From Massilia sp. S19_KUP03_FR1 (GTDB lineage: Bacteria; Pseudomonadota; Gammaproteobacteria; Burkholderiales; Burkholderiaceae_D), in the NCBI RefSeq assembly GCF_036688685.1, contig NZ_JAQQPS010000007.1, positions 2,013 to 66,012 of the forward strand: a stretch of DNA of 64,000 nucleotides, read 5' to 3'. Position numbers and translations under genes: made by a program. This document shows positions 1 to 64,000 of the stretch, piece after piece. The notes under the pieces were generated by a model. The model saw only the letters and a program-made list of their open reading frames with translations, did not search any database and had not been told where the DNA came from. The first letter of the stretch is position 1, and every line of letters begins with the position of its first letter.

Positions 1-1
1 C

Positions 2-1489
2 GCGCCGGCGCCAACCCGGCGCGGCGCGGCCCTGGCCGCAAACCCGAACCAGCCGATTCCGGTCGAGATCCGCGCGCCCCGCGTCACCACGCGCGACGCG
101 ATTGCGCGCGCGTTCGCGCTGGCATGGGGACCGGTCGGCTCGGCCGGGGTGGTGCTGGTGCTGCTGGTGTTTATTTTGCTCGAGCACGAATCGCTGCGCG
201 ACCGCCTGATCCGCCTGGCTGGCCAGGGTGAAACCCGGCGCACCATCAAGGCGCTGTCGGACGCGACCACCGGCGTGTCGCGCTTTTTCTTTTCCCAGTT
301 CATCGTGAATGTCACCTTCGGCGCGCTGATCGGCTTGTCGCTGTGGGCGGCCGGCGTGCCGCATGCGGCGCTGTGGGGGGTGCTGTCCGGCTTGCTGCGC
401 TTTGTGCCCTATCTCGGCATCCTGCTGGCCGGCGCCGTCATCGCGCTGTTTGTCGCGGCGATCGACCCCGGCTGGAAGCTGGCCCTTTCATGCATGAGCC
501 TGTTTGTCGCGCTCGAAATGATCGTCGCCAACTTCGTCGAGCCGAAGGTGTACGGCCAGAGTTCGGGCATGTCGCCGCTGGCGATCATCGTCTCGGCCCT
601 GTTCTGGGCGGCGATCTGGGGCCCGGTCGGGCTGTTGCTGTCGACCCCGCTGACGCTGTGCCTGGTGGTGGCCGGACGCCATGTGCGTTCGCTCGAACTG
701 GTCACCACCCTGCTTGGCGACACCCCCAGCGTGAACGCCGCCGAGCGCCTGTACCAGCGCTTCCTGGTGGGCGACACCAACGCCATCATCAGCGATGCGC
801 GCGCCTTCCTGCGCCAGTGCAGCTTCGCGCGCTACTGCGACCAGATTTTGCTGCCGGGCCTGGCACTGTCGGCGGCCGACACCCGCGAAGGCAATATCGA
901 CCAGGCCCAGGAAGAGCGCGTGCGGCTCGGCATCGCCGATGTCGCGGCGGCCCTGACGCCGGTCTCGAGCGCGCCCGCGCGCCGCCAGCGCCGGCGCGAC
1001 GTGTCGCTACTCGACACCAACGTCGGCGCCCACCTGCGCCGCATGCGCGAAGCACGCCTGGGCCAGTGGCAGGGTTCGCTCGACGTGCCGGTGCACTCGA
1101 TCGTGCTGTGCTGCGGCCTGCGCTCGGCGCGCGACGACCTGCTCATGGAGTTGCTGGTGCGGGCTTTGCGTGAAGTGTCGGTCGACGCGCGCAGCGTCAC
1201 GGTCGGCAGCGAAGACGCGCCCGGCGAAGACACGCCGGGGCTGGACAAGGCTGACCTGGTATCGTCGGTGTTTCTGGCCTATCCGACCGATGCCACGCTG
1301 GAAGCATGGCGCAAGGCCGCCATCGAACTGCGCGTGGCGCTGCCCGACGCGCTGTTCGTGACGATTCGCCTGCCGTTCGACGAGCGCGCCGCGCATCCGG
1401 GCGGCGTGGAAGATTACGTCGACATGATCCTGCGCTCCTACGAAGAGGGACTTGCCTTCGTGTCCCAGGAAAAGCCCGCCGCGGATTAA
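2..1489 (+). CDS. AI-2E family transporter (PerM/UPF0118-like) with C-terminal cytoplasmic extension; 5' end runs off the window
   Basis: Frame is open from base 2 with no in-frame stop. Multi-TM region has AI-2E-like motifs (GVLSGLLRFVPYLGILLAG, LVVAGRHV). Long hydrophilic C-terminal tail. Confidence 0.75.
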   Translation, partial: APAPTRRGAALAANPNQPIPVEIRAPRVTTRDAIARAFALAWGPVGSAGVVLVLLVFILLEHESLRDRLIRLAGQGETRRTIKALSDATTGVSRFFFSQFIVNVTFGALIGLSLWAAGVPHAALWGVLSGLLRFVPYLGILLAGAVIALFVAAIDPGWKLALSCMSLFVALEMIVANFVEPKVYGQSSGMSPLAIIVSALFWAAIWGPVGLLLSTPLTLCLVVAGRHVRSLELVTTLLGDTPSVNAAERLYQRFLVGDTNAIISDARAFLRQCSFARYCDQILLPGLALSAADTREGNIDQAQEERVRLGIADVAAALTPVSSAPARRQRRRDVSLLDTNVGAHLRRMREARLGQWQGSLDVPVHSIVLCCGLRSARDDLLMELLVRALREVSVDARSVTVGSEDAPGEDTPGLDKADLVSSVFLAYPTDATLEAWRKAAIELRVALPDALFVTIRLPFDERAAHPGGVEDYVDMILRSYEEGLAFVSQEKPAAD

Positions 1490-2850
1490 GCGCCGATCAG
1501 GGCCTGGCCGCAGACGCGGACGGTCTGGCCGCTGATGCCGCCCGCGCCCGGTGTGGCGAGGAAGGTCACCAGTTCGGCCACGTCGCGCGGCTGGCCGCCC
1601 TGCTTGAGCGAATTGGCGCGCCGCCCCAGTTCGCGCAGCATGAAGGGCATGGCGTCGGTCATCGGCGTTTCGATGAAGCCGGGCGCCACCGCGTTGATGC
1701 AGATGGCGCGCGCCGCCAGCCGCGGCGCCTGGGCCGCGACGTAGCCGATCAGCGCCGCCTTCGACAGCGCATAATTGCTCTGGCCGACATTCCCGGCAAT
1801 GCCGCTGATCGATGCCAGGCACACGATGCGGCCGCCGTCGCGCAGCACGGCGCCGTCCAGCAAGGCGTGATCCAGCGCCGCCACCGCGCCGAAATTGATC
1901 TCCATGACCAGGTCCCAGTATGGCGCTTTCATATTGGCCAGGCGCCGGTCACGCGTGACGCCTGCATTGTGCACGACGATGTCGACGCCGCCGCATTGGG
2001 CGCGCAGGAAGGCGCTGATCTGGTGCGCGGCGCCCGCTTCGGCGATATCGAGCACCAATGGCGTGAAATTGAAACGGCTGCAGGCGGCGTGCAAGACGGT
2101 GGCCGCGGCGGGCACGTCGAGCGCCACCACGCGCGCACCTTCCTCCTGCAAGCGTTGCGCAATCGCCACGCCGATGCCGCGCGCTGCCCCCGTGACCAGC
2201 GCGACCTTGCCGGCCAGCGCCTGGCGCAACGGTGCGGCCTCGGCGCCGACGCCGCGCGCCAGGTGCAGCGCCTGCCCCGTCACATAGGTCGTGGCAATGC
2301 CGCAAAAAAAGCGCACCGGCCCGGCCAGGCGTTCGAGCGCATCCGGCGCGACATACACCAGGTTGACCGTGATGCCGCGCGGCCCCAGTTCCTTTGCCAG
2401 CGAGCGCACGAACCCTTCGATGCCGCGTGCCAGGGCCGCCGCGACCGGGTCGCCGGCCGCGCCCGGATCGGCCGCGGCAATCAGAACACGGCCGTTCAGC
2501 GCCAGGCGCCGCATCAGCGGGTGGAACGCCGCGTACAGGAGGCGCGTGGCATCGACGCTGGTGCAGGCGGTGGCGTCGAGCACGAAGATGTCCACCGGGC
2601 TGGTATCGGCCACCGCATCGGCGAGATGCAAGCGGGCTGGCGCGGCGCCGGCGGCTGCAAGCGCCGCGTCCAGGGCGCCGAGCGCATAACCGCCGGGCGC
2701 CTGGGCAGTGAGCACGCGCAGGCCGGCAAACGGCTGCGCCGTATAGCCGCCCGCAGCGCGCGCCAGCGCCACCGGCTTGGGCAGGCCGAGCGCGCGGACC
2801 AGGTGCCGCGTGAAGATATTTTCGTGCAGCCTGACCAGACCATCGCGCAT
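1486..2850 (-). CDS. High-molecular-weight SDR / 3-oxoacyl-ACP reductase (FabG4-like, N-terminal flavodoxin-like domain plus C-terminal SDR)
   Basis: 454 aa. C-terminal Rossmann motif ALVTGAARGIGVAIA, NAG, YxxxK (YALSKAAL). Same length and architecture as actinobacterial FabG4. Confidence 0.8.
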   Translation of the reverse strand: MRDGLVRLHENIFTRHLVRALGLPKPVALARAAGGYTAQPFAGLRVLTAQAPGGYALGALDAALAAAGAAPARLHLADAVADTSPVDIFVLDATACTSVDATRLLYAAFHPLMRRLALNGRVLIAAADPGAAGDPVAAALARGIEGFVRSLAKELGPRGITVNLVYVAPDALERLAGPVRFFCGIATTYVTGQALHLARGVGAEAAPLRQALAGKVALVTGAARGIGVAIAQRLQEEGARVVALDVPAAATVLHAACSRFNFTPLVLDIAEAGAAHQISAFLRAQCGGVDIVVHNAGVTRDRRLANMKAPYWDLVMEINFGAVAALDHALLDGAVLRDGGRIVCLASISGIAGNVGQSNYALSKAALIGYVAAQAPRLAARAICINAVAPGFIETPMTDAMPFMLRELGRRANSLKQGGQPRDVAELVTFLATPGAGGISGQTVRVCGQALIGA

Positions 2851-2971
2851 CGCCCGCTCCTTGTTTTATTGTTGAGTCTTCATTCTACGTGTTGCCAGCT
2901 TGAATAGAAAAAAACCCAATAGTGCATTTACGGTAGCATGCAAATTTACCTTGTGAAGGGACCTTGACGCC

Positions 2972-3655
2972 ATGTGCGGACGATTCGACCAAAGCCAGAC
3001 GGCGCGCTATTACGCCAGCGTATTCGGCTGGGCCGATGCGCTGTACGACAGCGCTGCCGATCCCTTGTACAACGTGGCGCCCGGTACCTACCGCCCGCTG
3101 ATGCATATCCAGGACGGCGTTCGGCGTGTCGACGACGTTTTCTGGAGTTACCGCGCCAAATGGGCGGAGGGCAAGGTGCCCATTTGCGTCAATGCGCGCA
3201 TGGACAAACTGGCCAATCGTTACTGGGCGCCGCTGCTCAAGAAAGGGCGCGCCGTGGTGGCGGCCGAGGGCTGGTATGAATGGACCGGCGAGAAGGGCCA
3301 CAAGCAGCCCTGGCACATCCACCGCAAGGACGGCCAGCCGCTGTTCATGCTCGCCATCGGCAACTTCGGCACGCTAGATGCGCAGCGCGCCGAACACCGG
3401 GCCGAGGCTGGCTTCGTGCTGGTCACCGACGACGCCGCCGAGGGCATGCTCGATATCCACGACCGCCGCCCGGTGGTGCTCAGCGCCGAGGATGCGGCGC
3501 TGTGGCTCGATCCGGCCATTTCGCCCGAGCAGGCGATCGAACTGGCGCGCCAGAGCGCGTTGAAGCCGGACCAGTTCGAATGGCACAAGGTCAGTCCGAT
3601 GCTCAACCGCGCCGGCAGCGACGGGCCGCAAGTGGCGCTGCCACTGGAAGACTGA
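2972..3655 (+). CDS. yedK: SOS-response associated peptidase (SRAP/YedK family, abasic-site processing protein)
   Basis: Hallmark N-terminus MCGRF (catalytic Cys2). Conserved VAPG, ARMD and EGWYEW-type motifs. Confidence 0.85.
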   Translation: MCGRFDQSQTARYYASVFGWADALYDSAADPLYNVAPGTYRPLMHIQDGVRRVDDVFWSYRAKWAEGKVPICVNARMDKLANRYWAPLLKKGRAVVAAEGWYEWTGEKGHKQPWHIHRKDGQPLFMLAIGNFGTLDAQRAEHRAEAGFVLVTDDAAEGMLDIHDRRPVVLSAEDAALWLDPAISPEQAIELARQSALKPDQFEWHKVSPMLNRAGSDGPQVALPLED

Positions 3656-3713
3656 CGCCCGGGCATAAAATCCCGGACGCCTTGCGGGTGGCCGGGCCTG
3701 TCGATGCAAAGTC

Positions 3714-5123
3714 TTAGTGCTGGTATGCACCGATATCGAAACCGACCGATGCATTGCGTGCCTTGCCGTCGATGTCCGTCGCAGGGGCATTCGTGGCCGT
3801 ACCGCGCGCGATGGCCGGCGAGCTGGCACTCAGGTGGAAGTCCGGCGTGGTCGCCGTGGACGAATAGCCAATGAACAACGGGTCCGAGCTGACGGTACCG
3901 GTGGCCGTCAGGCCGTTGCGCAAGCTGATCGCGGTGCCGTTCTTGTACACCAGGTTGTTGGTGTAGCGGTTGCCGGTACCGGTCTTGCCCTGCTCCGAGA
4001 TGCCGATGCCATTGTTGTACAGAATGTTGTTGGCCACGATGGTGTTGTTGTTGCCGCCCGAGGTGAAGTAAAAGTCGCCGCCGCCGACGATGATGCCGTA
4101 GTGCGAATCGGTCACCGTGTTGTTGGTGATGATGACATTGGTCGCGTCGTGCCAGAGGTGGATCGCCGCTTCGCCGACGCGGTAGACCAGGTTATTTTTC
4201 ACGCTGCCGGAGGTCGACACATAGATGCCCTGGATGAATTTGCACGCCTTCGGCCCGATGTCGTTGACGGTGTTGGCGACGATGTCGTCATTGACCCCCT
4301 TGTAATAGCTGTCCACGCCGATGGCCGAGCCGCCGGCGCTGGTGCACGCGGCCGCATTGGCGATGTGGTGTACATGGTTTTCCTGGATCATGTCGTACGA
4401 GCCACCGCTATACAGGCCATGCAGCCAGAGCTTGCCCGTACCTGGCTTCGAGCCGTCGACATCGAAACCGACGATGCTGACGTAATTGCCGCGGTTATCC
4501 CAGGCATAGTCGGTCGACGAACTGGCCGGGGGCACGATCTTCGCGCCCCACTTGGTGGTCGAAACAAAATAGATGCGCGCGCCGGCCGTGCCGCTGGCGG
4601 TGGTCTTGATGCCGCCGGCATAGGTGCCAGGGGCGATCCAGACGGTGGTGCCGGCCTTGGTGGCCGCCTGTGCCGCACGCTTGAGGGTTTTGAAAGGTGC
4701 GGCCTTGGTACCGGCCGCGCTGTCGGAACCGGTCGGGGCGACGTAGTAATTGATGTTGGTGGCCGGGATGGTGGCGGCAGCGGTCACGTCGATGGCGACC
4801 GCGCTGGCCAGCAGTTTCGGGCTGCCGTCGGCGGCGAATGTGGGTGCGGCTTCTGGCGCGGCGTCGGCGCTCAATGGATGGCTGGCGTAACCGGCCAGGT
4901 CGAAACTGCCATCGGCGGCCGGGGCGCTATCGGCGACGGCCGGGGTGTTGCTGGCGGCATCGGTGACGATGCTGCTCGCGACGTAGCCGGCGGCCTGGCT
5001 GGTCTGGGCGGCGCCGCTGTCGGAAGGGCTGCCACCACCGCAGGCGGTAAGAAGAACAGCAGCGCTGCAGGCGATCAGGGCGTTGATGCGGACATCCGAA
5101 GCAAACGTGGTGAATTTCTTCAT
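3714..5123 (-). CDS. Lipoprotein with right-handed parallel beta-helix (pectate-lyase fold) repeat domain
   Basis: Signal peptide plus lipobox LLTACGGG. Low-complexity Ala/Ser linker. Repeated NNxI(V)xNN beta-helix rungs (NNNTIVANNILYNNGIGI). Confidence 0.8.
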   Translation of the reverse strand: MKKFTTFASDVRINALIACSAAVLLTACGGGSPSDSGAAQTSQAAGYVASSIVTDAASNTPAVADSAPAADGSFDLAGYASHPLSADAAPEAAPTFAADGSPKLLASAVAIDVTAAATIPATNINYYVAPTGSDSAAGTKAAPFKTLKRAAQAATKAGTTVWIAPGTYAGGIKTTASGTAGARIYFVSTTKWGAKIVPPASSSTDYAWDNRGNYVSIVGFDVDGSKPGTGKLWLHGLYSGGSYDMIQENHVHHIANAAACTSAGGSAIGVDSYYKGVNDDIVANTVNDIGPKACKFIQGIYVSTSGSVKNNLVYRVGEAAIHLWHDATNVIITNNTVTDSHYGIIVGGGDFYFTSGGNNNTIVANNILYNNGIGISEQGKTGTGNRYTNNLVYKNGTAISLRNGLTATGTVSSDPLFIGYSSTATTPDFHLSASSPAIARGTATNAPATDIDGKARNASVGFDIGAYQH

Positions 5124-5171
5124 CTGAAAATTTCCCGAAGTAAAGTTGTTGTGAGCAAGGTTGGAGTGGCG

Positions 5172-5196
5172 GAAATTGATTTAGTTCAATTGATTT
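5172..5196 (-). promoter_or_regulatory. Conserved upstream element with direct repeat AAATCAATT x2 (5' region of the beta-helix lipoprotein gene)
   Basis: GAAATTGATTTAGTTCAATTGATTT is identical upstream of both paralogs. On the coding strand it reads AAATCAATTGAACTAAATCAATTTC. Confidence 0.4.
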
Positions 5197-5323
5197 GCAG
5201 AATAATTTCAATGGAGTATCAAATAACCCATCAATCGCTTGTCACGAAAGAAATTAAACCGCTGAAGCGGACGCGTCCCACCCCGCCTGGGACGGCATGC
5301 TGCGGGGTGGGCTGACGGTGGGG

Positions 5324-6751
5324 TTAATGCTGGTATGCGCCGATATCAAAACCGACCGAGGCGTTACGCGCCTTGCCATCGATGTCTGTCGCCGGGGCAT
5401 TCGTGGCCGTGCCGCGCCCGATGGCAGGCGAGCTGGCGCTCAGGTGGAAGTTCGGCGTGGCCGCCGTGGACGAATAGCCGACGAACAGCGGCTCCGAGCT
5501 GACGGTACCGGTGGCCGTCAGGCCGTTGCGCAGGCTGATCGCGGTGCCGTTCTTGTACACCAGGTTATTGGTGTAACGGTTGCCGGTACCGGTCTTGCCC
5601 TGCTCCGAGATGCCGATGCCGTTGTTGTACAGAATGTTGTTGGCCACGATGGTGTTGTTGTTGCCGCCCGAGGTGAAGTAAAAGTCGCCGCCGCCGACGA
5701 TGATGCCGTAGTGCGAATCGGTCACCGTGTTGTTGGTGATGATGACATTGGTCGCGTCGTGCCAGAGGTGGATCGCCGCTTCGCCGACGCGGTAAACCAG
5801 ATTGTTTTTTACGGTGCCGGAGGTCGACACATAGATGCCCTGGATGAATTTGCAGGCCTTCGGCCCGATGTCGTTGACGGTGTTGGCGACGATGTCGTCC
5901 TTGACACCCTTGTAGTAGCTGTCCACGCCGATGGCCGAGCCGCCGGCGCTGGTGCACGCGGCCTTGTTGGCGATGTGGTGTACGTGGTTTTCCTGGATCA
6001 TGTCGTAGGAGCCACCGCTATACAGGCCATGCAGCCAGAGCTTGCCCGAACCCGGCTTCGAGCCATCGACATCGAAACCGATGATGCTGACGTAATTGCC
6101 GCGGTTATCCCAGGCGTAGTCGGTCGACGAACTGGCCGGGGGCACGATCTTCGCGCCCCACTTGGTGGTCGAAACAAAATAGATGCGCGCGCCGGCCGTG
6201 CCGCTGGCGGTGGTCTTGATGCCGCCGGCATAGGTGCCAGGGGCGATCCAGACCGTGGTGCCGGCCTTGGTGGCCGCCTGTGCCGCGCGCTTGAGGGTTT
6301 TGAAAGGTGCGGCCTTGGTGCCGGCCGCGCTGTCGGAACCGGTCGGGGCGACGTAGTAATTGATGTTGGTGGCCGGGATGGTGGCGGCGGCGGTGACGTC
6401 GATGGCGACCGCGCTGGCCAGCAGTTTCGGGCTGCCGTCGGCGGCGAATGTGGGCGCCGCCTGTGGTTCGGCGTCGGCGGTCAACGGATGGGCGCCGTAG
6501 CCGGCCAGGTCGAAACTGGCATCGGCGGCCGGGGCGGCATCGGCGACGGCCGGGGTGGTTTCTGCTGCGGACGTTGCAACTTCCGGAGAAGCGACTACGC
6601 CACTATTGTACGAATAGCCAGCGCTCTGCACCTGTTGGTCGGCGCCGGTATCGGACTGGCCGCCACCGCAGGCGGTGAGCAGGACAGCGGCGCTGCAGGC
6701 GATCAGGGCGTTGAGGCGGACATCCGTAGCAAACGTGGTGAGCTTTTTCAT
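5324..6751 (-). CDS. Lipoprotein with right-handed parallel beta-helix repeat domain (tandem paralog of 3714..5123)
   Basis: Near-identical to the upstream paralog over about 1 kb of nucleotide sequence. The N-terminal linker differs. Lipobox LLTACGGG. Confidence 0.8.
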   Translation of the reverse strand: MKKLTTFATDVRLNALIACSAAVLLTACGGGQSDTGADQQVQSAGYSYNSGVVASPEVATSAAETTPAVADAAPAADASFDLAGYGAHPLTADAEPQAAPTFAADGSPKLLASAVAIDVTAAATIPATNINYYVAPTGSDSAAGTKAAPFKTLKRAAQAATKAGTTVWIAPGTYAGGIKTTASGTAGARIYFVSTTKWGAKIVPPASSSTDYAWDNRGNYVSIIGFDVDGSKPGSGKLWLHGLYSGGSYDMIQENHVHHIANKAACTSAGGSAIGVDSYYKGVKDDIVANTVNDIGPKACKFIQGIYVSTSGTVKNNLVYRVGEAAIHLWHDATNVIITNNTVTDSHYGIIVGGGDFYFTSGGNNNTIVANNILYNNGIGISEQGKTGTGNRYTNNLVYKNGTAISLRNGLTATGTVSSEPLFVGYSSTAATPNFHLSASSPAIGRGTATNAPATDIDGKARNASVGFDIGAYQH

Positions 6752-6795
6752 CTGAGAACTTCCTTACTGTGTGTATGAGCAAGGTTGGAGCCGGA

Positions 6796-6820
6796 GAAAT
6801 TGATTTAGTTCAATTGATTT
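6796..6820 (-). promoter_or_regulatory. Second copy of the conserved AAATCAATT direct-repeat element, upstream of paralog 5324..6751
   Basis: Identical 25-mer to 5172..5196. The flanking TGAGCAAGGTTGGAG is also conserved. Confidence 0.4.
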
Positions 6821-6974
6821 GGAGAAAAAATTTTGCGCCGTGCGAAACCGACCACGACCGTTAGCCCGATGGAAACCGAACAAATATTGCGCAATATCGA
6901 CGTTTCGGAGGCAACTTCTGACGCCATGCGACGGTCTTACAAGGCCTTACCTCACTGCCTTGGGAGACGTCGCG

Positions 6975-7352
6975 ATGGAATCCGTTTTACATTTGAAGCC
7001 GGCTTTGAAAGACGGCGAAATCTATGCTGGCCTGATCTTGGGGAAGGATGGCCAGCATGACTATCACGTCGTGCTGTTGCCCGACGACGCCGGCGATGTC
7101 AGCTGGACGCTGGCGCGCAGCTGGGCCGACCAGCACGGCGGCGAACTGCCCAGCTGCCGCGAGCTGTCGCTGCTGTTCGCCAATCTGCGCGAGCAATTTC
7201 AGCGCGAGTGGTACTGGTCGAGCGAGCAGCACCGCACGCGCATCCAGCTGGTGTGGGGAGAGAATTTTGCCAGTGGAATACAAACCGCGTATGGCCGCCA
7301 GTTCCGGGGCCACGCGCGGGCAGTGCGGCGCGTGGCCATCGACGGGCATTGA
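6975..7352 (+). CDS. DUF1566 (Lcl C-terminal domain)-like protein
   Basis: GGELPSCRELSLLF...EWYWSSEQ pattern is typical of DUF1566. ATG at 6975; the longer TTG-initiated ORF from 6819 is less likely. Confidence 0.5.
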   Translation: MESVLHLKPALKDGEIYAGLILGKDGQHDYHVVLLPDDAGDVSWTLARSWADQHGGELPSCRELSLLFANLREQFQREWYWSSEQHRTRIQLVWGENFASGIQTAYGRQFRGHARAVRRVAIDGH

Positions 7353-7396
7353 CGGCGCTATCAGCCAGCGCAAAGCAACCGCGCCTAGGCCCCGCT

Positions 7397-8827
7397 TTAC
7401 TTCACCAGCACGTCGGCCCGTCCGATCGGCTGGTCCGTATTGGCCAAAAACCACGCCGTCGTGCTCATCACGGCGACATGGCGGCGCAGGTTTTCGGGGT
7501 CGACCTTGTCGAAGGTATCGGCCGGCGAGTGGTGGTAATTAAAATAGTCCGAGCTGTCGATGAGCGGCTCGAAACTCGGCACGCCCGCCAGTTCCAGGCC
7601 CGACAGATCGCCGGTACCGAGTTCGTCTTCGCGGATGAAGCCACCTGCGCCGATCGGTAGCAGGGCCGCCTTCAGGGGCGCGAAGTATTGCACGGCCTGG
7701 CGCGACACACTGGCGCGCACGCCGAATGCGCGCCCCGAGCCATTGTCGTCTTCATAGGCGGCGAAATGTTTCTCGGTATTCCCCGCTTCTGCGGTCAAAT
7801 AGGCGCGTGCACCCTTCTGGCCATTTTCTTCGTTCATCCAGGCAATCATGCGGATGGTGCGGCGCGGCTTGAAGTCGAGCTTTTTGAGCGTGTCGATCAC
7901 CGCCATCGCGCTGGTGACACCGGTGGCGTCGTCGTTGGCGCCGGTGGCCAGGTCCCACGAGTCGAGGTGACCGGACACGATGACGATTTCATTGGCCTTG
8001 TCGGTGCCCGGCAGGTCGGCGATGACGTTGAAGCTGTCGGCATCGGGCAGGTTTTGCGGGGTCAGTGTCAGGTGCATCGTCAGCGCGCCGCGCTTGGCCA
8101 GACGCGTCATCAACAGCGCGTCTTCAATGGTGACGGCGGCAGCGGGAATGCGGGCACCGTCCTGCAGGCCGGCACTGCCGGCGTGGGTGAGCCGGTAGAC
8201 CGCGCCGCCAACCGCGCGCACCAGCGCCGCCGCCGCACCCATTTCTGCAGCCATGCGCGGGCCGGCCACGCGGTAGGCGACCGCTTGTCCATAGGCTGTA
8301 CCAGCCTGGCCGCGGTCGGCCATTTTCTGGTCGAATGGCACATCGAACAGCACGATGCGGCCCTTTACTTCGGCCGCGCGCGCCTTGAGTTCATCGAAGC
8401 TGTGCAGGACAATGACTTCGGCCGTGATGCCGGCCGCCGGCGTCGCGCCCGAACCGCCCAGCGCGGCCAGCACCACCTTTTGCGACACGCCGGCCGGTTT
8501 GCCGGCGTAGTTGACCAGCTCAGCGCTCTCGGCGCCGCGCACCCAATGTGGCACCTTGACTGGCTGCAAGGTCACCTTCGCACCGAGTTTGCGCATGGCC
8601 TCGGCCACCTGCGTCACTGCGGCGGCTGCGCCGACCGAACCCGACAGGCGCGGGCCGATCAGGTCGGTCATCTCTTCCAGGCGAGTGTAGGCATAGTCGC
8701 TTTTCATTGCGGCATCGCGCACCTGCGCCAGTGCCGCCGCTTCGTTGGCGGGCGCGGCAGCAAAGGCGGAGAGTGAAACCAGGGAACTTGCAACGGCAAT
8801 AACGAGGGGCAGCGGGCGGCACTTCAT
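7397..8827 (-). CDS. M28 family zinc aminopeptidase, secreted (PA-domain containing)
   Basis: Signal peptide MKCRPLPLVIAVASSLVSLSAFAA. Zn-ligand motifs HLDSWD, NDDATG and EENG. SD AAGGA 9 nt upstream of the ATG at 8827. Confidence 0.85.
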   Translation of the reverse strand: MKCRPLPLVIAVASSLVSLSAFAAAPANEAAALAQVRDAAMKSDYAYTRLEEMTDLIGPRLSGSVGAAAAVTQVAEAMRKLGAKVTLQPVKVPHWVRGAESAELVNYAGKPAGVSQKVVLAALGGSGATPAAGITAEVIVLHSFDELKARAAEVKGRIVLFDVPFDQKMADRGQAGTAYGQAVAYRVAGPRMAAEMGAAAALVRAVGGAVYRLTHAGSAGLQDGARIPAAAVTIEDALLMTRLAKRGALTMHLTLTPQNLPDADSFNVIADLPGTDKANEIVIVSGHLDSWDLATGANDDATGVTSAMAVIDTLKKLDFKPRRTIRMIAWMNEENGQKGARAYLTAEAGNTEKHFAAYEDDNGSGRAFGVRASVSRQAVQYFAPLKAALLPIGAGGFIREDELGTGDLSGLELAGVPSFEPLIDSSDYFNYHHSPADTFDKVDPENLRRHVAVMSTTAWFLANTDQPIGRADVLVK

Positions 8828-8909
8828 GCGACAAATCCTTGAATGTTGAGTGAGACAAAACAATACCCCATTCAATGCTGCCGCGCAGCAAAATATTGCC
8901 GTACTTACA

Positions 8910-10046
8910 TCACGCAGGAACCAGGCGCACCAGCGTGATTTCGGAGGGCGCGCCGAAGCGTTTCGGCGGGCCCCAGTAGCCGGTGCCGCGGCTGGTGTAG
9001 ACCCACATCGCGCCGAGCCGGTTCAGGCCGCTGACGTAAGGCTGCTGCAGCGGCACGAACAGGTTCCACGGGAAAAACTGGCCGCCATGCGTGTGGCCCG
9101 ACAGTTGCAGGTCAAAGCCGGCCGCCGCGGCGGCGGTCGCGCTGCGCGGCTGGTGCGCCAGCAGCACCCGCAGGGCCAGGCCCTTCGGCGCGCCATGGGC
9201 CGCCTGGTGCGGATCGCTCTTGTGTGCGGGATTGAAATGGTGCGCCGTGTAGTCGGCCACGCCGGCGATCATCAGGCTGGCCGTGCCGCGCGTACGCACC
9301 ACGTGTTCGTTCATCAGCACCGTCACGCCGAGGCGGCGCAGCTCGGCAATCCAGGCCTCCGCGCCGGAATAGTATTCGTGGTTGCCGGTGACAAAAAACG
9401 TGCCGTCCGGCGCGGACAGGCGGGACAGCGGCGCCGTGTGCCGGGACAGGCTGGCCACGCTGCCATCAACCAGGTCGCCGGTGATGGCGATCGCATCGGC
9501 CTCCAGCGAATTGACCTTGTCGACGATGGCGCTGAGGTACTTGTGCTTGATGGTCGGGCCGACGTGGATGTCGCTGATCTGGGCGATCGTGTAGCCGTCC
9601 AGCGCGGGTGGCAAGCCCACCACCGGCACATGGACGTGCTTGACGTGCGCCAGCCGGCGCGCATTGACCAGACCGACCAGGGTGACGGCCACGGCCAGCA
9701 CAGGAACGCCGACGGCTGTTTCGCGCGCCGCATCTGGCCAGGTGAAGGGCAGCAGCTGCAGCGCCAGCAGCAGCAGGTCGCGCCCGAAGGTGGCGACCAG
9801 CAGCGATGAAAACAGCCCCATTGCCAGCAGTCCGGCCCAGGGCAGCTGTTCGGCGCCACGGCGGCGCTTGAAGTATGGCGACAGCAAACCGGTGGGCACC
9901 AGCAGCGTCGACGCCACCAGCAGCACGATGCCGGTCAGCGCGCCGGCAATACCCAGCCCCATGGCGGGAATCAGGCGCAGACCGATATACAGATGCAGGA
10001 TGACCAGCAGGAACAGAACGGTGGCAATGGTGCGGCGTGGTGGCAT
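8910..10046 (-). CDS. Membrane-anchored calcineurin-like metallophosphoesterase
   Basis: N-terminal TM helices then GDxHG (DIHVGP), GDLVDG and GNHEY phosphoesterase motifs. Start taken at MPPRR; an alternative upstream start at 10088 is possible. Confidence 0.8.
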   Translation of the reverse strand: MPPRRTIATVLFLLVILHLYIGLRLIPAMGLGIAGALTGIVLLVASTLLVPTGLLSPYFKRRRGAEQLPWAGLLAMGLFSSLLVATFGRDLLLLALQLLPFTWPDAARETAVGVPVLAVAVTLVGLVNARRLAHVKHVHVPVVGLPPALDGYTIAQISDIHVGPTIKHKYLSAIVDKVNSLEADAIAITGDLVDGSVASLSRHTAPLSRLSAPDGTFFVTGNHEYYSGAEAWIAELRRLGVTVLMNEHVVRTRGTASLMIAGVADYTAHHFNPAHKSDPHQAAHGAPKGLALRVLLAHQPRSATAAAAAGFDLQLSGHTHGGQFFPWNLFVPLQQPYVSGLNRLGAMWVYTSRGTGYWGPPKRFGAPSEITLVRLVPA

Positions 10047-10145
10047 GAAGGATCCGGATTGTGCAAAAGAAGCTTGTACATGGGGCAATCAAGTCAATCC
10101 GCAAGCGCACCCGACAAAGGAATGTTGCATCAATTTAGGTAAATG

Positions 10146-10175
10146 TTACAAAGGGCTATTGACATGTAATAATCT
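10146..10175 (+). promoter_or_regulatory. Putative sigma70-type promoter upstream of the glycine-zipper gene
   Basis: TTACAA/TTGACA-like -35 boxes and an AATAAT -10-like box in the AT-rich stretch about 100 nt upstream of 10275. Confidence 0.3.
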
Positions 10176-10274
10176 GTATTAGCGCGTGGCGTGCGGCAGG
10201 TGCAGGCATATAGTCCATCCATGCCCTGGCGCTTAGCGATCATTCGATCACCGTTAAGGGAAAAGGATAATGCC

Positions 10275-10739
10275 ATGTTCAAGAACAAAGTCTTTGGTGC
10301 GGTGCTGGTAGCCGCGGCCGCTGTTGCCACGGCAACCGTTTCGACCTCGGCCATGGCGCAAGATCGCGGTGTGAATACCGCCGTCGGCGCGGTGCTCGGT
10401 GCGGCAGTCGGCGGTAGCGCCGGTGGCCGCAACGGCGCCATTGTCGGTGGCGTACTCGGCGCCGCGGTCGGTAATTCGATTGGTTCCCGCAACGACCGCT
10501 ATTACGATAATCGCAACTATGACAACCGCGGCTACGCCAGCGTCGGTTACTACCAGCCAGCGCCAGTGTATGTCGAACCGCGCCCGGTGTACGTTGAATC
10601 GCGTCCGGTCTACTACGCCGAGCCGCGCTACTACGCACCGCCAGTGGTCTACTACGGCGGCGGCCGTGGCTACTACGGCGGTGGCCGGGGCTACCACGAT
10701 CGCGGCCACGGCGACCGCGGTTGGCACCACGGCCGTTAA
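10275..10739 (+). CDS. Glycine-zipper (Gly-zip 2TM / 17-kDa-antigen-like) secreted protein with Tyr/Pro-rich C-terminal repeats
   Basis: SD AAGGA upstream. Signal peptide. GAVLGAAVGGSAGG..GGVLGAAVGNSIG glycine zipper. PVYVEPRPVYVESRPVYY and YYGGGRGYYGGGRGY repeats. Confidence 0.8.
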   Translation: MFKNKVFGAVLVAAAAVATATVSTSAMAQDRGVNTAVGAVLGAAVGGSAGGRNGAIVGGVLGAAVGNSIGSRNDRYYDNRNYDNRGYASVGYYQPAPVYVEPRPVYVESRPVYYAEPRYYAPPVVYYGGGRGYYGGGRGYHDRGHGDRGWHHGR

Positions 10740-10760
10740 GCTGCACCCGCTTGCAAACGA

Positions 10761-10788
10761 ACCGCGTCCTGGACGCGGTTTTTTTTCG
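10761..10788 (+). terminator. Rho-independent terminator (bidirectional-looking)
   Basis: ACCGCGTCC-TGGA-CGCGGT hairpin followed by a T8 run. Confidence 0.7.
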
Positions 10789-10890
10789 TGGCGCTGTTCG
10801 CGCACATCGGGCAGTCTTCCCGTCAGCCGGGCTCGGCAGTGGCAAGCAGCAAGCGTAATGCCTTCGGTATTTGCTGGCCGCGCCGCGAAC

Positions 10891-11134
10891 CGGCTCAGCC
10901 AGCTCTTGAAGAAGGCATCCCAGCCGTTCACACTCTGGAGGTGAATCGCGCCGCGCGCGCGTTCTCCGGCCGCACATTGCCAATGCGTGCCGGATGCCGC
11001 TGCCTGCGCGAAACGCCGGTAGGCCATCGCGCCATCTGTGAAGGATGAAAAAAGTCATCACCGGCTGAGCGAATCCGACACCAGAAAAAGAAGAACATCA
11101 CTTGCCGTATATGCAACTACGCTTTTACACTGTG
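10891..11134. repeat. About 245-bp direct repeat, copy 1 (about 80% identical to 13967..14213)
   Basis: Alignable block ending in the conserved TATATGCAACTAC-N-TTTTACACTGTG. The minus strand carries a MAY.. ORF start, but its reading frame is not conserved between the two copies. Confidence 0.7.
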
Positions 11135-11644
11135 CCTCGAGCGACTTGCGCCCTCGGCCAAAAGCTGTGGTTCGCCGCTAGCCCAAATCTCTCTTTATTG
11201 CGCAAAAAATTATGCATGCCAGGCGCTCGCGATAGCAAACAACGGTGCTGGCGATCAGCTGCTCTTCCTTCGTTCTAACGACTGGTACGAGGCAGAAGTT
11301 TACTACTGGTCACACGAAACCGGTGACTTGACTAAGGTGGCAGAGGATTTTGCCCAGCTCGAACGTCTGTACATGCCGCAAGAAACTGGCCGTGCTGCTC
11401 CACCGTCCGCTTTGGGCAGGGAGCTGCCTGGCTTGATAGTTTGCGGGTTTTTCGCCTTGGCAACCCGCTATGCTTGCTCGACAGGCCGAAACAGGGCAAA
11501 AGCTGTCACACCACGCCCAACTAGACATCCATAGTGAACGGATACAAATTTTGTTCGTAAATTCATCGGTACAAAAATGGTAATCGCCAGTAGTTTCAAG
11601 ATGATACTATTAGTTTCTAATTAATTTTGAATCGGTGTCGTCGC

Positions 11645-12265
11645 ATGAATTCGTCAACAGTATCCGGTGTAGTCACTCGCCGTACCTCCCGGGCCGTTTT
11701 CGACATCCTGCTGTTTTGGTTGGCGTTTCACTCTGTTGCGCAAGCCGACAGCCAATATCTGCAACGCGGTGCAGGCGCGGCAGGCGGCATCGTCGCAGGC
11801 ATTTACATACACGAGTTAGGCCATGCGGCCGTGTCCGACTTCGCCGGTGCAGAACACATCCGCATCCGCATCCCGGGTGCGCACTGCAAGCTGCTTTGCG
11901 GGCAGACAGATGTCACCTGGTCGGCGCGTCCCAGCGCCCCGCAGAGGCGCCTGATTACTGTGGCTGGTTTTGTGAGCAGTAACGTGGCGGCAGAAATTAT
12001 GCTTCAGCACGAAAGCTTGGCCCGCTCCGGCTTCGGCCAAGGGTTGATCGCGACCAACTTGTATTCGAACGCGGTGCACGTGTTTTCGTATTACACCAAG
12101 GTGCGCGGTCGGAACGGCTATCAAGGCAACGATATCGATTCCTTTGAATTGGCAGGTGGCAACCCCCACCTGTTGTCGGCGGGGCTGCTGGCCTATTCGG
12201 CGTATGCCCTGCATCGCATGCACAAGAAACATATACCGGTGCTGTTCGTTAGTGCCCGTTTCTGA
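11645..12265 (+). CDS. Putative secreted HExxH zinc metallopeptidase-like protein
   Basis: Signal peptide (LLFWLAFHSVAQA). IHELGHAAV motif. Low-GC context. Confidence 0.5.
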   Translation: MNSSTVSGVVTRRTSRAVFDILLFWLAFHSVAQADSQYLQRGAGAAGGIVAGIYIHELGHAAVSDFAGAEHIRIRIPGAHCKLLCGQTDVTWSARPSAPQRRLITVAGFVSSNVAAEIMLQHESLARSGFGQGLIATNLYSNAVHVFSYYTKVRGRNGYQGNDIDSFELAGGNPHLLSAGLLAYSAYALHRMHKKHIPVLFVSARF

Positions 12266-12507
12266 CGGGTGATCGCGTCTCGTGCTCTTGCCAAAGGCGA
12301 AAGTTCGCGTCTTGGCCCAGCGCAGCTCCCTTTTGGCTTTCTGGTTTGCGAAAATGCGCCACGACTTTAGCCAGGGTACAGAGGTATTTTCCCTCTCGAA
12401 CCTTCCCTTTGGCTGTTGGATTCGCCACTACATCGGTAGTCACCTTTCAGCGATCATGTTTCGAACGGCTGCGATGGGTCGGATAGATACTGTAGGGCCA
12501 GCCTACG

Positions 12508-12570
12508 AGCTTTTACTGTTTACATTCTGATATGCCGAGCCGAAAACAGCCACGTTCGGCCAACTGTGGA
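12508..12570 (+). repeat. Structured intergenic repeat family, partial copy A (3' half)
   Basis: GATATGCCGAGCCGAAAACAGCCACGTTCGGCCAA. The hairpin CCGAA...TTCGG replaces the inner palindrome. Confidence 0.4.
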
Positions 12571-12627
12571 TACAGTTACAATGTAATAAATATTACTTTG
12601 GAAATACCCAAATTCTGAAAGAAGCAA

Positions 12628-13167
12628 GTGAAAAAATCCTCTCCAACGTGGAGTGATGTCAAAACGAAGTTGGGGGACTTCGACCGCGCTGGCATGCTGG
12701 CCTTGGTGCAGGATATGTACGCCGCCAGCAAAGAAAACCGATCATTTCTGCAGGCTCGATTTGGCCTGGGCGCGGATACCCTCAAGTCCTACAAAACGAC
12801 GATTGCGCGTTGGCTTTGGCCGGACATCTCCAGGGGCCAGGACACTTCGATTTCTAAGGCCAAGAAAGCAATAGCTGACTACAAGAAGGCCGTCGGACGA
12901 CCGGAGGACCAGGCTGAACTGATGACCTTCTATTGCGAGCAGGCGGCAGGCTTTTGCCGCGATGTTGGCTTCTCGGATGAGCGCTTTTTCGTTTCGTTGA
13001 TGGGCATGTTCAGCAAGGCGCTGAAATTGACCCTAACCCTGGCCCCTGTGCCGCGCGATAGTTTGCTGGAGCGTCTCGACGAAGTGAGTCGAATCAGCCA
13101 GGACTTTGGCTACGGGGTGGGTGACGAAATGAACGACCTGCTCGACGAGTACTCGGCTAATGACTGA
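12628..13167 (+). CDS. Hypothetical protein (islet cassette gene)
   Basis: 179-aa ORF with GTG start, unremarkable composition and no recognisable domain. Stop abuts the next ORF. Confidence 0.45.
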   Translation: MKKSSPTWSDVKTKLGDFDRAGMLALVQDMYAASKENRSFLQARFGLGADTLKSYKTTIARWLWPDISRGQDTSISKAKKAIADYKKAVGRPEDQAELMTFYCEQAAGFCRDVGFSDERFFVSLMGMFSKALKLTLTLAPVPRDSLLERLDEVSRISQDFGYGVGDEMNDLLDEYSAND

Positions 13168-13284
13168 GTGGACGGCGACTATCGGTCGATTTCGGCCAGA
13201 ACCGGACTTTCGCAGATCGATAGCGTTCGGCCAACAGCCGCCGTTCGCAAACAGTACTCCCGACGCCATTTCAATGATCACGAC

Positions 13285-13800
13285 ATGACCTCAATCGACG
13301 AAACTTCAAGAGCTATTTTCAGCGCTGCTCGAGAAGGCGACGCAGATACGTTGCTGAGTCTGATAGGCACGAGCCAAGACCGTTTACACGCGCAAACGCC
13401 TTTCGGAACACTTTTGCACATTACGTACGCACGCGGCGATATCGCACTTGTTAAGGAGTTAATTAACCTTGGCGCCGATATTGATCGACGCGGCGGCACG
13501 TTCGACGGTACCGCAATCAATCTGGCAGCATCAAAAGGACAGGTCGAGATCGTCGAGTATCTACTTGAATGTCAGGCCGAGTTGGACGTGAGCGATCCGG
13601 AGCGCAAACTTCTTTGGGGCGGAATCGACTCCGGCAGCGTCGAGATCGTGAAACTACTCGTGGCAGCAGGGATCGACGCAACGGTCAGATATTCAGGTAA
13701 GAACATGACGAATATGGGCGCACTCGATTTTGCTATCGAGAGGGGGCAGGTTGAAGTCGCCGAGTTTCTACAGACTCTGCCTTCGATGCGTGTCAATTGA
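13285..13800 (+). CDS. Ankyrin-repeat protein
   Basis: About 4 ANK repeats (TPLHITYARGDIALVKELINLGADID, TAINLAASKGQVEIVEYLLE, GALDFAIERGQVEVAEFL). ATG at 13285; the ORF is also open from a GTG at 13168. Confidence 0.75.
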   Translation: MTSIDETSRAIFSAAREGDADTLLSLIGTSQDRLHAQTPFGTLLHITYARGDIALVKELINLGADIDRRGGTFDGTAINLAASKGQVEIVEYLLECQAELDVSDPERKLLWGGIDSGSVEIVKLLVAAGIDATVRYSGKNMTNMGALDFAIERGQVEVAEFLQTLPSMRVN

Positions 13801-13966
13801 GAGGCGCGTGTTTTGCCGGCGAACCTCGCTGCCGTAGCAATCGAGGCAACGTCTGGTTTTGGGCGAAACCGACTGGTCAATCACACACGGCTGGCCAGTG
13901 AAATTTTTATCACGTGTAGATCGCAACGAAACAATGACCTCCGCCGCGTCAGTGACGGCTATTAAC

Positions 13967-14213
13967 CGGCGCAGCCAGCCCTTGAACCGGGCATGCCAGC
14001 CGTATTCATTCGGGATCTGGATCGCGCCTCGCGCGCGTTCTCCGGCCCGCACATTGACAAATGCGTGGCGGATGCCGCTGTCCTGCGCGAAATGCCAGTA
14101 GGCCATCGCGCCATCTGTGGAGGATGAAAAAAGTTATCACGGGCCGAGCAGAACCGTCCGCAGAAAAATAAAAACATCCCTTGCGGTATATGCAACTACT
14201 CTTTTACACTGTG
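13967..14213. repeat. About 245-bp direct repeat, copy 2
   Basis: Aligns with 10891..11134. It carries three 1-nt indels relative to copy 1, which shift the MAY-frame ORF. This is consistent with a non-coding or decayed element. Confidence 0.7.
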
Positions 14214-14520
14214 TCTACGCTGTGCAGAAGAAGCATTCAGAACGGATTAAACGTTGGGACGAGGGACGCGCAGTACGTAGAAACAACCCCAAAAATTTTC
14301 AATGATTTGCAGACATGCGTCTCAGCTGCGAAGTTGCTTTGGACGGGGCCTACGTAAGTGCGCTGCACGTGCAGTCCACTTGGCTTCTGAGCCGCGACTT
14401 AATTGATCCGCCTTGGATCGGCAGCCGCCTGTCGAGACAGTCTGCAACTTTTCCAGCTCGGTAACGTGCTATGGTCAATCAAGAGGCTGGATTTTTCCAC
14501 GACCTGCACCAACCAATTCA

Positions 14521-14952
14521 ATGAGGACCAAGTTGGAGAGTGATCGCATAGCAGAATTCGTCGGCCAGACAAATGTATCTCCTGCGCAGTTGTCCGCGGC
14601 TGAGCGCGATACTGTAGTGCGGATTCTCAACAGCCAATTCGCCGTCAACGCAAAATCACTCAGGCCATGGGACGCAACGAATGCCCCAGGCGGCGTACAA
14701 ACTGCAATCGGTTGTGCGTTGATATCAAATTACGTAGCTGACTCCCCGTGTCTGGTATTTTCGTCGGGTGCACCTTCGGTATGGAACTTTTCCAACGGGT
14801 CGGATTTACTGCTTTTCTTAAAGGCTTCGCCACCTTTCGAATTCTATGTCTGCGATGACTTAGCAACCTACATGCTTTGTTATACCGATCATGACTTCAT
14901 TATTGGATGGGGGAAGAGCACTGCATGGGTGGAGCAACTTCGGGCAGATTGA
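14521..14952 (+). CDS. Hypothetical small protein (immunity-protein-like)
   Basis: 143-aa ORF in the low-GC islet. It is followed by a structured repeat. No SD; a TTG at 14413 is an alternative start. Confidence 0.4.
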   Translation: MRTKLESDRIAEFVGQTNVSPAQLSAAERDTVVRILNSQFAVNAKSLRPWDATNAPGGVQTAIGCALISNYVADSPCLVFSSGAPSVWNFSNGSDLLLFLKASPPFEFYVCDDLATYMLCYTDHDFIIGWGKSTAWVEQLRAD

Positions 14953-14989
14953 TCCATCAAACGGACTTGCCGGCATGTCCGCTCAGGGT

Positions 14990-15076
14990 CGTTTCCGGTC
15001 TGTCCTGGCTGCCGCTGAATTTTCGCCATGGCATGCTGTTATGCCGAGTCGACCGGCCGAATTCGGCCAAAAGCGG
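14990..15076 (+). repeat. Structured intergenic repeat family, copy B
   Basis: 5' box GTTTCCGGTCTGTCCTGGCTGCCGCT. CCGCT(gaa)TTTT/AAAAGCGG outer stem. Perfect inner palindrome CCGGCCGAATTCGGCC. 3' GGCCAAA. Confidence 0.6.
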
Positions 15077-15130
15077 ACATAAACTAACGGACCGGCTCTG
15101 TCATTACCATAATCTTCAAGATGTACACAC

Positions 15131-15544
15131 ATGAGAAAAATGTACACTGTACTCCTGCTGTCGACTTTCTTGGTGGGCGCCCGTGCGCAAGCTGAACATA
15201 AAGAAGACTGCGATCGGGCTGAATACTCCCAGCAGTATGCTGCCGGCTTTAATCGCGAGCTAAATGGCGCGCTGGATAGATTCAAAAACCAGGATAAAAG
15301 CTCTCGATCCAAGTTGGACGGGATGAAAGCTGCCAGTGATTTCAAGGTGCAACTTTTGTCGCTGGACGGTATTCCTATGATAGCCGGGGGCAACAAAGCT
15401 GCGGAATTGCGCGCGACGTGTTTGCTTGGGCCAAATGCGATCAGCAAAGCTGACGTTTTGTATGCTGTCACGGAGCGGGCGTGGAAGTTACTCGAATCCA
15501 AGGTCGCAGCGGAAGCGCAAGTGAAAAAAGTTACCATGCCATAA
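15131..15544 (+). CDS. Small secreted hypothetical protein
   Basis: Signal peptide MRKMYTVLLLSTFLVGARAQA. 137 aa. Lys/Glu-rich. Confidence 0.55.
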   Translation: MRKMYTVLLLSTFLVGARAQAEHKEDCDRAEYSQQYAAGFNRELNGALDRFKNQDKSSRSKLDGMKAASDFKVQLLSLDGIPMIAGGNKAAELRATCLLGPNAISKADVLYAVTERAWKLLESKVAAEAQVKKVTMP

Positions 15545-15590
15545 AGTACGTTAGTGCAGGCCTGGCTCGCTAGCCAGATCCGCTTTGGGA

Positions 15591-15680
15591 CGTTTTCTGC
15601 CTGTGGCGCCACCCGCTCGATTTTCAACGTGCCCACCTGCTATGCCCGGCCGAAAGACCGGGTTGGGCCAAAATCGCTCC
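15591..15680 (+). repeat. Structured intergenic repeat family, copy C
   Basis: CGTTTTCTGCCTGTGGCGCCACCCGCT box. CGATTTT/AAAATCG outer stem. Inner hairpin CCCGGCCGAAAGACCGGG. GGCCAAA tail. Stem sequences differ from copy B but keep the pairing. Confidence 0.6.
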
Positions 15681-15702
15681 TGGATCAAGAAAGGAACTGC
15701 AA

Positions 15703-15866
15703 TGCCTCAGCTTTTTGCGCATGACCAAATGGACGTTTGGCACGACGGTTCTGCGATTTGTGTTATCGCTGTAGGTTCACATGGTGATCCATTAGATCTA
15801 TCCGAAAGCGAAGTCGAAGCTCTCATTGCGAAGCTGCAGGCGTCGCTGAAAAAAGCGCGTTCTTGA
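15703..15866 (+). CDS. Small hypothetical protein (54 aa)
   Basis: SD AAGGAA 5 nt before the ATG. Predicted amphipathic C-terminal helix. It sits between repeat copies C and D. Confidence 0.4.
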
Positions 15867-15892
15867 TCTGTCGGCCTGGAATTCCGCTATGG

Positions 15893-15975
15893 GTTGTTTC
15901 CGGCCTGTGGCGCCGGCCGCTGTATTTCTGACCTGGCAACTCGCCATATTCGGCCAGTAGCTGACAAAAGGTGCC
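15893..15975 (+). repeat. Structured intergenic repeat family, copy D (3' part degenerate)
   Basis: GTTTCCGGCCTGTGGCGCCGGCCGCT 5' box is shared with copies B and C. Confidence 0.45.
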
Positions 15976-16119
15976 GGGATATGCCCACCGATTGTCGGGA
16001 GTGAGCTCGAGAACGCATTTGATACACAACAATATTAATTTTACGACAAGTATGGCGTGGTCAATGATTGCCGGACGGTACGGCATGTCGCTGCTGCCAT
16101 CGATACGGGAACCGACACA

Positions 16120-16902
16120 ATGAAACGATTCATTTTGGCCGCCAGCTTGCTGGCGGGTAGCTTGGCCGGCCTTGCACAGGCCGCCGACAAGGCCGACGAT
16201 GCCCAGCTGCGCACGGCCATCGCAGGCAGCAACCGGAGTAGCACCAACGTGGCGCGCGATACTTGGCGCCATCCTTACGAAACGCTCACTTTCTTCGGCA
16301 TCAAGCCGACCATGACGGTGGTCGAACTGATGCCGGAAGGCGGCTGGTACACCGAGATCCTGGCGCCCTACCTGCGCCAGGACGGCAAACTGATCAGCGC
16401 CGGCCTCATACTCAGGAACTTGCTGGAGTCAAACCCGGCGGTCTATGGCAAGGTCGTGCGGGGCGCCTTCAATCCGCCAAAGGCCATCTACAACTTCGCC
16501 CCGCCAAACAGCGTTGACATGGTGCTCACCCTGCGCAACGTGCACAACTTCGTCGAGCTTGGCGACGACAAGGTCAAGGACATGTTCAAGGCGCTATACA
16601 CTAGCCTGAAGCCGGGCGGCGTGCTGGGCGTGACCGATCACCGCCTGCCAGAATCCATGCCGCAAGATGCCACGGCCACGAGCGGCTACGTCCACGAGTC
16701 GTATGTGATCAAAATGGCCGAGAGCGCCGGCTTCAAGCTGGCCGCCAAATCCGAGCTCAACGCCAATCCAAAGGACAAGGCCGACCACAAGGGCGGCGTG
16801 TGGGCGCTGCCGCCGACCCTGAGCAACGCCGCACTTGACCGCGACAAATACCAGGCCATCGGCGAGAGCGACCGCATGACGCTCAAGTTCGTGAAACCAT
16901 AA
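16120..16902 (+). CDS. Secreted class I SAM-dependent methyltransferase family protein
   Basis: Signal peptide MKRFILAASLLAGSLAGLAQA. VVELMPEGGWYTEIL SAM-binding-like motif. LKPGGVLGV. Confidence 0.7.
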   Translation: MKRFILAASLLAGSLAGLAQAADKADDAQLRTAIAGSNRSSTNVARDTWRHPYETLTFFGIKPTMTVVELMPEGGWYTEILAPYLRQDGKLISAGLILRNLLESNPAVYGKVVRGAFNPPKAIYNFAPPNSVDMVLTLRNVHNFVELGDDKVKDMFKALYTSLKPGGVLGVTDHRLPESMPQDATATSGYVHESYVIKMAESAGFKLAAKSELNANPKDKADHKGGVWALPPTLSNAALDRDKYQAIGESDRMTLKFVKP

Positions 16903-17171
16903 CCGGCCAGGGCTCGCCACCTGCGCAGGCGTGCCGGCGGCGTGCGCGTCAGCGCGTTGTGGCTGCGCCGGCAAGCGAGGCAGCGAAACCGCTGCAAGCC
17001 GCTGGCCTGGCCACAGCGGTGCACCCATTGGCTGGCGCAGTGCGGGCAGGCCAGCCATGCGCACAGTTGCGCCAGCGCCGCCGGCGCCAGCACGGCCCCT
17101 TCCAGGGCCTCGAGCAATTGATTGAAAGACAGTGCCTCCATCACCTCCCCCCCATGGCTTACCTCGACCAT
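16900..17171 (-). mobile_element. IS1595/IS1-like transposase N-terminal zinc-ribbon remnant (truncated pseudogene)
   Basis: LACPHCAS...[17 protein letters not shown] (CxxC...CxxC transposase zinc ribbon) then PPARLRRW. Only about 90 codons of homology, then the frame runs antisense into the methyltransferase gene. Confidence 0.45.
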
Positions 17172-17277
17172 GGGTGAAAATGCGGCGGATGGATTTGGTT
17201 CGTCCACTTAACGCGAACCGTTCCTTTTTTCGGACGCCCCCGGCTACGCCCTGGCAGGATCAGCGACGGGGGCAAGC

Positions 17278-18180
17278 ATGCAGGCAGCAGGACAGGCAAT
17301 CACGATGGGCAGCGGCCAGTACATGCTGCGCGAACGCCTCGCCGCGTCCAGCTACGGCATTGTCTGGCGCGCCGACGGCCCGACCGGCCCGGTTGCGATC
17401 AAACTTGTCAATGCGGCGCAGATGGCCAGCGCCGACGCCACCGAACACCATGTCTGGACTGCGTCCGCCCAGCGCGAGATTGCCTTCCTGCGCGCGCTGG
17501 CGCCGTGGGATGCACGCCACATCGTGCGCCTGCTCGGCAGCGGCGAGGTCGACGGTTTGCCGGCCATGGCCCTTGAACTGCTCGACGGCGACCTGGCGCG
17601 CCACGACCTGTCACAACTCGATGCCGGCCAGGCGCTGGCCTGGATCGGCCAGCTGAACCAGGCGCTGGCCAAGGTGCACAGTCACGGCTGGCGCTATCTG
17701 GACCTGAAACCGGCGAATATCCTGCTCGACCGGCGCGCCAGCCTGGTCAAACTGGCCGACTTCGGCACCAACCGTGCACTGGCCGACGTTGCCGCCCACA
17801 CCTACGCCGGCACCGCCAGCTGGCAGGCGCCGGAACAGTTTTTCCCGGATCCGCAGCAGCGCTACCGCAGCGACGCGAGAAGCGATTATTTTGCACTGGG
17901 CGCATTGCTGTTTTACCTGGTGTCGGGCGGCCAGCCGCTGCGCTACGGATCGGCGTGCGGCGCCGCATGGCGCGCCCACGGCCGCGCCGGCGCCGTGCAA
18001 CTGCGCGACCAGCACCAGGGCGCCCTGCCGGCTGTCCTGCACGACGATGAAGCCGCGCTGTTCGCGCGGCGCGGCGGCGCGCGCGCGCTGCCACTCCTGC
18101 GCGCCCTGCTTGCCGTCGAACCGGCGCGGCGCCCGCGCCACGCCCTCGACATCAGCCGCGCCCTGGCGAGCGCCGCATGA
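17278..18180 (+). CDS. Ser/Thr protein kinase (Hanks-type)
   Basis: VAIK, HRDLKPANILLD-like (YLDLKPANILLD), DFG and APE motifs. Stop overlaps the next gene (ATGA). Confidence 0.85.
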   Translation: MQAAGQAITMGSGQYMLRERLAASSYGIVWRADGPTGPVAIKLVNAAQMASADATEHHVWTASAQREIAFLRALAPWDARHIVRLLGSGEVDGLPAMALELLDGDLARHDLSQLDAGQALAWIGQLNQALAKVHSHGWRYLDLKPANILLDRRASLVKLADFGTNRALADVAAHTYAGTASWQAPEQFFPDPQQRYRSDARSDYFALGALLFYLVSGGQPLRYGSACGAAWRAHGRAGAVQLRDQHQGALPAVLHDDEAALFARRGGARALPLLRALLAVEPARRPRHALDISRALASAA

Positions 18181-20456
18181 CGCTGCGCCGCGTCGGCATG
18201 GTCGCCGTCGCCGCCTCTGCGCTCGCGTTTCTATGCGCGCTGCAGCTGGTGGCGCTGCTGCGCGCGCCGCCAGCGTTCTATCCAGCCACCATCGAGGTGC
18301 CGCTGCGCGCAGGCGCATCCATCGTCCTCGGCCAGCAGGAACTGGCGGCCCCGGACGCCGAGAGCCGCCACCTGGCCGTGCGGCGCGACGCGTCCGGCGC
18401 CTGGCTGGTCCGCAACGTCAGCGCCGTTTCCGCACTGCGCCTGCTGCGCGGCCGCGCTGAACAGCGCACGGGCGCCACGGCGCTCAGGCAGGGGCAGACA
18501 TTCCAGCTCGGCGCCACCATCTTCAGTGTCGATGGCGCAGGTAGCAGTGACCTCGCCTTCAGCGCAGCCGGCCAGCACTGGCGCTACGACGGCGCCACAC
18601 TCTGGCGTGGCGGCGCGGCGCAGCCCCCCTGTCCTGATAGCCGCTTCGGCGCGCGCGCCCTCGCCGCGTGGAACCGCCTGGCGCCGGTAGCGCTGACGCT
18701 GGCCCGCCCGCTGGTCTTTGGCGGCAACCTCCACTGCGGCAATCGCCTCGGGCTGGGCGGAATCGACGGCGGTGCCGCGCTGGCCAGCCGGGCAGAACAC
18801 GGCATCGTGCTGGCCAGCGCCGTGCAAGCCGCGCTGCTGGTCGACGGCGCGCTACTGGCTGAGACCGAATACAGCCTGGCCGGCGTGACCGGGCTGCTTG
18901 CCGGCCGCACCCGCCTGAGCGTTGCCATCGACGGCGACAGCTTGCACCTGCGTCCGCTCAGTCACGTGGCGCTGTTCATGGCGCCGCAGGCCGAGCTGCC
19001 GGCGCCGCTCGCGTGGCGCTGGCAGCAGCGCGCCGCGTGGGCGCTGCCGCCAGCGGCCGTGGGGCCGGCGGCCTTGCTGTTGCTCGGTGCCCTGGGCGCG
19101 GCAATCTTCAAGGCGCTCGGCGGCAGCGCGGCCTGGACCTGGCGCGTGGCCGGCCTGCTGATCGCCGCCGCCGGTAGCGTCGCGCTCTTTTTGCAGCGCG
19201 CCGGCTACGCGCCCGGCATCGGCATTTCCCTGCTGCTGGCCTGGGCGGCGCTGTGGTATCTGCTGCTCGCGCCTGGCAAACTGCATTTGGTGACGGCTGC
19301 CGCCGTGCTGCTGCTGGCGCTCGGCCTGCTGGCGCAACTGGAACTGGGGCTGGGTGGCGCCGAGTCGTCCTGGCTGCGCCATGTGCAAAAGACCGCGTGC
19401 CTGCTGGCCATCGGCGCCGGTCTCGGTGTGCAACCGCGCCTGTTCCGTCAAGCGCAACGGATGTCGCAGGCGCACCTCGAGTGGCTGCTGGTCGTGCTGG
19501 CCACCATGGCACTCGCGGCACTCCTGCTGCAAGTCGTGTTCGGCGACGAAACCGGTGTGTTCGACATCCAGCCGGTGGAATTCGCCAAGCTGGCCCTGAC
19601 CGCGCTGACCGCCCATTGCCTGGCGCTGGGCATGGGCACGCAAGCGGCGCCCGGCGGCATCCACCGCTGGTTGCGCCTGGGCGCGCCGGCGCTGCTGTTC
19701 ATGGTGCTGCTGGCGCTGGCGCTGGTCGAGGTCGATGATTTTTCGCCCCTGATCCTCCTGCTGGTGTGGAGCACGGCGATGGCCCTGGCCTACGCGCTGG
19801 CCAGCCGCAATGTGGGCCTGGCAGCGCTGGTGGGCGCAGCTGCGTTGATGTGCGTGGGCGGGGTAGCGATGCTGCACAGCGCCGCGCCGCAGCAGGTCGC
19901 CAACTGGCAGTTTTACGGCGACCGTTTCCTGGTCTGGCTCGATCCGGCCACGCACCCGCACACCGGCCAGCAGATGCTCGCCGGCGCACGCGCGATTGGC
20001 GCCGGTGGCTGGTGGGGCAGCGACGGCTTGCTCGGTTTCACCTCGCTGGGCCAGCACGCCGGCGCCGCCATGCGCATCGCGGCCGTGCAGGACGATTTCG
20101 CGCCGGCGTTTTTCCTGAACCGCCATGGCCTGGCCGCGGCGCTCGCGCTGTGGCTCCTGCAAGCCCTGTTCATCGGCGCGCTGCTGCAGGTTGCCGCGCG
20201 CGCGTGGGCGGCCAGCGTGGCCGCGCGCGACTTCCGCCGGGCATCCGTCAACAGGTTCTTCTGCTTTGCCCTGTGCGGCGGCGCCGCCTTCATTCTGGGC
20301 CACCTGCTGCTGTCGTGGGGAACCAACCTGGCCATCTTCCCCATCATGGGCCAGCCGATGTCCTTCCTGTCGGCGGGCGGCTCGCACCTGCTGTTTTTCA
20401 TTTGCCCCCTGCTAGCGGTGGCTAGCTTCAGCGCGCAATCATTCGAGGAGAATTAA
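18177..20456 (+). CDS. FHA-like N-terminal domain fused to SEDS-family (FtsW/RodA/SpoVE) polytopic membrane protein
   Basis: C-terminal region matches SEDS conserved blocks (GAGGWWGSDGLLG...QDDFAPAFF, PIMGQPMSFLSAGGSHLLF). About 10 TM segments. The N-terminal 130 aa is FHA-like. Confidence 0.8.
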   Translation: MTLRRVGMVAVAASALAFLCALQLVALLRAPPAFYPATIEVPLRAGASIVLGQQELAAPDAESRHLAVRRDASGAWLVRNVSAVSALRLLRGRAEQRTGATALRQGQTFQLGATIFSVDGAGSSDLAFSAAGQHWRYDGATLWRGGAAQPPCPDSRFGARALAAWNRLAPVALTLARPLVFGGNLHCGNRLGLGGIDGGAALASRAEHGIVLASAVQAALLVDGALLAETEYSLAGVTGLLAGRTRLSVAIDGDSLHLRPLSHVALFMAPQAELPAPLAWRWQQRAAWALPPAAVGPAALLLLGALGAAIFKALGGSAAWTWRVAGLLIAAAGSVALFLQRAGYAPGIGISLLLAWAALWYLLLAPGKLHLVTAAAVLLLALGLLAQLELGLGGAESSWLRHVQKTACLLAIGAGLGVQPRLFRQAQRMSQAHLEWLLVVLATMALAALLLQVVFGDETGVFDIQPVEFAKLALTALTAHCLALGMGTQAAPGGIHRWLRLGAPALLFMVLLALALVEVDDFSPLILLLVWSTAMALAYALASRNVGLAALVGAAALMCVGGVAMLHSAAPQQVANWQFYGDRFLVWLDPATHPHTGQQMLAGARAIGAGGWWGSDGLLGFTSLGQHAGAAMRIAAVQDDFAPAFFLNRHGLAAALALWLLQALFIGALLQVAARAWAASVAARDFRRASVNRFFCFALCGGAAFILGHLLLSWGTNLAIFPIMGQPMSFLSAGGSHLLFFICPLLAVASFSAQSFEEN

Positions 20457-20458
20457 TC

Positions 20459-21958
20459 ATGCCGGTGTATGTTCAACACGAGATCCTGGGAAAAATCAGC
20501 GATGTCTTCAATGCCGATGCCTTGTGGCAGGCGCCCGGCATGTCCCTGTTTGCACGCCAGCCGCTGCTGCGCGACCTGCTCGAGCGCTCGCCCCGTGAAC
20601 AGCGCGGGCGCGACCCCACCCGCTGCTTCGCGCACGTCACCCTGATGCTGCCGCAGGAAGACGTCGACGACGACCGCCACCTCACGCGCGGTGCGCGTGT
20701 GCGCGACCTGGCCGATTCACTGGCGGCCCTGCACCAGAAGGATTTCGGCGACCTGCTCAAGGGCGATGAGGTGCGCTACGACGTGGTCGGCGCAGAAGCC
20801 CTGGAACCAGGCCAGGTGCACGTCAAATTTGGCCACGCCGTCTACCTGCCCGCGCCCGCCGAAAAGCCGCTATATATGGTCACCGCCTCCACCGACTCGG
20901 CCATCTGGAAAGCCGTCTGCCCGGTGTATCCGCACCAGCGCCTGGCCCTGCTCGGGCCGGATGCGGACGGCGCCAGCCACGCGGTCGCCGACTGGCCGTT
21001 CGGCCTTGATGCCGCGATCCTGCTGATCAACGACGGGCCGGACGGCCAGCTGGAAGTGCAGGTGCGCCCGAAGGATGGCTACGAATGCCAGTTCGATCCG
21101 CTCAGCGGCTATTACACGGTCAAGGCCAGGGGTGCGCCAACAAGGCTGCTGCTGAAGGTGACGCGCACGGCGCCGCGACCGCCAGCGGTGCAGCCGGCGG
21201 CCGCGCCGGCAAAGCCACCCGGCGTCTGGAAAACGCGTGCGCTTGAACCGGCCGAGCAGACCGCGGTGCCGCTGGCACGGGTGCTGGGCGCGCCGAAACT
21301 CGACGAAGCGACCTATGCCCCGATCGCGCAACAGCGGGTCAGCCTGGCGGCGCTGGCACTGCCGCGCCTGTCGCGCTATCGTGACACCGGCGCGACCACG
21401 CTCAATGTGCGGCTCGACCGCCAGCTAGCGATCACGGCCCTTGATGCCGCGATCACCTTTGCGGTCGACGCCGACGACGCCCTGCACGCGATCACAGCGG
21501 CTGGCCGGCAGCGCATCACGGCGCCGGCCAGCTTCACGCCAGTCGATGCGCGCGTCGTCAAACTCGATTGCGTGGCGCCGGCCATGGCTGACCGCTACAG
21601 CGCGCTGCTGCATTTGCCGAACCCGCCCGCGCTGCCGGTCGCCGGTGGCGCACGCCTGGTGTTCGGGCGTGGCGCGCCGATGCTGGCGAGCCTGCGCGTG
21701 CTGGACGGCGCCGGGGCGCTGCGCTCGGACAGCGACGTCATTGAGAACGCCGACCGCCTGGGCCTGTCGCGCAAGGCGTTCAGTTTCGAAGTTGTCGAGG
21801 GCGGCTATCAGGTGACGCGCCTGTCGCCGACCCAGGCCCTGTTCCACCTCGACGCGCAATGTGCTTTCGTCGCCAGCATCGACGACGACCAGCCGTACTT
21901 GCTGCCGCCCGGCCACCACCTGGTCGCCGGCCATTACGTGCTGCGCTTCGACGCTTGA
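20459..21958 (+). CDS. FhaA-like protein (DUF3662-like N-terminal domain plus C-terminal FHA domain)
   Basis: N-terminal RDLAD...GD..V.Y/F pattern as in FhaA. The C-terminal 100 aa has FHA hallmarks (GR....DRLGLSR...EGGYQV..LS). Confidence 0.6.
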   Translation: MPVYVQHEILGKISDVFNADALWQAPGMSLFARQPLLRDLLERSPREQRGRDPTRCFAHVTLMLPQEDVDDDRHLTRGARVRDLADSLAALHQKDFGDLLKGDEVRYDVVGAEALEPGQVHVKFGHAVYLPAPAEKPLYMVTASTDSAIWKAVCPVYPHQRLALLGPDADGASHAVADWPFGLDAAILLINDGPDGQLEVQVRPKDGYECQFDPLSGYYTVKARGAPTRLLLKVTRTAPRPPAVQPAAAPAKPPGVWKTRALEPAEQTAVPLARVLGAPKLDEATYAPIAQQRVSLAALALPRLSRYRDTGATTLNVRLDRQLAITALDAAITFAVDADDALHAITAAGRQRITAPASFTPVDARVVKLDCVAPAMADRYSALLHLPNPPALPVAGGARLVFGRGAPMLASLRVLDGAGALRSDSDVIENADRLGLSRKAFSFEVVEGGYQVTRLSPTQALFHLDAQCAFVASIDDDQPYLLPPGHHLVAGHYVLRFDA

Positions 21959-21963
21959 ACCGC

Positions 21964-22422
21964 ATGTTCTCCGCGCACATTCCAGCGCTCTGGGTCAGCG
22001 CCGCCTGCCTGGCCGGCGCCTTGATCCTGACGCTGATCCTGGCCGCGTTCCTGACGCCGCGCCACTGGTGGCGCCGCGCCAACGCGCGCGCGCTGGCGGT
22101 GCTGGTCGGCGGCACCGCCTTGTTCGGCGCGCTGTTCATGCTGGCCGCGGGCGTCTGGCCACGGCCGGCAACGCCAGTGGCCCTGACTGCCCTGCCCCAG
22201 GTCGTGGTCCCGACCCGCGCCTACCGCGTGTTCGACAACCTGAATTTGCGCGTCGCCAGCGGCACCGGAGCCGCGCGCATCGCGGTCGTCACGAAAGGCA
22301 CCGTGGTCACGACGACCGGTCGTGTCGAGGGTGACTGGTGCGAGGTCACGGCCAGCGTGAACGGGCGCAGCACAACTGGCTGGGCCAGCAGTTTATGGCT
22401 GCGCCGGGGCGACGAACGCTAG
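21964..22422 (+). CDS. Membrane-anchored bacterial SH3 (SH3b) domain protein
   Basis: Two TM helices, then YRVFDNLNLRVASGTGAARIAVVTKGTVVTTTGRVEGDWCEV...GWASSLWL (SH3_3 pattern). Confidence 0.7.
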   Translation: MFSAHIPALWVSAACLAGALILTLILAAFLTPRHWWRRANARALAVLVGGTALFGALFMLAAGVWPRPATPVALTALPQVVVPTRAYRVFDNLNLRVASGTGAARIAVVTKGTVVTTTGRVEGDWCEVTASVNGRSTTGWASSLWLRRGDER

Positions 22423-22445
22423 CGATGGGCGTGCATCCGTGCCAA

Positions 22446-22916
22446 TCACGCGTTGCGCGCGCGGGCGCAGACCATCGGCTGGAACGTCACGCCATTGCGG
22501 CATTGCGCGGCGCCGTCGCAGCGGAAGCCCAGCGCTTCGTAGGCCGGCACGGCATACGGCGATGAATTGACCGTAAAAATCGCGGCTGGCGCCGCTTGCG
22601 CGCAGGCCGCCCGCCACAAGGCGCGCGCCACGCCACGCCGGTGCCAGCGATGATCAACAAACAAGTGAAATACATGGCTGGGCGGCCGCAGTGCGATGTA
22701 GCCGGCCAGCCTACCCTCGATCTCTGCCACGCTGGCAACGTGTCCGCGGTCACGATATGCCCGCAGTGCCGCTTCATCGTTATCACGCAAAAAGGTGGCG
22801 CCCGCTTCCGGTGGCATACCGGGCACGATGAACGCCGTTGCCAGCGTGCGCAGCATGGCGGCCATGGCCGGATAGTCGGCATCCACTGCGGGCCGGATCA
22901 CTATTTTTTTGTCCAT
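22446..22916 (-). CDS. GNAT family N-acetyltransferase
   Basis: Acetyl-CoA-binding motif HRRGVARALW. About 156 aa. Confidence 0.75.
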   Translation of the reverse strand: MDKKIVIRPAVDADYPAMAAMLRTLATAFIVPGMPPEAGATFLRDNDEAALRAYRDRGHVASVAEIEGRLAGYIALRPPSHVFHLFVDHRWHRRGVARALWRAACAQAAPAAIFTVNSSPYAVPAYEALGFRCDGAAQCRNGVTFQPMVCARARNA

Positions 22917-23020
22917 TGTTATTAGGTCACGTTGGGAAAATCACGAAAATCGGCAAGCACAATGTAACAAATAATTGCATTTGTTGACTTGTGACATTAG
23001 TGCCCCGTAGACTTGTTTCC

Positions 23021-24307
23021 ATGCGAAAAGCCAGTCTTACTGCCAGTTTTGCCACCGCCAGCGTCGCCGGCGTTGAGCATGCGCCAGCAGGATTGCCACG
23101 CCTTACCATACCACTGTCGCGCCCGCTACGCCATCCGCGCTACCGGCGCCTGTGGTGCGCCAACCTGGTGTCGAACCTGGGCAGCTGGACCCAAACATTT
23201 GCATCGGCCTGGCTGATCGCCTCGCTGTCACACTCGGCCTCGACCACCACGCTGGTGCAGACCGCCACCTATATTCCCATCTTTCTTTTCGCACTGCTGG
23301 CCGGCGTGGTCGCCGATGGCGTGCACCGTCCCAAATTCCTGTTTTTTTGCAACCTGTTCCAGGCCGCCTGTGCGTGCGTCCTGGCTGCGCTCGTCATTAC
23401 CGGGCACGCCAGCATCGGCCCGGTGCTGGCCGTCACCTTTTGCCTCGGGGTGGGCTCGGCCTTCATGTGGCCGGCCTGGCAGGCAGCACTGTCCGGGCTG
23501 GTGGAGCCGGACGAAGTCGAAGCGGCGGCAACCCTGAACAACCTCAGCTACAACGTCTCGGCCATCCTGGGCCCGGCGCTGGGCGGCATCTTGTTCAGCT
23601 GGATCGGCGCGGGCGCGCTGTTCCTGGTGAACGCGATTTCCTTCGTGGGCTTGCTGTCCGTGTACTGGGCCTGGTGGCGCGAACAGCCGGCCCAGAAGGT
23701 GGTACCGACCCGCTTCATGGCGCGCCTGCGCGACGGCGTGAACCTGGCGCTCGGCTGCGCCCGCTATCGCTGCATCCTGGTCAATGTCTGCACCGTGTTT
23801 TTCGCGACAATTGCCTTCGCCGGCCTGTTGCCGGTATTCGTGCGCGACGTGCTGCACATGAATTCGGGCGTGTTCGGCACGCTGATGGGCAGCCTGGGCG
23901 CAGGGGCCGTCGCGGCCGCCTTTTGCCTGCCGTCGCTGCGCACCCGGGTCGGCAAAACCCGCTTGCTGGTGGGCGCACTGGTGGTCTACGGCATCATGCT
24001 GCTGGGTTTGTCGATGCTGCGCTCGCTGGCGCTGCTGATTCCCCTCATCGTCTGCGGCGGCATGGCCTGGTCGACCATTGTCTCCACTCTCAACGCGGCA
24101 GCACAATTGTCATTTCCGGCGCCAGTGCGGGCGCGCACCTTGTCGATCTACCTGTTCGTCATGGCGGGCGGCTACACGGCCGGCAGCATATTCTGGGGCA
24201 AAATCGCCGATCAGTTCGGCGTCAGCGCCGCGTTTGCCGGCGCCGGCGCCTGCGTTCTGGTGAATGCTGCGATGTTGTTTAAGGGAAAGCGGGAAAATCC
24301 CATCTGA
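23021..24307 (+). CDS. MFS transporter
   Basis: 12 predicted TM helices. MFS signature-like GRR loops. Start uncertain (22991 or 23021). Confidence 0.8.
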   Translation: MRKASLTASFATASVAGVEHAPAGLPRLTIPLSRPLRHPRYRRLWCANLVSNLGSWTQTFASAWLIASLSHSASTTTLVQTATYIPIFLFALLAGVVADGVHRPKFLFFCNLFQAACACVLAALVITGHASIGPVLAVTFCLGVGSAFMWPAWQAALSGLVEPDEVEAAATLNNLSYNVSAILGPALGGILFSWIGAGALFLVNAISFVGLLSVYWAWWREQPAQKVVPTRFMARLRDGVNLALGCARYRCILVNVCTVFFATIAFAGLLPVFVRDVLHMNSGVFGTLMGSLGAGAVAAAFCLPSLRTRVGKTRLLVGALVVYGIMLLGLSMLRSLALLIPLIVCGGMAWSTIVSTLNAAAQLSFPAPVRARTLSIYLFVMAGGYTAGSIFWGKIADQFGVSAAFAGAGACVLVNAAMLFKGKRENPI

Positions 24308-24348
24308 TTCACGCTTTGCTCAGTGCCCATCCGGGGTAAAGTAGCACC

Positions 24349-25311
24349 ATGCCCATCTCCCCGCCTCTTCCGTATCGCATCGACCTTGCCGCCCGCTCCA
24401 GTATTGGCGCCGGTCCCGACGCCCGCGGGGAAAACCAGGATAACTATTTGACCATCGATGCCGACGGCAACGCCTGCTATCTGGTCGGGCAAGTTGCCTG
24501 CCGGCGCCACGTGGCCGGCTGGCCGCGCGGGCACGCGCGCATGGCCGTGCTCGACGGCATGGGTGGCCACGGCCACGGGCGCGAAGCGGCCGAAGCGGTG
24601 GTCGCGGGCCTGTTGTACCTGCCGGCCTGCAGCAGCCTCGCCGTCCTGGAACAGGCGCTCGACGCCATGCATGCCGACCTGCAGCACGCCTTTGCGCGCG
24701 ATGCCGGGCGGCGTCCGGGCACCACCCTGACGCTGCTGGAAATTCCGCCAGGCCAGCAGGCCATGCTCTACCACGTCGGCGATTCGCGCCTGTACGCCGT
24801 GGCGGACAGCACCATTACCCCCTTGACGGTCGACCATGTGCCGGCCACGTCGTTCGCCATGGCTGGCACGCTGGGCGAAGACGACTGGTGGGAGCAAGTA
24901 CACGGTGAACACCGCCCGCAGATTTCCCAGGCATTCATGCTGGGCAACGCGTTCAGCAATCCGGCAAGGTTGGCCGACGCCTTGTTTCCACTGACACCCG
25001 CCAACTTGCCACCGTGGCTGCGCCTGCTGGCCGACCGCCGCGTCCTCGTCCTGCAGCCGCATGTGGCGTATGTGCTGGCCACCGACGGTTTCTGGTCGTG
25101 TCCGCAGGCGCTGAAATGGATGGCGCGCTGGCCGGCGCTGGCGCGGGGCCGCAGCGACGCCAGGGCGATCGTGGCGGCGCTGTTCGACGCACTGGAAAAC
25201 CATCCGCCCGCCGGCCTGCAGCCGGACAATGCCACGGCAGTGGCGCTGCGCCTGCTGCCGGTTGCCGCAGCGGACGAAACGGCGCTGCCGGAACGCCTGG
25301 GCAGCAACTAA
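24349..25311 (+). CDS. PP2C-family Ser/Thr protein phosphatase
   Basis: ENQDN, LDGMGGHGHG, GTTLTLL and VGDSRLY motifs. Confidence 0.85.
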   Translation: MPISPPLPYRIDLAARSSIGAGPDARGENQDNYLTIDADGNACYLVGQVACRRHVAGWPRGHARMAVLDGMGGHGHGREAAEAVVAGLLYLPACSSLAVLEQALDAMHADLQHAFARDAGRRPGTTLTLLEIPPGQQAMLYHVGDSRLYAVADSTITPLTVDHVPATSFAMAGTLGEDDWWEQVHGEHRPQISQAFMLGNAFSNPARLADALFPLTPANLPPWLRLLADRRVLVLQPHVAYVLATDGFWSCPQALKWMARWPALARGRSDARAIVAALFDALENHPPAGLQPDNATAVALRLLPVAAADETALPERLGSN

Positions 25312-25437
25312 CATGCGCAAAAGCAACAATACCAGCGAAACCAGCAAGACAGCGCGCCCGCCACGTGCAAATACAGTTAAGCTGTCTTTGGCTGCACCGT
25401 GCTACCCTGTCCCCTCCCCCGCACTGGCCCGACGTTC

Positions 25438-26958
25438 ATGAACAAGTGTTGCAATCCCGATCATCCGCACTGCACCGTCTGGGTCATGCCCGGCGCGGAC
25501 AGTTGCGTGCACGGGCATGCGCAGCCAGCGGCCGCGGCAATGTCAGCGGCGCCAGCGCCAGTCGCGCTGACGCCGACGCTCGACAATCCTTTTGACATGT
25601 TGACGGCGCTGCGCCAGCGCCGCGACGATGCCCCGGCCGGCATCCATCCGCGCCATCCGGTGGCGCGCCGGCCGCATTTGCGCATCAGCGGTTTCGATCC
25701 GCGCGCAGCCGGCGGGCGCCAGTCGATCAAAATCGACCTGCGTGGTCTGGCGCCCAACACGGCGACCCAGATGCACATGACGCTCGCGTCCGACCTGTTT
25801 GCCCACGGCAGCGAGCGCCACACGTTTGCGCACAGCGTCGACGGTGACTGGCGCCCCGCGTTCGTGGAATTTTCTTCGCGCGGCCTGGAACATGGCCAGT
25901 ACCGCATCGATGTCGAACTGCGCAGCGAAGAACCGGGCGAGCGTGGCCCGCGCGCAGCGCGCACCTGGGTGTGTACGCTGATGATCCTGGTGCCGCGCCT
26001 GGATGCGTCGCTCACCGATATCCACCAGACCTTCCTGGCCACGCACAAAAACGTGCGCGTGATGGCCGACGACGCCGGCATTGCCCGCGTCAACGCGCCG
26101 GGCGGCGCCAGCATGAATATCGACGTCACCGCACGCAATGCCTCGATCGCGCACCTGAATCTCGATACGCCCAGCGGCAAGGTCGACCACAGCATCGGCA
26201 CCATCGCCTGGGACGAAGACCTGATCGAAATCGCTACGCGCCGCAACGAGCCGCATGCGTTCGCGGCCAGCGCCGCCAGCCTGGTCGACGCTGCGCCGGA
26301 CCACGGTGCGCCGCGCCACGTGCGCCTGTTCGCGCTCGATGAATGCATCCTGGGCCGCTGGGAGAGCGCGGCGCCGAAGGCCGACGTGCTGCTGGCCCAC
26401 TACGGTGAGAATGGCCAGGACCAGGCCGGCCTCACGCGCCGCCTGTCGGCCCGCCATGCCGTCATCCGGCGCGGTTCGCGTGGCTATGAAATCGAAGACG
26501 TCTCGCGCTACGGCATCCTGCTCGACGGCGTCTGGCCGGGCAAGCACCAGCCGATTCCGCTGCGCCTGGGCATGCGCATCGAACTGTCGGCCAGCATCAA
26601 GGGCATCGTCGTCATGGAGGTGGGCGCCCTGCTGCCGAACGGCGTCATCCTGCACCGCATCGACCAGGGCGCGGGCGCCGAGTGCCTGTACCTGATGGAT
26701 CCGGAACGCCACCCCGGCTTTCCGGTGCCAGATTATCCATGCGCGCCGCGCGCCTGCGCGATGCCGGTGCTGTTCCACCGCGATGGCGGCTTCTGGCACC
26801 TTGACGCCAACACCGGACGCGAAACATCCCTCGGTCCGGCCACGCTGGTCGACCGCCTGACACGCTTCGGGCGCCACGTGCGCTTTGCGGGCAAGCCCTA
26901 CCCGGAAGACCAGTCGGTGCGCACAACCGAACGCCGGCGCGCACCAGCACACTCGTAA
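25438..26958 (+). CDS. FHA-domain protein (C-terminal FHA)
   Basis: RRLSARHAVIRRGSRGYEIEDVSRYGILLDG has FHA hallmarks. The Cys/His-rich N-terminus is unusual. Confidence 0.65.
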   Translation: MNKCCNPDHPHCTVWVMPGADSCVHGHAQPAAAAMSAAPAPVALTPTLDNPFDMLTALRQRRDDAPAGIHPRHPVARRPHLRISGFDPRAAGGRQSIKIDLRGLAPNTATQMHMTLASDLFAHGSERHTFAHSVDGDWRPAFVEFSSRGLEHGQYRIDVELRSEEPGERGPRAARTWVCTLMILVPRLDASLTDIHQTFLATHKNVRVMADDAGIARVNAPGGASMNIDVTARNASIAHLNLDTPSGKVDHSIGTIAWDEDLIEIATRRNEPHAFAASAASLVDAAPDHGAPRHVRLFALDECILGRWESAAPKADVLLAHYGENGQDQAGLTRRLSARHAVIRRGSRGYEIEDVSRYGILLDGVWPGKHQPIPLRLGMRIELSASIKGIVVMEVGALLPNGVILHRIDQGAGAECLYLMDPERHPGFPVPDYPCAPRACAMPVLFHRDGGFWHLDANTGRETSLGPATLVDRLTRFGRHVRFAGKPYPEDQSVRTTERRRAPAHS

Positions 26959-27188
26959 CACGCGGCGTCGTTCTACAGTATCAGGAACATCAGTATCCAG
27001 CCCAGCAGCAGCACCCCTTGCAGACCGAACACAAGTGCCGGAATTTCCAGTTCTTTGGGGATCTTCATGGCCGCTCCGCTTCTTTGCGCATACCCGTCTT
27101 AGTGTCGCCGCGAGGTGAAAAAGTTCCCGGCACCGTCGCAATGAAGGCAAATAAATCAGCTTGACGTGATATCACCAGGAGATGATAA

Positions 27189-27593
27189 TTGAATCAGCCT
27201 GCGAACTGGAAGGTGTCTTTCCATGATGATTTCGATCCCGAGTTCGACGCGTTTGCAGCCGATGTGCAAGATGAGCTGCTGGCCGCCGCCGCTGCGCTGA
27301 AACGGCTGGGGCCTGCAGCAGACCGGCCGCACGTCGGCACGCTGGACAATCCCAGCCATCCGAACATGAAAGAACTGCGTTTCAAGGCAAACAACGGCGC
27401 GGAAATTTGGCGGGCCGCGTTCGCCTTCGATCCGCAGCGGGAGGCGATCATCCTGGTTGCGGCGGACAAACAGGGCGTCGATGAAACGAAGTTCTACAAG
27501 AATTTGTTGAAGAAGGCTAACAAGCGCTTCGACCAACATTTGGCGAGCCTGGCGGCGCAGGTACAAGCCGGCGGCGGCAAGCAAAAAAAATAG
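27189..27593 (+). CDS. Type II toxin, HigB/RelE-superfamily (Gp49/PF05973-like)
   Basis: WKVSF..F..EFD.F, MKELRF and WRAAFAFDPQREAIILVAADKQG match Gp49-like toxins. AGGAGA SD; TTG start. Lys-rich tail. Confidence 0.6.
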   Translation: MNQPANWKVSFHDDFDPEFDAFAADVQDELLAAAAALKRLGPAADRPHVGTLDNPSHPNMKELRFKANNGAEIWRAAFAFDPQREAIILVAADKQGVDETKFYKNLLKKANKRFDQHLASLAAQVQAGGGKQKK

Positions 27594-27602
27594 GAGAGTG
27601 AC

Positions 27603-28040
27603 ATGGGCAGAAACCTCGACGACATCATCCACAGTTTGCCGGCTGAACGCCAGGCAAAGATTGCCCGCGCGGCCGACCAAAAAGTCGCGGACATGCTGGC
27701 CCATGCCACCACACTCGCCGAATTTCGCAAGGCTGTCGGCAAGACGCAGGCCGAGGTTGCAAGCGAGCTCGGCATCGGGCAGAACGCCGTCTCACAGATG
27801 GAGCAGCGTGCCGACACCTATGTTTCCACGCTGCGACGTTATCTGAAGTCGCTCGGGATGACGCTCGAATTGTCGGTGGTCGACAAGGATGGCGATCGGT
27901 ACGACTTGCCGTATTTCCTTCCCTGGCAGGCAACTGGACTGGAAGTGAATCAACAAGCGGCGTCCTACGCTGCCGAAAAAACATCCAGCGCGGCCACACC
28001 CGCAGTGCGCGCGAATCGGCGCAAGCCCGGCGCAGCATAA
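27603..28040 (+). CDS. XRE-family HTH antitoxin (HigA-like)
   Basis: HTH LAEFRKAVGKTQAEVASELGIGQNAVSQME. It starts 10 nt after the toxin stop and has a good SD. Confidence 0.7.
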   Translation: MGRNLDDIIHSLPAERQAKIARAADQKVADMLAHATTLAEFRKAVGKTQAEVASELGIGQNAVSQMEQRADTYVSTLRRYLKSLGMTLELSVVDKDGDRYDLPYFLPWQATGLEVNQQAASYAAEKTSSAATPAVRANRRKPGAA

Positions 28041-28057
28041 AAACACCTCAAACGAGC

Positions 28058-28735
28058 TCAGCCTGCCCGCGAAATCACACGCACCGGCGACAGGCAATGG
28101 TCGCGAAAGCCCATGCGTTTGTACAGGCCGTGCGCCGCCGCGTTGTCGTGCATGACATGCAGGAACGGCGTCTCGCCACGCATCAGCTGCAGGCGCGCCA
28201 GTTTGGCCACCAGCCGCCGCGCCATGCCGCGCCCCGCGTAATCGGGATGCGTGCAGACGCCCGACACCTCGCGCAAGCCATCTGCAGCGAGGCGTTCGCC
28301 GGCCATCGCGATCAGGCGCCCGCCTTCAAAATAGCCGAAGTAGTCGCCCAGTTCGATGGTGCGGATCCCGAAAGGTCCCGGCCTGGTCAGTTCGGCCAGC
28401 GCCAGTGCGGCCTGGGCGTGTTCGGGACCGAGTTTCACGGCGTCCGGCGCCTGGTCGTTGGCGGGAATCGGCGCATCCCACACCATGCGGTACATGCTCG
28501 CTTCGTGGTCGAGGCGCCAGCCGTGCGGCACCGGGCCGCTCCAGCCATCGCAGTAGATTTGCTCGCCCGGTGCGCACAGGTGCGCCAGCGCGATGAAGTC
28601 GGGCGAGGCAGCCTGCTCGAAACCCGCGATGGGCGAAAAACCCGGCGCGTAACGGCGCACTTCGCCGCTCCCGACAGCGTATTCGGCTTGCGGACCCTTG
28701 AGGGAATTCCAGAAAATATTATCGAGCAGGCTCAT
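28058..28735 (-). CDS. GNAT family N-acetyltransferase (FR47-like)
   Basis: C-terminal acetyltransferase core (GVCTHPDYAGRGMARRLV). It lies 6 nt downstream of the kinase-FGE gene. Confidence 0.7.
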   Translation of the reverse strand: MSLLDNIFWNSLKGPQAEYAVGSGEVRRYAPGFSPIAGFEQAASPDFIALAHLCAPGEQIYCDGWSGPVPHGWRLDHEASMYRMVWDAPIPANDQAPDAVKLGPEHAQAALALAELTRPGPFGIRTIELGDYFGYFEGGRLIAMAGERLAADGLREVSGVCTHPDYAGRGMARRLVAKLARLQLMRGETPFLHVMHDNAAAHGLYKRMGFRDHCLSPVRVISRAG

Positions 28736-28741
28736 GGGGCG

Positions 28742-31009
28742 TTATTGTTGGTTAATTGATATTGACGACTCTAGCATGCGCTCCGAATGCATCAACTCGC
28801 GTACGACACGAAATCCGACGATATCGTTCGCCATTGTGGCGGAAAAGCCATTTCGTAATGCAGAGCGCAGATAGCGCGGGTGATACAGCCAGCAGCCGCC
28901 ACGCAAAATATGGCGGCTCTGGTCGCCGCCGTTGCGCCAGGCACTGCCGTCCGTCGGCGCGCCGTCGTAGGTATCGTGCACCACATCCTGGACCCATTCC
29001 CAGACGTTGCCGTGCATGTCGAGCAGGCCCCACGGGTTCGGTGCGAACGCCCCCACCGGCGTGGTGCCGCGCCTGAACACGCCGGTGGCGCCGCCATTGT
29101 ACGAAAAGCTGGCATCGTAATTGGCCTGGCCGGCATGGATCGTGTCACCGGTGGAAAACGCCGTGCGCGTGCCGGCGCGGCAGGCGTATTCCCATTCCGC
29201 CTCGGTGGGCAGGCGGTAGCGCTGGCCGGTCTGCTTGCACAACCAGACCAGGTATAGCTGGACGTCATTCCACGACACGCCAACCACGGGGTGCGTATCG
29301 GTTTGCGTGAAGCCGGGTGCTTCCCAGTCGACGTCGCCGTGGTGGCGCCAGCCGGTGGCGCTGGCAAAGCGGCGCCACTCGCCTACCGTGACGGGCGTGC
29401 GGCCCATGGCCAGCGGCCGCTCGATGCCGACCCAGTGCTGCGGCGTTTCGCGCGCGAGCCAGATGCGCTGCGCGCCGGCCGCCAAGGCGATCGCGCGCTC
29501 GTGCTCGGGCGAACCCATGTGGAAACGCCCGGTCGCGATCAGCACCAGTTCCGGGGCAGCTGCGCCATCGGCGAATGTGTCGCGCAAGATGCCTTGCGGG
29601 TCCGCCACCGGGCTGTCAGGCGACGGCAGCAGCTGCGCCAGCTCGGCCTGGTTGCGCGCGGCCGCCTCGGCGCGCGCGCGCTGTTGTTCGGACAGGTAGG
29701 CGGCGGCCGCTTTGGCCTGGTTGGCCTTGCGCTGGGCTTCGTCCTGCTCGGCTTGCGCCTTGGCCGCATCCAGCGCGCGCCGTTCGCGCAGCTGCTCGCG
29801 CAGGATCACCCGGCGTGCGCGCCTGGCCGTCTCGGCCTCGCGCTGGGCGATCTGCTCCTGCTCCTTGCGCTGGCGTACCACCAGCGCCCGCGCCAGCACG
29901 GCCTGCTCTTCCGCCTTTCTACGGGCCACCTGTTGGGCCGCCTGTTTTTCGGCACGGACCTGGGCCGCCACCTGGCGCGCGACCAGGTCGTCGGCCGATG
30001 GTGGACGCGGACCACGCAGGCGCGCCAGCAATTGCGTCACGCTGGGCTGGCGCAGCTTGGGATCGAAGGCAAAGCCCTCCTGCAGCGCGCCCCACTGGGC
30101 CGGGGTAAGCGAGCCCGGCGACTGGTCCGGCAAATGCGCCAGTTCGGCGCGGCCGGTGAGCATCTGGTAAATCATGACGGCCACCGCATACACGTCCAGC
30201 GTGCGCACCGGCACCATGGCGGCGTTATTTGATTCCGGCGCGCGGTACACCAAGGTACCCGAATCGGCCGGCGCCTCGCGGCTGGCCAACTGCTCCGGCT
30301 CGGCGCCACGCGAGCGCGCCGCGATGCCGAAGTCGAGCAGCTTGACGTCACCGCCCTTCGTGACGAACACATTGGCCGGTTTGATGTCGCGGTGGACCAG
30401 GTGCTGCTTTTCCCACGCATAATCGAGCGCCACGCCGACCGGCTCCAGCAGGTTCAACACGCGTTCGAGCGGCAGCGCGCCGGCATGCGACATCAGGCCG
30501 GCCAGGTCTTCGCCGTCGAGGTATTCCATGATGATGAAATAACTCATCGTCGCCGGATCCTGGGCCCAGTCGTAGACACGCACGATGTGTTCGTGCGCCA
30601 GCGCGCGCGCGCGCGTGGCTTCTTCGACCAGCAAGCGGGCGAAGTGCGGGCTGTGGGTCAGCTGGGGCGGGATGATCTTCAATGCCACCACGGCGCTGTG
30701 ACCGAGTTCGGCGTGGGTGGCCAGGTCAAGGGCCTGCCACACCTGGCCCATGCCGCCCAGCGCCACCATGCGCTCGAGCCGGTAGCGGCGGTTTGCGGGC
30801 CCCACTTCCTGGCCGGTCATCAGGCCGATCTCGGTGCCCGACCCTGGCGCGCTGCCAGGCCCCGACCCCGCCGCGCCGGGCGTCCGGCCCGGCGGTGCGT
30901 ACTCCGCATCGAGAATGGCGTTCTTGCGGCGCTCGAACTCGTCCCTGCTGAGCAGGCCGTCGTCGTGCAGCGCGCGCAGTTCGCGGATCTTGTCGATGGC
31001 GGTGTGCAT
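28742..31009 (-). CDS. Multidomain SHOCT - Ser/Thr kinase - coiled coil - FGE-sulfatase (SUMF1-like) protein
   Basis: N-terminal SHOCT-like (LRALHDDGLLSRDEFERRKNAIL). Kinase motifs HRDIKPANVFV, DFGIA and APE. Long Ala/Glu/Arg-rich coiled coil. C-terminal FGE motifs (VSWNDVQLYLVWL, RLPTEAEWEYACRAG, HGNVWEWVQD). Confidence 0.85.
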   Translation of the reverse strand: MHTAIDKIRELRALHDDGLLSRDEFERRKNAILDAEYAPPGRTPGAAGSGPGSAPGSGTEIGLMTGQEVGPANRRYRLERMVALGGMGQVWQALDLATHAELGHSAVVALKIIPPQLTHSPHFARLLVEEATRARALAHEHIVRVYDWAQDPATMSYFIIMEYLDGEDLAGLMSHAGALPLERVLNLLEPVGVALDYAWEKQHLVHRDIKPANVFVTKGGDVKLLDFGIAARSRGAEPEQLASREAPADSGTLVYRAPESNNAAMVPVRTLDVYAVAVMIYQMLTGRAELAHLPDQSPGSLTPAQWGALQEGFAFDPKLRQPSVTQLLARLRGPRPPSADDLVARQVAAQVRAEKQAAQQVARRKAEEQAVLARALVVRQRKEQEQIAQREAETARRARRVILREQLRERRALDAAKAQAEQDEAQRKANQAKAAAAYLSEQQRARAEAAARNQAELAQLLPSPDSPVADPQGILRDTFADGAAAPELVLIATGRFHMGSPEHERAIALAAGAQRIWLARETPQHWVGIERPLAMGRTPVTVGEWRRFASATGWRHHGDVDWEAPGFTQTDTHPVVGVSWNDVQLYLVWLCKQTGQRYRLPTEAEWEYACRAGTRTAFSTGDTIHAGQANYDASFSYNGGATGVFRRGTTPVGAFAPNPWGLLDMHGNVWEWVQDVVHDTYDGAPTDGSAWRNGGDQSRHILRGGCWLYHPRYLRSALRNGFSATMANDIVGFRVVRELMHSERMLESSISINQQ

Positions 31010-31016
31010 CAAGAGG

Positions 31017-32984
31017 CTAGGTTCCCAACGGCGCGCCACAGACGCCGCAAACCTGTTCGTGCGCCAACCCAGGGTGACCGTGGGCGCAGCGCCGCACCAG
31101 GCCTGCCGCCAGCTGCGCCTGCGACGTCAACGCCGTCTTGTTGACGTCGTTCTGGATGGTCAGCAGGTCGAACTGGTGACGCCGGTCCTTGTCCACTTCC
31201 GCATCGCGGCGGGCGCCTGCTTCCCGCATGGCTTCCTGCGCCATGCGCTGCGCTTCCTGCGGCGTGACGCCGGCCTGCGCTGCCGCCACCTGGGCCAGTG
31301 CGGCCAGTTGGCTGGCATCCATACCGGCGTGGACACGTGTTTTCAGGTAGTCGGCCAGCACAGCGGCATTCGGTGCCGGCGCCATGGCCAGCTTGGTTGC
31401 ATCGTCTACCGCGCTCATGGCCTGCATGCGCGCCAGGTCGTGGCTGTGGACCGCATCCTGGCTGTCGCGCGCCATGGCGTGGCGGCGCTCGTCGCCGTCG
31501 AGCGCGATGTCGCTGGCGATGCGTTGCGAGCGGGCGTCCGCTTCGATCGTGCGCAGCAGCTTTTCGTGCTGGGCCAGGCTGTCGCGCTGACCGCCGCTGC
31601 GGCGCATGTCGCCCAGCTGCTGCGCGGTGGTTTCGTCCTCAACCGATGCCGCGCGTTCGGTCTCGCGCAGGCGCGCCTGGTGGGCGGCCGCGAGCAACGC
31701 GCGCCGGCCCTGGTATGCATCCTCCTCGATGTCATGCTCACGGCGCGCGGCGGCCACTTCCATCTCGCGCAGGCGCGCCAGCTCGGCGCGCTGGTGCGCG
31801 GCGTCGGCAATCCCGCCGGCCTGCTCGATCTTGTTCCTGATTTGCTGCTGCAGCACCTGGTGCGCGAAACGCTGCTGCGCCAGCTGGCGCGACTGCAGTT
31901 CGTCCTGGTGCGCCAGCGCCAGTTCGGCGTGCATATGGACTTCGGCCAGTTTACGCAAGTGCTGCCACTGCGTTTTCTCGTCGCCGCGCGCCAGGCTTTT
32001 CTGTGCCATCTCGTGTTCGAGTTCAGCCAGCACTTCCCCCGCGCCACGCTCGACCGCCTGTTTTTTGGTGGCCGAATCCATGATGCGCGCATACAGTTCG
32101 ATCTCGCGCGCGCGCATGGCCTGGCTGCGCTCTGCGCTTTGCAGCGTCAGTTCGGCCTGCTCGATGGACGCATCGGCGCGCAGTTCCTGGCGGCGCTTGT
32201 CCAGGCGCGCGTCCTGCTCCGCGCGGCGGATGCGCTGCCATTCTTCGTCGTCGTACAGCTGTTCGAGGTTGCGCGCGTGCTCCACCTGCACCTGACGCTC
32301 GTCGGCGGCCAGCCACAGGCTGGCGACCTTGTCGCGGTTGGCGTCGAATTTATCGTGGCGCAGTTCGATCGTGTCGACCTGGGTGACGGCCAGGCCGAAC
32401 TGGGCCAGGCGCAGTTTCAGGGCGGCCTGCAGGCGCTCGTCGAGTTGCGGGCGCAGCGCGCGGTTGGCGGCCATCTCGCGCAGCGAACGGGCGCCCACGA
32501 ATTCGGCCGCCAGCTGGCGCACGGACGGCGCCAGCAATTCGCGCAGCTGGGCGCTGGCCACCGTGCCCGGCGCGGTCATGAAGTGGCGCGCAAAGGCGGC
32601 GACGTTGTCGACCTGCACACTGATCGTCATGCGCGCGTCAACCAGTAAATGTTCGGAGGTGGCCAGCCCGCCAAAGCTGAACGACACCGGCAGCGCGCTG
32701 GTGCGGGTGATCAGGATCTCGGCATGGCCGTCGCGCAGCAGGTGATTGAGGCGCGTAAAAAAACCTTCGATTTCGTACTCGCCCTGAGGCACCTCGGTGG
32801 CCTGGTCGCCCTGCAGGATGTAGGCACGGGTGGTGGCCGGCACGCGCAGGGTTTTGACGAAGATGCCCGACAAGGCCGACACGCCAAAAAACACGGCCAG
32901 GTCGTCCGGGCCGGCGATCCAGCGGTTGTCCACCAGGACCGGGCTACCTCGTGCTGCGCCTGCATTTGCCATCTCGACCATCAT
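31017..32984 (-). CDS. SPFH/band-7 (flotillin/YqiK-like) protein with long coiled coil and C-terminal Cys/His zinc-ribbon-like tail
   Basis: SPFH core (ILITRTSALPVSF...LLVDARMTISVQV...FGLAVTQVDTIEL). About 350 aa of coiled coil. C-terminal CAHGHPGLAHEQVCGVC. Start chosen at the ATG behind the GAGGGAG SD; the ORF is open to 33155. Confidence 0.75.
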   Translation of the reverse strand: MMVEMANAGAARGSPVLVDNRWIAGPDDLAVFFGVSALSGIFVKTLRVPATTRAYILQGDQATEVPQGEYEIEGFFTRLNHLLRDGHAEILITRTSALPVSFSFGGLATSEHLLVDARMTISVQVDNVAAFARHFMTAPGTVASAQLRELLAPSVRQLAAEFVGARSLREMAANRALRPQLDERLQAALKLRLAQFGLAVTQVDTIELRHDKFDANRDKVASLWLAADERQVQVEHARNLEQLYDDEEWQRIRRAEQDARLDKRRQELRADASIEQAELTLQSAERSQAMRAREIELYARIMDSATKKQAVERGAGEVLAELEHEMAQKSLARGDEKTQWQHLRKLAEVHMHAELALAHQDELQSRQLAQQRFAHQVLQQQIRNKIEQAGGIADAAHQRAELARLREMEVAAARREHDIEEDAYQGRRALLAAAHQARLRETERAASVEDETTAQQLGDMRRSGGQRDSLAQHEKLLRTIEADARSQRIASDIALDGDERRHAMARDSQDAVHSHDLARMQAMSAVDDATKLAMAPAPNAAVLADYLKTRVHAGMDASQLAALAQVAAAQAGVTPQEAQRMAQEAMREAGARRDAEVDKDRRHQFDLLTIQNDVNKTALTSQAQLAAGLVRRCAHGHPGLAHEQVCGVCGAPLGT

Positions 32985-33090
32985 TGACTCCCTCATTTCA
33001 AGCTGCGTCACCCTGCCGTTGCGGGCAGTACACGATTCTAGCAGGGGCGCCGCCTCAACACCCCCGGCACACCCGTCATTTTGTTTCTTT

Positions 33091-34071
33091 TCAGAAAATT
33101 CCGATTTGCGCGACACAGGCCAGGCTGGCGCCACGGGCGCGCACCGCATCGGCAAACTCTGGCGGCAGCATGGTCTGCCAGGCTTGCGGCAGCAAAATCC
33201 GGTCGCCCGGCGCGGCTTCGGCCGCGATCAGGGCGCATTTCGGCACTATCCCTTCGACCGTGTCGACCTGGCCCGTGTGCCAGCCATGCGAGGTACCCGA
33301 GGCGATGATGCGGCCGCGCGCCACATAGTCGCGCCCGCGCGCCAGCCGGTCGGCCAGCACCAGCGCCAGTTCGTACGAATTGCCCTGGAAGCGCTGCTGG
33401 CCAAACCTGATGGTGGTGCGCCAGCGCCCGGGGACGCAGCGGTCGAAATCGCGCGCCCCCAGCAGCGCCTGGCGCACTGCCAGCTGGCGCGTGACATCCA
33501 GGCCCGGGACGGTCACGGCGTCGTCGTCAAGGTCGCCCGCCAGCAGCGGATACACGCTGACCTCGACCCAGCACAGGCTGTCGTTGATGCCGCCGCTGTG
33601 CAGCGGGAACCAGGCGCGCGCGCTCGACACCACGTGCGCCGCATCCGGCTGGCCGGTCAGCGCGCCCAGGTGCGCCATGCCGCCTGCGCCGCCGAGCAAG
33701 GCGGGCGGGTCGGCGTCGATGGTGTGGCCGTCGATACGGCCCAGCTGCCACTGGTCGGACCAACCGTTGGCGCACGGCTCGTTAAGGTGCACCAGGCCGC
33801 GCACCATCCGGTCGGCCAGCACGGCGGCGAGTTCCCAGTCACGCGTGCCGGGGTCGATGTCGATGCTCAGCACGACCTGATCGCGGCTGTCGATGCGCGG
33901 CTCGGTGTGGCGTGCCAGGCGCACCACCTGCTGCATGCGCTCGGCCAGCCCCGGCACGCCGCTGCACTTGACGTCGGCACGGCCGGCGCGCGGGCGCCGC
34001 GTCGCCGTGACGGTGGCAAAGCTGCCGTTGGCCAGCAGGCAGCGGCAGGCGGCACGATCGGGACAGTTCAT
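33091..34071 (-). CDS. Lon/S16-like Ser-Lys protease domain protein with internal duplication
   Basis: GNSYELALVLADRLARG (Ser motif) ... IIASGTSHGWHTGQVDTVEGIVPKCALIAAEAAPGDRILLP (Lys motif) resemble the Lon C-terminal domain. An earlier half-repeat DWELAAVLADRMVRGL. ATG overlaps the upstream stop (ATGA). Confidence 0.55.
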   Translation of the reverse strand: MNCPDRAACRCLLANGSFATVTATRRPRAGRADVKCSGVPGLAERMQQVVRLARHTEPRIDSRDQVVLSIDIDPGTRDWELAAVLADRMVRGLVHLNEPCANGWSDQWQLGRIDGHTIDADPPALLGGAGGMAHLGALTGQPDAAHVVSSARAWFPLHSGGINDSLCWVEVSVYPLLAGDLDDDAVTVPGLDVTRQLAVRQALLGARDFDRCVPGRWRTTIRFGQQRFQGNSYELALVLADRLARGRDYVARGRIIASGTSHGWHTGQVDTVEGIVPKCALIAAEAAPGDRILLPQAWQTMLPPEFADAVRARGASLACVAQIGIF

Positions 34072-35057
34072 GCGCTCTCCATGGCGCGGCGCCCGGCCAG
34101 CGCAGCTTCGAGATTGGCGGCGATCCGTTCGGCGTCGTCGAGCAGGTCGGCATTCGCCCTGGACCCGGCGCGGGCCAGCCAAGCCCAGGTTTCGTCCAGT
34201 GCATCCGTGGCGCACAGCGTGTGGCGCGCGCGGCGCTGCTGAGCACCGAGCGGCAAGGGCCGGGCGGGTGCGGCCAGTGCCAGTGCGGGCATCGTCAATA
34301 CGGCCAGGCTGGCATGGTCGAAACGCTGCACCAGCGCCCTCTGGCGGGCAAACCCATCGACATCGAGCAGGCGCAGGCGGCTGGTCACGACGGGTAGTTC
34401 GAGGAACAGGCGGCGCAGCGCGGCAGCGTCCGTGAGGCAAGCTGCCGGCTCCGGCAAGGGCGCAGTCACGAAGGCGCAAACGGGTACATCGGCCAGCGCG
34501 CGTGCTGCCAGCAACGCGGCGTAATCGACCTGCCCGGCCAGGTCGACCGGGATGCACTCGTCGACGGTGACGCCGAAGCGCATGTACAGCAATTCATTGA
34601 GGCCGGCGCGAAACGCGTTCCATTCTTCCAGCAAGGTGCAGGGTGGCAGGTCGAGGTGGCCCTGCGCCAGTTCGCGCTGCAGGGCCGCATCGAGTGCGGC
34701 ACGAAAGGCGTCCAGCGCGACCGACTGCCCGCCTTCGCCGGCCAGGAATAAATCGAAGCGCTGCTGGGCAGCCAGCGGATCGGGACTGTCGACCACCACG
34801 CGCAGTTGCAGGCCAATTTCGGGCGCGGCCAAAAATGGCGTGAGAACCAGCTGGTACGGGCCGGGATGAAAACACCACGCGTGTCCACCGGCCACGAGCG
34901 CCATGCGCGCGCCCTCTGCGAAGCGGCGCGTGCGACCGGCCGCATCGACCGCCACGCCCACGCAGCCGGGCGGCACCACGCCCACCATGCGCGCGGCCAT
35001 GACGGCGCCGCCCAGGGTGACGGGTGCGGGACGGCGCCGCTGGAACAGGTTTTTCAC
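34068..35057 (-). CDS. Hypothetical protein (operon gene C)
   Basis: Ala/Leu-rich 330-aa ORF. Proposed GTG start forms a GTGA overlap with the stop of gene B. Its TGA overlaps the ATG of the Lon-like gene. Confidence 0.45.
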   Translation of the reverse strand: MKNLFQRRRPAPVTLGGAVMAARMVGVVPPGCVGVAVDAAGRTRRFAEGARMALVAGGHAWCFHPGPYQLVLTPFLAAPEIGLQLRVVVDSPDPLAAQQRFDLFLAGEGGQSVALDAFRAALDAALQRELAQGHLDLPPCTLLEEWNAFRAGLNELLYMRFGVTVDECIPVDLAGQVDYAALLAARALADVPVCAFVTAPLPEPAACLTDAAALRRLFLELPVVTSRLRLLDVDGFARQRALVQRFDHASLAVLTMPALALAAPARPLPLGAQQRRARHTLCATDALDETWAWLARAGSRANADLLDDAERIAANLEAALAGRRAMESA

Positions 35058-35592
35058 GGCAGCGCTTCGACGGCGAACCCGGCGCCACAATGCTGAAAGT
35101 GGTCGGCAGGCGCGCGCACGAACGGCCACGCGCTTTCGCATTCGCCATCGGCGTCAAGGCGGCCAGACAGCACCACCCCACCGGCGCCATCGAGCACGCG
35201 CAGCATCGGCTGCGCGGCCAGCAGCTGGCGCGCGAACGGCGCCGCTGCGGCCAGTTGCAGGATTACGCGGCAAGCATCCGGGGCCTTGATGAAGTGCAGT
35301 GTCCAGAAACCGTCGTCGGTGACCAGTTCATCCAGTGCAGCGCCACTGTCGGCGGCGCGCAGCATGCCGCGGCTGGCGCGCCAGGCGCCAGAGCGCTCGC
35401 CGACCAGCTGACGCAAGCGCCGGATCGTCAGGGGGGACGCCGCCAGCGCCGCTTTTTCAGCAGCCGACAGCGGCAGGCTGCCGTCGATGGCTGCGCGCAG
35501 TACGGCATCGGCCAGCACCAGGCGGTCGTTGGCCACGGGCGCGACCAGCAGCGCCGCGCGCAGCTTGCGTTCGAATGGATCGTTCGGTGTCA
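35054..35592 (-). CDS. Hypothetical protein (operon gene B)
   Basis: 179 aa. SD AAAGGAG before the ATG. ATG overlaps the stop of gene A (ATGA). Confidence 0.55.
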
Positions 35593-36783
35593 TGTGGTCT
35601 CCTTTTCGCGCGCCGCCTGCATCAGGCGGGCGATTGCCGCATCGCGGCGTTTTCTCAGGGTCGGCAGCGACACGCCGGCCAGCACGGCCAGCTGCTGCAT
35701 CGTCGGCAACGCGCGCGTCGCCGGGTCGCACCAGGCGTCCGGATACACATCATCCTCCGGGCCGGTCAATTTCAGGTACACCGCCAGCCGCACCGGCAAG
35801 CCATCGTCCATCATCATGCGGGCCGCCCAGCTGTGCCGGTCTTCGGCCAGTTGCGCCATCTGGATAAAGCCGGGGGGCAGTGCAACACTGGCGGCAACGG
35901 CGTCGCTGGCAGGGTCGAGCACCAGTGGCACGGTGTCGACGACGTCCATCGGCAGGTCGATCGGTTCCTGGCGCGCTTCCAGGATACGGTCCGGTGCGGG
36001 CGCCGTCTGTTCGGGCGCGGCCAGCACGCGCCAGTAGTCGTCCAGCCAGTCGGTGGCTTCACCGGCGTCGAGGCGCCAGTCGGCGTCGCGGTTGGCGGAC
36101 AAGGCTTCGTACTCGGCGATTTCGGCCAGCATGACGCCGATCTTGGCCGGATTGTCTTTCAGCGCCTCGAAGCGCTTCGAGCGCGTGTGCAGCGGACCGC
36201 CGCACGACGCGCTCCAGCGCAGGACCCATTCGGGGCGGCACCCGGCAATCGACGTCATCTGGCGCACCTCGATCGGGGCAGCGAGTACTTCGCGCCCGAG
36301 AATCGCACCCACCTGCAGCGCGTGGCTGCGCCAGTCGGCAAACAGGCGGGCAATCTCATGGTAGGCCGTGTCGAGCATGCGGTAGGCGTAGATGCGGTTC
36401 GGGCTGCACGCGCGCCCGCACGCGACCTGGTAGTTGTCCGAGTCGACCTTGTCGCGCAGCGTGGCATACATGTCGTTGACCTTCTTGCGCAGCAGCGCTT
36501 CGCCCGCATCGACCGGCAACGATGCCTGGAACTCGTCCCAGTCGCCGGGCCGCGCCTGCAATTCGTACAACAGCGTCAAAGCCAGGTCGCGCACGCTGTC
36601 GCCGTAGCTGTTGCCGGGACCGTCGAAGCGGCTGCCAACGCGGTACAAGGCCGCTGACATCTGCTCCACATACGCGTCGAGGCACAGCGCGGGGGCGGCA
36701 AAAGCGCCGAGCGAGCACTGGCCGAGCAGTTTGCGCACCTGCTCCCAACCGTGTTCCTGGTACCGGGTTCCCGGCAAACGCAT
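35590..36783 (-). CDS. Hypothetical protein with C-terminal sigma70-region-4-like HTH (operon gene A)
   Basis: SD GAAGGGAG before the ATG at 36783. C-terminal LPTMQQLAVLAGVSLPTLRKRRDAAIARL resembles an ECF-sigma region 4 HTH. The N-terminal 330 aa has no recognisable domain. Confidence 0.55.
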   Translation of the reverse strand: MRLPGTRYQEHGWEQVRKLLGQCSLGAFAAPALCLDAYVEQMSAALYRVGSRFDGPGNSYGDSVRDLALTLLYELQARPGDWDEFQASLPVDAGEALLRKKVNDMYATLRDKVDSDNYQVACGRACSPNRIYAYRMLDTAYHEIARLFADWRSHALQVGAILGREVLAAPIEVRQMTSIAGCRPEWVLRWSASCGGPLHTRSKRFEALKDNPAKIGVMLAEIAEYEALSANRDADWRLDAGEATDWLDDYWRVLAAPEQTAPAPDRILEARQEPIDLPMDVVDTVPLVLDPASDAVAASVALPPGFIQMAQLAEDRHSWAARMMMDDGLPVRLAVYLKLTGPEDDVYPDAWCDPATRALPTMQQLAVLAGVSLPTLRKRRDAAIARLMQAAREKETT

Positions 36784-36851
36784 AGGCTCCCTTCGACGGC
36801 GCCCGCGCACGGGCGAGCTGGTAAATTCATGCTACATCTTGCCATATCCAC

Positions 36852-39800
36852 TCAAGGGACAAGGCGTCCGTCAGAACCGGATTTCCCCTTCTTTTCCTGA
36901 TTCTGCAGCATCGCCCGCAGCACGGCCGCGACAACCGGCGCCGCGTGGTCGCCGCCGCTCGCCTCCGAGTGGCTGACGAACGTGGCGAACCCCAGCCGGT
37001 GGCGCTGGCCGGGCAGGCTGCCCGGCTCCAGCCAGCCAGTGAACCAGACCGTGGCGGTGGCGCCATCGCTGCCCGAGGCCGGCCCGGTTGGCGCGGTGCC
37101 GGTCTTGCCCGACAAGCCGCGCCGCACCAGCGCCAGTTCCGGCGCCCCGAAAGCATGGGCCGCCGTGCCGACGTCGACCACGCCCTTCATGCCGGCGCGG
37201 ATCCGGTCCAGCCGCACGCCCGTCGCGGGCGCGTCGGCGGCGACTGCCGGCCGGCCATCGAGGGCCAGCAACAGGCGTGGGGCCGGGATGCGTCCCTGCC
37301 CGACAGCGGCGGCGGCCAGCGCCATCTGCAACGGCGTGGCCTGCATGCGCAGTCCAATGGCCATCTGGCGCAGTTCGTGGCGCGAGTGGATCGGGTCGAT
37401 ATGGGCAGCGCTGGTCTGCAAGGCATCCCACGCCGACCAGTTGAAATCATCAGGCAACAGGCCGCCATCGAGGCGCAGCTGCCGCTCGAAGCCGAGCCGG
37501 TGCGCCATGGCGACAATCGGCCGCACGCTCTCGAGCGCCGCCGGCTCAAGCCCGGCCAGGTCGGGGGCGCCGCCGGCGCCGCGTCCGAACAGGCTGCGGT
37601 CGGACAGCTCGCCGGTCCAGGCGAACCAGGTATTCAAACTCCAGGTCAGCGCCTGCGCCATGCCAAGGCGCCCATCCTGGGCGCGCCGGCCCGCCAGCTG
37701 CTCGCGGTAGTTGGTGATGCGCGCCTGCCTGACGGCCGGGTCCCACGGATAGGCCGGCGCGTCGGTCTGAAAGGCGAAGCCGCGCGAGCGCGCCAGCCGG
37801 TCGATTTCTGCCAGCGGTATGCCATTCATGAGCGCGTCGAGTTGCGGGTCGCGCTGCGCGGCCAGCTCCAGGCCGAGCGCGCTGATCACCTTGAAGCTTG
37901 ACCCCGGACTCCGGTGGGCGCCGCCATCGTGCTGCAGCGCCGGCAGGCGCAAGGGACTGCGGGCCGGATCGAGCCGGTCGAAGTCGCGCACCTCGGCCCA
38001 GTTGGCGGCGTCGACCTGGCCCGTGCCGGCGCCAGCGGCAGCCAGCACGTCGCCGGTTTCCGTGTCAAGGATAACCATGCCGGCGTGGCGGCCGTCCGGC
38101 GCCGCCATGCCACCCGTGCAATGGCTGCCGTCCCAGCGGCCGCGGCGCATGCCAATGCAATCGAGCGCGCCCTGGCTGGCCGCCTGCAGCGCCAGGTCGA
38201 GCGTCAAGGTGGCGGCATGCGCGCCGCCGTCGCCCACCCGCCCCAGCATGCCCGCAATGCTGTTGGCCTGGTCGGCGCGGTAGCCCAGCAGCGGCGCCAG
38301 CCCCGCCGCGCTGGCAGCGGCGCTGGGTGCGCCGTCGCGCCACAAGGCGGCGCCGTTGCGGTCGACCAGGGTCACTGGCGCCAGGCTGGCGCGCGCCACG
38401 GTCGGGCGCGCAGCCATGCTTTGCCAGGCCAGTTTGCCCCCGGCCAGGCCGATGTGGCGGTAAGCCGCGTCGCCCGGCGCCGCCAGCGTTTGCATGGGCG
38501 CCACGTCCAGCCGCACGCTGGTGGCACCCGGCAGCAGCCCGAGGCGCAGTTCCTGGGCCGCATCGGCTGCCGGACACGCGCGCCCGGTGCAGGCCGGCTC
38601 GCTGGCCAGCAGCCGCGCGCCTGCTACCGAACCGACGCCACCGAGCACTATCAGGCGCAAGATTTCCGTGCCTTGCGCCGGCTGCGCCAGCGTGTAGGTC
38701 AAGCGCGCCGGGCCGGACCCGGGCCAGTCCTGGATCCGGCGCCAGGCATCCCAGCCCTGCGGCAGCTGGGCGAACAGGCGGGCGGCAGCGGCCGGCATCG
38801 TCTGCGCAACGGTGGCGGGCGCGCCACCCACGCTCGCTTGCCAGGTGCCGGCCAGCGCCTGCGGGCGCGTGCGCCATGCCAGCAGGCGCCGCTCACTATT
38901 AAACAGTTCCACCTGGGCGCGCACGAAATCGCCGTCGGCGCGGTGGTACAGCCGTTCGAGGCGTTTCAATGCGGCTGGATCGAGCGCCGTGTGCTCCCAA
39001 CCGGCCAGCGCTGCGGCGCGCGCCGGCCCGGGCGCTGCGCGCCATGCGGCCAGGTCGCGCGGCGCCAGCATGATCAGGCCATCGGGGCCCAGGCGCAGCA
39101 GGCCGCCGGCGACCAATTGCGCGAACAAGGCCTGGTCTTCCAGCGCCGGCGCGGCCACCACCGGCACCTGGTAGCGCCCGGCCGGCAGCCAGGCAGTGTC
39201 GGTGACGGCGCCGTACGCCATCACCAGCGCCCGGCCCGCTAGCGCCGCCGCGGGACGCAGCAACTGCACCTGCAACTCGCCCGCGGCCGCACAGCTGGCA
39301 CTGGCCCGGCGCTGCAGGCGCAGCGCCGCAGTTTGCCCGCCCGTCGTCCACAGCAGCCAGCCGTCGCGCCCGAGCGGCACCGATGCCGCCGCGCCCGACA
39401 CGATGCGGCCGGCGCCGGCGTCGCCGATCCAGTGTACATTCTCCACCCCGGCCACGCCTTCCCAGCGCAGCCGCGCGGCCTTCGCCACGCCACTTACTTC
39501 CACCCGCGGCGTCAGCGCGCCGGGCGCAGCCAGCACCACATTGCGCGGCGTGACACTGGTGCTGCCCGATGCATTGCGCGCGACCCACGCCGCGACATCG
39601 CTGAACTGGTAACCGAGGCGCAGCGGCAGCAGGCGCCCGGTCGCGCTGTCGGCCATCTGGCTGCACAGGTCGATCCGCAGCGGCGCCTCGCTGCGCATGT
39701 TCGACGCAATCAGCAATGCCGCCGCGCCGCGCTGCTCGAGCGTGATGCCGGGCATGGCGGCGACCGTGAAGGCGGCGCCGGGCAAGGTGGCGTGGAAGGC

Positions 39801-40097
39801 GGCGGCCGCGTACACGCCCTCGACCGCGCCCACGGGTCCGGCCGTCACCGACAGATGGCGCGCGTGACCGGCGATGACGAACGCGCCGGCGAGCGCACCG
39901 AGGACGCTGGCGGCGGCGATCCATTCAGCGGGACGTGGCGCCCGCAGCCGCGCCAGCCTGAAGCGCGGCGCACTGCCCTGCAGCGCCGGCGCGGTGTCGG
40001 CGCGGCGGGCGCCATGGCGCAGGTTGCGCGCGCGCCGCCCCGCGGTCCGGCTGGCGCGCCACGCTTCGAACACTGTCCTCGATCCCCGCATGTGCAT
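36852..40097 (-). CDS. Large membrane-anchored penicillin-binding-protein-like transpeptidase (1081 aa) with about 650-aa N-terminal domain of unknown function
   Basis: N-terminal TM helix. C-terminal transpeptidase motifs in the correct order: SxxK (SSFK), SxN (SLN) and KTG (KTGT). Confidence 0.75.
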   Translation of the reverse strand: MHMRGSRTVFEAWRASRTAGRRARNLRHGARRADTAPALQGSAPRFRLARLRAPRPAEWIAAASVLGALAGAFVIAGHARHLSVTAGPVGAVEGVYAAAAFHATLPGAAFTVAAMPGITLEQRGAAALLIASNMRSEAPLRIDLCSQMADSATGRLLPLRLGYQFSDVAAWVARNASGSTSVTPRNVVLAAPGALTPRVEVSGVAKAARLRWEGVAGVENVHWIGDAGAGRIVSGAAASVPLGRDGWLLWTTGGQTAALRLQRRASASCAAAGELQVQLLRPAAALAGRALVMAYGAVTDTAWLPAGRYQVPVVAAPALEDQALFAQLVAGGLLRLGPDGLIMLAPRDLAAWRAAPGPARAAALAGWEHTALDPAALKRLERLYHRADGDFVRAQVELFNSERRLLAWRTRPQALAGTWQASVGGAPATVAQTMPAAAARLFAQLPQGWDAWRRIQDWPGSGPARLTYTLAQPAQGTEILRLIVLGGVGSVAGARLLASEPACTGRACPAADAAQELRLGLLPGATSVRLDVAPMQTLAAPGDAAYRHIGLAGGKLAWQSMAARPTVARASLAPVTLVDRNGAALWRDGAPSAAASAAGLAPLLGYRADQANSIAGMLGRVGDGGAHAATLTLDLALQAASQGALDCIGMRRGRWDGSHCTGGMAAPDGRHAGMVILDTETGDVLAAAGAGTGQVDAANWAEVRDFDRLDPARSPLRLPALQHDGGAHRSPGSSFKVISALGLELAAQRDPQLDALMNGIPLAEIDRLARSRGFAFQTDAPAYPWDPAVRQARITNYREQLAGRRAQDGRLGMAQALTWSLNTWFAWTGELSDRSLFGRGAGGAPDLAGLEPAALESVRPIVAMAHRLGFERQLRLDGGLLPDDFNWSAWDALQTSAAHIDPIHSRHELRQMAIGLRMQATPLQMALAAAAVGQGRIPAPRLLLALDGRPAVAADAPATGVRLDRIRAGMKGVVDVGTAAHAFGAPELALVRRGLSGKTGTAPTGPASGSDGATATVWFTGWLEPGSLPGQRHRLGFATFVSHSEASGGDHAAPVVAAVLRAMLQNQEKKGKSGSDGRLVP

Positions 40098-40273
40098 CCC
40101 GTCGCTGTTGTTCCTGCAAGCGAGCTAGCCGGGGGCGCCTGAAACCAGGCTCGCCCCGCGCTTTTTGCATCCTGTTCCGCCCATTCGGCGGCCCGTCGCA
40201 ATCCGGTGTTGTGGCAAGGGGAGCAAGCCTAAAGTGAACACATCGAAACACCCCCAACCCAAGGAGAAACACC

Positions 40274-40513
40274 ATGAATGCACTGAAACATATGGAAGCC
40301 GTTTTCGTCATCGCCCTGTCGGTTGCCAGCGTCAGCGGCTACCTGGCCGCCACCACGCAGGACGCCAACGCGAGTCCGGCGCCGGTCGTCAGAGATGCAC
40401 AGGTGGCGCCACAAATGGCCGTCGTCAACGTTGTCGCGAAACGCTTGAGCGCCGCCGAGAAGGCGCAGTCGCTGCGTGAAGAAGCCGCTGCCACCGTCGT
40501 CGCGAGCCGCTGA
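40274..40513 (+). CDS. Small secreted hypothetical protein (79 aa)
   Basis: SD AAGGAG, signal peptide. It is followed by the perfect palindrome GCAAGGCGGCG/CGCCGCCTTGC. Confidence 0.5.
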   Translation: MNALKHMEAVFVIALSVASVSGYLAATTQDANASPAPVVRDAQVAPQMAVVNVVAKRLSAAEKAQSLREEAAATVVASR

Positions 40514-40525
40514 TGGCGGGCCCGG

Positions 40526-40547
40526 GCAAGGCGGCGCGCCGCCTTGC
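40526..40547 (+). terminator. Candidate terminator hairpin
   Basis: 22-nt perfect GC-rich palindrome followed by a T-rich stretch (CATTCTGTTT). Confidence 0.35.
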
Positions 40548-40648
40548 GCACATTCTGTTTCAAATGTAAGCACATGCATCACTTCTGCCCTGTCCGCACA
40601 TCGCTTGTTATATTCGATGCATCCACTTCGGACAAGGAGACAGACATC

Positions 40649-41131
40649 ATGAAACGCACCCTCACACTCGCTGCCTTGCTGGCCCTCGGCTCAGCCGCTT
40701 TCGCACCATTGCCAGCAATGGCCCAGCCCAACATCAGCGTCTACGTCGGTGGCCCGCCGCCACCGCCGCGCTTCGAGCGCGTGCCTGAGGCCCGTCGTGG
40801 TCATATCTGGTCGCAGGGCCATTGGGAATACCGCGGCCGCCGCCATCAATGGGTGCCGGGCGTCTGGATTGTCGAGCGCCCGGGCTATGCCTACGCGGCG
40901 CCGGTCTGGTACGAGGAGCGCGGGCGCTGGCAGATGCGTCCGGCCGCATGGTCGCGCGGTGGCCCTGACCGTGACCGCGACGGCATCCCGGACCGCTTCG
41001 AGCGCCCACGCCACGGCGGCGACCGCGACCGCGACCACGATGGCGTACCGAATCGCTACGACCGCGACCGCGATGGCGACGGCGTCCCGAACCGCCACGA
41101 CCGCCAGCCGGACAACCCGCGCCGCGACTAA
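40649..41131 (+). CDS. Secreted WXXGXW/YXWGXW-repeat protein with C-terminal thrombospondin-type-3-like Asp-rich calcium-binding repeats
   Basis: SD AAGGAG. Signal peptide. HIWSQGHWEYRGRRHQWVPGVW and WYEERGRWQMRPAAW repeats. DRDRDGIPD, DRDHDGVPN and DRDGDGVPN repeats. Confidence 0.7.
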   Translation: MKRTLTLAALLALGSAAFAPLPAMAQPNISVYVGGPPPPPRFERVPEARRGHIWSQGHWEYRGRRHQWVPGVWIVERPGYAYAAPVWYEERGRWQMRPAAWSRGGPDRDRDGIPDRFERPRHGGDRDRDHDGVPNRYDRDRDGDGVPNRHDRQPDNPRRD

Positions 41132-41148
41132 ACGGATAAACTGGCGGG

Positions 41149-41808
41149 ATGAACGATAACGTCCTGCTGGCTCTCTCTTACAAAACCGAACGCGCCGCCA
41201 GCCGGCGCCTGATGGCCAGCGGGCTGTCGGAACACGAGGCCCTGCACCAGACGCTGACCATCAGCGCCGGGCGCCAGGGCCTCGACGCATTGCTGACCCA
41301 GCGTGCGGCCTTGCAGCAGCACGCGCAGGTGCGCGCGGACGCCAGAGCCGCCGCGCAAGCGCTGCGCCGCAGCGCGCCGGCCAGCACGGCCACACCGTGG
41401 CGCGCCTGGTTCGACGGCTCGGCGCACCCGAATCCCGGTCGCTGCGGCATCGGCGCCCTGCTGCACGGGCCCGACGGCCAGCGCATCGAGGTGGCGCAGG
41501 CGGCCGGTTACGGCAATAGCAGTGAAGCCGAGTACCGCGCCTTGATCACCCTCCTGCAAGCGGCCGTCGCCCACGGCGCGAATGGCCTGACCGTGTACGG
41601 CGACAGCCGCGTCGTCATCGACGATGTGGCGCTGCCGCCGCACCTGGCCGCGCCGTCGCTGCTGCCCCTGCACGCTGCCGCCCGCGCCTTGCTGGCGCAG
41701 CTGGACGACGTCCGCCTGCGCTGGATTCCCCGCCACAAAAACGTCGATGCCGATGCCTTGTCACAGCGCGGCAGCGCCATGCACCTCGAGAGCCCCGATG
41801 GAAACTGA
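41149..41808 (+). CDS. RNase H type-1 fold protein with N-terminal extension
   Basis: AWFDGSAHPNPGRCGIG (DxS), EAEYRAL (E), VYGDSRVVI (D) and RWIPRHKNVDADALS (H...D) motifs. Confidence 0.7.
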   Translation: MNDNVLLALSYKTERAASRRLMASGLSEHEALHQTLTISAGRQGLDALLTQRAALQQHAQVRADARAAAQALRRSAPASTATPWRAWFDGSAHPNPGRCGIGALLHGPDGQRIEVAQAAGYGNSSEAEYRALITLLQAAVAHGANGLTVYGDSRVVIDDVALPPHLAAPSLLPLHAAARALLAQLDDVRLRWIPRHKNVDADALSQRGSAMHLESPDGN

Positions 41809-42478
41809 ACCACGACCGGCCGACTGGCTGCCCCGCCTGGTGGCGATTGCCAGCGCCGCCAGCGGCGACGACGCCGCTCACGATCTGCAACACCTGCAGC
41901 GGGTCTGGTCCAGCGCGCAGCTGTTGTTGGCCCGTGCACCCGGGGCGGATGCGCTGGTCGTCATGGCCGCCTGCTTCCTGCACGACCTGGTGAACCTGCC
42001 GAAAGATGCACCGGACCGCGCCCAGGCGTCGAAGCGCTCGGCGCAACTGGCGCGCCACCAGTTGGCCTGGCTGGGCTTTCCGGCCGATAAACTGGACGCA
42101 GTGGCGCATGCCATCGAAGCGCACAGTTTTTCGGCGGCAATAACACCCACCACGCTCGAAGCCCAGCTTGTGCAGGACGCCGACCGGCTCGACGCGCTCG
42201 GCGCGGTTGGCCTGGCGCGCATGTTTTATATTTCCGGACGGCTGGGGCGCGCGCTTGCGCACCCGACGGACCCGCTCGCGCTGCACCGCCCGCGCAACGA
42301 CATGGCGTATGCACTGGACCATATCGAGGAAAAACTGGCGCAATTGCCGGCCATGATGCAGACGGCGGCAGGACGGGAACTGGCGCAGGAACGCTTGCAG
42401 TTGATGCTGGCGTTCCGGGACGCGTTTGTGGCCGAATGGTCGCAAGCACATTCGCCTGCCCAGCCCTCTGATCACTGA
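41798..42478 (+). CDS. HD-domain phosphohydrolase
   Basis: HDL...DADRLDALGA HD motif. ATG at 41798 overlaps the RNase H stop by 11 nt. Confidence 0.7.
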   Translation: METEPRPADWLPRLVAIASAASGDDAAHDLQHLQRVWSSAQLLLARAPGADALVVMAACFLHDLVNLPKDAPDRAQASKRSAQLARHQLAWLGFPADKLDAVAHAIEAHSFSAAITPTTLEAQLVQDADRLDALGAVGLARMFYISGRLGRALAHPTDPLALHRPRNDMAYALDHIEEKLAQLPAMMQTAAGRELAQERLQLMLAFRDAFVAEWSQAHSPAQPSDH

Positions 42479-42484
42479 CCAGCG

Positions 42485-43726
42485 ATGACCAAATCCGCCC
42501 CCAACCTCAACTTCGTCCTGGTCTGCGTCTTCATCGACATGCTGGGCATCGGCCTGATCGTCCCCGTGTTACCCCTGCTGGTCGGCGACTTCGTCGACGG
42601 CCGCGAGCAGCAGGCGCTGTGGTTCGGCGTGCTGTCGATGGTATTCGGGCTGATGCAGTTCATTTTCATGCCCATGTTGGGAGCAATCAGCGACCGGGTC
42701 GGGCGCCGCCCCGTGCTGATGTATTCGATGGCTGGCATGTGCATCAATTTTCTCGCCACGGCCTGGGCGCCGAATCTGGCCTGCCTGTTCATCGGCCGCG
42801 TGATCGGCGGCGCGTCGTCAGCCAGCATGGCCGTGGCTTCGGCCTACGCGTCCGACATCACGGCCCATGACAACCGGGCGCGCAGCTTCGGCATGATCGG
42901 CGCGGCCTTCGGCCTGGGGTTTATCTGCGGCCCGGCGCTGGGCGGCCTGCTCGGCAGCGTCAACCTGCACCTGCCCTTTTATGTGGCAGCGGGCCTGTCG
43001 GCGGCCAATCTCGCCTACGGCTACCTGTTCGTGCCCGAATCGCTCGCGGCCAGCCGGCGTGCACCGTTCGACCTGCACAAGATCAATCCTTTCACAGCCC
43101 TGCTGAAACTGGTGCGCCGCCGGGATATCCGCGGCCTGGTGGTGGTCTACACCCTCACCACGTTCGCCGCCATGATGCTCAATGTGACCTGGGTGCTGTA
43201 CACCACGTTCCGCTTCGACTGGACCCCGCGCGAGAATGGCATCGCGCTGTTTTGCGTCGGCCTGTCGGCAGCCGTGGTGCAGGCCGGCCTGCTGTCCTGG
43301 CTGATGCGGCGCTTCGGCGAGGTGCGCCTTTCTCTGCTGGGCATGGCGTCGGGCGCCATCACTTACGTCCTGTACGGCCTGGCCACCCAGGGCTGGATGA
43401 TGTACCTTTTCATCGTCTGCAACCTGCTGGCGTTTGCCGCCGGCCCGGCGCTGCAGGGCATCATCTCGAAAGCATCGGGCCCCGACGAACAGGGAGAGCT
43501 GATGGGTTCACTGCAATCGATCAGCAGCCTGGGCGTGGTTGTCATGCCGCTGATCGGCACCACCATCCTCGGCGCGGTGAGCCATTTGCCGCCCGCCGAC
43601 TGGCGCGTGGGCAGCACCTTCTTCCTGTGCGCGTTGATGCAGGCGGCCGGCATCTGGGTCGCGCGGCGCTATTTTGCGGCGCACCATCGCGCCGCTACAG
43701 CCACGCCAACGGCGACGCCCCCCTGA
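42485..43726 (+). CDS. MFS transporter, TetA/TCR-like drug-proton antiporter family
   Basis: 12 TM. N-terminal LGIGLIVPVLP and GAISDRVGRRPVL motifs typical of TetA-class MFS. Confidence 0.8.
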   Translation: MTKSAPNLNFVLVCVFIDMLGIGLIVPVLPLLVGDFVDGREQQALWFGVLSMVFGLMQFIFMPMLGAISDRVGRRPVLMYSMAGMCINFLATAWAPNLACLFIGRVIGGASSASMAVASAYASDITAHDNRARSFGMIGAAFGLGFICGPALGGLLGSVNLHLPFYVAAGLSAANLAYGYLFVPESLAASRRAPFDLHKINPFTALLKLVRRRDIRGLVVVYTLTTFAAMMLNVTWVLYTTFRFDWTPRENGIALFCVGLSAAVVQAGLLSWLMRRFGEVRLSLLGMASGAITYVLYGLATQGWMMYLFIVCNLLAFAAGPALQGIISKASGPDEQGELMGSLQSISSLGVVVMPLIGTTILGAVSHLPPADWRVGSTFFLCALMQAAGIWVARRYFAAHHRAATATPTATPP

Positions 43727-43780
43727 ATCCGGGTATTTCACCGCTATAATGTTGGATCGCCATCGTTTGAGGTTCGCGCC

Positions 43781-44629
43781 GTGTCTGATCGCCTGAAAGT
43801 ATTACCGCAGTACCTGATGCCCAAGCAGGCCATGACGGCGTTCGCCGGCCGCGTTGCCGGCGCGAAGGGCGGCGCGCTGACGACCCGCCTGATCCGCTGG
43901 TTCGTCGGCAAATACGGCGTCAACATGGACGAAGCGGCCAATCCCGACATCGCCAGCTACGCCAGCTTCAACGCATTTTTCACGCGCCCGCTGCGCGCGG
44001 GTGCGCGACCGCTGGCCAAGGCGCCGTTCATCTGCCCGGTGGACGGCGCCATCAGCCAGTTCGGCGCAATCGACGACCACCAGATTTTCCAGGCCAAGGG
44101 CCACACCTTCAGCACCGCGGAACTGGTCGGCGGCGACCAGACGCTGGCAGCGCATTTCCAGCACGGCAGCTTTGCCAACCTGTACCTGAGCCCGAAGGAT
44201 TACCACCGTCTGCACATGCCGTGCGACGGCCGCCTGACGCGCATGATCTACGTGCCCGGCAAACTGTTTTCGGTGAACCCGACCACCGCGCGCGGCGTGC
44301 CCGGCCTGTTTGCCCGCAACGAGCGCGTGGTGTGCGTGTTCGACTCGCCCGAACACGGCCCGTTTGTGCTGGTGCTGGTCGGCGCGACCATCGTCGGCAG
44401 CATGGCCACCGTCTGGCACGGCGTGGTCAACCCGACCCGCACGGGCGCCGTCGCCGAGTGGACCTACGCAGACCAGAACATCGTGCTGAAAAAAGGCGAC
44501 GAGATGGGCCGCTTCCTGCTCGGCTCGACCATCGTCATGCTGTTCCAGGCCGACACCGTCCGCTTCAATCCGGCCTGGCAGCCGGAAGGCAGCGTGCGCC
44601 TGGGCGAGGTCATGGGCACCAACACGTAA
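43781..44629 (+). CDS. psd: Phosphatidylserine decarboxylase proenzyme
   Basis: Full-length Psd conservation including the LGST self-cleavage site (LLGSTIV) near the C-terminus. Confidence 0.9.
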   Translation: MSDRLKVLPQYLMPKQAMTAFAGRVAGAKGGALTTRLIRWFVGKYGVNMDEAANPDIASYASFNAFFTRPLRAGARPLAKAPFICPVDGAISQFGAIDDHQIFQAKGHTFSTAELVGGDQTLAAHFQHGSFANLYLSPKDYHRLHMPCDGRLTRMIYVPGKLFSVNPTTARGVPGLFARNERVVCVFDSPEHGPFVLVLVGATIVGSMATVWHGVVNPTRTGAVAEWTYADQNIVLKKGDEMGRFLLGSTIVMLFQADTVRFNPAWQPEGSVRLGEVMGTNT

Positions 44630-44635
44630 ACCGCG

Positions 44636-45556
44636 TCAGACCGGCAGGCCGGCCTTGCGGGCTTGCTCGCAGCCCATCTCTTCCATCATGTCGAGGAATA
44701 CCCGGGTTTTGGCGGGCATCAGGCGCCGCCCCGGGAACACCGCCCAGCCGATCGCCACCGGCAAATCCCATTCGGGCAAGATGCGCACCAATTCGCCCTT
44801 GTCCACGTGGGGGCCGGCAAACAGGTCGGAGCTGGCCGCGATGCCCACGCCATTACACGCCATGCGCGCCAGCACTTCGGGCGAGTTGGCGGTCAGGCGC
44901 GCGCGCAGGCTGCGCTCCCAGGTTGTCTTGCCGCGGGTGAGCGTCCAGGGCATGGCGCCGCCGGACCGGCTCAGAATGCACAGCAAATCGTGGTTCAGCA
45001 AATCATCGGGCTGCTCCGGCAAGCCGCGCAAGCCGATGTAGGAAGGCGCGGCGTACAGGGCCAGTTTTTCGACGATGACCCGGCGTGCCGACAGGCTCGA
45101 ATCGTCCGGCAGGTCGCCCATGCGGATCGCAATGTCAAAATTTTCCGCCACCAGGTCGACCCGGCGCGGCGACAGATCGAGTTCCAGACTGACCAGCGGA
45201 TACTTGGCCAGGTAGCGCGCCATCACGCCGCCCATGCTCAGGTTGGCCAGGTCGGCCGGCATCGAGATGCGCAGGCGCCCGCTCGGCGCCACTTGCCGGT
45301 GCTGGGCCAGCGCGCCGGCGGCCTCCACTTCATCGGCCACCTTGCGCGCGTGCTCGAGCAAGCTGGCGCCGAACTCGGTCACCATCAGCTTGCGGGTAGT
45401 GCGCTGCAGCAGGCGCTCGCCGAGCGTGGCTTCGAGCAGGGCCAGGCGGCGCGACACGGTCGACTTTGGCAAGTCGACGCGCAAGGCCGCCTGCGTAAAG
45501 CTGCCGGTCTCGACGATCCGGGCAAACAGCAATAAATCGTTCGGTTCGATATCCAT
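44636..45556 (-). CDS. LysR-family transcriptional regulator
   Basis: N-terminal HTH LLLFARIVETGSFTQAALRVDLPKSTVSRRLALLE. Divergent from azoR. Confidence 0.85.
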   Translation of the reverse strand: MDIEPNDLLLFARIVETGSFTQAALRVDLPKSTVSRRLALLEATLGERLLQRTTRKLMVTEFGASLLEHARKVADEVEAAGALAQHRQVAPSGRLRISMPADLANLSMGGVMARYLAKYPLVSLELDLSPRRVDLVAENFDIAIRMGDLPDDSSLSARRVIVEKLALYAAPSYIGLRGLPEQPDDLLNHDLLCILSRSGGAMPWTLTRGKTTWERSLRARLTANSPEVLARMACNGVGIAASSDLFAGPHVDKGELVRILPEWDLPVAIGWAVFPGRRLMPAKTRVFLDMMEEMGCEQARKAGLPV

Positions 45557-45583
45557 CGATTGTCCCACTGTGCGAATAATGTT

Positions 45584-45610
45584 ATCCATATTATGCTCTA
45601 CCGGATGGAT
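45584..45610. promoter_or_regulatory. LysR-type binding site (T-N11-A palindrome) in the divergent intergenic region
   Basis: ATCCAT-N15-ATGGAT inverted repeat between the LysR gene and azoR. Confidence 0.45.
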
Positions 45611-45663
45611 TTTGGAACTGATAAAGTCTACCCGTCGCAGTTCCATTTACCCAAGGAAATTAA

Positions 45664-46263
45664 ATGAACATTTTGCAAATCAATTCCAGCGCCCGCAGCA
45701 GCGGTTCCGAATCGACCCGCCTGGCCGACGCCATCGTCGCCAAGCTGAGCGCCGCCAATGCTGGTGCGCAAGTCACCCGCCGCGACCTGGCCGCCGCACC
45801 GCACCCGATCCTGGACGAAGCCGCGCTGGGCGCCCTGTTCACCCCGGCTGACGCCCGCACCGAAGCGCAAAACGCGCGCGTGGCGCTGGACATGGCGCTG
45901 GTCGCCCAGGTGCAGGCTGCCGACGTCATCGTCATCGGCGCGCCGATGTACAACTTCGGTATGACCGTGCAATTGAAGGGCTGGTTCGACGCCATCGCCA
46001 AGGCCGGCGTGACGTTCCAGTACGGCGCCAACGGCCCTGAAGGCCTGTTGACCGGCAAAAAAGTCTACGTGACCCTGTCGCGCGGCGGCATGCACAAGAA
46101 CGGCGCTTCCGACGCGCTGGTACCGCACCTGAAAACCCTGCTCGGCTTCCTCGGCATGACCGATGTCACGCTGATTTACGCGGAAGGCCTGGGCATGGGT
46201 CCGGAAGCCGTCGCCAAAGCGCAGGCCGAAGCCGACGCCGAAATCGCCGCGCTGGCAGCGTAA
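45664..46263 (+). CDS. azoR: FMN-dependent NADH-azoreductase
   Basis: MNILQINSS... GAPMYNFG... full-length AzoR similarity. Confidence 0.85.
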
Positions 46264-46273
46264 GGAGAACCTT

Positions 46274-47134
46274 GTGGAAGAGATCAAGGTGGCCCGCTCG
46301 CGCGGCGTCGAACGCATCATCGCCGGCCAGGCTGTGATGGATGGCGCGGGCGTGCGCATCAACCGCGTGCTGACCCAGCCGCTGCAGCGCCGCCTCGATC
46401 CTTTCCTGATGCTCGACGCCTTCGGCAGCGACAAGCCGGGCGACTACATTGCCGGATTTCCGGAACACCCGCACCGCGGCTTCGAGACCATCACGTATAT
46501 GTTGGCCGGCAAAATGCGCCACCGCGACAGCTTTGGCAACGAAGGCGTGATTACCGATGGCGGCGTGCAGTGGATGACGGCCGGGCGTGGCGTGATCCAT
46601 TCTGAAATGCCGGAGCAGAACGAAGGCCTGATGGAAGGCTTTCAATTGTGGCTGAACCTGCCGGCGCGCGACAAAATGCAGGCGCCGTGGTACCGGGATA
46701 TCCCGGCTGCCGAGGTGCCGCGCTTCACCACCGAGGCGGGCGTCACGGTGCAGGTCATGGCCGGCGCCTCGCACGGCGTGCAGGGCGCCGTCGAGCGCGC
46801 CGGCACGGAAATCGTCTATCTCGACCTGGCGCTGCCGGCCGGCGCCCGCTTCGACCAGCCGCTGCCTGCCGGACACAATGCATTCCTGTACGTGTTTCGC
46901 GGCGAAGCGGTGGTTGGCGGCAAGGGCATCGGCCAGGCGCGCATGGCCATACTCGACAATGCGCCGCAAGCCGATGGCGTCAGCATCAGCGCAGCGTCGG
47001 ACTGCCGCGTGCTGCTGCTGGCCGGCCGCCCGCTGCGCGAACCGATTGCCCAGCACGGGCCGTTCGTGATGAACACCCAGGCCGAACTGGTGCAAGCGTT
47101 CGAGGATTTCCGCGCGGGACGCTTCGCCGCCTGA
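46274..47134 (+). CDS. Pirin family protein
   Basis: FPEHPHRGFETITYML and VQWMTAGRGVIHSE cupin motifs. GTG start behind SD AAGGAG. Confidence 0.85.
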   Translation: MEEIKVARSRGVERIIAGQAVMDGAGVRINRVLTQPLQRRLDPFLMLDAFGSDKPGDYIAGFPEHPHRGFETITYMLAGKMRHRDSFGNEGVITDGGVQWMTAGRGVIHSEMPEQNEGLMEGFQLWLNLPARDKMQAPWYRDIPAAEVPRFTTEAGVTVQVMAGASHGVQGAVERAGTEIVYLDLALPAGARFDQPLPAGHNAFLYVFRGEAVVGGKGIGQARMAILDNAPQADGVSISAASDCRVLLLAGRPLREPIAQHGPFVMNTQAELVQAFEDFRAGRFAA

Positions 47135-47254
47135 CCTTGTGGCGCCGTCGTTCGTGCCAATAGGGCCCGGATGACGGAAACAAATGCCCGCCATTGCCGC
47201 CTTCGCGGCCGCGCGCCAGGCTACACTGGCGCATCTTCCTCATTCTTTATTTTC

Positions 47255-47728
47255 ATGCCGCTGCTTCCCGTCATCATGAACCTGTTGGGCCGCGCCAGCC
47301 GCGCGCTCGGGTTCGAGACCATCGATGCTTTCCCGCCCGGCCACGTGCATGCGCGCACGCGCTGGGACCGCGCCTATTTTGATATTGCCTCCGACGTCAA
47401 GGCGGACCAGATCGAGTCGGCCGTGTGCGAAGCCATCGCCAACACACCACTGGTATTCGGCCGCATCGTCAACCCGACGCCACGCATGCAGCGCACCGTG
47501 CTGGGTATTATCGATGCGCGCCTGCGTGGTTCTGGCGGCGCGCCGGCCGACCTGGTGCGCCTGCTGATCGAGGCCTACCGCAGCGCCGACACGGTCGAAG
47601 CCATCCCCGGCCTGCGCGCGGCGATCGCCTCGACCGGACACCTGGAGATGCCGGTGCGCGTGGTGCGCCTGCTCGATTACCTGGCCGACATGCCGTCAGC
47701 GTTTGATGTCATTCAAGCCCAACCGTAG
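47255..47728 (+). CDS. Hypothetical protein
   Basis: ORF with unremarkable codon usage and no recognisable domain. Start uncertain (47171, 47255 or 47276). Confidence 0.4.
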   Translation: MPLLPVIMNLLGRASRALGFETIDAFPPGHVHARTRWDRAYFDIASDVKADQIESAVCEAIANTPLVFGRIVNPTPRMQRTVLGIIDARLRGSGGAPADLVRLLIEAYRSADTVEAIPGLRAAIASTGHLEMPVRVVRLLDYLADMPSAFDVIQAQP

Positions 47729-48859
47729 AGCACGCACGCTGGTCGGAAAATAGCGCTCGCGCAGCCGCATGAAGGGCGTCTCGACCGCGTAGAACAGCAC
47801 AGCGCCGGTCAGAACCGACGCAAGCAGCAGGACGCCAACCGCGATCACGCTGTCCGGCGCGTAACCGTATTGTTTCAGCACGCCCGCGCCCAGCACGCAC
47901 ACCTGGCGGTGCAACAAATAGATCGCATACGACCACAACGCGATGCTGGCTGCGCCGGGAATCCGAACCGCCCGCAGCAGCGACTTTTCGGACAGCGCGG
48001 CCAGGATCAGCAGGCTGAAGCCGAGCGCCAGCAGCGGGTAGCCGAACACGGTCGGCGCGCGTCCGTACCGGTCATCCAGAAACAGCCAGCTGGCCAGACC
48101 CAGCACCGCCAGGCCCAGCAGCGCGCTCAGGTTCCCCTGGCGGGTCAGCCAGGCCCATGTACGCGGATGATATTGCCGGACCAGCGCCAGCGCCACGCCA
48201 GCTAACAGTTCATCGGCGCGGCACAAGGTGGCGTAGTAGATGAACTTGAAGTAATGATTTTCGCCGTAAGGGTTGGCGTCGACGACGTCTTGCCAGAGCT
48301 GCGCGCGCCACAGCATGCCGCCCATGACCAGCAGCGCCAGCGCCACCCAGGCCAGCCGCAGCGTCCCGCGCAGCATGGGGCACAGCCACGCAGCCAGCAA
48401 GGCGACTGCCGGCAACACCATATAAAACTGTTCTTCGATGCACAGCGACCAGGCATGCGAAAACGCGGTGCCGGGCGGCAGCCGGAAATTGAGCGTGAAG
48501 GTGAGCAGGCGCCACAGGTCCGGCAGGGGCGCTTCGCCGCGAAAGCCGGGCAGCAGGAAATACAGCGCTACCACCACGTAGAAATTCGGCAGCGTGCGCA
48601 GTAGGCGGCGCGCATAAAAGCGCCCCAGCGACAGGCCGCGCGGGTCGGCCATTGCGGCGAAGATCTGGCGTCCGATCAGGTGGCCGGACAGCGCGAAAAA
48701 CAGGTCGACACCGGCCCAGCCCATCTGCCCGACCCAGCCGAAGGTGTGCGCGTCGCGCGTGACGAACAGCGTGTAGTGGTGCAGCACGACCAGGGTCACG
48801 GCGAGCGCGCGCAGGGTGTCGAGGCCGGCCAGGCGGGTAGAAGGGTGAAACGTCGCCAT
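47696..48859 (-). CDS. Acyltransferase family 3 (OafA/OpgC-like) membrane protein
   Basis: LDTLRALAVTLVVLHH N-terminal motif. 10+ TM helices. Confidence 0.8.
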   Translation of the reverse strand: MATFHPSTRLAGLDTLRALAVTLVVLHHYTLFVTRDAHTFGWVGQMGWAGVDLFFALSGHLIGRQIFAAMADPRGLSLGRFYARRLLRTLPNFYVVVALYFLLPGFRGEAPLPDLWRLLTFTLNFRLPPGTAFSHAWSLCIEEQFYMVLPAVALLAAWLCPMLRGTLRLAWVALALLVMGGMLWRAQLWQDVVDANPYGENHYFKFIYYATLCRADELLAGVALALVRQYHPRTWAWLTRQGNLSALLGLAVLGLASWLFLDDRYGRAPTVFGYPLLALGFSLLILAALSEKSLLRAVRIPGAASIALWSYAIYLLHRQVCVLGAGVLKQYGYAPDSVIAVGVLLLASVLTGAVLFYAVETPFMRLRERYFPTSVRALRLGLNDIKR

Positions 48860-48961
48860 GCAGTTTTGCGTCGAAGGAAACCCGGATCATGCCACGCTGC
48901 CCCGCCCGCCGCCATGAATTCCCGATAAAATGGTACCACCTTGTTTATTTGGAATACAGCA

Positions 48962-49927
48962 ATGACCAGCGTCCCTGAGCTTCAGTTTAAATCCATCAAC
49001 TACACCGGGCTGGGGAATGGCCCGCGCCTGATCGTCACTGGCGCCGTGCACGGCAATGAAACCTGCGGCACCAAGGGGATCCTGCGCGTGATGGCCGAAC
49101 TCGACAGTGGCGCCCTGCTGATCAGGAGCGGCAGCGTCACCTTCGTCCCCATCGTCAACCCGCTGGCCTATCAGAAACAGCAGCGATCGGGTGATCGCAA
49201 CCTGAACCGCAACCTGTTCCCGAATCCCGATCCGCAGGATTTCGAAGACCGTATTGCCAACTGGCTGTGCCCCCTGCTGGGCCAGCACGATGTGCTGCTC
49301 GACCTGCACTCGTTCAATGCTGCCAGCGAACCGTTCGTCATGGTCGGCCCACAAAACAATGAAGGCAGCTTGCAGCCGTTCGGCCATGCCGCCAAGGAAC
49401 GCGCGCTGGCGCGCCGGCTGGGCGTGCGCAGGTTTGTCGACGGCTGGCTGGCCACCTACGGCGAGGGCGTGCAGCGCCGCAGCCGTGGCGACGCCGCTGC
49501 ACTCGAGACCAATTTGCGCTACGGCGTCGGGACCACCGAATTCATGCGCAGCACTGGCGGCTACGCGCTCACGCTCGAATGCGGTCAGCACGCCGACCCG
49601 GCTGCACCGGATGTCGCCTACCGCGCCATTCTGAATGCCCTCGCGCACCTGGAACTGATCGATGCGCCCCGCCCGGAGCCGATCGCGCTCGATGACATGG
49701 ACGCACTGTCGATGGTCGTGGTGTACGATAAACTCGAAGCCGGCGACCGTTTCACGCGCACCTGGTCGAGCTTTGACCCGGTCGCTGAAGGTGAGCAGAT
49801 CGGTGTGCGCGCCGACGGCACGCCGGTACTAGCGGCATTCGCTGGCCGCATCCTGTTCCCGGACGTGAACGCCCAGCCCAACCACGAGTGGTATTACCTC
49901 GCGCGCCCGAACGGCAACTTCGTTTGA
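48962..49927 (+). CDS. Succinylglutamate desuccinylase/aspartoacylase (AstE/AspA) family zinc hydrolase
   Basis: GAVHGNETCG and LDLHS motifs of the AstE_AspA family. Confidence 0.75.
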   Translation: MTSVPELQFKSINYTGLGNGPRLIVTGAVHGNETCGTKGILRVMAELDSGALLIRSGSVTFVPIVNPLAYQKQQRSGDRNLNRNLFPNPDPQDFEDRIANWLCPLLGQHDVLLDLHSFNAASEPFVMVGPQNNEGSLQPFGHAAKERALARRLGVRRFVDGWLATYGEGVQRRSRGDAAALETNLRYGVGTTEFMRSTGGYALTLECGQHADPAAPDVAYRAILNALAHLELIDAPRPEPIALDDMDALSMVVVYDKLEAGDRFTRTWSSFDPVAEGEQIGVRADGTPVLAAFAGRILFPDVNAQPNHEWYYLARPNGNFV

Positions 49928-50002
49928 TGAAGGCGCCTGCGTGCAGGCCAGCGACGCCCCGCAGCGGGGATGGTAATCGTTTAAACGCTGAACCGCGCCC
50001 GC

Positions 50003-51103
50003 TCAGCGCGGCGCCATACGCCGTTCCATCGCCACTGGCCACATGCCCGGCAGAGCGGGGGCGACACGGCGCTCAACCCGGACTGTCGTCTTGCTGCGCC
50101 CGCCGATGGCAAGCGAGAATGGGCCGGGCATGACCCGCATCGCCATTTTGTAGAGTGCGATTAAGATTGCCACGACGACGAATGGCATCACGACCGTGAA
50201 TACAGGAACCGGAACCGGCGCGCCTGCCAATTTGTTCAATTTCCACAGGCCGAACAGTAAGGGGGCGTGAGAAATGAAGATAAAAAAGCTGTAGCGGCTC
50301 TGTTTTACAGCCCATTGACCGAAGCTGGTTTCGACCAGCACGGCGCTGATCGGCCAGATCAAGAATGGCGCCACCAGACGCAGGACGAGGATACTACCGT
50401 CACCAAACCACACTGCGTACATACATAACGCAACGAATGCTGCAAATGCGGGATAAGCGTATCGATCGATCGCGCGGAGATTAGATTGATGCAATGCAAT
50501 TATTCCGCCCGCATAAAACATGACCGGCATATCGCCGCGCAAAATCAATAAGCCGTCCAGGTCGGACAAGAAGAATACCGCAACGGCGGCCAGTCCGACA
50601 AAAGGTGTGCGGCGCAAAACCCATCCGAACAGTGGCGTCAATAGAATGAGCACCATCAAGTCGCGCAGGAAATACAGCGGAAGATTGATCGGATAGCCAA
50701 ATATGCCAAACATGGAAGTCAGCCAGGCGCGCGCATCCTGCATGGCGGCGCGGTCATAAACAATCGACGCGCCAAAAAAACGATCAGCCAGGACATCGAT
50801 CAACAGCATACCCAGGTTAAAGATCAGGAAGGGCAACAGCAGCGTGCGGGCTTTTTTGGCAATCAGCTTGCGAAAATTAGTATCCAGGCCAGATTTGAAC
50901 AGGCAATAACCTGAAATAAGCGTCAACACGGGCACCGTGGCGCGGAAAAAACCATTCTGGAAAAATGCGACCAACAGCGGAAACCATTCATTTGGCACCG
51001 CGCCATATGGCGCGTACGGTGGCGTATGTACCACGACGACTCCGAAAATCATCAGGAATCGAAGCATATTGATTCGCTGACTGACCGCACCTTGAATTGC
51101 CAC
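50003..51103 (-). CDS. Acyltransferase family 3 membrane protein (lower-GC gene)
   Basis: MLRFLMIFGVVVVHT N-terminal motif. Polytopic. GC about 50% against a 67% background. It is followed by a 450-bp AT-rich intergenic region. Confidence 0.75.
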   Translation of the reverse strand: MAIQGAVSQRINMLRFLMIFGVVVVHTPPYAPYGAVPNEWFPLLVAFFQNGFFRATVPVLTLISGYCLFKSGLDTNFRKLIAKKARTLLLPFLIFNLGMLLIDVLADRFFGASIVYDRAAMQDARAWLTSMFGIFGYPINLPLYFLRDLMVLILLTPLFGWVLRRTPFVGLAAVAVFFLSDLDGLLILRGDMPVMFYAGGIIALHQSNLRAIDRYAYPAFAAFVALCMYAVWFGDGSILVLRLVAPFLIWPISAVLVETSFGQWAVKQSRYSFFIFISHAPLLFGLWKLNKLAGAPVPVPVFTVVMPFVVVAILIALYKMAMRVMPGPFSLAIGGRSKTTVRVERRVAPALPGMWPVAMERRMAPR

Positions 51104-51651
51104 GCGATTTCCTTTGTAATTACATGCTGAATCTGAGATGGGATCAGAAAGATACCACGAAATTCACATAGTTGCCCAAATAATATTATGGTTTTTTCTA
51201 GGTAATTTTTTACGAGCCGGTTTACGATTGCCGTTTCTGAAGACCGCTTCCGAGACACGCCCCCCGCCCGTATTGACGGCTGAGAAACCAGTGCCAATGG
51301 ATGAGTAATGCTGCTGTGCAAGATGTGTACATTATAATATTAATTTACGCATGTCCAGCGTAGCTCTATTGAATCAGTATAAAAGTGTGTCCTGTTGAAC
51401 AAGCGGCGCACGCCAGTTCAGCCATGTCAGCAGTTTTTCTGTCGCGTGTTCTTGTGCGGGTTTTGACACGGGGTTCGTGGTTTCAAGAGGCTTTCACGAT
51501 ATGCAACCGGGCGCCCGGCGATCAAGTCGAGCAAATGCCTGAGCCGAATTGCCGATCGGGTATCATCAGCGCCACCTATCGCTTTCTGGTGCAATCATTG
51601 ATTGCCGCCGTGGCGCTGAAACCCGCATCGATCAAGAGTCTGGAGCAAAAA

Positions 51652-52440
51652 ATGAAGATTGCCACCTTTAACATCAACGGCATTGGCAGCCGCCTGCCGG
51701 CCCTGCTCCAATGGTTGGAAGAAACCCAGCCGGATGTCGCCTGCCTGCAGGAACTGAAAGCCCCGACCGAGAAATTCCCAGAGCAAGCGCTGCGCGATAT
51801 CGGCTATCACGCGATCTGGCAGGGCCAAAAAAGCTGGAATGGTGTGGCGATCCTGGCACGCGGCGTGCAGCCGCAGGAAGTGCAACGTGGCTTGCCGGGT
51901 GACACCAGCGACGAGCAAAGCCGCTACCTGGAAGCGGCTGTCAACGGCGTGCTGATCGCATGCCTGTACCTGCCCAACGGCAACCCTGCGCCCGGCCCCA
52001 AGTTCGACTACAAACTGGCCTGGATGGAGCGCTTCATCGAGCGCGCCGCCGGCCTGTACGCCAGCGGCGCGCCGGTGGTGCTGGCCGGCGACTACAACGT
52101 CATTCCGACCCCTGACGACGTCTACAAACCCGAACGCTGGCTGACAGACGCCCTGTTTCGCCCCGAAACCCGGGCCGCATTCGAGCGCCTGATGGCGCAG
52201 GGCTGGCTCGATGCGCTGCGTCACATGCATCCGGACGAAACGATCTACACCTTCTTCGACTATTTCCGCGAAGCCTACAAGCGCAACGCCGGCCTGCGCA
52301 TCGACCATTTATTACTCAGTCCGGCCGTCGCCCGGGGTCTCGTTGCAGCGCAAGTCGACCACGATGTGCGCGGCCGCGAGAAGCCGAGCGACCACGCGCC
52401 GACCTGGATCGAACTGGATATGACGAAAGTGCACGGTTAG
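51652..52440 (+). CDS. xth: Exodeoxyribonuclease III
   Basis: MKIATFNINGI ... CLQELK ... full-length ExoIII similarity. The upstream in-frame ORF extension is not coding. Confidence 0.9.
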   Translation: MKIATFNINGIGSRLPALLQWLEETQPDVACLQELKAPTEKFPEQALRDIGYHAIWQGQKSWNGVAILARGVQPQEVQRGLPGDTSDEQSRYLEAAVNGVLIACLYLPNGNPAPGPKFDYKLAWMERFIERAAGLYASGAPVVLAGDYNVIPTPDDVYKPERWLTDALFRPETRAAFERLMAQGWLDALRHMHPDETIYTFFDYFREAYKRNAGLRIDHLLLSPAVARGLVAAQVDHDVRGREKPSDHAPTWIELDMTKVHG

Positions 52441-52587
52441 CGCGAGGACGGATAGACAACCGGGTTCGTCACGCTGCGCACCTGTTTTTTTGGTTACCTT
52501 ACATGATGGGCGCCTGAATTTTCCGCGCACTGCGGTGCACTGCGGAATTGATAATAAATTGCCATTCGGCTACACTGCCGCCCAGCC

Positions 52588-52938
52588 ATGACATCCCTTA
52601 CTGCCCCACACATCCTGCCCCGCCCTGCCGCTCCCTGCGGCCGGCCGGCGTGGGCGGCGTGGCTGGCACGGCTGCTCGCCATCGTCCTGCTGGTGCAGCT
52701 GTTCGCACTGACGCAGCATGACCACCCCGTCTCGTCCAAATCGCAGCACTGCGCTGCCTGCGCACTGCATGCGCAGCCGCATGCCGGGCCGCCCCAGGCG
52801 CTGCCGGCGCCTGCGCCATTCAGCTGGACGCTATTACACGCCGCGTTGCAGGTTCCCCCTCTCGCAGCGCCGGCCCGTGCGGCGGCCTGGCTGCTGCCGC
52901 CCGCACACGCCCCGCCCGCTTTCCTGCCGCTAGCCTGA
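52588..52938 (+). CDS. DUF2946-family small membrane/periplasmic protein (TonB-receptor-associated, Cys/His-containing)
   Basis: TM/signal segment. HCAACALH motif. It sits immediately upstream of the TonB-dependent receptor, as DUF2946 genes typically do. Confidence 0.55.
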   Translation: MTSLTAPHILPRPAAPCGRPAWAAWLARLLAIVLLVQLFALTQHDHPVSSKSQHCAACALHAQPHAGPPQALPAPAPFSWTLLHAALQVPPLAAPARAAAWLLPPAHAPPAFLPLA

Positions 52939-53032
52939 TCTGGCGCGCGCCCCGGTGCGCGCCATCCCTCTCATTTTGCGGAACTTGCACGCAGGCCTGG
53001 CTTCGTGCTGTCCGCTAGCGCAGGAAACATGT

Positions 53033-55105
53033 ATGCACCACTTCTCCCTCCGTTGCCTGGCGTATCTCGCCGGCAGCATGCCGCTCATCGCCCTGGCCGA
53101 TCCGGCCACCGACACCGTCATCGTCACTGGTGAACGCGCGGCCTACCGCAACCTGTCCGTGGCCGGCGCCACCAAGACCGACAGCTTGCCGCGCGACTTG
53201 CCGCAAAGCGTACGCACCCTCAACGCCGACCTGTTGCAAGACGCCGGCGTCAGCTCGCTGTCCGGCGCCCTCGAACTCACCAGCGGCATCAGCCGCCAGA
53301 GCGACCTGGGTGGCCTGTGGGACAGCTACGCCATGCGCGGCTTCACGGGCGACCCGAATTTCGGGTCCGACTATATGGTCAACGGCTTTTCCGCCAGCCG
53401 TGGCTATAACGGCCTGCGCGACGTCGCCGGCACCCAGGCGATCGAAGTGCTGAAGGGCCCGAGTTCGGCCTTGTACGGGCGGGGCGAACCGGGCGGCACC
53501 GTCAACATCCTCACCAAAAAGCCGCGCTTCAAGCCGGACGCCACGCTCGAGCTGTCCATCGGCAGCCATGCAAGCAAGCGCGGCGCCATCGACGTGACGG
53601 GGCCCTTGTCCGAGACCGTCGCTTACCGTCTGAACGCCGCGCACCAGGCCGGCGGGTCGTTCCGCGACACGGCCCACACCAGCCGCGATTACCTGGCGCC
53701 CTCCTTCGTCTGGCTGGCCGGGCGCGATACCACCGTGTCGTATGAAATCGAGGCCACGCGCCAGCGTGCGCCGTTCGACCGCGGCATACCGGCCATCGGG
53801 GGCATCCTCGGCGCGGTGCCGGTCGAGCGCTTCCTTGGCGAGCCCGGCGACGGCCGCAGCACCGTCCAGTCGCTTGGCCAGCAACTGTTCGTCCAGCACG
53901 TCCTGGCCGAGGGCTGGTCGCTGCAAGGCGGCGCCGCGTATCGCAACAGTGCCCTGCAAGGTTTTTCGAGCGATGCAAACGACTTGCTGGCCGATGGCCA
54001 CACGCTGCGCCGCCAGCGCCGCTACCGCGACTGGTCCGCACTGGACCGCTCGGCACGCATCGAACTGCTCGGCAGCGCCAGCCTGCTCGGCATGCGTCAT
54101 GCCTTCCTGGCCGGCGTCGAGGGCTACCGTTTCGACGACTACCGCGTGCAACTGCGTCGCAATCCCTCGGCCGCCAACCCGTACGCGATCGATGTGTTCA
54201 ACCCCGTCTACGGCGCCGTGGCCGCGCCGCTGACGCTGTCGATCGACACGCTCGAGCACCAGCGTGCCAGCGGCCTGTATCTGCAGGATCAGCTCGACCT
54301 GGCGCCACGCTGGAAGGCACTGCTCGGGGTGCGCGCCGACCAATATCATCAAACCGTCATCAATCGTCGCACGGCGGCCGTCAACCAGCAGGATCTGAGC
54401 GCCGTCAGCCCGCGCGCCGGGCTGGTGTACCAGCCGAGCGGCGCCGTGGCGCTGTACGCCAGCGTCGCGCGCGGGTTCCGGCCGAACAGCGGGATCGCGA
54501 TCGACAACAGCGCCTTCCCGGCCGAACAAAGCCGCTCGCACGAACTGGGCGTCAAGGTCGACACGCCAGCTGGCCTGGCCGGCACGCTCGCGGTGTACCG
54601 GATCGACAAGGACAATGTGCTCACACCCAACCCCGCCAACACCGATTTCTCGATGCCTGCGGGCGCCGTCGCCAGCAAGGGTGTGGAATTCGATGTGGCC
54701 GGCCAGTTGCGCAAAGGACTCAAGCTGTCGGCCGCGTACGCCTATACAGACGCGCGCGTGACGCATGGCGACAATACCATCCGCACCGGCAGCCGGTTTC
54801 CGAACGTGCCGCGCCACAGTGCCAACTTGCTGCTGGTGGCCAGCAGCGCCAATGCGTCCTTCGGCGGCGGTCTGGCGTACCTGGGCGCGCGTTTCGGCAA
54901 TGTGGCCGCGTCAAGCGACTTCCGCCTGCCCGGCTACACCACGGCGCGCCTGCTGGCCAGCTATGCAGCAGGCCCGCACTGGCGGGTGTCCGCCCACATC
55001 GAGAACCTGTTCGACCGGCGCTACTATGCCAGCGCCTACAGCCCGCTGTGGGTGGCGCCCGGGACCACCCGCAGCATGAACGCAACCTTGTCCTACCGTT
55101 TTTAA
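53033..55105 (+). CDS. TonB-dependent outer-membrane receptor (OprC/NosA-like, possibly copper or siderophore)
   Basis: Signal peptide. TonB box DTVIVTG. Plug domain. Terminal aromatic SYRF. Confidence 0.85.
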   Translation: MHHFSLRCLAYLAGSMPLIALADPATDTVIVTGERAAYRNLSVAGATKTDSLPRDLPQSVRTLNADLLQDAGVSSLSGALELTSGISRQSDLGGLWDSYAMRGFTGDPNFGSDYMVNGFSASRGYNGLRDVAGTQAIEVLKGPSSALYGRGEPGGTVNILTKKPRFKPDATLELSIGSHASKRGAIDVTGPLSETVAYRLNAAHQAGGSFRDTAHTSRDYLAPSFVWLAGRDTTVSYEIEATRQRAPFDRGIPAIGGILGAVPVERFLGEPGDGRSTVQSLGQQLFVQHVLAEGWSLQGGAAYRNSALQGFSSDANDLLADGHTLRRQRRYRDWSALDRSARIELLGSASLLGMRHAFLAGVEGYRFDDYRVQLRRNPSAANPYAIDVFNPVYGAVAAPLTLSIDTLEHQRASGLYLQDQLDLAPRWKALLGVRADQYHQTVINRRTAAVNQQDLSAVSPRAGLVYQPSGAVALYASVARGFRPNSGIAIDNSAFPAEQSRSHELGVKVDTPAGLAGTLAVYRIDKDNVLTPNPANTDFSMPAGAVASKGVEFDVAGQLRKGLKLSAAYAYTDARVTHGDNTIRTGSRFPNVPRHSANLLLVASSANASFGGGLAYLGARFGNVAASSDFRLPGYTTARLLASYAAGPHWRVSAHIENLFDRRYYASAYSPLWVAPGTTRSMNATLSYRF

Positions 55106-55115
55106 GGCGCCATCG

Positions 55116-56240
55116 ATGACAAACCAACGTATCGCCTCAATCGACGTCGCACGCGGCCTGGTCATGCTCCTGATGACGGTCGACCATGTACGCGAGACTT
55201 TTTTCATGCAGCACCAGGTGAGCGACCCGATGGACCTCGCCGCCACCAGCCCGGCGCTGTTTTTTACGCGCCTGAGCGCGCACTTCTGCGCACCGATGTT
55301 CGTGTTCCTGACCGGGCTGTCGGCCTGGCTGTACGCCAATCCGGCCAGCGGCCCGCGCGACCCGACCAGCTTCCTGGTCAAACGCGGCCTGCTGCTGGTC
55401 ACCATGGAGATCGTGGTGGTCAACTTCGCCTGGAGCGGCAGCTTCACGCCCGCAATACTGTATCTGCAGGTGATCTGGGCGATCGGGCTGGCGATGCTGA
55501 CGCTGGCACTGCTGCAGCGCCTGCGTCTGGCCGTGCTGGCGGCACTCGGCGTGCTCATCGTGGGCGGGCACAATGCGCTCGCCGGTGTCGCGTTTGAGCC
55601 GGGCAGCGTGGCGGCAAGCGTGTGGACCATCCTGGAACAGCGCGGCTACCTGCTGGAAACGCCGCTACGGGTGAAAGTCAGCTATCCGGTGCTGGCATGG
55701 ATCGGTGTGATCCTGCTCGGCTATGCGTGCGGGCCGCTGTTCGCGCGCGCTGCGGCACCACTGCGGCGCCGGCGTTGTCTGATGCTGGGCGGGAGCTTGT
55801 GCCTGGCGCTGCTGGTGCTGCTGCGCACCGTCAACGCGTATGGCGAGCCGGTGCCGTGGACGGTGCAGGCCGATGCGCTGCATAAGGTGATGGCCTTCGT
55901 GAACTTCACCAAATATCCGCCGTCGCTGGACTTTTTGCTGCTGACCCTGGGCTGCGGGGTGCTGGTGCTGGCCTGGCTCGACGCGCGCGATACAGCCTTC
56001 ACGCGCATCGCCGCCGTGTTTGGCGGGGCGCCGCTGTTTTACTACCTGCTGCATTTATACGTGCTGCTGGGGCTGGGACGGATGGCGGCGGCGGCAAGCG
56101 GGGTGAGCCGGGCCGACGTGACCGCGGTGTGGCAGATCTGGGCGATTGCGGCAGCGCTGGTGGCGGCGCTGTACTGGCCCACGCGCCGGTTTGGCCAGTA
56201 CAAGCGCACCAGCCACAGGGCGTGGGTGAAGTACCTGTAG
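55116..56240 (+). CDS. DUF1624/HGSNAT-like acyltransferase-fold membrane protein
   Basis: IDVARGLVMLLMTVDHV N-terminal motif. About 9 TM. Confidence 0.65.
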   Translation: MTNQRIASIDVARGLVMLLMTVDHVRETFFMQHQVSDPMDLAATSPALFFTRLSAHFCAPMFVFLTGLSAWLYANPASGPRDPTSFLVKRGLLLVTMEIVVVNFAWSGSFTPAILYLQVIWAIGLAMLTLALLQRLRLAVLAALGVLIVGGHNALAGVAFEPGSVAASVWTILEQRGYLLETPLRVKVSYPVLAWIGVILLGYACGPLFARAAAPLRRRRCLMLGGSLCLALLVLLRTVNAYGEPVPWTVQADALHKVMAFVNFTKYPPSLDFLLLTLGCGVLVLAWLDARDTAFTRIAAVFGGAPLFYYLLHLYVLLGLGRMAAAASGVSRADVTAVWQIWAIAAALVAALYWPTRRFGQYKRTSHRAWVKYL

Positions 56241-56272
56241 CGCCGGGCAGCCAGGCGCGCGAGGATCGGTGA

Positions 56273-57052
56273 TCAGGAATCGCGCGCCATCTGGTGCTCA
56301 ACCAGAGTACGCGTGATGGTGCCGCTGGCAGCAAGTTCACGCGCCGCCAGGTCGCGCAAGGCGTCATGTTGCAGCCCGTCGAGCAGCGCCGCACGCAATT
56401 GCCTGGCCTCGGCGGCTCGCCCAAGCCCCTCGAGTACCGCCATGCCAATCGCAACCTCGCCGACCAGTCCGCTCAGGCTGGCAGCCAGGCGCGGCGCTTC
56501 GTGCGCGCCGGGATACAGCGGCATCGTACGCGCATCGAAATTGATCGCGTCAAGGTAACGCAGCGGCGCGCCGCGATAACGGTCAGCCAGCGCAAACCTG
56601 CCGGTCGCCACCAGCGCCGGCAGGGCCGCACCGGCATAGGTTTCAGCCAGCGCGGGTTGGTCCGCGTCCAGGCGTTGAAACAAGGTGGCGGTTGAGGCAG
56701 GCTCGTCGATCATCCGGTTGATGTCGACGACAATCGCAAAACGCGTCGTTTGCCTCGTGCGGCCCTCGTCGAAAATGGGTTCGCCAGGCGGGCCGAAAAA
56801 AAGGTCGCCGGCAAGCAGTTGCCGGATCTGCGCCTCGCGCAAGGTCTGCAAGGCGGCGCGCGCAGGCGGGTAGGCCGCCACCAGCATTTGCCAGCCGAAC
56901 ATCGTGATGAACAGGCGCGAGCGACCAGAAACCGTGGCGCACGCCTCTTCCGCGAACAATTGCTTCAGCAGGGACAGCGCTTCGGCGAAACGGCCGTCCG
57001 CGTGGGCGGCCAGCGCGGCGGTGACGAGTGGATCGCGATCGGGCATGGGCAT
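56273..57052 (-). CDS. Hypothetical protein
   Basis: 259-aa ORF downstream of the SMR gene on the same strand. No recognisable domain. Confidence 0.45.
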   Translation of the reverse strand: MPMPDRDPLVTAALAAHADGRFAEALSLLKQLFAEEACATVSGRSRLFITMFGWQMLVAAYPPARAALQTLREAQIRQLLAGDLFFGPPGEPIFDEGRTRQTTRFAIVVDINRMIDEPASTATLFQRLDADQPALAETYAGAALPALVATGRFALADRYRGAPLRYLDAINFDARTMPLYPGAHEAPRLAASLSGLVGEVAIGMAVLEGLGRAAEARQLRAALLDGLQHDALRDLAARELAASGTITRTLVEHQMARDS

Positions 57053-57094
57053 CCTCCGGTAAAGCGCAAGTGTAGATCGGGCCGCGCCGCGCGC

Positions 57095-57415
57095 TCAGTG
57101 CGGCGTCAGGATCTTCAGGCCGATAATGCCGACCACGATGAGTCCGATGGCGCCCAGTCGCAGGGCCCCGGCCGGTTCGCCCAGCATCAGCATGCCGGCG
57201 ATCGCCACGCCGACCGTGCCGATGCCGGTCCAGACGGCATATGCCGTCCCCAGCGGCAGGTCGCGCAGGGCCAGCCCCAGCATCCCGACGCTGCCTAACA
57301 TGGCCAGCAAGGTAAACAGCGACGGAATCAGGCGCGTAAAACCCGCGGTGTATTTCAGGCCCACGGCCCAGCCGACTTCCAGCAACCCCGCCAGAACCAG
57401 GTAAATCCAGCTCAT
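57095..57415 (-). CDS. sugE: SMR family small multidrug/guanidinium exporter (SugE/Gdx-like)
   Basis: 106 aa, 4 TM. Conserved Glu in TM1 ([13 protein letters not shown]). The ORF-track extension upstream of the ATG is not coding. Confidence 0.85.
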
Positions 57416-57569
57416 GCAAACTCCGACAGAAAATGAATGATGCCCCAGTATAACATTAGTGTTTTTCAGCCTTTCAGCAGAGTTGGCGCAGATACCGTAG
57501 CATCGTGTGCAGCGGGCCAATGCCAGCGCCCGCATCCATCCAACCGCACCAGCCAAAGAACCAAACCAC

Positions 57570-58628
57570 ATGACGACATTATTTGACCCGATCCAGGTCG
57601 GCGACCTGACCCTGCCAAACCGCATCATCATGGCACCGCTCACGCGCGCCCACGCACCCGGCGCCGGCCGCGTGCCGAATGCCCTCATGGCCGAATACTA
57701 CACGCAGCGCGCCAGTGCCGGCCTGATTCTGTCGGAAGCGACCTCCGTCACGCCGATGGGCGTGGGCTACGCCGACACGCCAGGCATCTGGTCCGACGAG
57801 CAGGTGGCCGGCTGGAAGCTGATCACCGACGCGGTGCACGCAGCCGGCGGTCGCATCATGCTGCAACTGTGGCACGTGGGCCGCATCTCGGACCCGGTAT
57901 TCCTCGACGGCTCGGCGCCGGTGGCGCCGAGCGCAATCGCCGCCGTCGGCCACGTCAGCCTGCTGCGCCCGATGCGCGATTTCCCGGTCCCGCGCGCGCT
58001 CGACCTGGAAGAACTGCCGGGCATCGTCGCCGCCTTCCGCAAGGGCGCCGAGAACGCCAAACTGGCCGGTTTCGACGGCGTGGAAGTGCACGGCGCGAAT
58101 GGTTACCTGCTCGACCAGTTCCTGCAGGACAGCACCAACCACCGCACCGACAACTACGGCGGCACCATCGAAAACCGCGCCCGCCTGTTGCTGGAAGTGA
58201 CCGACGCCTGCATCGCTGTCTGGGGCGCCGGGCGCGTCGGCATGCACCTCTCGCCGCGCGGCGACATGCACACCATGGGCGACGCGGATCCGGCCGCCAC
58301 CTTCGGTTACGTCGCACGCGCACTCAAGCAGCGCGCCATCGCGTTCATATTCGCGCGCGAATCAGTGGGCGCCGACAGCCTGGGCCCAATGCTCAAGGAT
58401 GCCTTCGGCGGCGTGTATATCGCCAACGAAAAATTTACCAAAGAAAGCGCGACTGCCCTGATCAACGAAGGCAAGGCCGATGCCGTCGCCTTCGGACAGT
58501 GGTTCCTGGCCAACCCTGACTTGCCGCGCAGACTGGAACTGAATGCGCCGATCAACCAGCCGAACTACGAAACTATTTATCAGCCAGGCCCGGTCGGCTA
58601 TACCGATTACCCCGCCCTGCCTGCGTAA
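57570..58628 (+). CDS. Old Yellow Enzyme family NADH:flavin oxidoreductase / alkene reductase (NemA-like)
   Basis: [18 protein letters not shown] and GGT motifs of the OYE family. Confidence 0.85.
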
Positions 58629-58645
58629 ACACGCCGGTCCGCAGT

Positions 58646-58689
58646 CACGGCGGCACTGTCATTCGGTAGTGCCGCCGTGTTATTCTTGG
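58646..58689 (+). terminator. Rho-independent terminator
   Basis: CACGGCGGCACT-N10-AGTGCCGCCGTG hairpin followed by TTATTCTTGG. Confidence 0.6.
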
Positions 58690-58722
58690 TGACGATTTTG
58701 TTCGCCTGACCAGGACCCTCAC

Positions 58723-61374
58723 TTGAAATCATTTGCCGCATCCGCGCTGGCGCTCGCCATCGCAAGCTCAATTCCCGCGCTCGCCGCGCCAGCCGCCACC
58801 GCAGCGACCTCCCGCCCCGAGAATGCCTTTCTGGCGCAGGCTGACGCCGCCGCCCGCGCCGCGCGTGTGGCGAATGTCGATTACGTGCTCGATTTCAGCT
58901 TGACTGGCAAGGAAAGTTTTAACGCTACCACCACCGTGCAGTTCGACTTGCTGGACGCCAGCACGCCACTGACCCTCGACCTCGACAAGGCGAGCATCGC
59001 CATGCTGACCGTCAACGGCAAGCAGGTCACGCCGGTCTATAACAACTGGTTCATCACGCTCGCCCCCGCCGACCTGGTCAAGGGCCGCAACCTCGTCAGC
59101 GTGGTTTACCAGCGCCTGCACAGCACCAACGGCGAAGGCTTGCACCGTATGAAAGACCCGGTCGATGGCCTGGTCTACACCTACTCGCACTTCGAGCCGG
59201 CCGCGGCGCACCAGATGTTCGCCGTGTTCGACCAGCCCGACCTGAAAGCGACATACCAGCTGAGCGTGACGGCGCCGCGCGACTGGACTGTCATCTCGAC
59301 CATGCGCGAAAGTGGCGTCGAGCCGGCCGCGGCCGAGAGCCGCCGCTGGACCTTCCCGCGCACCAAAAAACTCAGTCCCTACAATTTTTCCATGCATGCC
59401 GGCCCCTACAAGATGTGGGAAGACAACAGCGGCCCCTACCCGATGCGCCTGTTCGCCCGCCAGTCGGTGGCCAGCCAGATCAAGCCGGACGAGTGGTTCA
59501 AGTACACCAAACAGGGCTTGGCCTTCTTCGACAATTATTTCGGCGTCCCCTACCAGTTCGCCAAGTACGACCAGATCCTGGTGCCCGACTTTCTGTACGG
59601 CGCCATGGAAAACGCCGCCGCCATCACCTTCGGCGAAGCGGGCTTCCTGTACAAGGCGGACATGACCGCGGCAGAGCGCCAGAGCCTGGCCAGCGTGATC
59701 ATGCACGAGATGGCGCACCAGTGGTTCGGCGACCTGGTCACCATGAAATGGTGGAACGGCTTGTGGCTGAACGAAAGTTTTGCGTCCTTCATGGGTACGC
59801 TCGCCACCGCCGAGGCGACCGAATTCAAGGATGCCTGGCGCGATTTTTATTCGGGCGGCAAACAGGGAGCCTATGCGCAGGACCAGACCGCCAGTACGCA
59901 CCCGATCGAAGTGCCGGTGCCGTCCACGGCAAATGCCTTCGACAATATCGATGCGATCACCTATTCGAAAGGTGCCTCGACACTGATGCAGCTGCGCCAC
60001 TTGCTGGGCGAAGAGGTGTTCCGCAAGGGCGTGCACAACTATCTCACCAAATTCGCCTACCAGAACGCGACGCTGGACGATTTTATCGGCACGCTGGGCG
60101 AGACGGCCGGACGCGACCTGAAGCCCTGGACCGCCGAATGGCTGTACCAGGCTGGCGTGAACACGCTCGTCGCCAACTACCAGTGCAAGGCCGGCCGCAT
60201 CAGCAGTTTTAGCTTGCAACAAAGCGCCCCGAGCGCCGCCCTGCCAGCCCTGCGCGAGCAGCGCGTGCAAGTGGCCACATTCACACGCGCCGGCGACAAG
60301 CTGGCGCTCGGCAAGAACGTGGCCGTGACCTACCGCGGCGCGTCGACCAGCGTCCCTGGCCTGGTCGGCAGCGCCTGCCCCGACCTGGTGTACCCGAACT
60401 ACCAGGATTGGGGCTTTGTGAAAATCGCCCTCGACGCGCGTTCGCAGGCCACAACGCGCGCCCATCTGGCCAAGGTCGACGACCCGCTGCTGCGCGCGAT
60501 GCTGTGGCAAAGCCTGTGGGACGGCGTACGCGACGGCAAAACGTCGCTGCTCGACTTCATCGACACCGCCCTGCACAACGTCCCGACCGAGAAAGATTAC
60601 ACCTTGCTGGGCGACGTGCTGGGCAAGCTTGGGTCGGCCCGCCGCCTGCTCGATCGCATGCACGTCGATAGCCCGGCGACCCGCCGCGCCGGCGTCGCCC
60701 TCGAAGCGATGGCCTGGAACGGCGTGCTGGCCAATGCCGCCAACGGCGACTTCCAGCGCCGCTGGTTGCGCAGCTACCTCGACCAGGCCGGCAGCGTCGA
60801 CGCGCAGCAGCGCCTCGCCGGCCTGCTCGACGGCACCGTGAAGGTCGACGGCCTGGTGGTCAACCAGGACGTGCGCTGGGACATCCTGCAACAGCTGAGC
60901 CGGCGCGACTACCCGGGCAGCGCCGCGCTGGTGAGCGCCGAAGCGGTGCGCGACAAGTCCGCAGCCGGCCAGGCCGCGGCCATTGCCGCCGAGGTGGTGC
61001 GCCCCGCGGCCGCCAACAAGGCACGCTGGCTGGCCACCATCCAGGACACCAAAACGGCGCTGCCATTTTCCCAAATCCGCGTCGCCATGTTCAGCCTCTA
61101 TCCCGGCGAACAAGGTGCGTTCAGCGAAGCGACAGCGGACCAGCGCCTGGCACAACTGGCCGTGCTGGACCAGAGCGCCGGCCCGGTCTACATGCGCGCC
61201 TACGCCGGCGCCATGATCCCGTCCAACTGCACGCCAGCGAGCGTGGCGCGGCTGGCACAGGCGTCGCGCAGCATGACGACGCTGTCGGCGCTGACCCGGC
61301 GCGCGCTGCAGAACAGGCTGGAAGAAGACCAGCGTTGCGTGGCCATCAAGCGCACGATGACGGGCGCAAAGTAA
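58723..61374 (+). CDS. Secreted M1-family aminopeptidase (aminopeptidase N-like)
   Basis: Signal peptide. GAMEN exopeptidase motif. HEMAHQWFG...E zinc motif (HExxH-18-E). TTG start behind an AGGA SD. Confidence 0.85.
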   Translation: MKSFAASALALAIASSIPALAAPAATAATSRPENAFLAQADAAARAARVANVDYVLDFSLTGKESFNATTTVQFDLLDASTPLTLDLDKASIAMLTVNGKQVTPVYNNWFITLAPADLVKGRNLVSVVYQRLHSTNGEGLHRMKDPVDGLVYTYSHFEPAAAHQMFAVFDQPDLKATYQLSVTAPRDWTVISTMRESGVEPAAAESRRWTFPRTKKLSPYNFSMHAGPYKMWEDNSGPYPMRLFARQSVASQIKPDEWFKYTKQGLAFFDNYFGVPYQFAKYDQILVPDFLYGAMENAAAITFGEAGFLYKADMTAAERQSLASVIMHEMAHQWFGDLVTMKWWNGLWLNESFASFMGTLATAEATEFKDAWRDFYSGGKQGAYAQDQTASTHPIEVPVPSTANAFDNIDAITYSKGASTLMQLRHLLGEEVFRKGVHNYLTKFAYQNATLDDFIGTLGETAGRDLKPWTAEWLYQAGVNTLVANYQCKAGRISSFSLQQSAPSAALPALREQRVQVATFTRAGDKLALGKNVAVTYRGASTSVPGLVGSACPDLVYPNYQDWGFVKIALDARSQATTRAHLAKVDDPLLRAMLWQSLWDGVRDGKTSLLDFIDTALHNVPTEKDYTLLGDVLGKLGSARRLLDRMHVDSPATRRAGVALEAMAWNGVLANAANGDFQRRWLRSYLDQAGSVDAQQRLAGLLDGTVKVDGLVVNQDVRWDILQQLSRRDYPGSAALVSAEAVRDKSAAGQAAAIAAEVVRPAAANKARWLATIQDTKTALPFSQIRVAMFSLYPGEQGAFSEATADQRLAQLAVLDQSAGPVYMRAYAGAMIPSNCTPASVARLAQASRSMTTLSALTRRALQNRLEEDQRCVAIKRTMTGAK

Positions 61375-61428
61375 ACGCACCTCGAACCAGCGCAGGGCCG
61401 GGACCCTGCCGGGATCCGGAAACAAACC

Positions 61429-61743
61429 TCAGCGCCGCGTGCACAGCTGCGCCAGCCGGCGCCAGGTGCCCTCGCCCTGGCAGACCCCGGGTGGCCGCGT
61501 GTTCAGCAGCTGCCCGAGGTCGAGCGGCGCCGCCTCGCGCACGCGCACGTCGCGGGCGACCCTCATGCACACCACGTCCTGCCACGCCGCGCCGTAGCTG
61601 CCCGGCACCGGCACGGCCCCGCGTAGCGACAAGGCCGCCCGTTCGCATGCGCTGCGGTCGCGATAAGCGCCACGCAGACGCGCGCCGTCGAGTGTGACGT
61701 CGACGCCCTGTTGCAGGTACAGCAGCAAAACCATGGTGTACAT
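61429..61743 (-). CDS. Small hypothetical protein
   Basis: About 105-aa ORF from MYTMVLLLY. It fills the gap between convergent genes. Weak support. Confidence 0.25.
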   Translation of the reverse strand: MYTMVLLLYLQQGVDVTLDGARLRGAYRDRSACERAALSLRGAVPVPGSYGAAWQDVVCMRVARDVRVREAAPLDLGQLLNTRPPGVCQGEGTWRRLAQLCTRR

Positions 61744-61791
61744 GACAGTAGAATAGGCACACCCGCACAACCATGCTTGACAAGGATGCAG

Positions 61792-62259
61792 ATGAACGAC
61801 GGAACCAGCTGGGACTTTCCCGGTCCGCACACAATCGCGTGCACGCCAGCGGACACCGACATCGATGGCCTGAACCACACGAATAACGGCGTGTACGTGC
61901 GCTGGTGCCAGGATGCCGGCTGGTCGCATTCGGCAGCACTGGGCCTGACGCTGCGCGACTACCAGCAGCTCGATCGTGCCATGGCAATCCGGCGCGGCGA
62001 ATACGATTATTTGCTGGCAACCTCGGTGGGCGAAGCGCTGACGCTGGCCACCTGGCTGGTCGCCACCGACGGCCTGATGACGATGGCGCGACGCTTCCAG
62101 CTGGTGCGCGACCGCGATGGCGCCACCGTGCTGCGCGGGCGCTGGGACCTGGTGTGCATCGAAATTTCCAGCGGCCGCCCAAGGCGCATGCCGCCGGCGT
62201 TCACTTCGGCTTATTTGCCGGCGCTGGTGGCGCTAAAGGCGCCACCAGCGCCGCCGTAA
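61792..62259 (+). CDS. Hotdog-fold acyl-CoA thioesterase (4HBT family)
   Basis: TDIDGLNHTNNGVYVRW (4HBT motif with active-site Asp/His region). SD AAGGA 5 nt before ATG 61792. Confidence 0.7.
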   Translation: MNDGTSWDFPGPHTIACTPADTDIDGLNHTNNGVYVRWCQDAGWSHSAALGLTLRDYQQLDRAMAIRRGEYDYLLATSVGEALTLATWLVATDGLMTMARRFQLVRDRDGATVLRGRWDLVCIEISSGRPRRMPPAFTSAYLPALVALKAPPAPP

Positions 62260-62620
62260 AAGTCTTCATGTAGCCGATCAGGTTGACGATCTGCTGCTGG
62301 TCGCTGATGCCCCAGAAGCGCATCTTGTTACCTGGAATGAATTCACTGGGCGCGCGCAGGAAGCCGGCCAGGTTCTGCTCGCTCCAGCTGAAGTTGGCAT
62401 TTTTGAGGACCGCCGAATACGCGAAATCGGTCGTGCTGCCGGCGCGGCGCCCGACGATGCCGTTCAGCTGCGGCGCATAGCCACCGCGCGCATACGGTCC
62501 CACCGCATGACACGACGCGCACTTCTGAAACGCCGCCTTGCCCGCGACCAGGTCGGCCGGCGCGGCGTGCGCGCCCGCGCCGAGCACCAGCAGGAACAGG
62601 ACCGAAACACGCGCCATCAT
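62201..62620 (-). CDS. Class I c-type cytochrome (c2/c552-like), periplasmic
   Basis: Signal peptide. CASCH heme-binding motif. Distal Met region. Confidence 0.8.
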   Translation of the reverse strand: MMARVSVLFLLVLGAGAHAAPADLVAGKAAFQKCASCHAVGPYARGGYAPQLNGIVGRRAGSTTDFAYSAVLKNANFSWSEQNLAGFLRAPSEFIPGNKMRFWGISDQQQIVNLIGYMKTFTAALVAPLAPPAPANKPK

Positions 62621-63465
62621 CGCATCGCCAGTGGCGTGGCCCGGCGCGGCGGCGGAAACGCCGCGTCCAGCTCGGACAGGTCAGCACCAGAGAGCAACAC
62701 GTTCAGTGCCGCCCGGTTCTGCTCGACATGCTCCAGCTGGACCGCTTTCGGAATCACCGCCACGTTCGGCCGGTGCAGCAGCCACGCTACGGCCAACTGG
62801 CCCGGCGTGATGCCGTGGCGCGCGGCCACAGAGACCAGCGTGGCGTTGCGCAGCAGGCTGGACGTTTCCGCCGGAGACGAATCCAGCGGCGAGTACGCCA
62901 TCAGCGGCATGTGCTGCTGGTGCATCCATGGCAGCAAATCCCATTCAACGCCGCGCTTGGGCAGGTTGTACAGCACCTGGTTCGTCGCAATGGCTGCGCC
63001 ACCCGGCAAGCCGGCCGCTTCCAGCATGTCGTCGCGGTCGAAATTGCTGACGCCAAACTCGAGGATCTTGCCCTCAAGCTGCAGCGCCAGCAAGCCGGCC
63101 AGCGTCTCTGCCAGCGGCATATCGCCACGCCAGTGCAGCAGGTACAGGTCGAGGCGGTCGGTGCCGAGTCGGCGCAGGCTGCGCTCGCACGCTGCGCGCA
63201 CGCCTGCCCGGCTGGCATTGTGCGGATACACCTTGCTGACCAAAAACACCGCATCGCGCCGACCGGCAATGGCTGCGCCCACCACTTCCTCAGCCCCGCC
63301 CTCGCCATACATTTCGGCCGTGTCGATCAGGTTCATCCCCAGGTCCAGGCCCAGTTGCAAGGCCGCCACTTCGGCGCCGCGCGCCTGCCGGTCCTCCCCC
63401 ATATTCCAGGTACCCTGCCCCAGCGCCGGCATGGTGCGGCCGGACGGCAATCTGACTGTGCGCAT
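62617..63465 (-). CDS. Aldo/keto reductase
   Basis: AKR catalytic tetrad context (D...Y...K...H). LIDTAEMYG motif. SD GAGGAG before the ATG. Confidence 0.85.
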   Translation of the reverse strand: MRTVRLPSGRTMPALGQGTWNMGEDRQARGAEVAALQLGLDLGMNLIDTAEMYGEGGAEEVVGAAIAGRRDAVFLVSKVYPHNASRAGVRAACERSLRRLGTDRLDLYLLHWRGDMPLAETLAGLLALQLEGKILEFGVSNFDRDDMLEAAGLPGGAAIATNQVLYNLPKRGVEWDLLPWMHQQHMPLMAYSPLDSSPAETSSLLRNATLVSVAARHGITPGQLAVAWLLHRPNVAVIPKAVQLEHVEQNRAALNVLLSGADLSELDAAFPPPRRATPLAMR

Positions 63466-63637
63466 CTGTTCTCCTCGTGTAGGCGTCCACCATAGCGCAG
63501 CAAGCATTTTGCCGCCAGCACGCACGGATGGCTGCGCCTTGTTTTAAGGAAAATCAAAGACAACCTTGCGCAAACCGTCCGCATCGACGCTTGTGTCAGG
63601 TCAAACTTCCCCAATCATTTCACGCGAGGAATTGACC

Positions 63638-64000
63638 ATGAAACGCAGCCCGACACTGTCCTTTGCCCTCCCCCTGGTAACGCTGTGCCTTCTGGCCGCC
63701 GCCTGCGGGGCGCGCGACAGCGCGCCCGGCGCGCCCGTCTACAACGTGCCCGTGATGATGGTGACGCATCTGTATGTGGCGCCGAACGGGCGCGACACCA
63801 ATACCGGCAGCGAGACTTCGCCGTTCCTGACCATCGGCCGCGCCGCGCAGGCGGCCATGCCCGGCACCATCGTGCACGTGGCGCCCGGCGTCTACGAAGG
63901 CGGCTTCAAGACACAAACCTCCGGCAGCATCACGCCGGGCGGACGCATCACCTACCAGTCGACAGTGCGCTGGGGCGCCAGAATCGTACCGCCCAACGAG
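63638..64000 (+). CDS. Right-handed beta-helix lipoprotein, third paralog (3' end beyond the window)
   Basis: Lipobox LLAAACG. YVAPNGRD..G...PFLTIGRAAQAA..GTIVHVAPGVYEGG parallels the N-terminal catalytic-region sequence of 3714..5123. The frame is open to the window end. Confidence 0.7.
   Translation, partial: MKRSPTLSFALPLVTLCLLAAACGARDSAPGAPVYNVPVMMVTHLYVAPNGRDTNTGSETSPFLTIGRAAQAAMPGTIVHVAPGVYEGGFKTQTSGSITPGGRITYQSTVRWGARIVPPNE

Follow-up and report, generated by a model that had tools for sequence, protein, structure and literature searches.

A conserved seven-gene unit of the Massilia group as a possible phosphorylation-controlled auxiliary peptidoglycan-synthase module

Eight open reading frames follow one another on the minus strand at 28058-40097 of a 64,000-nt stretch of Massilia DNA (the window, within which all coordinates are given). 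They bring together a penicillin-binding protein (PBP), four genes here called A to D, an SPFH protein, a Ser/Thr kinase and an acetyltransferase. Do these genes form one system, and what might it do?

36852-40097, minus strand: PBP, 1081 aa
35590-36783, minus strand: gene A, 397 aa (residues 1-255, new all-alpha N-domain; residues 264-283, acidic disordered linker)
35054-35593, minus strand: gene B, 179 aa
34068-35057, minus strand: gene C, 329 aa
33091-34071, minus strand: gene D, 326 aa
31017-32984, minus strand: SPFH protein, 655 aa
28742-31009, minus strand: SHOCT-kinase-FGE protein, 755 aa
28058-28735, minus strand: GNAT acetyltransferase, 225 aa, Pfam match above threshold

The eight head-to-tail genes, described in an earlier note made from the sequence alone, were confirmed by a third-position GC coding signal and by separate gene prediction on a public contig from this strain, which gives identical lengths for the seven genes lying whole there; the contig ends inside the PBP gene. 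Recomputed gaps from PBP through A, B, C, D, SPFH and kinase to GNAT (68, -4 [ATGA], -4 [GTGA], -4 [ATGA], 106, 7 and 6 nt) match those given before, including the couplings within A-D. Pfam thresholds were passed by Transpeptidase, Band_7, SHOCT with Pkinase and FGE-sulfatase, and GNAT; the SPFH and kinase-FGE calls of the note were right. A transmembrane (TM) segment is predicted only in the PBP. The note had recognized no named operon; A-D gave zero PADLOC, Pfam or NCBIfam matches, and a published description of the seven-gene unit was not found in the literature.

The conserved unit comprises seven genes, PBP-A-B-C-D-SPFH-kinase, whose order and strand are the same in all loci of sufficient length among 80 genome and 40 metagenome loci, mostly from Massilia/Telluria. 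With such constancy the arrangement is not due to chance, and the quartet, SPFH and kinase-FGE genes are syntenic in these ~120 loci rather than scattered, as a neighborhood check proposed earlier might have revealed. Typical spacings across loci are -4 nt for A/B, about 3 for B/C, -4 for C/D and 7 for SPFH/kinase. The cluster is present in 218 species genomes; it ranges over the Massilia/Telluria/Duganella group of Oxalobacteraceae and, rarely, distant relatives, instead of the Burkholderiales-wide scope first envisaged. In the Massilia group it occupies a fixed chromosomal site with flanks conserved on both sides. No homolog of A was found on 72,556 plasmids or 50,697 phages, and a search of IMG/VR returned a single match, situated at a contig edge. 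The GNAT gene, previously counted as the eighth member, occurs in 1 of the 80 related genome loci and was rejected as strain-specific despite lying on the same strand.

Two spacers of the array carry conserved motifs:

36834..36849, minus strand: conserved block between PBP and A, reading GTTTGTATGGCATCATCTG in most genomes and GGATATGGCAAGATGT in the window
33033..33044, minus strand: motif in the D-to-SPFH spacer, conserved CTGCTAGAATCG

The first may serve A-D as a promoter or operator, GTATGGCAT being found with at most one mismatch in 36 of 50 aligned PBP-to-A spacers. The second is probably a separate promoter for SPFH and kinase: CTGCTAGAATCG resembles an extended -10 element (TGn + TAGAAT), and TGCTAGAAT occurs with at most one mismatch in 57 of 75 D-to-SPFH spacers, which measure at least 61 nt across loci. 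These conserved motifs point to as many as three transcription units rather than one transcript. The promoter-like motifs ahead of A and SPFH would also favor a view in which PBP, A-D and SPFH-kinase are no single system and instead three independent units, adjacent by descent in one genus, as would the origin of most loci from one clade, in which shared ancestry alone could preserve order. We consider this highly improbable, since the proteins of the unit are only 50-65% identical between species while gene order is unbroken in ~120 loci, and since the components re-associate in other orders in distant loci (L084, L133 and L135, with A 25-36% identical).

A second operon adjoins the cluster in convergent orientation (17212..26958, plus strand; Pfam assignments):

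17212-18180, plus strand: Ser/Thr kinase (STK), Pfam
18051-20456 (probable start 18177), plus strand: SEDS protein, 801-aa ORF with a C-terminal FtsW/RodA domain
20459-21958, plus strand: unknown protein, 499 aa
22988-24307, plus strand: MFS_3; an SH3_3 gene takes this place in other genomes
24349-25311, plus strand: PP2C, Pfam
25399-26958, plus strand: FHA-domain protein

This STK-SEDS-PP2C-FHA operon is conserved together with the seven-gene unit, and Massilia endophytica and Duganella share its layout. Immediately beyond the kinase-FGE gene lies the FHA gene in 44 loci, with PP2C next in 23, a count limited by the 10-kb flanks. Judging by their sequences, the PBP, the cluster kinase and the kinase of the convergent operon all keep their catalytic residues. 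Because it adjoins a second cell-wall and phospho-signaling operon, the cluster most likely controls peptidoglycan synthesis, and the two together probably encode an auxiliary SEDS-bPBP cell-wall synthase with its regulatory apparatus. We tentatively propose, at a little under an even chance, an auxiliary peptidoglycan-synthase module controlled by Ser/Thr phosphorylation and equipped with a proteolytic and transcriptional switch. This proposal draws on the strict synteny with its conserved overlaps and short gaps in ~120 loci, on the fixed flanks and the absence of A from plasmids and phages, and on the conserved convergent operon. Counting against a SEDS-bPBP synthase, the SEDS gene lies ~16 kb from the PBP gene in a different operon, and its partner may already be the adjacent 499-aa protein.

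The earlier Lon-like call for D, the gene coupled to C through an ATGA overlap, proved right at the level of structure. Its AF2 model is confident (pLDDT 86.6) and in Foldseek pairs best with Lon proteolytic domains, among them the P-domain of E. coli Lon (E = 3.9e-7, TM 0.66-0.68), with further matches to RadA, ComM, LonC and BrxL (E 1e-7 to 1e-4 overall). The N- and C-terminal halves of D also match each other (hhalign probability 97.9%, E = 6e-13), and D carries the Lon proteolytic fold twice in tandem, with no ATPase domain. G230, S232 and K278 are conserved in 77 of 77 sequences; the C-terminal copy keeps the invariant Ser232 and Lys278, and the N-terminal copy is degenerate. D thus has the fold of LonC, RadA/Sms, ComM, BrxL and YlbL and the Ser-Lys dyad of LonC, but differs from these stand-alone or accessory Lon-fold domains in its tandem form with a degenerate first copy and in having neither an AAA+ nor a PDZ module. 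Nor does it share a sequence-level match to Pfam Lon_C; searches of Pfam, NCBIfam and PDB sequences showed no Lon similarity.

At its C terminus, A carries a helical HTH domain with weak likeness to sigma-factor region 4. The sigma-region-4-like HTH of the earlier note therefore stands as a weak resemblance and finds no backing from the Pfam sigma models, which the window's A does not pass; region 2 is absent from it, and one distant A-family member has a Sigma70_r2 insert. The Lon fold and Ser-Lys pair of D, together with this C terminus, argue for a synthase module with a switch. B, coupled translationally to A through an ATGA overlap, has the conserved motifs SPLTxRRLR and DGECExxWPF, and C is coupled to B through a GTGA overlap. 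No homolog was detected for either, and a similarity test of C against SPFH was not significant, so that the roles given to B and C below are guesses.

The PBP is bitopic, with a conserved Arg-rich cytoplasmic tail, a single TM helix at residues 59-77, a ~540-aa periplasmic N-domain for which a homolog was not detected, and, at the C terminus, a transpeptidase domain of class-B type (Pfam Transpeptidase, 7.6e-13) that 15 of 15 orthologs share. Its family profile matches MrdA/PBP2 structures and its SxxK/SxN/KTG motifs (S733-x-x-K736, S820-x-N822 and K998-T-G) are 100% conserved, in support of a synthase. No PBP_dimer pedestal is recognizable in the PBP; as this pedestal normally makes the contact to the SEDS partner, its absence counts against an auxiliary SEDS-bPBP synthase. 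It would suit a split BlaR1/MecR1-like damage sensor, in which the PBP would be a beta-lactam or muropeptide receptor rather than a synthase: acylation would signal through the cytoplasmic tail, D would cleave a partner of A to start a protective response, and the kinase would tune sensitivity. The acylatable serine is intact, there is only one TM helix along with the conserved tail, the ectodomain is large and non-canonical, and the genes just downstream, translationally coupled, encode a protease and an HTH protein. This arrangement may parallel BlaR1-BlaI, in which a sensor PBP domain likewise works with a protease and a DNA-binding protein. We find such a sensor unlikely, as there is no homology to the BlaR1 zinc-protease domain or BlaI, the conserved unit holds no beta-lactamase or obvious resistance gene, distant A-D quartets occur without any PBP, and the linkage to SEDS, FHA and PP2C better fits a synthase partner.

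Distant A-D loci bear on this linkage. In L135/L136, where A is ~30-36% identical to the window's A (30% by BLASTP; 36% over matched stretches), SEDS (37% identical), A-D, PP2C (50%), FHA and SPFH (45%) form a single, differently ordered block. Linkage that outlasts rearrangement is a classical sign of functional coupling, here of A-D with SEDS, PP2C, FHA and SPFH. In L084, kinase-FGE and A-D are adjoined by transpeptidase, M23 and SLT genes, with an SPFH homolog at the locus end, and L133 has SHOCT-kinases on the flanks of A-D; like the merged block, these neighbors support a synthase module. An FtsH-like AAA-M41 gene is carried by one distant locus.

L088, the sole distant quartet with long flanks on both sides, has no PBP and no SEDS, which shows that the A-D cassette has no intrinsic tie to the cell wall. 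Its quartet is followed by a 1439-aa Peptidase_C14 (caspase-like) protein, a stand-alone FGE, Sel1 and an FtsK/SpoIIIE ATPase, and the L084 quartet also lies beside HipBA, a second kinase, FtsK/SpoIIIE and an FGE protein. These neighbors would favor a biological-conflict system (anti-phage, abortive-infection or programmed-death), with A-D and the kinase/FGE sensor as a portable trigger cassette, SPFH as scaffold, and as effectors the PBP in the window and the caspase-like peptidase or FtsH/M23/SLT enzymes elsewhere. BrxL contains a Lon-like domain, and caspases and FGE-type domains recur in conflict systems (PMC7159879). The kinase domain matches the PADLOC defense-kinase models PD-T4-6 and MAD6, but these matches are generic to Hanks kinases; PADLOC has none for the SPFH protein or the PBP, as for A-D, and the conserved neighbors are cell-wall and phospho-signaling genes. 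Defense islands are typically patchy and mobile, and the fixed site with conserved flanks across the species genomes, the complete synteny and the near absence of A from mobile elements (none on plasmids or phages, the one IMG/VR match at a contig edge) are the opposite of this pattern, which makes a conflict system doubtful. Between the two ideas of the earlier note, cell-wall-remodeling signaling is clearly better supported, by the fixed site, the lack of plasmid or phage A, the SEDS operon and L135/L136, than defense, which draws indirect support from the neighbors of distant quartets.

The SPFH protein (Pfam Band_7, 9e-7, above threshold) has no TM segment; it contains a long, charged stretch of helix and, at the C terminus, a Cys/His cluster resembling a zinc ribbon. 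Conservation of C633, C646 and C649 is 96% or more. Among 14 orthologs, Band_7 was matched in 4, Band_7_1 in 1 (weakly) and Zn_ribbon in 7; most have an N-terminal zinc ribbon, absent from the window copy. The kinase, cytoplasmic and TM-less, consists of SHOCT (4.8e-7), a Hanks-type Ser/Thr kinase (Pkinase, 5.4e-31), a coiled coil and an FGE-sulfatase-like domain (3.5e-57). K111, HRD208, DFG and APE are 100% conserved. The GGCW-motif cysteine C706, at what we take to be the position of the FGE catalytic cysteine, is only 8% conserved, and on our own reading the catalytic cysteine would not be kept.

In the proposed synthase module, an oligomeric SPFH lattice would hold the kinase at the membrane via its N-terminal SHOCT domain, a docking suggested by SHOCT being most commonly fused elsewhere to SPFH domains of the Band_7_1 kind (band 7 domain PF13421); a SHOCT-kinase-PG_binding-FGE architecture is also on record (PMC3581485). 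A cytoplasmic ligand reporting the state of the cell wall or envelope would bind the non-catalytic FGE-like domain, and the kinase would phosphorylate components of an A-B-C-D complex and/or the cytoplasmic PBP tail, leaving marks to be read by FHA proteins and erased by PP2C. Licensed by phosphorylation, D would cut a partner that acts as an inhibitor (B, C or the A linker), and A, once freed, would alter transcription from the PBP gene and the cluster's own promoters. The FGE-like domain sits in the cytoplasm, an observation that we counted against the envelope-sensing proposal.

The actinobacterial cell-wall/division locus comprises fhaA-fhaB-pstP-rodA-pbpA-pknA-pknB. It likewise gathers Hanks kinase(s), PP2C, FHA, SEDS and a class-B-type PBP in one neighborhood, and its PP2C locus is tied to cell-wall synthesis (PMC6554272). 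The Massilia genes, in contrast, are split over two convergent operons, the PBP is twice the usual size with an unknown ectodomain, the sensing kinase is cytoplasmic with SHOCT and FGE-like domains instead of a PASTA sensor, and six extra genes (A, B, C, Lon-like D, SPFH and the 499-aa unknown) lack a counterpart in the actinobacterial locus.

SPFH scaffolds that regulate proteolysis are an established theme (cited within PMC3581485), and the position of D directly upstream of SPFH may be likened to HflK/C-FtsH, stomatin-NfeD/STOPP and prohibitin-m-AAA, where an SPFH gene also lies beside a dedicated peptidase. Unlike in these pairs, D is an ATPase-less tandem Lon-fold and not FtsH or a ClpP-like NfeD, and the SPFH protein bears zinc ribbons but no TM anchor. 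A possible parallel is B. subtilis YdjI/SamI (pspA-ydjGHI operon), a cytosolic, TM-less SPFH protein that works in membrane and envelope-stress signaling and depends on partners to reach the membrane (PMC8581546; bioRxiv 10.64898/2026.02.06.704340). One ortholog of the Massilia SPFH protein gives a weak Band_7_1 match, and sequence similarity is marginal; PspA and YdjG/H homologs are absent here, where the partners are the kinase, the PBP and the A-D quartet. In PknT-EcfP and PknS-EcfK, as here, a Ser/Thr kinase gene lies beside that of a protein with a sigma-region-4-like HTH, and direct phosphorylation of ECF sigma factors by Hanks kinases is documented (PMC13147305). The window's A differs in lacking region 2 and consisting mostly of a new all-alpha domain, and PknT and PknS are transmembrane whereas the Massilia kinase is cytoplasmic.

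The genes of the minus-strand cluster, modelled from third-position GC and open reading frame (ORF) structure, are the following.

36852-40097, minus strand, PBP, 1081 aa
35590-36783, minus strand, gene A, 397 aa
35054-35593, minus strand, gene B, 179 aa
34068-35057, minus strand, gene C, 329 aa
33091-34071, minus strand, gene D, 326 aa
31017-32984, minus strand, SPFH protein, 655 aa
28742-31009, minus strand, kinase (SHOCT-kinase-FGE-like fusion), 755 aa
28058-28735, minus strand, GNAT protein, 225 aa

Proteins of Massilia sp. S19_KUP03_FR1 match A and D at 100% identity, which places the window in that strain. An independent gene call on a public contig of the same strain gave identical lengths for the seven whole genes, the PBP gene being truncated at the contig end. 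The models also confirmed the spacing read earlier from the sequence, with 68 nt between PBP and A, ATGA, GTGA and ATGA overlaps through the A-D quartet, and then gaps of 106, 7 and 6 nt.

We further scanned for related loci with an alignment of A homologues, which found relatives in 218 species-representative genomes, and inspected the best 80 of these 218 as well as six loci of distant relatives of A. Almost all of the best 80 are named Massilia or Telluria, and a few carry the label Janthinobacterium or Herbaspirillum, or a family or phylum name only. The PBP-A-B-C-D-SPFH-kinase order that the earlier note had picked out is kept, strand included, in all sufficiently long loci among these best 80, and the same seven genes occur in 40 metagenome loci. 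Median gaps in related loci are 73 nt (PBP-A), -4 (A-B), 3 (B-C), -4 (C-D), 199 (D-SPFH, minimum 61) and 7 (SPFH-kinase). The upstream flank is also conserved, with a WXXGXW protein and RVT_3, HD and MFS genes in 48-58 loci. Relatives of A were found on none of 72,556 plasmids and in none of 50,697 phage genomes, the sole IMG/VR match to A lying at a contig edge. Given the constant order and strand, the conserved flanks and the lack of plasmid or phage relatives of A, the conserved unit consists of seven genes and has a fixed position on the chromosome.

Facing the kinase end of the cluster is a plus-strand operon.

17212-18180, plus strand, Ser/Thr kinase (STK; Pfam)
18051-20456 (probable start 18177), plus strand, 801-aa ORF with a C-terminal FtsW/RodA SEDS domain (Pfam)
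20459-21958, plus strand, 499-aa protein (u510) without a Pfam match
22988-24307, plus strand, MFS_3 protein (Pfam)
24349-25311, plus strand, PP2C (Pfam)
25399-26958, plus strand, FHA-domain protein

The STK stop and SEDS start overlap in an ATGA at 18177-18180. We considered u510 as an FHA protein or a PBP, for which Pfam gave no match. Within 10-kb flanks, an FHA homologue follows the kinase-FGE gene in at least 44 related loci and a PP2C gene in at least 23. Massilia endophytica and Duganella sp. PWIR1, in genome records of 5.4 and 6.8 Mb, have STK-SEDS-unknown-SH3_3-(PP2C)-FHA genes that converge on kinase-FGE-SPFH-D-C-B-A, a variable spacer separating both operons. STK, PP2C, FHA, SEDS and bPBP genes are thus co-located within 17212-40097, in a neighbourhood conserved in Massilia and Duganella. 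The plus-strand operon at 17212-26958 resembles the actinobacterial pknAB/pstP/rodA/fhaAB locus, which comprises PP2C, FHA, RodA, PbpA and PknAB genes. Unlike that locus, the genes here form two convergent operons rather than a single co-directional one, and Pfam found PASTA domains in neither kinase.

The earlier note had counted eight genes in the minus-strand array. Seven of them hold together across related loci, whereas the GNAT gene is present in only 1 of the 80 and HigBA in none, so that GNAT and the HigB/HigA pair (27189-28040), which come after the kinase gene, look like a strain-specific insertion. In the window this HigB(Gp49)/HigA(HTH_3) toxin-antitoxin pair (plus strand) and GNAT (minus strand) fill 27189-28735 between the two conserved operons. 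As their distribution implies, the spacer is variable, and Pirin, OsmC or DUF1801 genes occupy it in other genomes.

Three conserved blocks precede genes of the cluster.

36834-36849, minus strand, conserved block before A, candidate promoter/operator
33033-33044, minus strand, conserved block CTGCTAGAATCG before SPFH in 57 of 75 spacers, candidate promoter/operator
conserved block CCGCTAG before PBP in 36 of 66 loci, candidate promoter/operator

These blocks suggest up to three transcription units, the candidate promoters being consensus matches only. A scan for sigma-70 promoter and terminator consensus was uninformative in this region of 68% GC, and Rfam found no RNA families between 16 and 42 kb. 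Divergent from PBP lies a gene for a protein of 79 aa whose N-terminus carries a hydrophobic segment (40274-40513, plus strand); the gene recurs in most of 66 aligned upstream regions. It is followed by a gene for a 195-aa WXXGXW-repeat protein (40544-41131, plus strand) that recurs in 53 related loci. The region between PBP and the 79-aa gene carries several conserved blocks, such as TTTCGATGTGTTCACTGTAG and GGATTGCGACG.

The PBP has the transpeptidase domain as its sole Pfam domain (PF00905, 7.6e-13), and this domain is found in 15/15 orthologues. Its active-site motifs, S733/K736 (SxxK), S820/N822 (SxN) and K998-T-G (KTG), are 100% conserved, and the family profile matches structures of MrdA/PBP2 type (MrdA 7kis, 2.3e-6; 4mnr, 2.5e-9). 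A single transmembrane (TM) helix is predicted at residues 59-77, after an Arg-rich tail. In the bPBP class, the membrane anchor is followed by a PBP_dimer pedestal that contacts the SEDS partner. Pfam detected PBP_dimer in none of the 15 orthologues, and residues ~78-612, an ectodomain of ~540 aa, matched nothing. By gene position only, SEDS genes are near, both in the conserved convergent operon and beside A-D in the distant locus L135.

Of the two signalling genes, the one called flotillin-like from sequence reaches the Pfam threshold for Band_7 (PF01145, 9e-7; 29.6 bits, cut-off 23.6). The SPFH domain is nevertheless divergent, with Band_7 detected in 4/14 orthologues and Band_7_1 in 1/14, and neither sequence nor profile searches of the PDB returned a match. 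Hydropathy indicates no TM segment, and a C-terminal Cys cluster is conserved. Most orthologues (for example those of L027, L053 and L135) start with a zinc ribbon, MFQMFGFGG..CPRCEHKN..GYCA.CG, which the window's copy, starting MMVEMANAG..., has lost. In the fusion protein, Pfam bore out the SHOCT, kinase and FGE-like domains proposed earlier: an N-terminal SHOCT domain, the kinase domain (Pkinase, 5.4e-31), a charged coiled-coil linker and the FGE-like domain (FGE-sulfatase, 3.5e-57), with no TM segment. The VAxK Lys, HRD, DFG and APE motifs of the kinase are 100% conserved in 62 orthologues. C706, the single Cys of the GGCW motif and, we assume, the position of the FGE catalytic Cys, is conserved in only 8% of orthologues, and we treat the FGE-like domain as a probable ligand-binding module, not an enzyme.

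D had been called Lon-like, and a Foldseek search with its AF2 model (pLDDT 86.6) recovered the Lon proteolytic-domain fold (Lon 3wu3, E 3.9e-7, TM score on the target 0.66), with further resemblance to RadA, ComM, LonC and BrxL. The fold search alone succeeded; Pfam (including Lon_C), NCBIfam, phmmer and a PDB profile search were all empty. The 326 aa of D consist only of two homologous Lon-fold halves (hhalign E 6e-13) and include no AAA+ ATPase module. S232 and K278, in the second half, are invariant in 77 sequences, and their spacing of 46 residues compares with 43 in E. coli Lon (alignment by eye).

The A family is small, with 71 clusters at 50% identity among 1.84 billion proteins; at E <= 0.001 we found 1167 homologues of A and 954 of D. 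The AF2 model of A (pLDDT 88.6) is all-alpha, and an acidic linker at 264-283 is disordered. Sigma region 2 is absent from the window's A, and the Pfam model Sigma70_r2 matches one member of a 45-sequence A alignment (1.9e-4). We take this member to be the distant protein P0272 (L086, 55-1785), judging from a segment resembling ECF sigma region 2 that is inserted in its N-domain in alignment A2. Together, the insert and the match hint that the A family may derive from, or work like, sigma factors. An insert at this position is also present in a second A-family protein, P0307. For B and C, the earlier finding of no recognisable domain stood, as Pfam and PDB profile searches came back empty for both. 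B gave only noise as a known anti-sigma or other family (contactin Ig, E 0.1; DUF3263, 0.05), and C as a second SPFH protein of an HflK/C-like pair reached only hhalign E 0.019 over 30 columns against the SPFH family.

On the evidence of sequence comparison and predicted structure, catalytic competence seems intact in the PBP, D and both kinases, and prediction places all products other than the PBP in the cytoplasm. We propose, giving it slightly less than an even chance, that the kinase, SPFH protein, A-D and PBP form a module in which Ser/Thr phosphorylation controls an auxiliary cell-wall synthase. SPFH-protease pairs are established. The SHOCT domain would dock the kinase on a putative SPFH lattice, and the FGE-like domain would sense a cytoplasmic ligand. 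Phosphorylation would then target an A-B-C-D complex, and perhaps the PBP tail; FHA proteins would read the phosphorylation and PP2C would reset it, D would cleave an inhibitor, and A would change transcription. There is precedent for several of these steps: SHOCT is most commonly fused to the band 7 domain PF13421, and a SHOCT-kinase-PG_binding-FGE architecture is known (PMC3581485); ECF sigma factors are phosphorylated by Hanks kinases (PMC13147305); a cytosolic SPFH protein acts in envelope-stress signalling (PMC8581546; bioRxiv 10.64898/2026.02.06.704340); and a PP2C cell-wall locus is described in actinobacteria (PMC6554272). The intact acyl-serine and single TM helix of the PBP, next to protease and HTH genes, could also make up a split BlaR1-like sensor of wall damage, but this comes without homology support and we consider it unlikely.

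We further investigated the distant relatives of A, which are 25-36% identical and keep B-C-D genes alongside, with the same partners re-assorted around them.

L084: transpeptidase, M23, FtsH-like and SLT genes divergent from kinase-FGE-A-B-C-D; beyond the quartet, HipBA, a second SHOCT-kinase, FtsK/SpoIIIE, FGE and an SPFH homologue
L133: SHOCT-kinase, A-D, SHOCT-kinase-FGE
L135/L136: SEDS (37% identical) divergent from A-D; after A-D, a zinc-ribbon protein, PP2C (50% identical), FHA and a convergent SPFH gene (45% identical)
L088: A-D, then a 1439-aa caspase-like protein, FGE, Sel1 and FtsK/SpoIIIE

The best support for a joint function of A-D, the SPFH protein, the Ser/Thr signalling components and the cell-wall synthases comes from this linkage, which survives rearrangement. 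Inherited adjacency alone would explain genes that stay side by side, but the same genes re-associate in different orders, which makes it very improbable. The loci may instead share a portable signalling cassette, so far unrecognised, that pairs A-B-C-D with SHOCT/FGE-type Ser/Thr kinases and SPFH scaffolds and has lineage-specific outputs, an idea we hold as possible yet rather doubtful. The cassette would comprise a new HTH protein, two proteins without detectable homologues and an ATPase-less double-Lon peptidase; its output would be the giant PBP with SEDS in Oxalobacteraceae, and elsewhere a caspase-like peptidase or FtsH/M23/SLT enzymes. If true, this would be a new phosphorylation-plus-proteolysis switch, used both in controlling the cell wall and in systems of cell death or immunity.

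A conflict or defence system would also fit the caspase, FtsK and HipBA genes that neighbour distant quartets, and the generic defence-kinase matches (PD-T4-6 and MAD6 models, to the kinase domain only). The fixed chromosomal site, complete synteny and cell-wall neighbours in Oxalobacteraceae argue against it, and we judge a defence role improbable for this locus. In PADLOC-DB v2, A, B, C, D and SPFH had no matches and the PBP none better than E 0.1, and FtsK/SpoIIIE, caspase and the other neighbours of distant quartets are absent from the window. Behind the quartets, at 17340-20969 in L084 and 14524-21497 in L088, an FtsK/SpoIIIE ATPase and an FGE-like protein that stands alone are accompanied by two helical proteins of ~100 aa in the former, and by the 1439-aa Peptidase_C14 protein and a Sel1-repeat protein in the latter. 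These neighbours could form a conflict or secretion module of their own, or else be another output of the cassette. The membrane domain and transpeptidase of L084 were considered as a SEDS-transpeptidase fusion and rejected, the polytopic N-domain having no Pfam SEDS match and a BLASTP E of 0.04. In L135, the 455-aa protein after D (14350-15717), absent from the window, shows by eye a zinc ribbon at its N-terminus and, at its C-terminus, a transglutaminase-like Cys-His motif, GTCFDLAV...PGHALL.

As the earlier note had supposed, the seven-gene combination is unnamed in the searched libraries and literature. It shares features with the actinobacterial kinase/phosphatase/FHA/SEDS/PBP locus and with SPFH-protease pairs. 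Unlike either, it has a kinase that is cytoplasmic and carries an FGE-like, predicted sensor domain, an atypical giant PBP of 1081 aa whose ~540-aa ectodomain is without a match, an ATPase-less double-Lon peptidase, and A, B and C families without detectable relatives; these parts are unusual, as is a TM-less zinc-ribbon SPFH scaffold. How Ser/Thr kinases control SEDS-bPBP peptidoglycan synthases has been studied extensively in Gram-positive bacteria and Actinobacteria and, to our knowledge, very little in Proteobacteria. If cell-wall control by Ser/Thr phosphorylation is the right reading, the locus would be a compact, testable proteobacterial example. Such a switch, if real, would link SPFH microdomains, regulated proteolysis and Ser/Thr signalling, themes usually studied apart, and would give functions to protein families with roughly 1,000 uncharacterised homologues each.

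A phage integrase and excisionase lie directly upstream of the cluster in a Massilia varians-like metagenome contig (L003, 2083-3367), and an IMG/VR 'viral' contig (L137) ends inside gene A, so in some strains prophages may integrate in the upstream flank. In the window, two stretches of low GC (0.53-0.57, against ~0.67 elsewhere) may be acquired islands: 10000-16500, with several ORFs without Pfam matches and an ankyrin-repeat protein (13168-13800), and 50000-52440, with an Acyl_transf_3 gene (50003-51103, minus strand) and an Exo_endo_phos gene (51385-52440, plus strand).

What the first reader, a model, noticed from the sequence alone, without database searches (positions are those of the whole stretch)
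28742..31009. SHOCT - Hanks kinase - coiled coil - FGE/SUMF1 fusion protein
The N-terminal SHOCT motif is usually a short oligomerisation or membrane-association module. The kinase domain is intact (HRDIKPANVFV, DFG, APE). About 200 residues of Ala/Glu/Arg/Gln coiled coil then link it to a formylglycine-generating-enzyme-like domain that retains the WEW/HGNVWEW substrate-binding motifs. The gene is 7 nt downstream of the SPFH gene. That suggests a membrane-microdomain-anchored kinase whose FGE-like domain acts as a ligand sensor rather than an enzyme.
Basis: partly seen in the sequence, partly recalled or inferred. Interest (0 to 1): 0.55.

Follow-up and report, generated by a model that had tools for sequence, protein, structure and literature searches.

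The report
SHOCT-kinase with a non-catalytic FGE-like domain
The gene is real and encodes an intact Ser/Thr kinase fused to a PvdO-like domain that cannot be a formylglycine-generating enzyme; this fusion type is already catalogued, but here it sits in a conserved, apparently undescribed gene cluster with an SPFH protein, a phosphatase and cell-wall-synthase-like genes.

Summary
The ORF is confirmed on the minus strand at 28742-31009 (755 aa). It matches 100% a protein of Massilia sp. S19_KUP03_FR1. Its parts are SHOCT (res 6-33), a Hanks kinase with all catalytic motifs invariant, a 137-aa charged helical linker (not ~200 aa, no heptad core), and a C-terminal FGE-fold domain.

The FGE-fold domain is closest to PvdO (5hha, E 1e-43; model TM 0.77). 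Both FGE copper-binding cysteines are replaced (Cys336 to invariant Tyr709, Cys341 to invariant Leu714). No sulfatase gene lies in the 64 kb. Sulfatase maturation is therefore excluded, and a binding or sensor role is the best reading, though not proven.

Kinase-FGE fusions and the SHOCT-kinase-FGE combination are already in the literature and in NCBI naming.

The new element is context. The Zn-ribbon SPFH gene 7 nt upstream is conserved across Oxalobacteraceae. The pair belongs to a syntenic ~23-kb locus with an FHA-like protein, an Stp1-like PP2C, a second kinase, a RodA/FtsW-like and a PBP2-like protein, and five unknown conserved proteins. Much of this set recurs in a divergent metagenomic locus.

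Neither the kinase nor the SPFH protein has a transmembrane segment, so "membrane-microdomain anchoring" remains unshown.

The parts
28742..31009 (-). Whole gene: SHOCT, Hanks Ser/Thr kinase, charged helical linker and PvdO-like FGE-fold domain (755 aa).
   Evidence: ORF and translation. Pfam domains. 100% identical to P0001 of Massilia sp. S19_KUP03_FR1.
30911..30994 (-). SHOCT bihelical motif (res 6-33).
   Evidence: Pfam PF09851, 29.8 bits against a cutoff of 27. Two helices in the low-confidence AF2 model. It is the most conserved segment among ~65%-identical orthologues, at 81% identity.
30011..30793 (-). Kinase domain (res ~73-333).
   Evidence: GGMGQVW G-loop, VALK Lys111, HRDIKPxN, DFG and APE are all invariant in 17 orthologues, as is the activation-loop SGT Thr252. 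Best solved-structure matches are PknA and PknB, E 4e-29.
29600..30010 (-). Charged Ala/Glu/Arg/Gln-rich helical linker (res 334-470, 137 aa).
   Evidence: Composition and lack of a heptad hydrophobic register. Helices at 339-365 and 377-460 in the low-confidence model. Least conserved structured part, 53% identity. Absent in P0245 and replaced by a transmembrane helix in P0230.
28790..29599 (-). PvdO-like FGE-fold (C-type-lectin-like) domain (res 471-740), lacking the FGE Cys pair.
   Evidence: Pfam E 3.5e-57. PvdO 5hha E 4e-43 against true FGE 2e-18. AF2 pLDDT 77.9, pTM 0.82. Foldseek best hit PvdO, TM 0.77. Tyr709 and Leu714 occupy the Cys336 and Cys341 positions.
31017..32981 (-). Zn-ribbon-bearing SPFH/Band-7 protein with a long charged helical region (654 aa). 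Its stop is 7 nt before the kinase start.
   Evidence: Pfam Band_7, 29.4 bits. Orthologues carry PF13240 plus PF01145. C-terminal CxH...CxxC motif. No transmembrane segment. Adjacent to the kinase in all Oxalobacteraceae loci that have flanking sequence.
33091..36783 (-). Four conserved genes of unknown function in the same operon: E (33091-34071), D (34068-35006), C (35054-35593) and B (35596-36783).
   Evidence: Gene boundaries come from orthologues. No significant Pfam, NCBIfam or PADLOC hits. Homologues sit next to kinase-FGE genes in the divergent locus L084/L085 at 32-43% identity.
36852..40091 (-). PBP2-like protein (1079 aa) with 1-2 transmembrane segments and a large unknown N-terminal region. 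First gene of the minus-strand operon.
   Evidence: Pfam Transpeptidase E 7.6e-13. NCBIfam pbp2_mrdA, 53 bits, far below its cutoff. SSFK, SLN and KTGT motifs present.
25438..26958 (+). Conserved 506-aa protein with an N-terminal Cys/His cluster and a divergent FHA-like C-terminal domain.
   Evidence: In a profile search against PDB, all 9 hits are FHA domains, the best being Rad53 FHA1 at E 0.037. The GR...SxxH...DxSxxG pattern is conserved. It is linked to the kinase in every genus and lies directly upstream of the SPFH gene in Undibacterium.
24349..25311 (+). PP2C-type Ser/Thr phosphatase (320 aa).
   Evidence: Pfam PP2C_2, 26.3 bits against a cutoff of 24. NCBIfam Stp1/IreP family E 5e-13, below its cutoff. 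DGMGGH, GDSR, DGFW and DNAT motifs present.
17278..22422 (+). Convergent operon: second Hanks kinase (17278-18180), RodA/FtsW-like SEDS protein (18177-20456), conserved unknown protein (20459-21958) and a 2-TM SH3_3 protein (21991-22422).
   Evidence: Pfam, NCBIfam and kinase motifs. Present in 25 of 25 long metagenomic loci. The last three genes have homologues in L085 at 39-41% identity.
28058..28735 (-). GNAT/FR47 acetyltransferase 6 nt downstream of the kinase. A strain-specific passenger, not part of the conserved set.
   Evidence: Pfam. Present only in the closest relatives L001 and L002 and absent in L003 and other genera.

Best explanation
This is an active cytoplasmic Hanks-type Ser/Thr kinase. 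It is a core gene of Massilia and related Oxalobacteraceae.

Its C-terminal PvdO-like FGE-fold domain is a non-FGE recognition module that binds a ligand or a partner protein. Its N-terminal SHOCT hairpin couples it to the co-translated Zn-ribbon SPFH protein encoded 7 nt upstream.

Together with a divergent FHA-like protein and an Stp1-like PP2C phosphatase, it forms a phospho-threonine signalling module. In Massilia and Duganella this module is genetically embedded with a second kinase and an accessory RodA/FtsW-like and PBP2-like pair. It therefore most likely controls an envelope or cell-wall process.

Shown here:
- The domain architecture.
- Intact kinase motifs.
- Loss of the FGE cysteine pair.
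- Absence of a sulfatase gene in the window.
- Conserved synteny.

Inferred:
- Binding by the FGE-like domain.
- Docking of SHOCT on the SPFH protein.
- Reading of phospho-threonine by the FHA-like protein and resetting by the PP2C.
- The envelope target.
For: Kinase: all catalytic motifs are invariant in 17 orthologues.

FGE-like domain:
- It is PvdO-like by sequence and by model.
- Tyr709 and Leu714 replace Cys336 and Cys341.
- Of 460 related FGE-fold domains in the 150 best cluster representatives, only 2 have both Cys.
- The same domain type is fused to kinase, TIR or caspase heads.
- The SHOCT and FGE-like parts are more conserved than the kinase itself: 81% and 73% against 66%.

SPFH link:
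- Adjacency is conserved in five genera and in L166.
- SHOCT is most often fused to SPFH/Band_7 domains in other proteins (PMC3581485).

Wider locus:
- FHA-like partner, PP2C, SEDS-like and PBP2-like genes with intact SxxK, SxN and KTG motifs.
- The locus is syntenic in 25 metagenomic loci.
- Homologues of nine genes of the set (B, C, D, E, the FHA-like gene, SPFH, SH3, the 499-aa unknown and the SEDS-like gene) recur beside kinase-FGE genes in a ~40%-identical locus.
Against: - No ligand or partner of the FGE-like domain is identified.
- PvdO, ToxD, CalU17 and EgtB show that this fold can be enzymatic without the Cys pair.
- Neither the kinase nor the SPFH protein has a transmembrane segment.
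- The SHOCT-SPFH interaction is inferred only from adjacency and from fusions elsewhere.
- In the divergent locus L085 the SPFH gene is not adjacent to a kinase, only nearby.
- The FHA assignment is weak (E 0.037), and the Asn of the FHA STNG motif is Tyr here.
- The PBP-like gene and genes B-E are absent next to the kinase in Janthinobacterium and Undibacterium.
- The FGE-like domain is lost in Undibacterium, so it is not essential to the core module.
Confidence: 0.5

Rival explanations
1. Truly bifunctional protein. The FGE-fold domain is an oxidoreductase or other enzyme of the SUMF1/EgtB/PvdO type acting on a small molecule or a protein residue, and the kinase regulates it or is regulated by it.
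For: [quoted passage not shown]
- The closest structure is PvdO, which is needed for dihydropyoverdine oxidation (PMC6206403).
- ToxD and CalU17 are also close in fold.
- The loop that replaces the FGE active-site loop is invariant among orthologues: WLY[HN]PRYLR.
Against: - PvdO itself was purified without a cofactor and was inactive (PMC6206403).
- The query scores 193 bits against a 500-bit cutoff for the PvdO equivalog.
- There is no DinB_2 domain, which EgtB and OvoA need.
- The domain is cytoplasmic, whereas PvdO is periplasmic (PMC9305348).
- The same loop differs in the sister subfamilies P0245 and P0230. This fits variable binding specificity better than a conserved catalytic site.
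- The domain is dispensable in Undibacterium.
Confidence: 0.2
2. Conflict or anti-phage sensor kinase. The FGE-like domain recognises an invader molecule, and the kinase triggers a protective or abortive response.
For: - The kinase domain matches PADLOC PD-T4-6 and mad6 models and NCBIfam MADS6.
- FGE-fold domains serve as sensors or effectors in STAND and vWA-MoxR conflict systems (PMC13581612; PMC7159879).
- The divergent locus L084 also carries caspase-FGE and trypsin-FHA genes and three kinase-FGE paralogues.
Against: - The PADLOC hits cover only the generic kinase domain, and no neighbouring gene matches any defence model.
- The locus is vertically inherited and syntenic across a bacterial family, with native GC3.
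- The FGE-like domain is highly conserved rather than diversifying, and there is no DGR-like repeat.
- It is linked to SEDS-like and PBP-like genes, not to nucleases or toxins.
Confidence: 0.12
3. Conventional sulfatase-maturating FGE fused to a kinase.
For: Pfam FGE-sulfatase match at E 3.5e-57, and retention of the GNxWEW and RGG fold motifs.
Against: - Both copper-binding and catalytic cysteines are absent, and the replacing residues are invariant.
- No sulfatase gene or CxPxR signature lies in a real ORF within the 64 kb.
- The domain is closer to PvdO than to any true FGE.
Confidence: 0.02

Closest known systems
Kinase-FGE-sulfatase fusion proteins: Chlamydia trachomatis Pkn1, the 'Proteo1' bacterial STK family, and NCBI 'bifunctional serine/threonine-protein kinase/formylglycine-generating enzyme family protein'
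   Same: An N-terminal Hanks kinase followed by a C-terminal PF03781 domain. The SHOCT paper even lists one SHOCT-Pkinase-PG_binding_1-FGE-sulfatase protein (PMC3581485). 'Proteo1' STKs include an FGE-sulfatase architecture (bioRxiv 10.1101/2025.01.12.632604). The NCBI name is given to many orthologues.
   Different: This protein has a 137-aa charged helix in place of PG_binding_1. No function is known for any member's FGE-like domain. The conserved SPFH / FHA-like / PP2C / SEDS-like / PBP-like neighbourhood was not found described. Similarity to Pkn1 itself was not computed here.
PvdO (P. aeruginosa, PDB 5hha)
   Same: Best sequence match (E 4e-43) and best structural match (37% identity, TM 0.77). 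It also lacks the FGE cysteine pair.
   Different: PvdO is a stand-alone, Sec-exported periplasmic protein of the pyoverdine pathway (PMC9305348). Here the domain is internal to a cytoplasmic kinase. The score is 193 bits against a 500-bit equivalog cutoff. The window has no pyoverdine genes.
Formylglycine-generating enzyme (human SUMF1, S. coelicolor and T. curvata FGE)
   Same: Same fold (TM 0.65-0.69). GNxWEW and RGG motifs and a Trp299 equivalent (Trp670) are retained.
   Different: Cys336 is Tyr and Cys341 is Leu. The Ser333 position is Cys here but Ser in most orthologues. There is no sulfatase partner.
Non-catalytic FGE-fold binding modules: DGR variable proteins such as TvpA, the T6SS immunity protein Tsi3, PorK/GldK, and FGS sensors of STAND and vWA systems
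   Same: An FGE or C-type-lectin fold used for recognition without FGE chemistry, always C-terminal to the other domains (PMC7159879; bioRxiv 10.1101/2021.05.21.445229; PMC13581612). TvpA and PorK appear among the fold hits.
   Different: This domain is not hypervariable, no DGR is present, and the context is not a defence island.
Actinobacterial fhaA-fhaB-pstP-rodA-pbpA-pknA-pknB cluster, and Stk1/Stp1 PASTA-kinase modules (comparison from general knowledge)
   Same: One locus combines two Hanks kinases, a PP2C phosphatase (best NCBIfam match is the Stp1/IreP family), an FHA-like protein, a SEDS protein and a class-B-PBP-like protein.
   Different: - The organism is a Gram-negative betaproteobacterium.
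- There are no PASTA repeats and no transmembrane kinase.
- The candidate sensor is a cytoplasmic FGE-fold domain.
- An SPFH protein, SHOCT and five unknown proteins are added.
- The SEDS-like and PBP-like proteins are very divergent and carry large extra regions.
B. subtilis YdjI-type Band-7 plus Zn-ribbon proteins, and Band-7-SHOCT fusions of PSP-associated operons
   Same: A soluble SPFH domain combined with a zinc ribbon. SHOCT and SPFH are functionally coupled, and SHOCT-like domains are predicted to place domains at the inner membrane face (PMC11237479; PMC3581485).
   Different: SHOCT here is on the neighbouring kinase, not on the SPFH protein. There is no PspA in the locus. Homology to YdjI was not tested.

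Membership tests
Hanks-type (eukaryote-like) Ser/Thr protein kinase, PF00069 | Profile match above the curated cutoff. | tested here: met
   108.4 bits against a cutoff of 31.7. PknA and PknB structures match at E 4e-29.
Hanks-type (eukaryote-like) Ser/Thr protein kinase, PF00069 | Catalytic residues: G-loop, VAIK Lys, alpha-C Glu, HRD...N loop, DFG and APE. | tested here: met
   GGMGQVW, VALK (K111), E130, HRDIKPxN (D208, N213), DFG (D226) and APE are invariant in 17 orthologues.
Formylglycine-generating enzyme (SUMF1/FGE) | FGE fold (PF03781). | tested here: met
   Pfam E 3.5e-57. Model TM 0.65-0.69 to solved FGEs.
Formylglycine-generating enzyme (SUMF1/FGE) | Copper-binding and catalytic Cys pair (human Cys336 and Cys341). 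| tested here: not met
   They align to Tyr709 and Leu714, both invariant among orthologues.
Formylglycine-generating enzyme (SUMF1/FGE) | A sulfatase substrate gene (CxPxR) nearby. | tested here: not met
   No PF00884 hit on about 55 ORFs. tblastn with AtsA gives a best E of 0.27, and no signature lies in a real ORF. Only the 64-kb window was examined, not the whole genome.
PvdO (dihydropyoverdine dehydrogenase, NF051459) | Equivalog score cutoff. | tested here: not met
   193.4 bits against a cutoff of 500.
PvdO (dihydropyoverdine dehydrogenase, NF051459) | Periplasmic stand-alone protein in a pyoverdine (pvdMNO/pvdP) context. | tested here: not met
   The domain is internal to a protein with no signal peptide or transmembrane segment. 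No pvd genes were found in the window.
PvdO (dihydropyoverdine dehydrogenase, NF051459) | The glutamate reported as essential in PvdO. | tested here: inconclusive
   The PvdO 'WGE' Glu aligns with Tyr709. I could not confirm that this is the essential residue, because Ringel 2018 is not held in the library.
EgtB/OvoA/SenA sulfoxide synthases | An N-terminal DinB_2 domain that completes the active site, and the equivalog score. | tested here: not met
   No DinB_2 match. EgtB scores 61.8 bits against a cutoff of 360.
SHOCT domain, PF09851 | Profile match above the gathering score, and a two-helix hairpin. | tested here: met
   29.8 bits against 27. Helices at 4-16 and 22-36 in a low-confidence model. 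81% conserved. The N-terminal position is atypical but documented (PMC3581485).
SPFH/Band-7 (the neighbouring gene) | Profile match above the gathering score. | tested here: met
   29.4 bits against 23.6, though only 97 of 176 profile positions are covered. NCBI names it 'SPFH domain-containing protein'.
SPFH/Band-7 (the neighbouring gene) | A membrane anchor (transmembrane helix or hairpin), as in stomatin, HflK/C and flotillin. | tested here: not met
   No 19-residue window reaches a Kyte-Doolittle score of 1.6. Peripheral association is not testable with these tools.
Anti-phage kinase systems (PD-T4-6, MADS Mad6) | Family-specific match beyond the kinase domain, and partner genes. | tested here: not met
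   Hits cover only res ~64-460. MAD6 scores 105.6 bits against a cutoff of 460. No neighbour matches PADLOC.
STK/PP2C/FHA plus SEDS/bPBP cell-wall signalling cluster (actinobacterial type) | Co-located kinases, PP2C, SEDS protein and class-B PBP. | tested here: met
   Synteny.
STK/PP2C/FHA plus SEDS/bPBP cell-wall signalling cluster (actinobacterial type) | FHA-domain proteins. | tested here: inconclusive
   The 506-aa protein hits only FHA domains, but at E 0.037-0.75. The 499-aa protein has no support.
STK/PP2C/FHA plus SEDS/bPBP cell-wall signalling cluster (actinobacterial type) | A transmembrane kinase with extracellular PASTA sensor repeats. | tested here: not met
   No transmembrane segment and no PASTA repeats.

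The most novel reading that the evidence does not exclude
The SHOCT-kinase-FGE protein is the sensing arm of an undescribed, vertically inherited module of about 15 genes in Oxalobacteraceae. In this reading, an accessory RodA/FtsW-like and PBP2-like synthase pair is controlled by two Hanks kinases, an Stp1-like PP2C and an FHA-like reader. These are assembled on a soluble Zn-ribbon SPFH scaffold through the SHOCT hairpin. The cytoplasmic FGE-fold domain takes the place of PASTA repeats as the input, for example for a cell-wall precursor or for one of the five conserved unknown proteins.
Probability: 0.3. Interest if true: 0.65.

Novelty: new variant of a known kind. Interest (0 to 1): 0.4.

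Why it matters
Kinase-FGE fusions are common in bacterial genomes, and no FGE-like domain in one has a known role. This case has several useful properties:
- The catalytic option of FGE chemistry is cleanly excluded.
- The domain is more conserved than the kinase.
- A natural domain-loss lineage exists (Undibacterium).
- The gene sits in a fixed neighbourhood that names candidate partners: SPFH, FHA-like, PP2C, and SEDS-like and PBP2-like proteins.

That makes two questions directly testable in a culturable genus. What does a non-catalytic FGE fold sense on a kinase? What does SHOCT dock to? If the link to the SEDS/PBP pair holds, this would be a Gram-negative counterpart of the actinobacterial PknA/PknB cell-wall signalling cluster, using a different sensor and an SPFH scaffold.

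Tried and rejected
- **Exact look-up of the window protein:** The look-up of encoding contigs returned nothing. I used close orthologues instead.
- **First AF2 run:** the whole protein with 17 close orthologues gave pLDDT 52.9. I did not use it for fold search. Only the domain-level rerun was usable.
- **PDB sequence searches:** the SPFH protein, the PBP-like C-terminus and the 499-aa protein found nothing.
- **FHA in the 499-aa protein:** by eye I thought it also ended in an FHA domain. hhalign against the FHA-like protein gave probability 0.08, so I dropped the idea.
- **SHOCT transfer from the SPFH gene:** I asked whether SHOCT had been transferred by a shifted gene boundary. None of the 120 listed SPFH orthologues carries SHOCT, so there is no support.
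- **Metagenome scan:** anchored on the 499-aa protein, it returned only relatives of at least 51% identity. It confirmed synteny but gave no distant lineages.
- **Promoter and terminator scan:** counts were no better than chance.
- **DGR hypothesis:** rejected. There is no template or variable repeat, and the nearby 'RVT_3' gene is RNase H-like.
- **PADLOC:** only generic kinase hits.
- **Essential PvdO glutamate:** it could not be mapped because the source paper is not held.
- **Literature searches:** none found a description of this locus.
Full report
**Observation**

The window holds a 755-codon ORF at exactly 28742-31009, on the minus strand. The ATG at 31009 is the start shared by all orthologues. 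The longer GTG start at 31039 is not conserved.

Pfam finds three domains:
- SHOCT at residues 6-33, 29.8 bits against a gathering score of 27.
- Pkinase at 84-293, E 5e-31.
- FGE-sulfatase at 485-737, E 3.5e-57.

The upstream gene (31017-32981, minus strand) passes the Band_7/SPFH gathering score. Its stop lies 7 nt before the kinase ATG. The protein is 100% identical to one from Massilia sp. S19_KUP03_FR1.
- The strand is minus.
- The linker is 137 residues (334-470), not about 200.
- The linker is 70% Ala/Glu/Arg/Gln/Lys, with only 20 strong hydrophobic residues in 122, and no heptad register is enriched. It is a charged helix whose coiled-coil nature is not shown.

**The kinase**

The glycine loop, Lys111, the HRDIKPxN loop, DFG, APE and an activation-loop Thr252 are invariant in 17 orthologues of 64-91% identity. 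The nearest solved structures are mycobacterial PknA and PknB. I take it to be an active Hanks kinase. There is no transmembrane segment anywhere in the protein, so all of it, including the FGE-like domain, is cytoplasmic.

**The FGE-like domain**

- By sequence it is far closer to PvdO (5hha, E 4e-43) than to true FGEs (about 2e-18).
- A domain-level AlphaFold model (pLDDT 77.9, pTM 0.82) has PvdO as its best Foldseek match (TM 0.77, 37% identity). True FGEs follow at TM 0.65-0.69, then CalU17, ToxD, PorK, the DGR protein TvpA and EgtB.
- In the alignment to human FGE, the copper-binding Cys336 and Cys341 correspond to Tyr709 and Leu714. Both are invariant among orthologues. The Ser333 position is Cys here but Ser in most orthologues.
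- The loss is general for this class. Among 460 related FGE-fold domains in the 150 best 50%-cluster representatives, only two carry both cysteines.
- No sulfatase gene or sulfatase signature in a real ORF was found in the 64 kb.
- The domain is not a PvdO equivalog (193 bits against 500). It lacks the DinB_2 domain that EgtB-type enzymes need.

**How new is the architecture?**

It is not new.
- Kinases were listed as members of the SUMF1 family as early as 2003 (cited in bioRxiv 10.1101/2021.05.21.445229).
- The paper that defined SHOCT lists a SHOCT-kinase-PG_binding_1-FGE-sulfatase protein and notes Chlamydia Pkn1 as a kinase-FGE fusion (PMC3581485).
- A recent atlas assigns an FGE-sulfatase architecture to its 'Proteo1' kinase family (bioRxiv 10.1101/2025.01.12.632604).
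- NCBI names many orthologues 'bifunctional serine/threonine-protein kinase/formylglycine-generating enzyme family protein'.
- Non-catalytic FGE-fold domains used as recognition modules are documented in DGR variable proteins and conflict systems (PMC7159879), STAND sensors (PMC13581612) and the T6SS immunity protein Tsi3 (bioRxiv 10.1101/2021.05.21.445229).

The full-length orthologous group itself is narrow. In the species-level genome scan, matches covering residues 1-740 occur in Massilia, Duganella and Janthinobacterium, with a fragment in Pseudoduganella. Kinase-FGE proteins of cyanobacteria, Acidobacteria and Alcanivorax match only from residue ~50-75 onward, that is, without SHOCT. At 50% clustering only two clusters are full-length orthologues. 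Rarer cousins exist in which a transmembrane helix (P0230) or nothing (P0245) replaces the linker.

**Context, the main addition of this work**

The Zn-ribbon SPFH gene lies directly upstream of the kinase in every Oxalobacteraceae locus with flanking sequence, at 29-91% identity. Around the pair lies a syntenic block of two convergent operons.

Minus strand:
- A PBP2-like protein with intact SSFK, SLN and KTGT motifs.
- Four conserved unknown genes.
- The SPFH gene.
- The kinase.

Plus strand:
- A second Hanks kinase with intact motifs.
- A RodA/FtsW-like SEDS protein.
- A conserved 499-aa unknown protein.
- A two-TM SH3_3 protein.
- Further on, a PP2C phosphatase whose best NCBIfam match is the Stp1/IreP family, with all PP2C signature motifs.
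- A 506-aa protein whose profile hits only FHA domains in the PDB, weakly (best E 0.037), with GR...SxxH...DxSxxG conserved.

In 25 long metagenomic loci anchored on the 499-aa gene:
- The kinase / SEDS-like / 499-aa / SH3 block is present 25 of 25 times.
- The PP2C and FHA-like genes are present 23 of 25 times.
- The SHOCT-kinase-FGE gene is present 19 of 25 times within the 10-kb flank.

Two comparisons are informative.
- In three Undibacterium species the neighbourhood shrinks to FHA-like, SPFH and SHOCT-kinase genes. The kinase there is only 441-480 aa and ends in 'SWEEAQRYLAAIS'. This is a vestige of the FGE-fold helix 'VSWNDVQLYLVWL'. The FGE-like domain was therefore lost there and is accessory to a conserved trio.
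- A divergent metagenomic locus (kinases ~42% identical) carries three kinase-FGE paralogues, two caspase-FGE fusions and a trypsin-FHA protein. It also has homologues of nine genes of the Massilia set: B, C, D, E (D and E fused into one gene), the FHA-like gene, the SPFH gene, the SH3 gene, the 499-aa gene and the SEDS-like gene, at 28-46% identity.

The association is thus older than the Massilia lineage, although the SPFH gene is not adjacent to a kinase in that locus.

**Mechanism**

Shown:
- An intact kinase.
- An FGE fold without FGE chemistry.
- Strong purifying selection on SHOCT (81% identity among ~65% orthologues) and on the FGE-like domain (73%), both above the kinase (66%) and the linker (53%).
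- Tight, conserved coupling to the SPFH gene.
- Conserved linkage to PP2C, FHA-like, SEDS-like and PBP-like genes.

Inferred:
- The FGE-like domain binds a ligand or partner and so gates or targets the kinase.
- SHOCT docks the kinase to the SPFH assembly. The argument is the 7-nt spacing, the conserved adjacency, and the published fact that SHOCT is most often fused to SPFH/Band_7 domains (PMC3581485).
- Phospho-Thr is read by the FHA-like protein and erased by the PP2C.
- The output concerns the accessory SEDS/PBP machine.

I put about 0.5 on this package. The individual steps range from about 0.9 (active kinase; not an FGE) to about 0.45 (envelope target).

- Neither the kinase nor the SPFH protein has a transmembrane segment.
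- The single experimental test of SHOCT as an oligomeriser was negative (PMC3581485).
- A membrane-proximal role of SHOCT-like domains is only a prediction (PMC11237479).

'Membrane-microdomain-anchored' is therefore not established.

**Rivals**

- *A second, unknown enzymatic activity of the FGE fold, of the PvdO, ToxD or CalU17 type.* This is the main rival (about 0.2). The loop replacing the FGE active site is invariant among orthologues. It differs in sister subfamilies, however, and the domain can be lost.
- *A conflict or anti-phage role* (about 0.12). It is suggested by generic PADLOC kinase hits and by the caspase-FGE neighbours in the divergent locus. It fits poorly with a vertically inherited, syntenic, compositionally native locus and a non-diversifying domain.
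- *Sulfatase maturation.* This is essentially excluded.

**Verdict**

The fusion is real and its FGE-like domain is not an FGE. As an architecture it is a known kind with unknown function.

What raises it above routine is the conserved, apparently undescribed locus. That locus resembles the actinobacterial kinase/phosphatase/FHA/RodA/PBP cluster. It differs in having a cytoplasmic FGE-fold domain in place of PASTA repeats, together with an SPFH protein and SHOCT.

Interest is 0.4. Novelty is a new variant of a known kind.

Noticed in passing
window 10000-16000: A low-GC island (52-57% GC against a 65% window mean) lies directly upstream of the kinase/SEDS cluster. It has short ORFs without Pfam hits and one ankyrin-repeat protein (13168-13800, plus strand). 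It may be horizontally acquired.
   Followed up: partly
window 50000-52500: A second low-GC patch (54%) carries an Acyl_transf_3 gene (50003-51103, minus strand) and an Exo_endo_phos gene (51385-52440, plus strand).
   Followed up: partly
window 3714-5123 and 5324-6751 (minus strand): Two tandem paralogous DUF1565 / right-handed beta-helix proteins of 469 and 475 aa.
   Followed up: no
window 27603-28735: A GNAT/FR47 acetyltransferase lies 6 nt downstream of the kinase, and a divergent HTH_3 regulator sits beside it. Both occur only in the closest relatives (L001, L002) and are absent from other Massilia and other genera. This looks like a recent insertion into the convergent junction of the two operons.
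   Followed up: yes
window 18177-20456 and 36852-40091: The SEDS-like protein has an extra ~430-residue N-terminal region with several transmembrane segments. The PBP2-like protein has about 800 residues of unknown sequence before its transpeptidase module, which has intact SSFK, SLN and KTGT motifs. Both are far below the NCBIfam cutoffs for RodA/FtsW and PBP2.
   Followed up: partly
L084/L085 (JGI contig Ga0558718_00097): A divergent locus has three kinase-FGE paralogues, two Peptidase_C14(caspase)-FGE fusions, a Trypsin_2-FHA protein and a DUF4384 protein, next to homologues of the Massilia cluster genes. Here the same FGE-fold module is attached to different enzymatic heads within one locus.
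   Followed up: partly
L016-L018 (Undibacterium spp.), ~10001-11440: The SHOCT-kinase orthologues are only 441-480 aa and end in a short 'SWEEAQRYLAAIS'-like tail. This tail matches one helix of the FGE fold, so it is a vestige of a lost domain. The SPFH orthologue there carries its zinc ribbon at the N-terminus instead of the C-terminus.
   Followed up: yes
L012 (Massilia sp. H-1, CP087969): All cluster genes match only in fragments, and the kinase ORF breaks after 179 aa. This is either a frameshift-rich assembly or a decaying locus.
   Followed up: no
window 41149-41808 (plus strand): An RNase H-like (RVT_3) gene flanks the PBP-like end of the cluster. The same flank is seen in metagenomic locus L166, so it marks the conserved boundary of the block.
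   Followed up: partly
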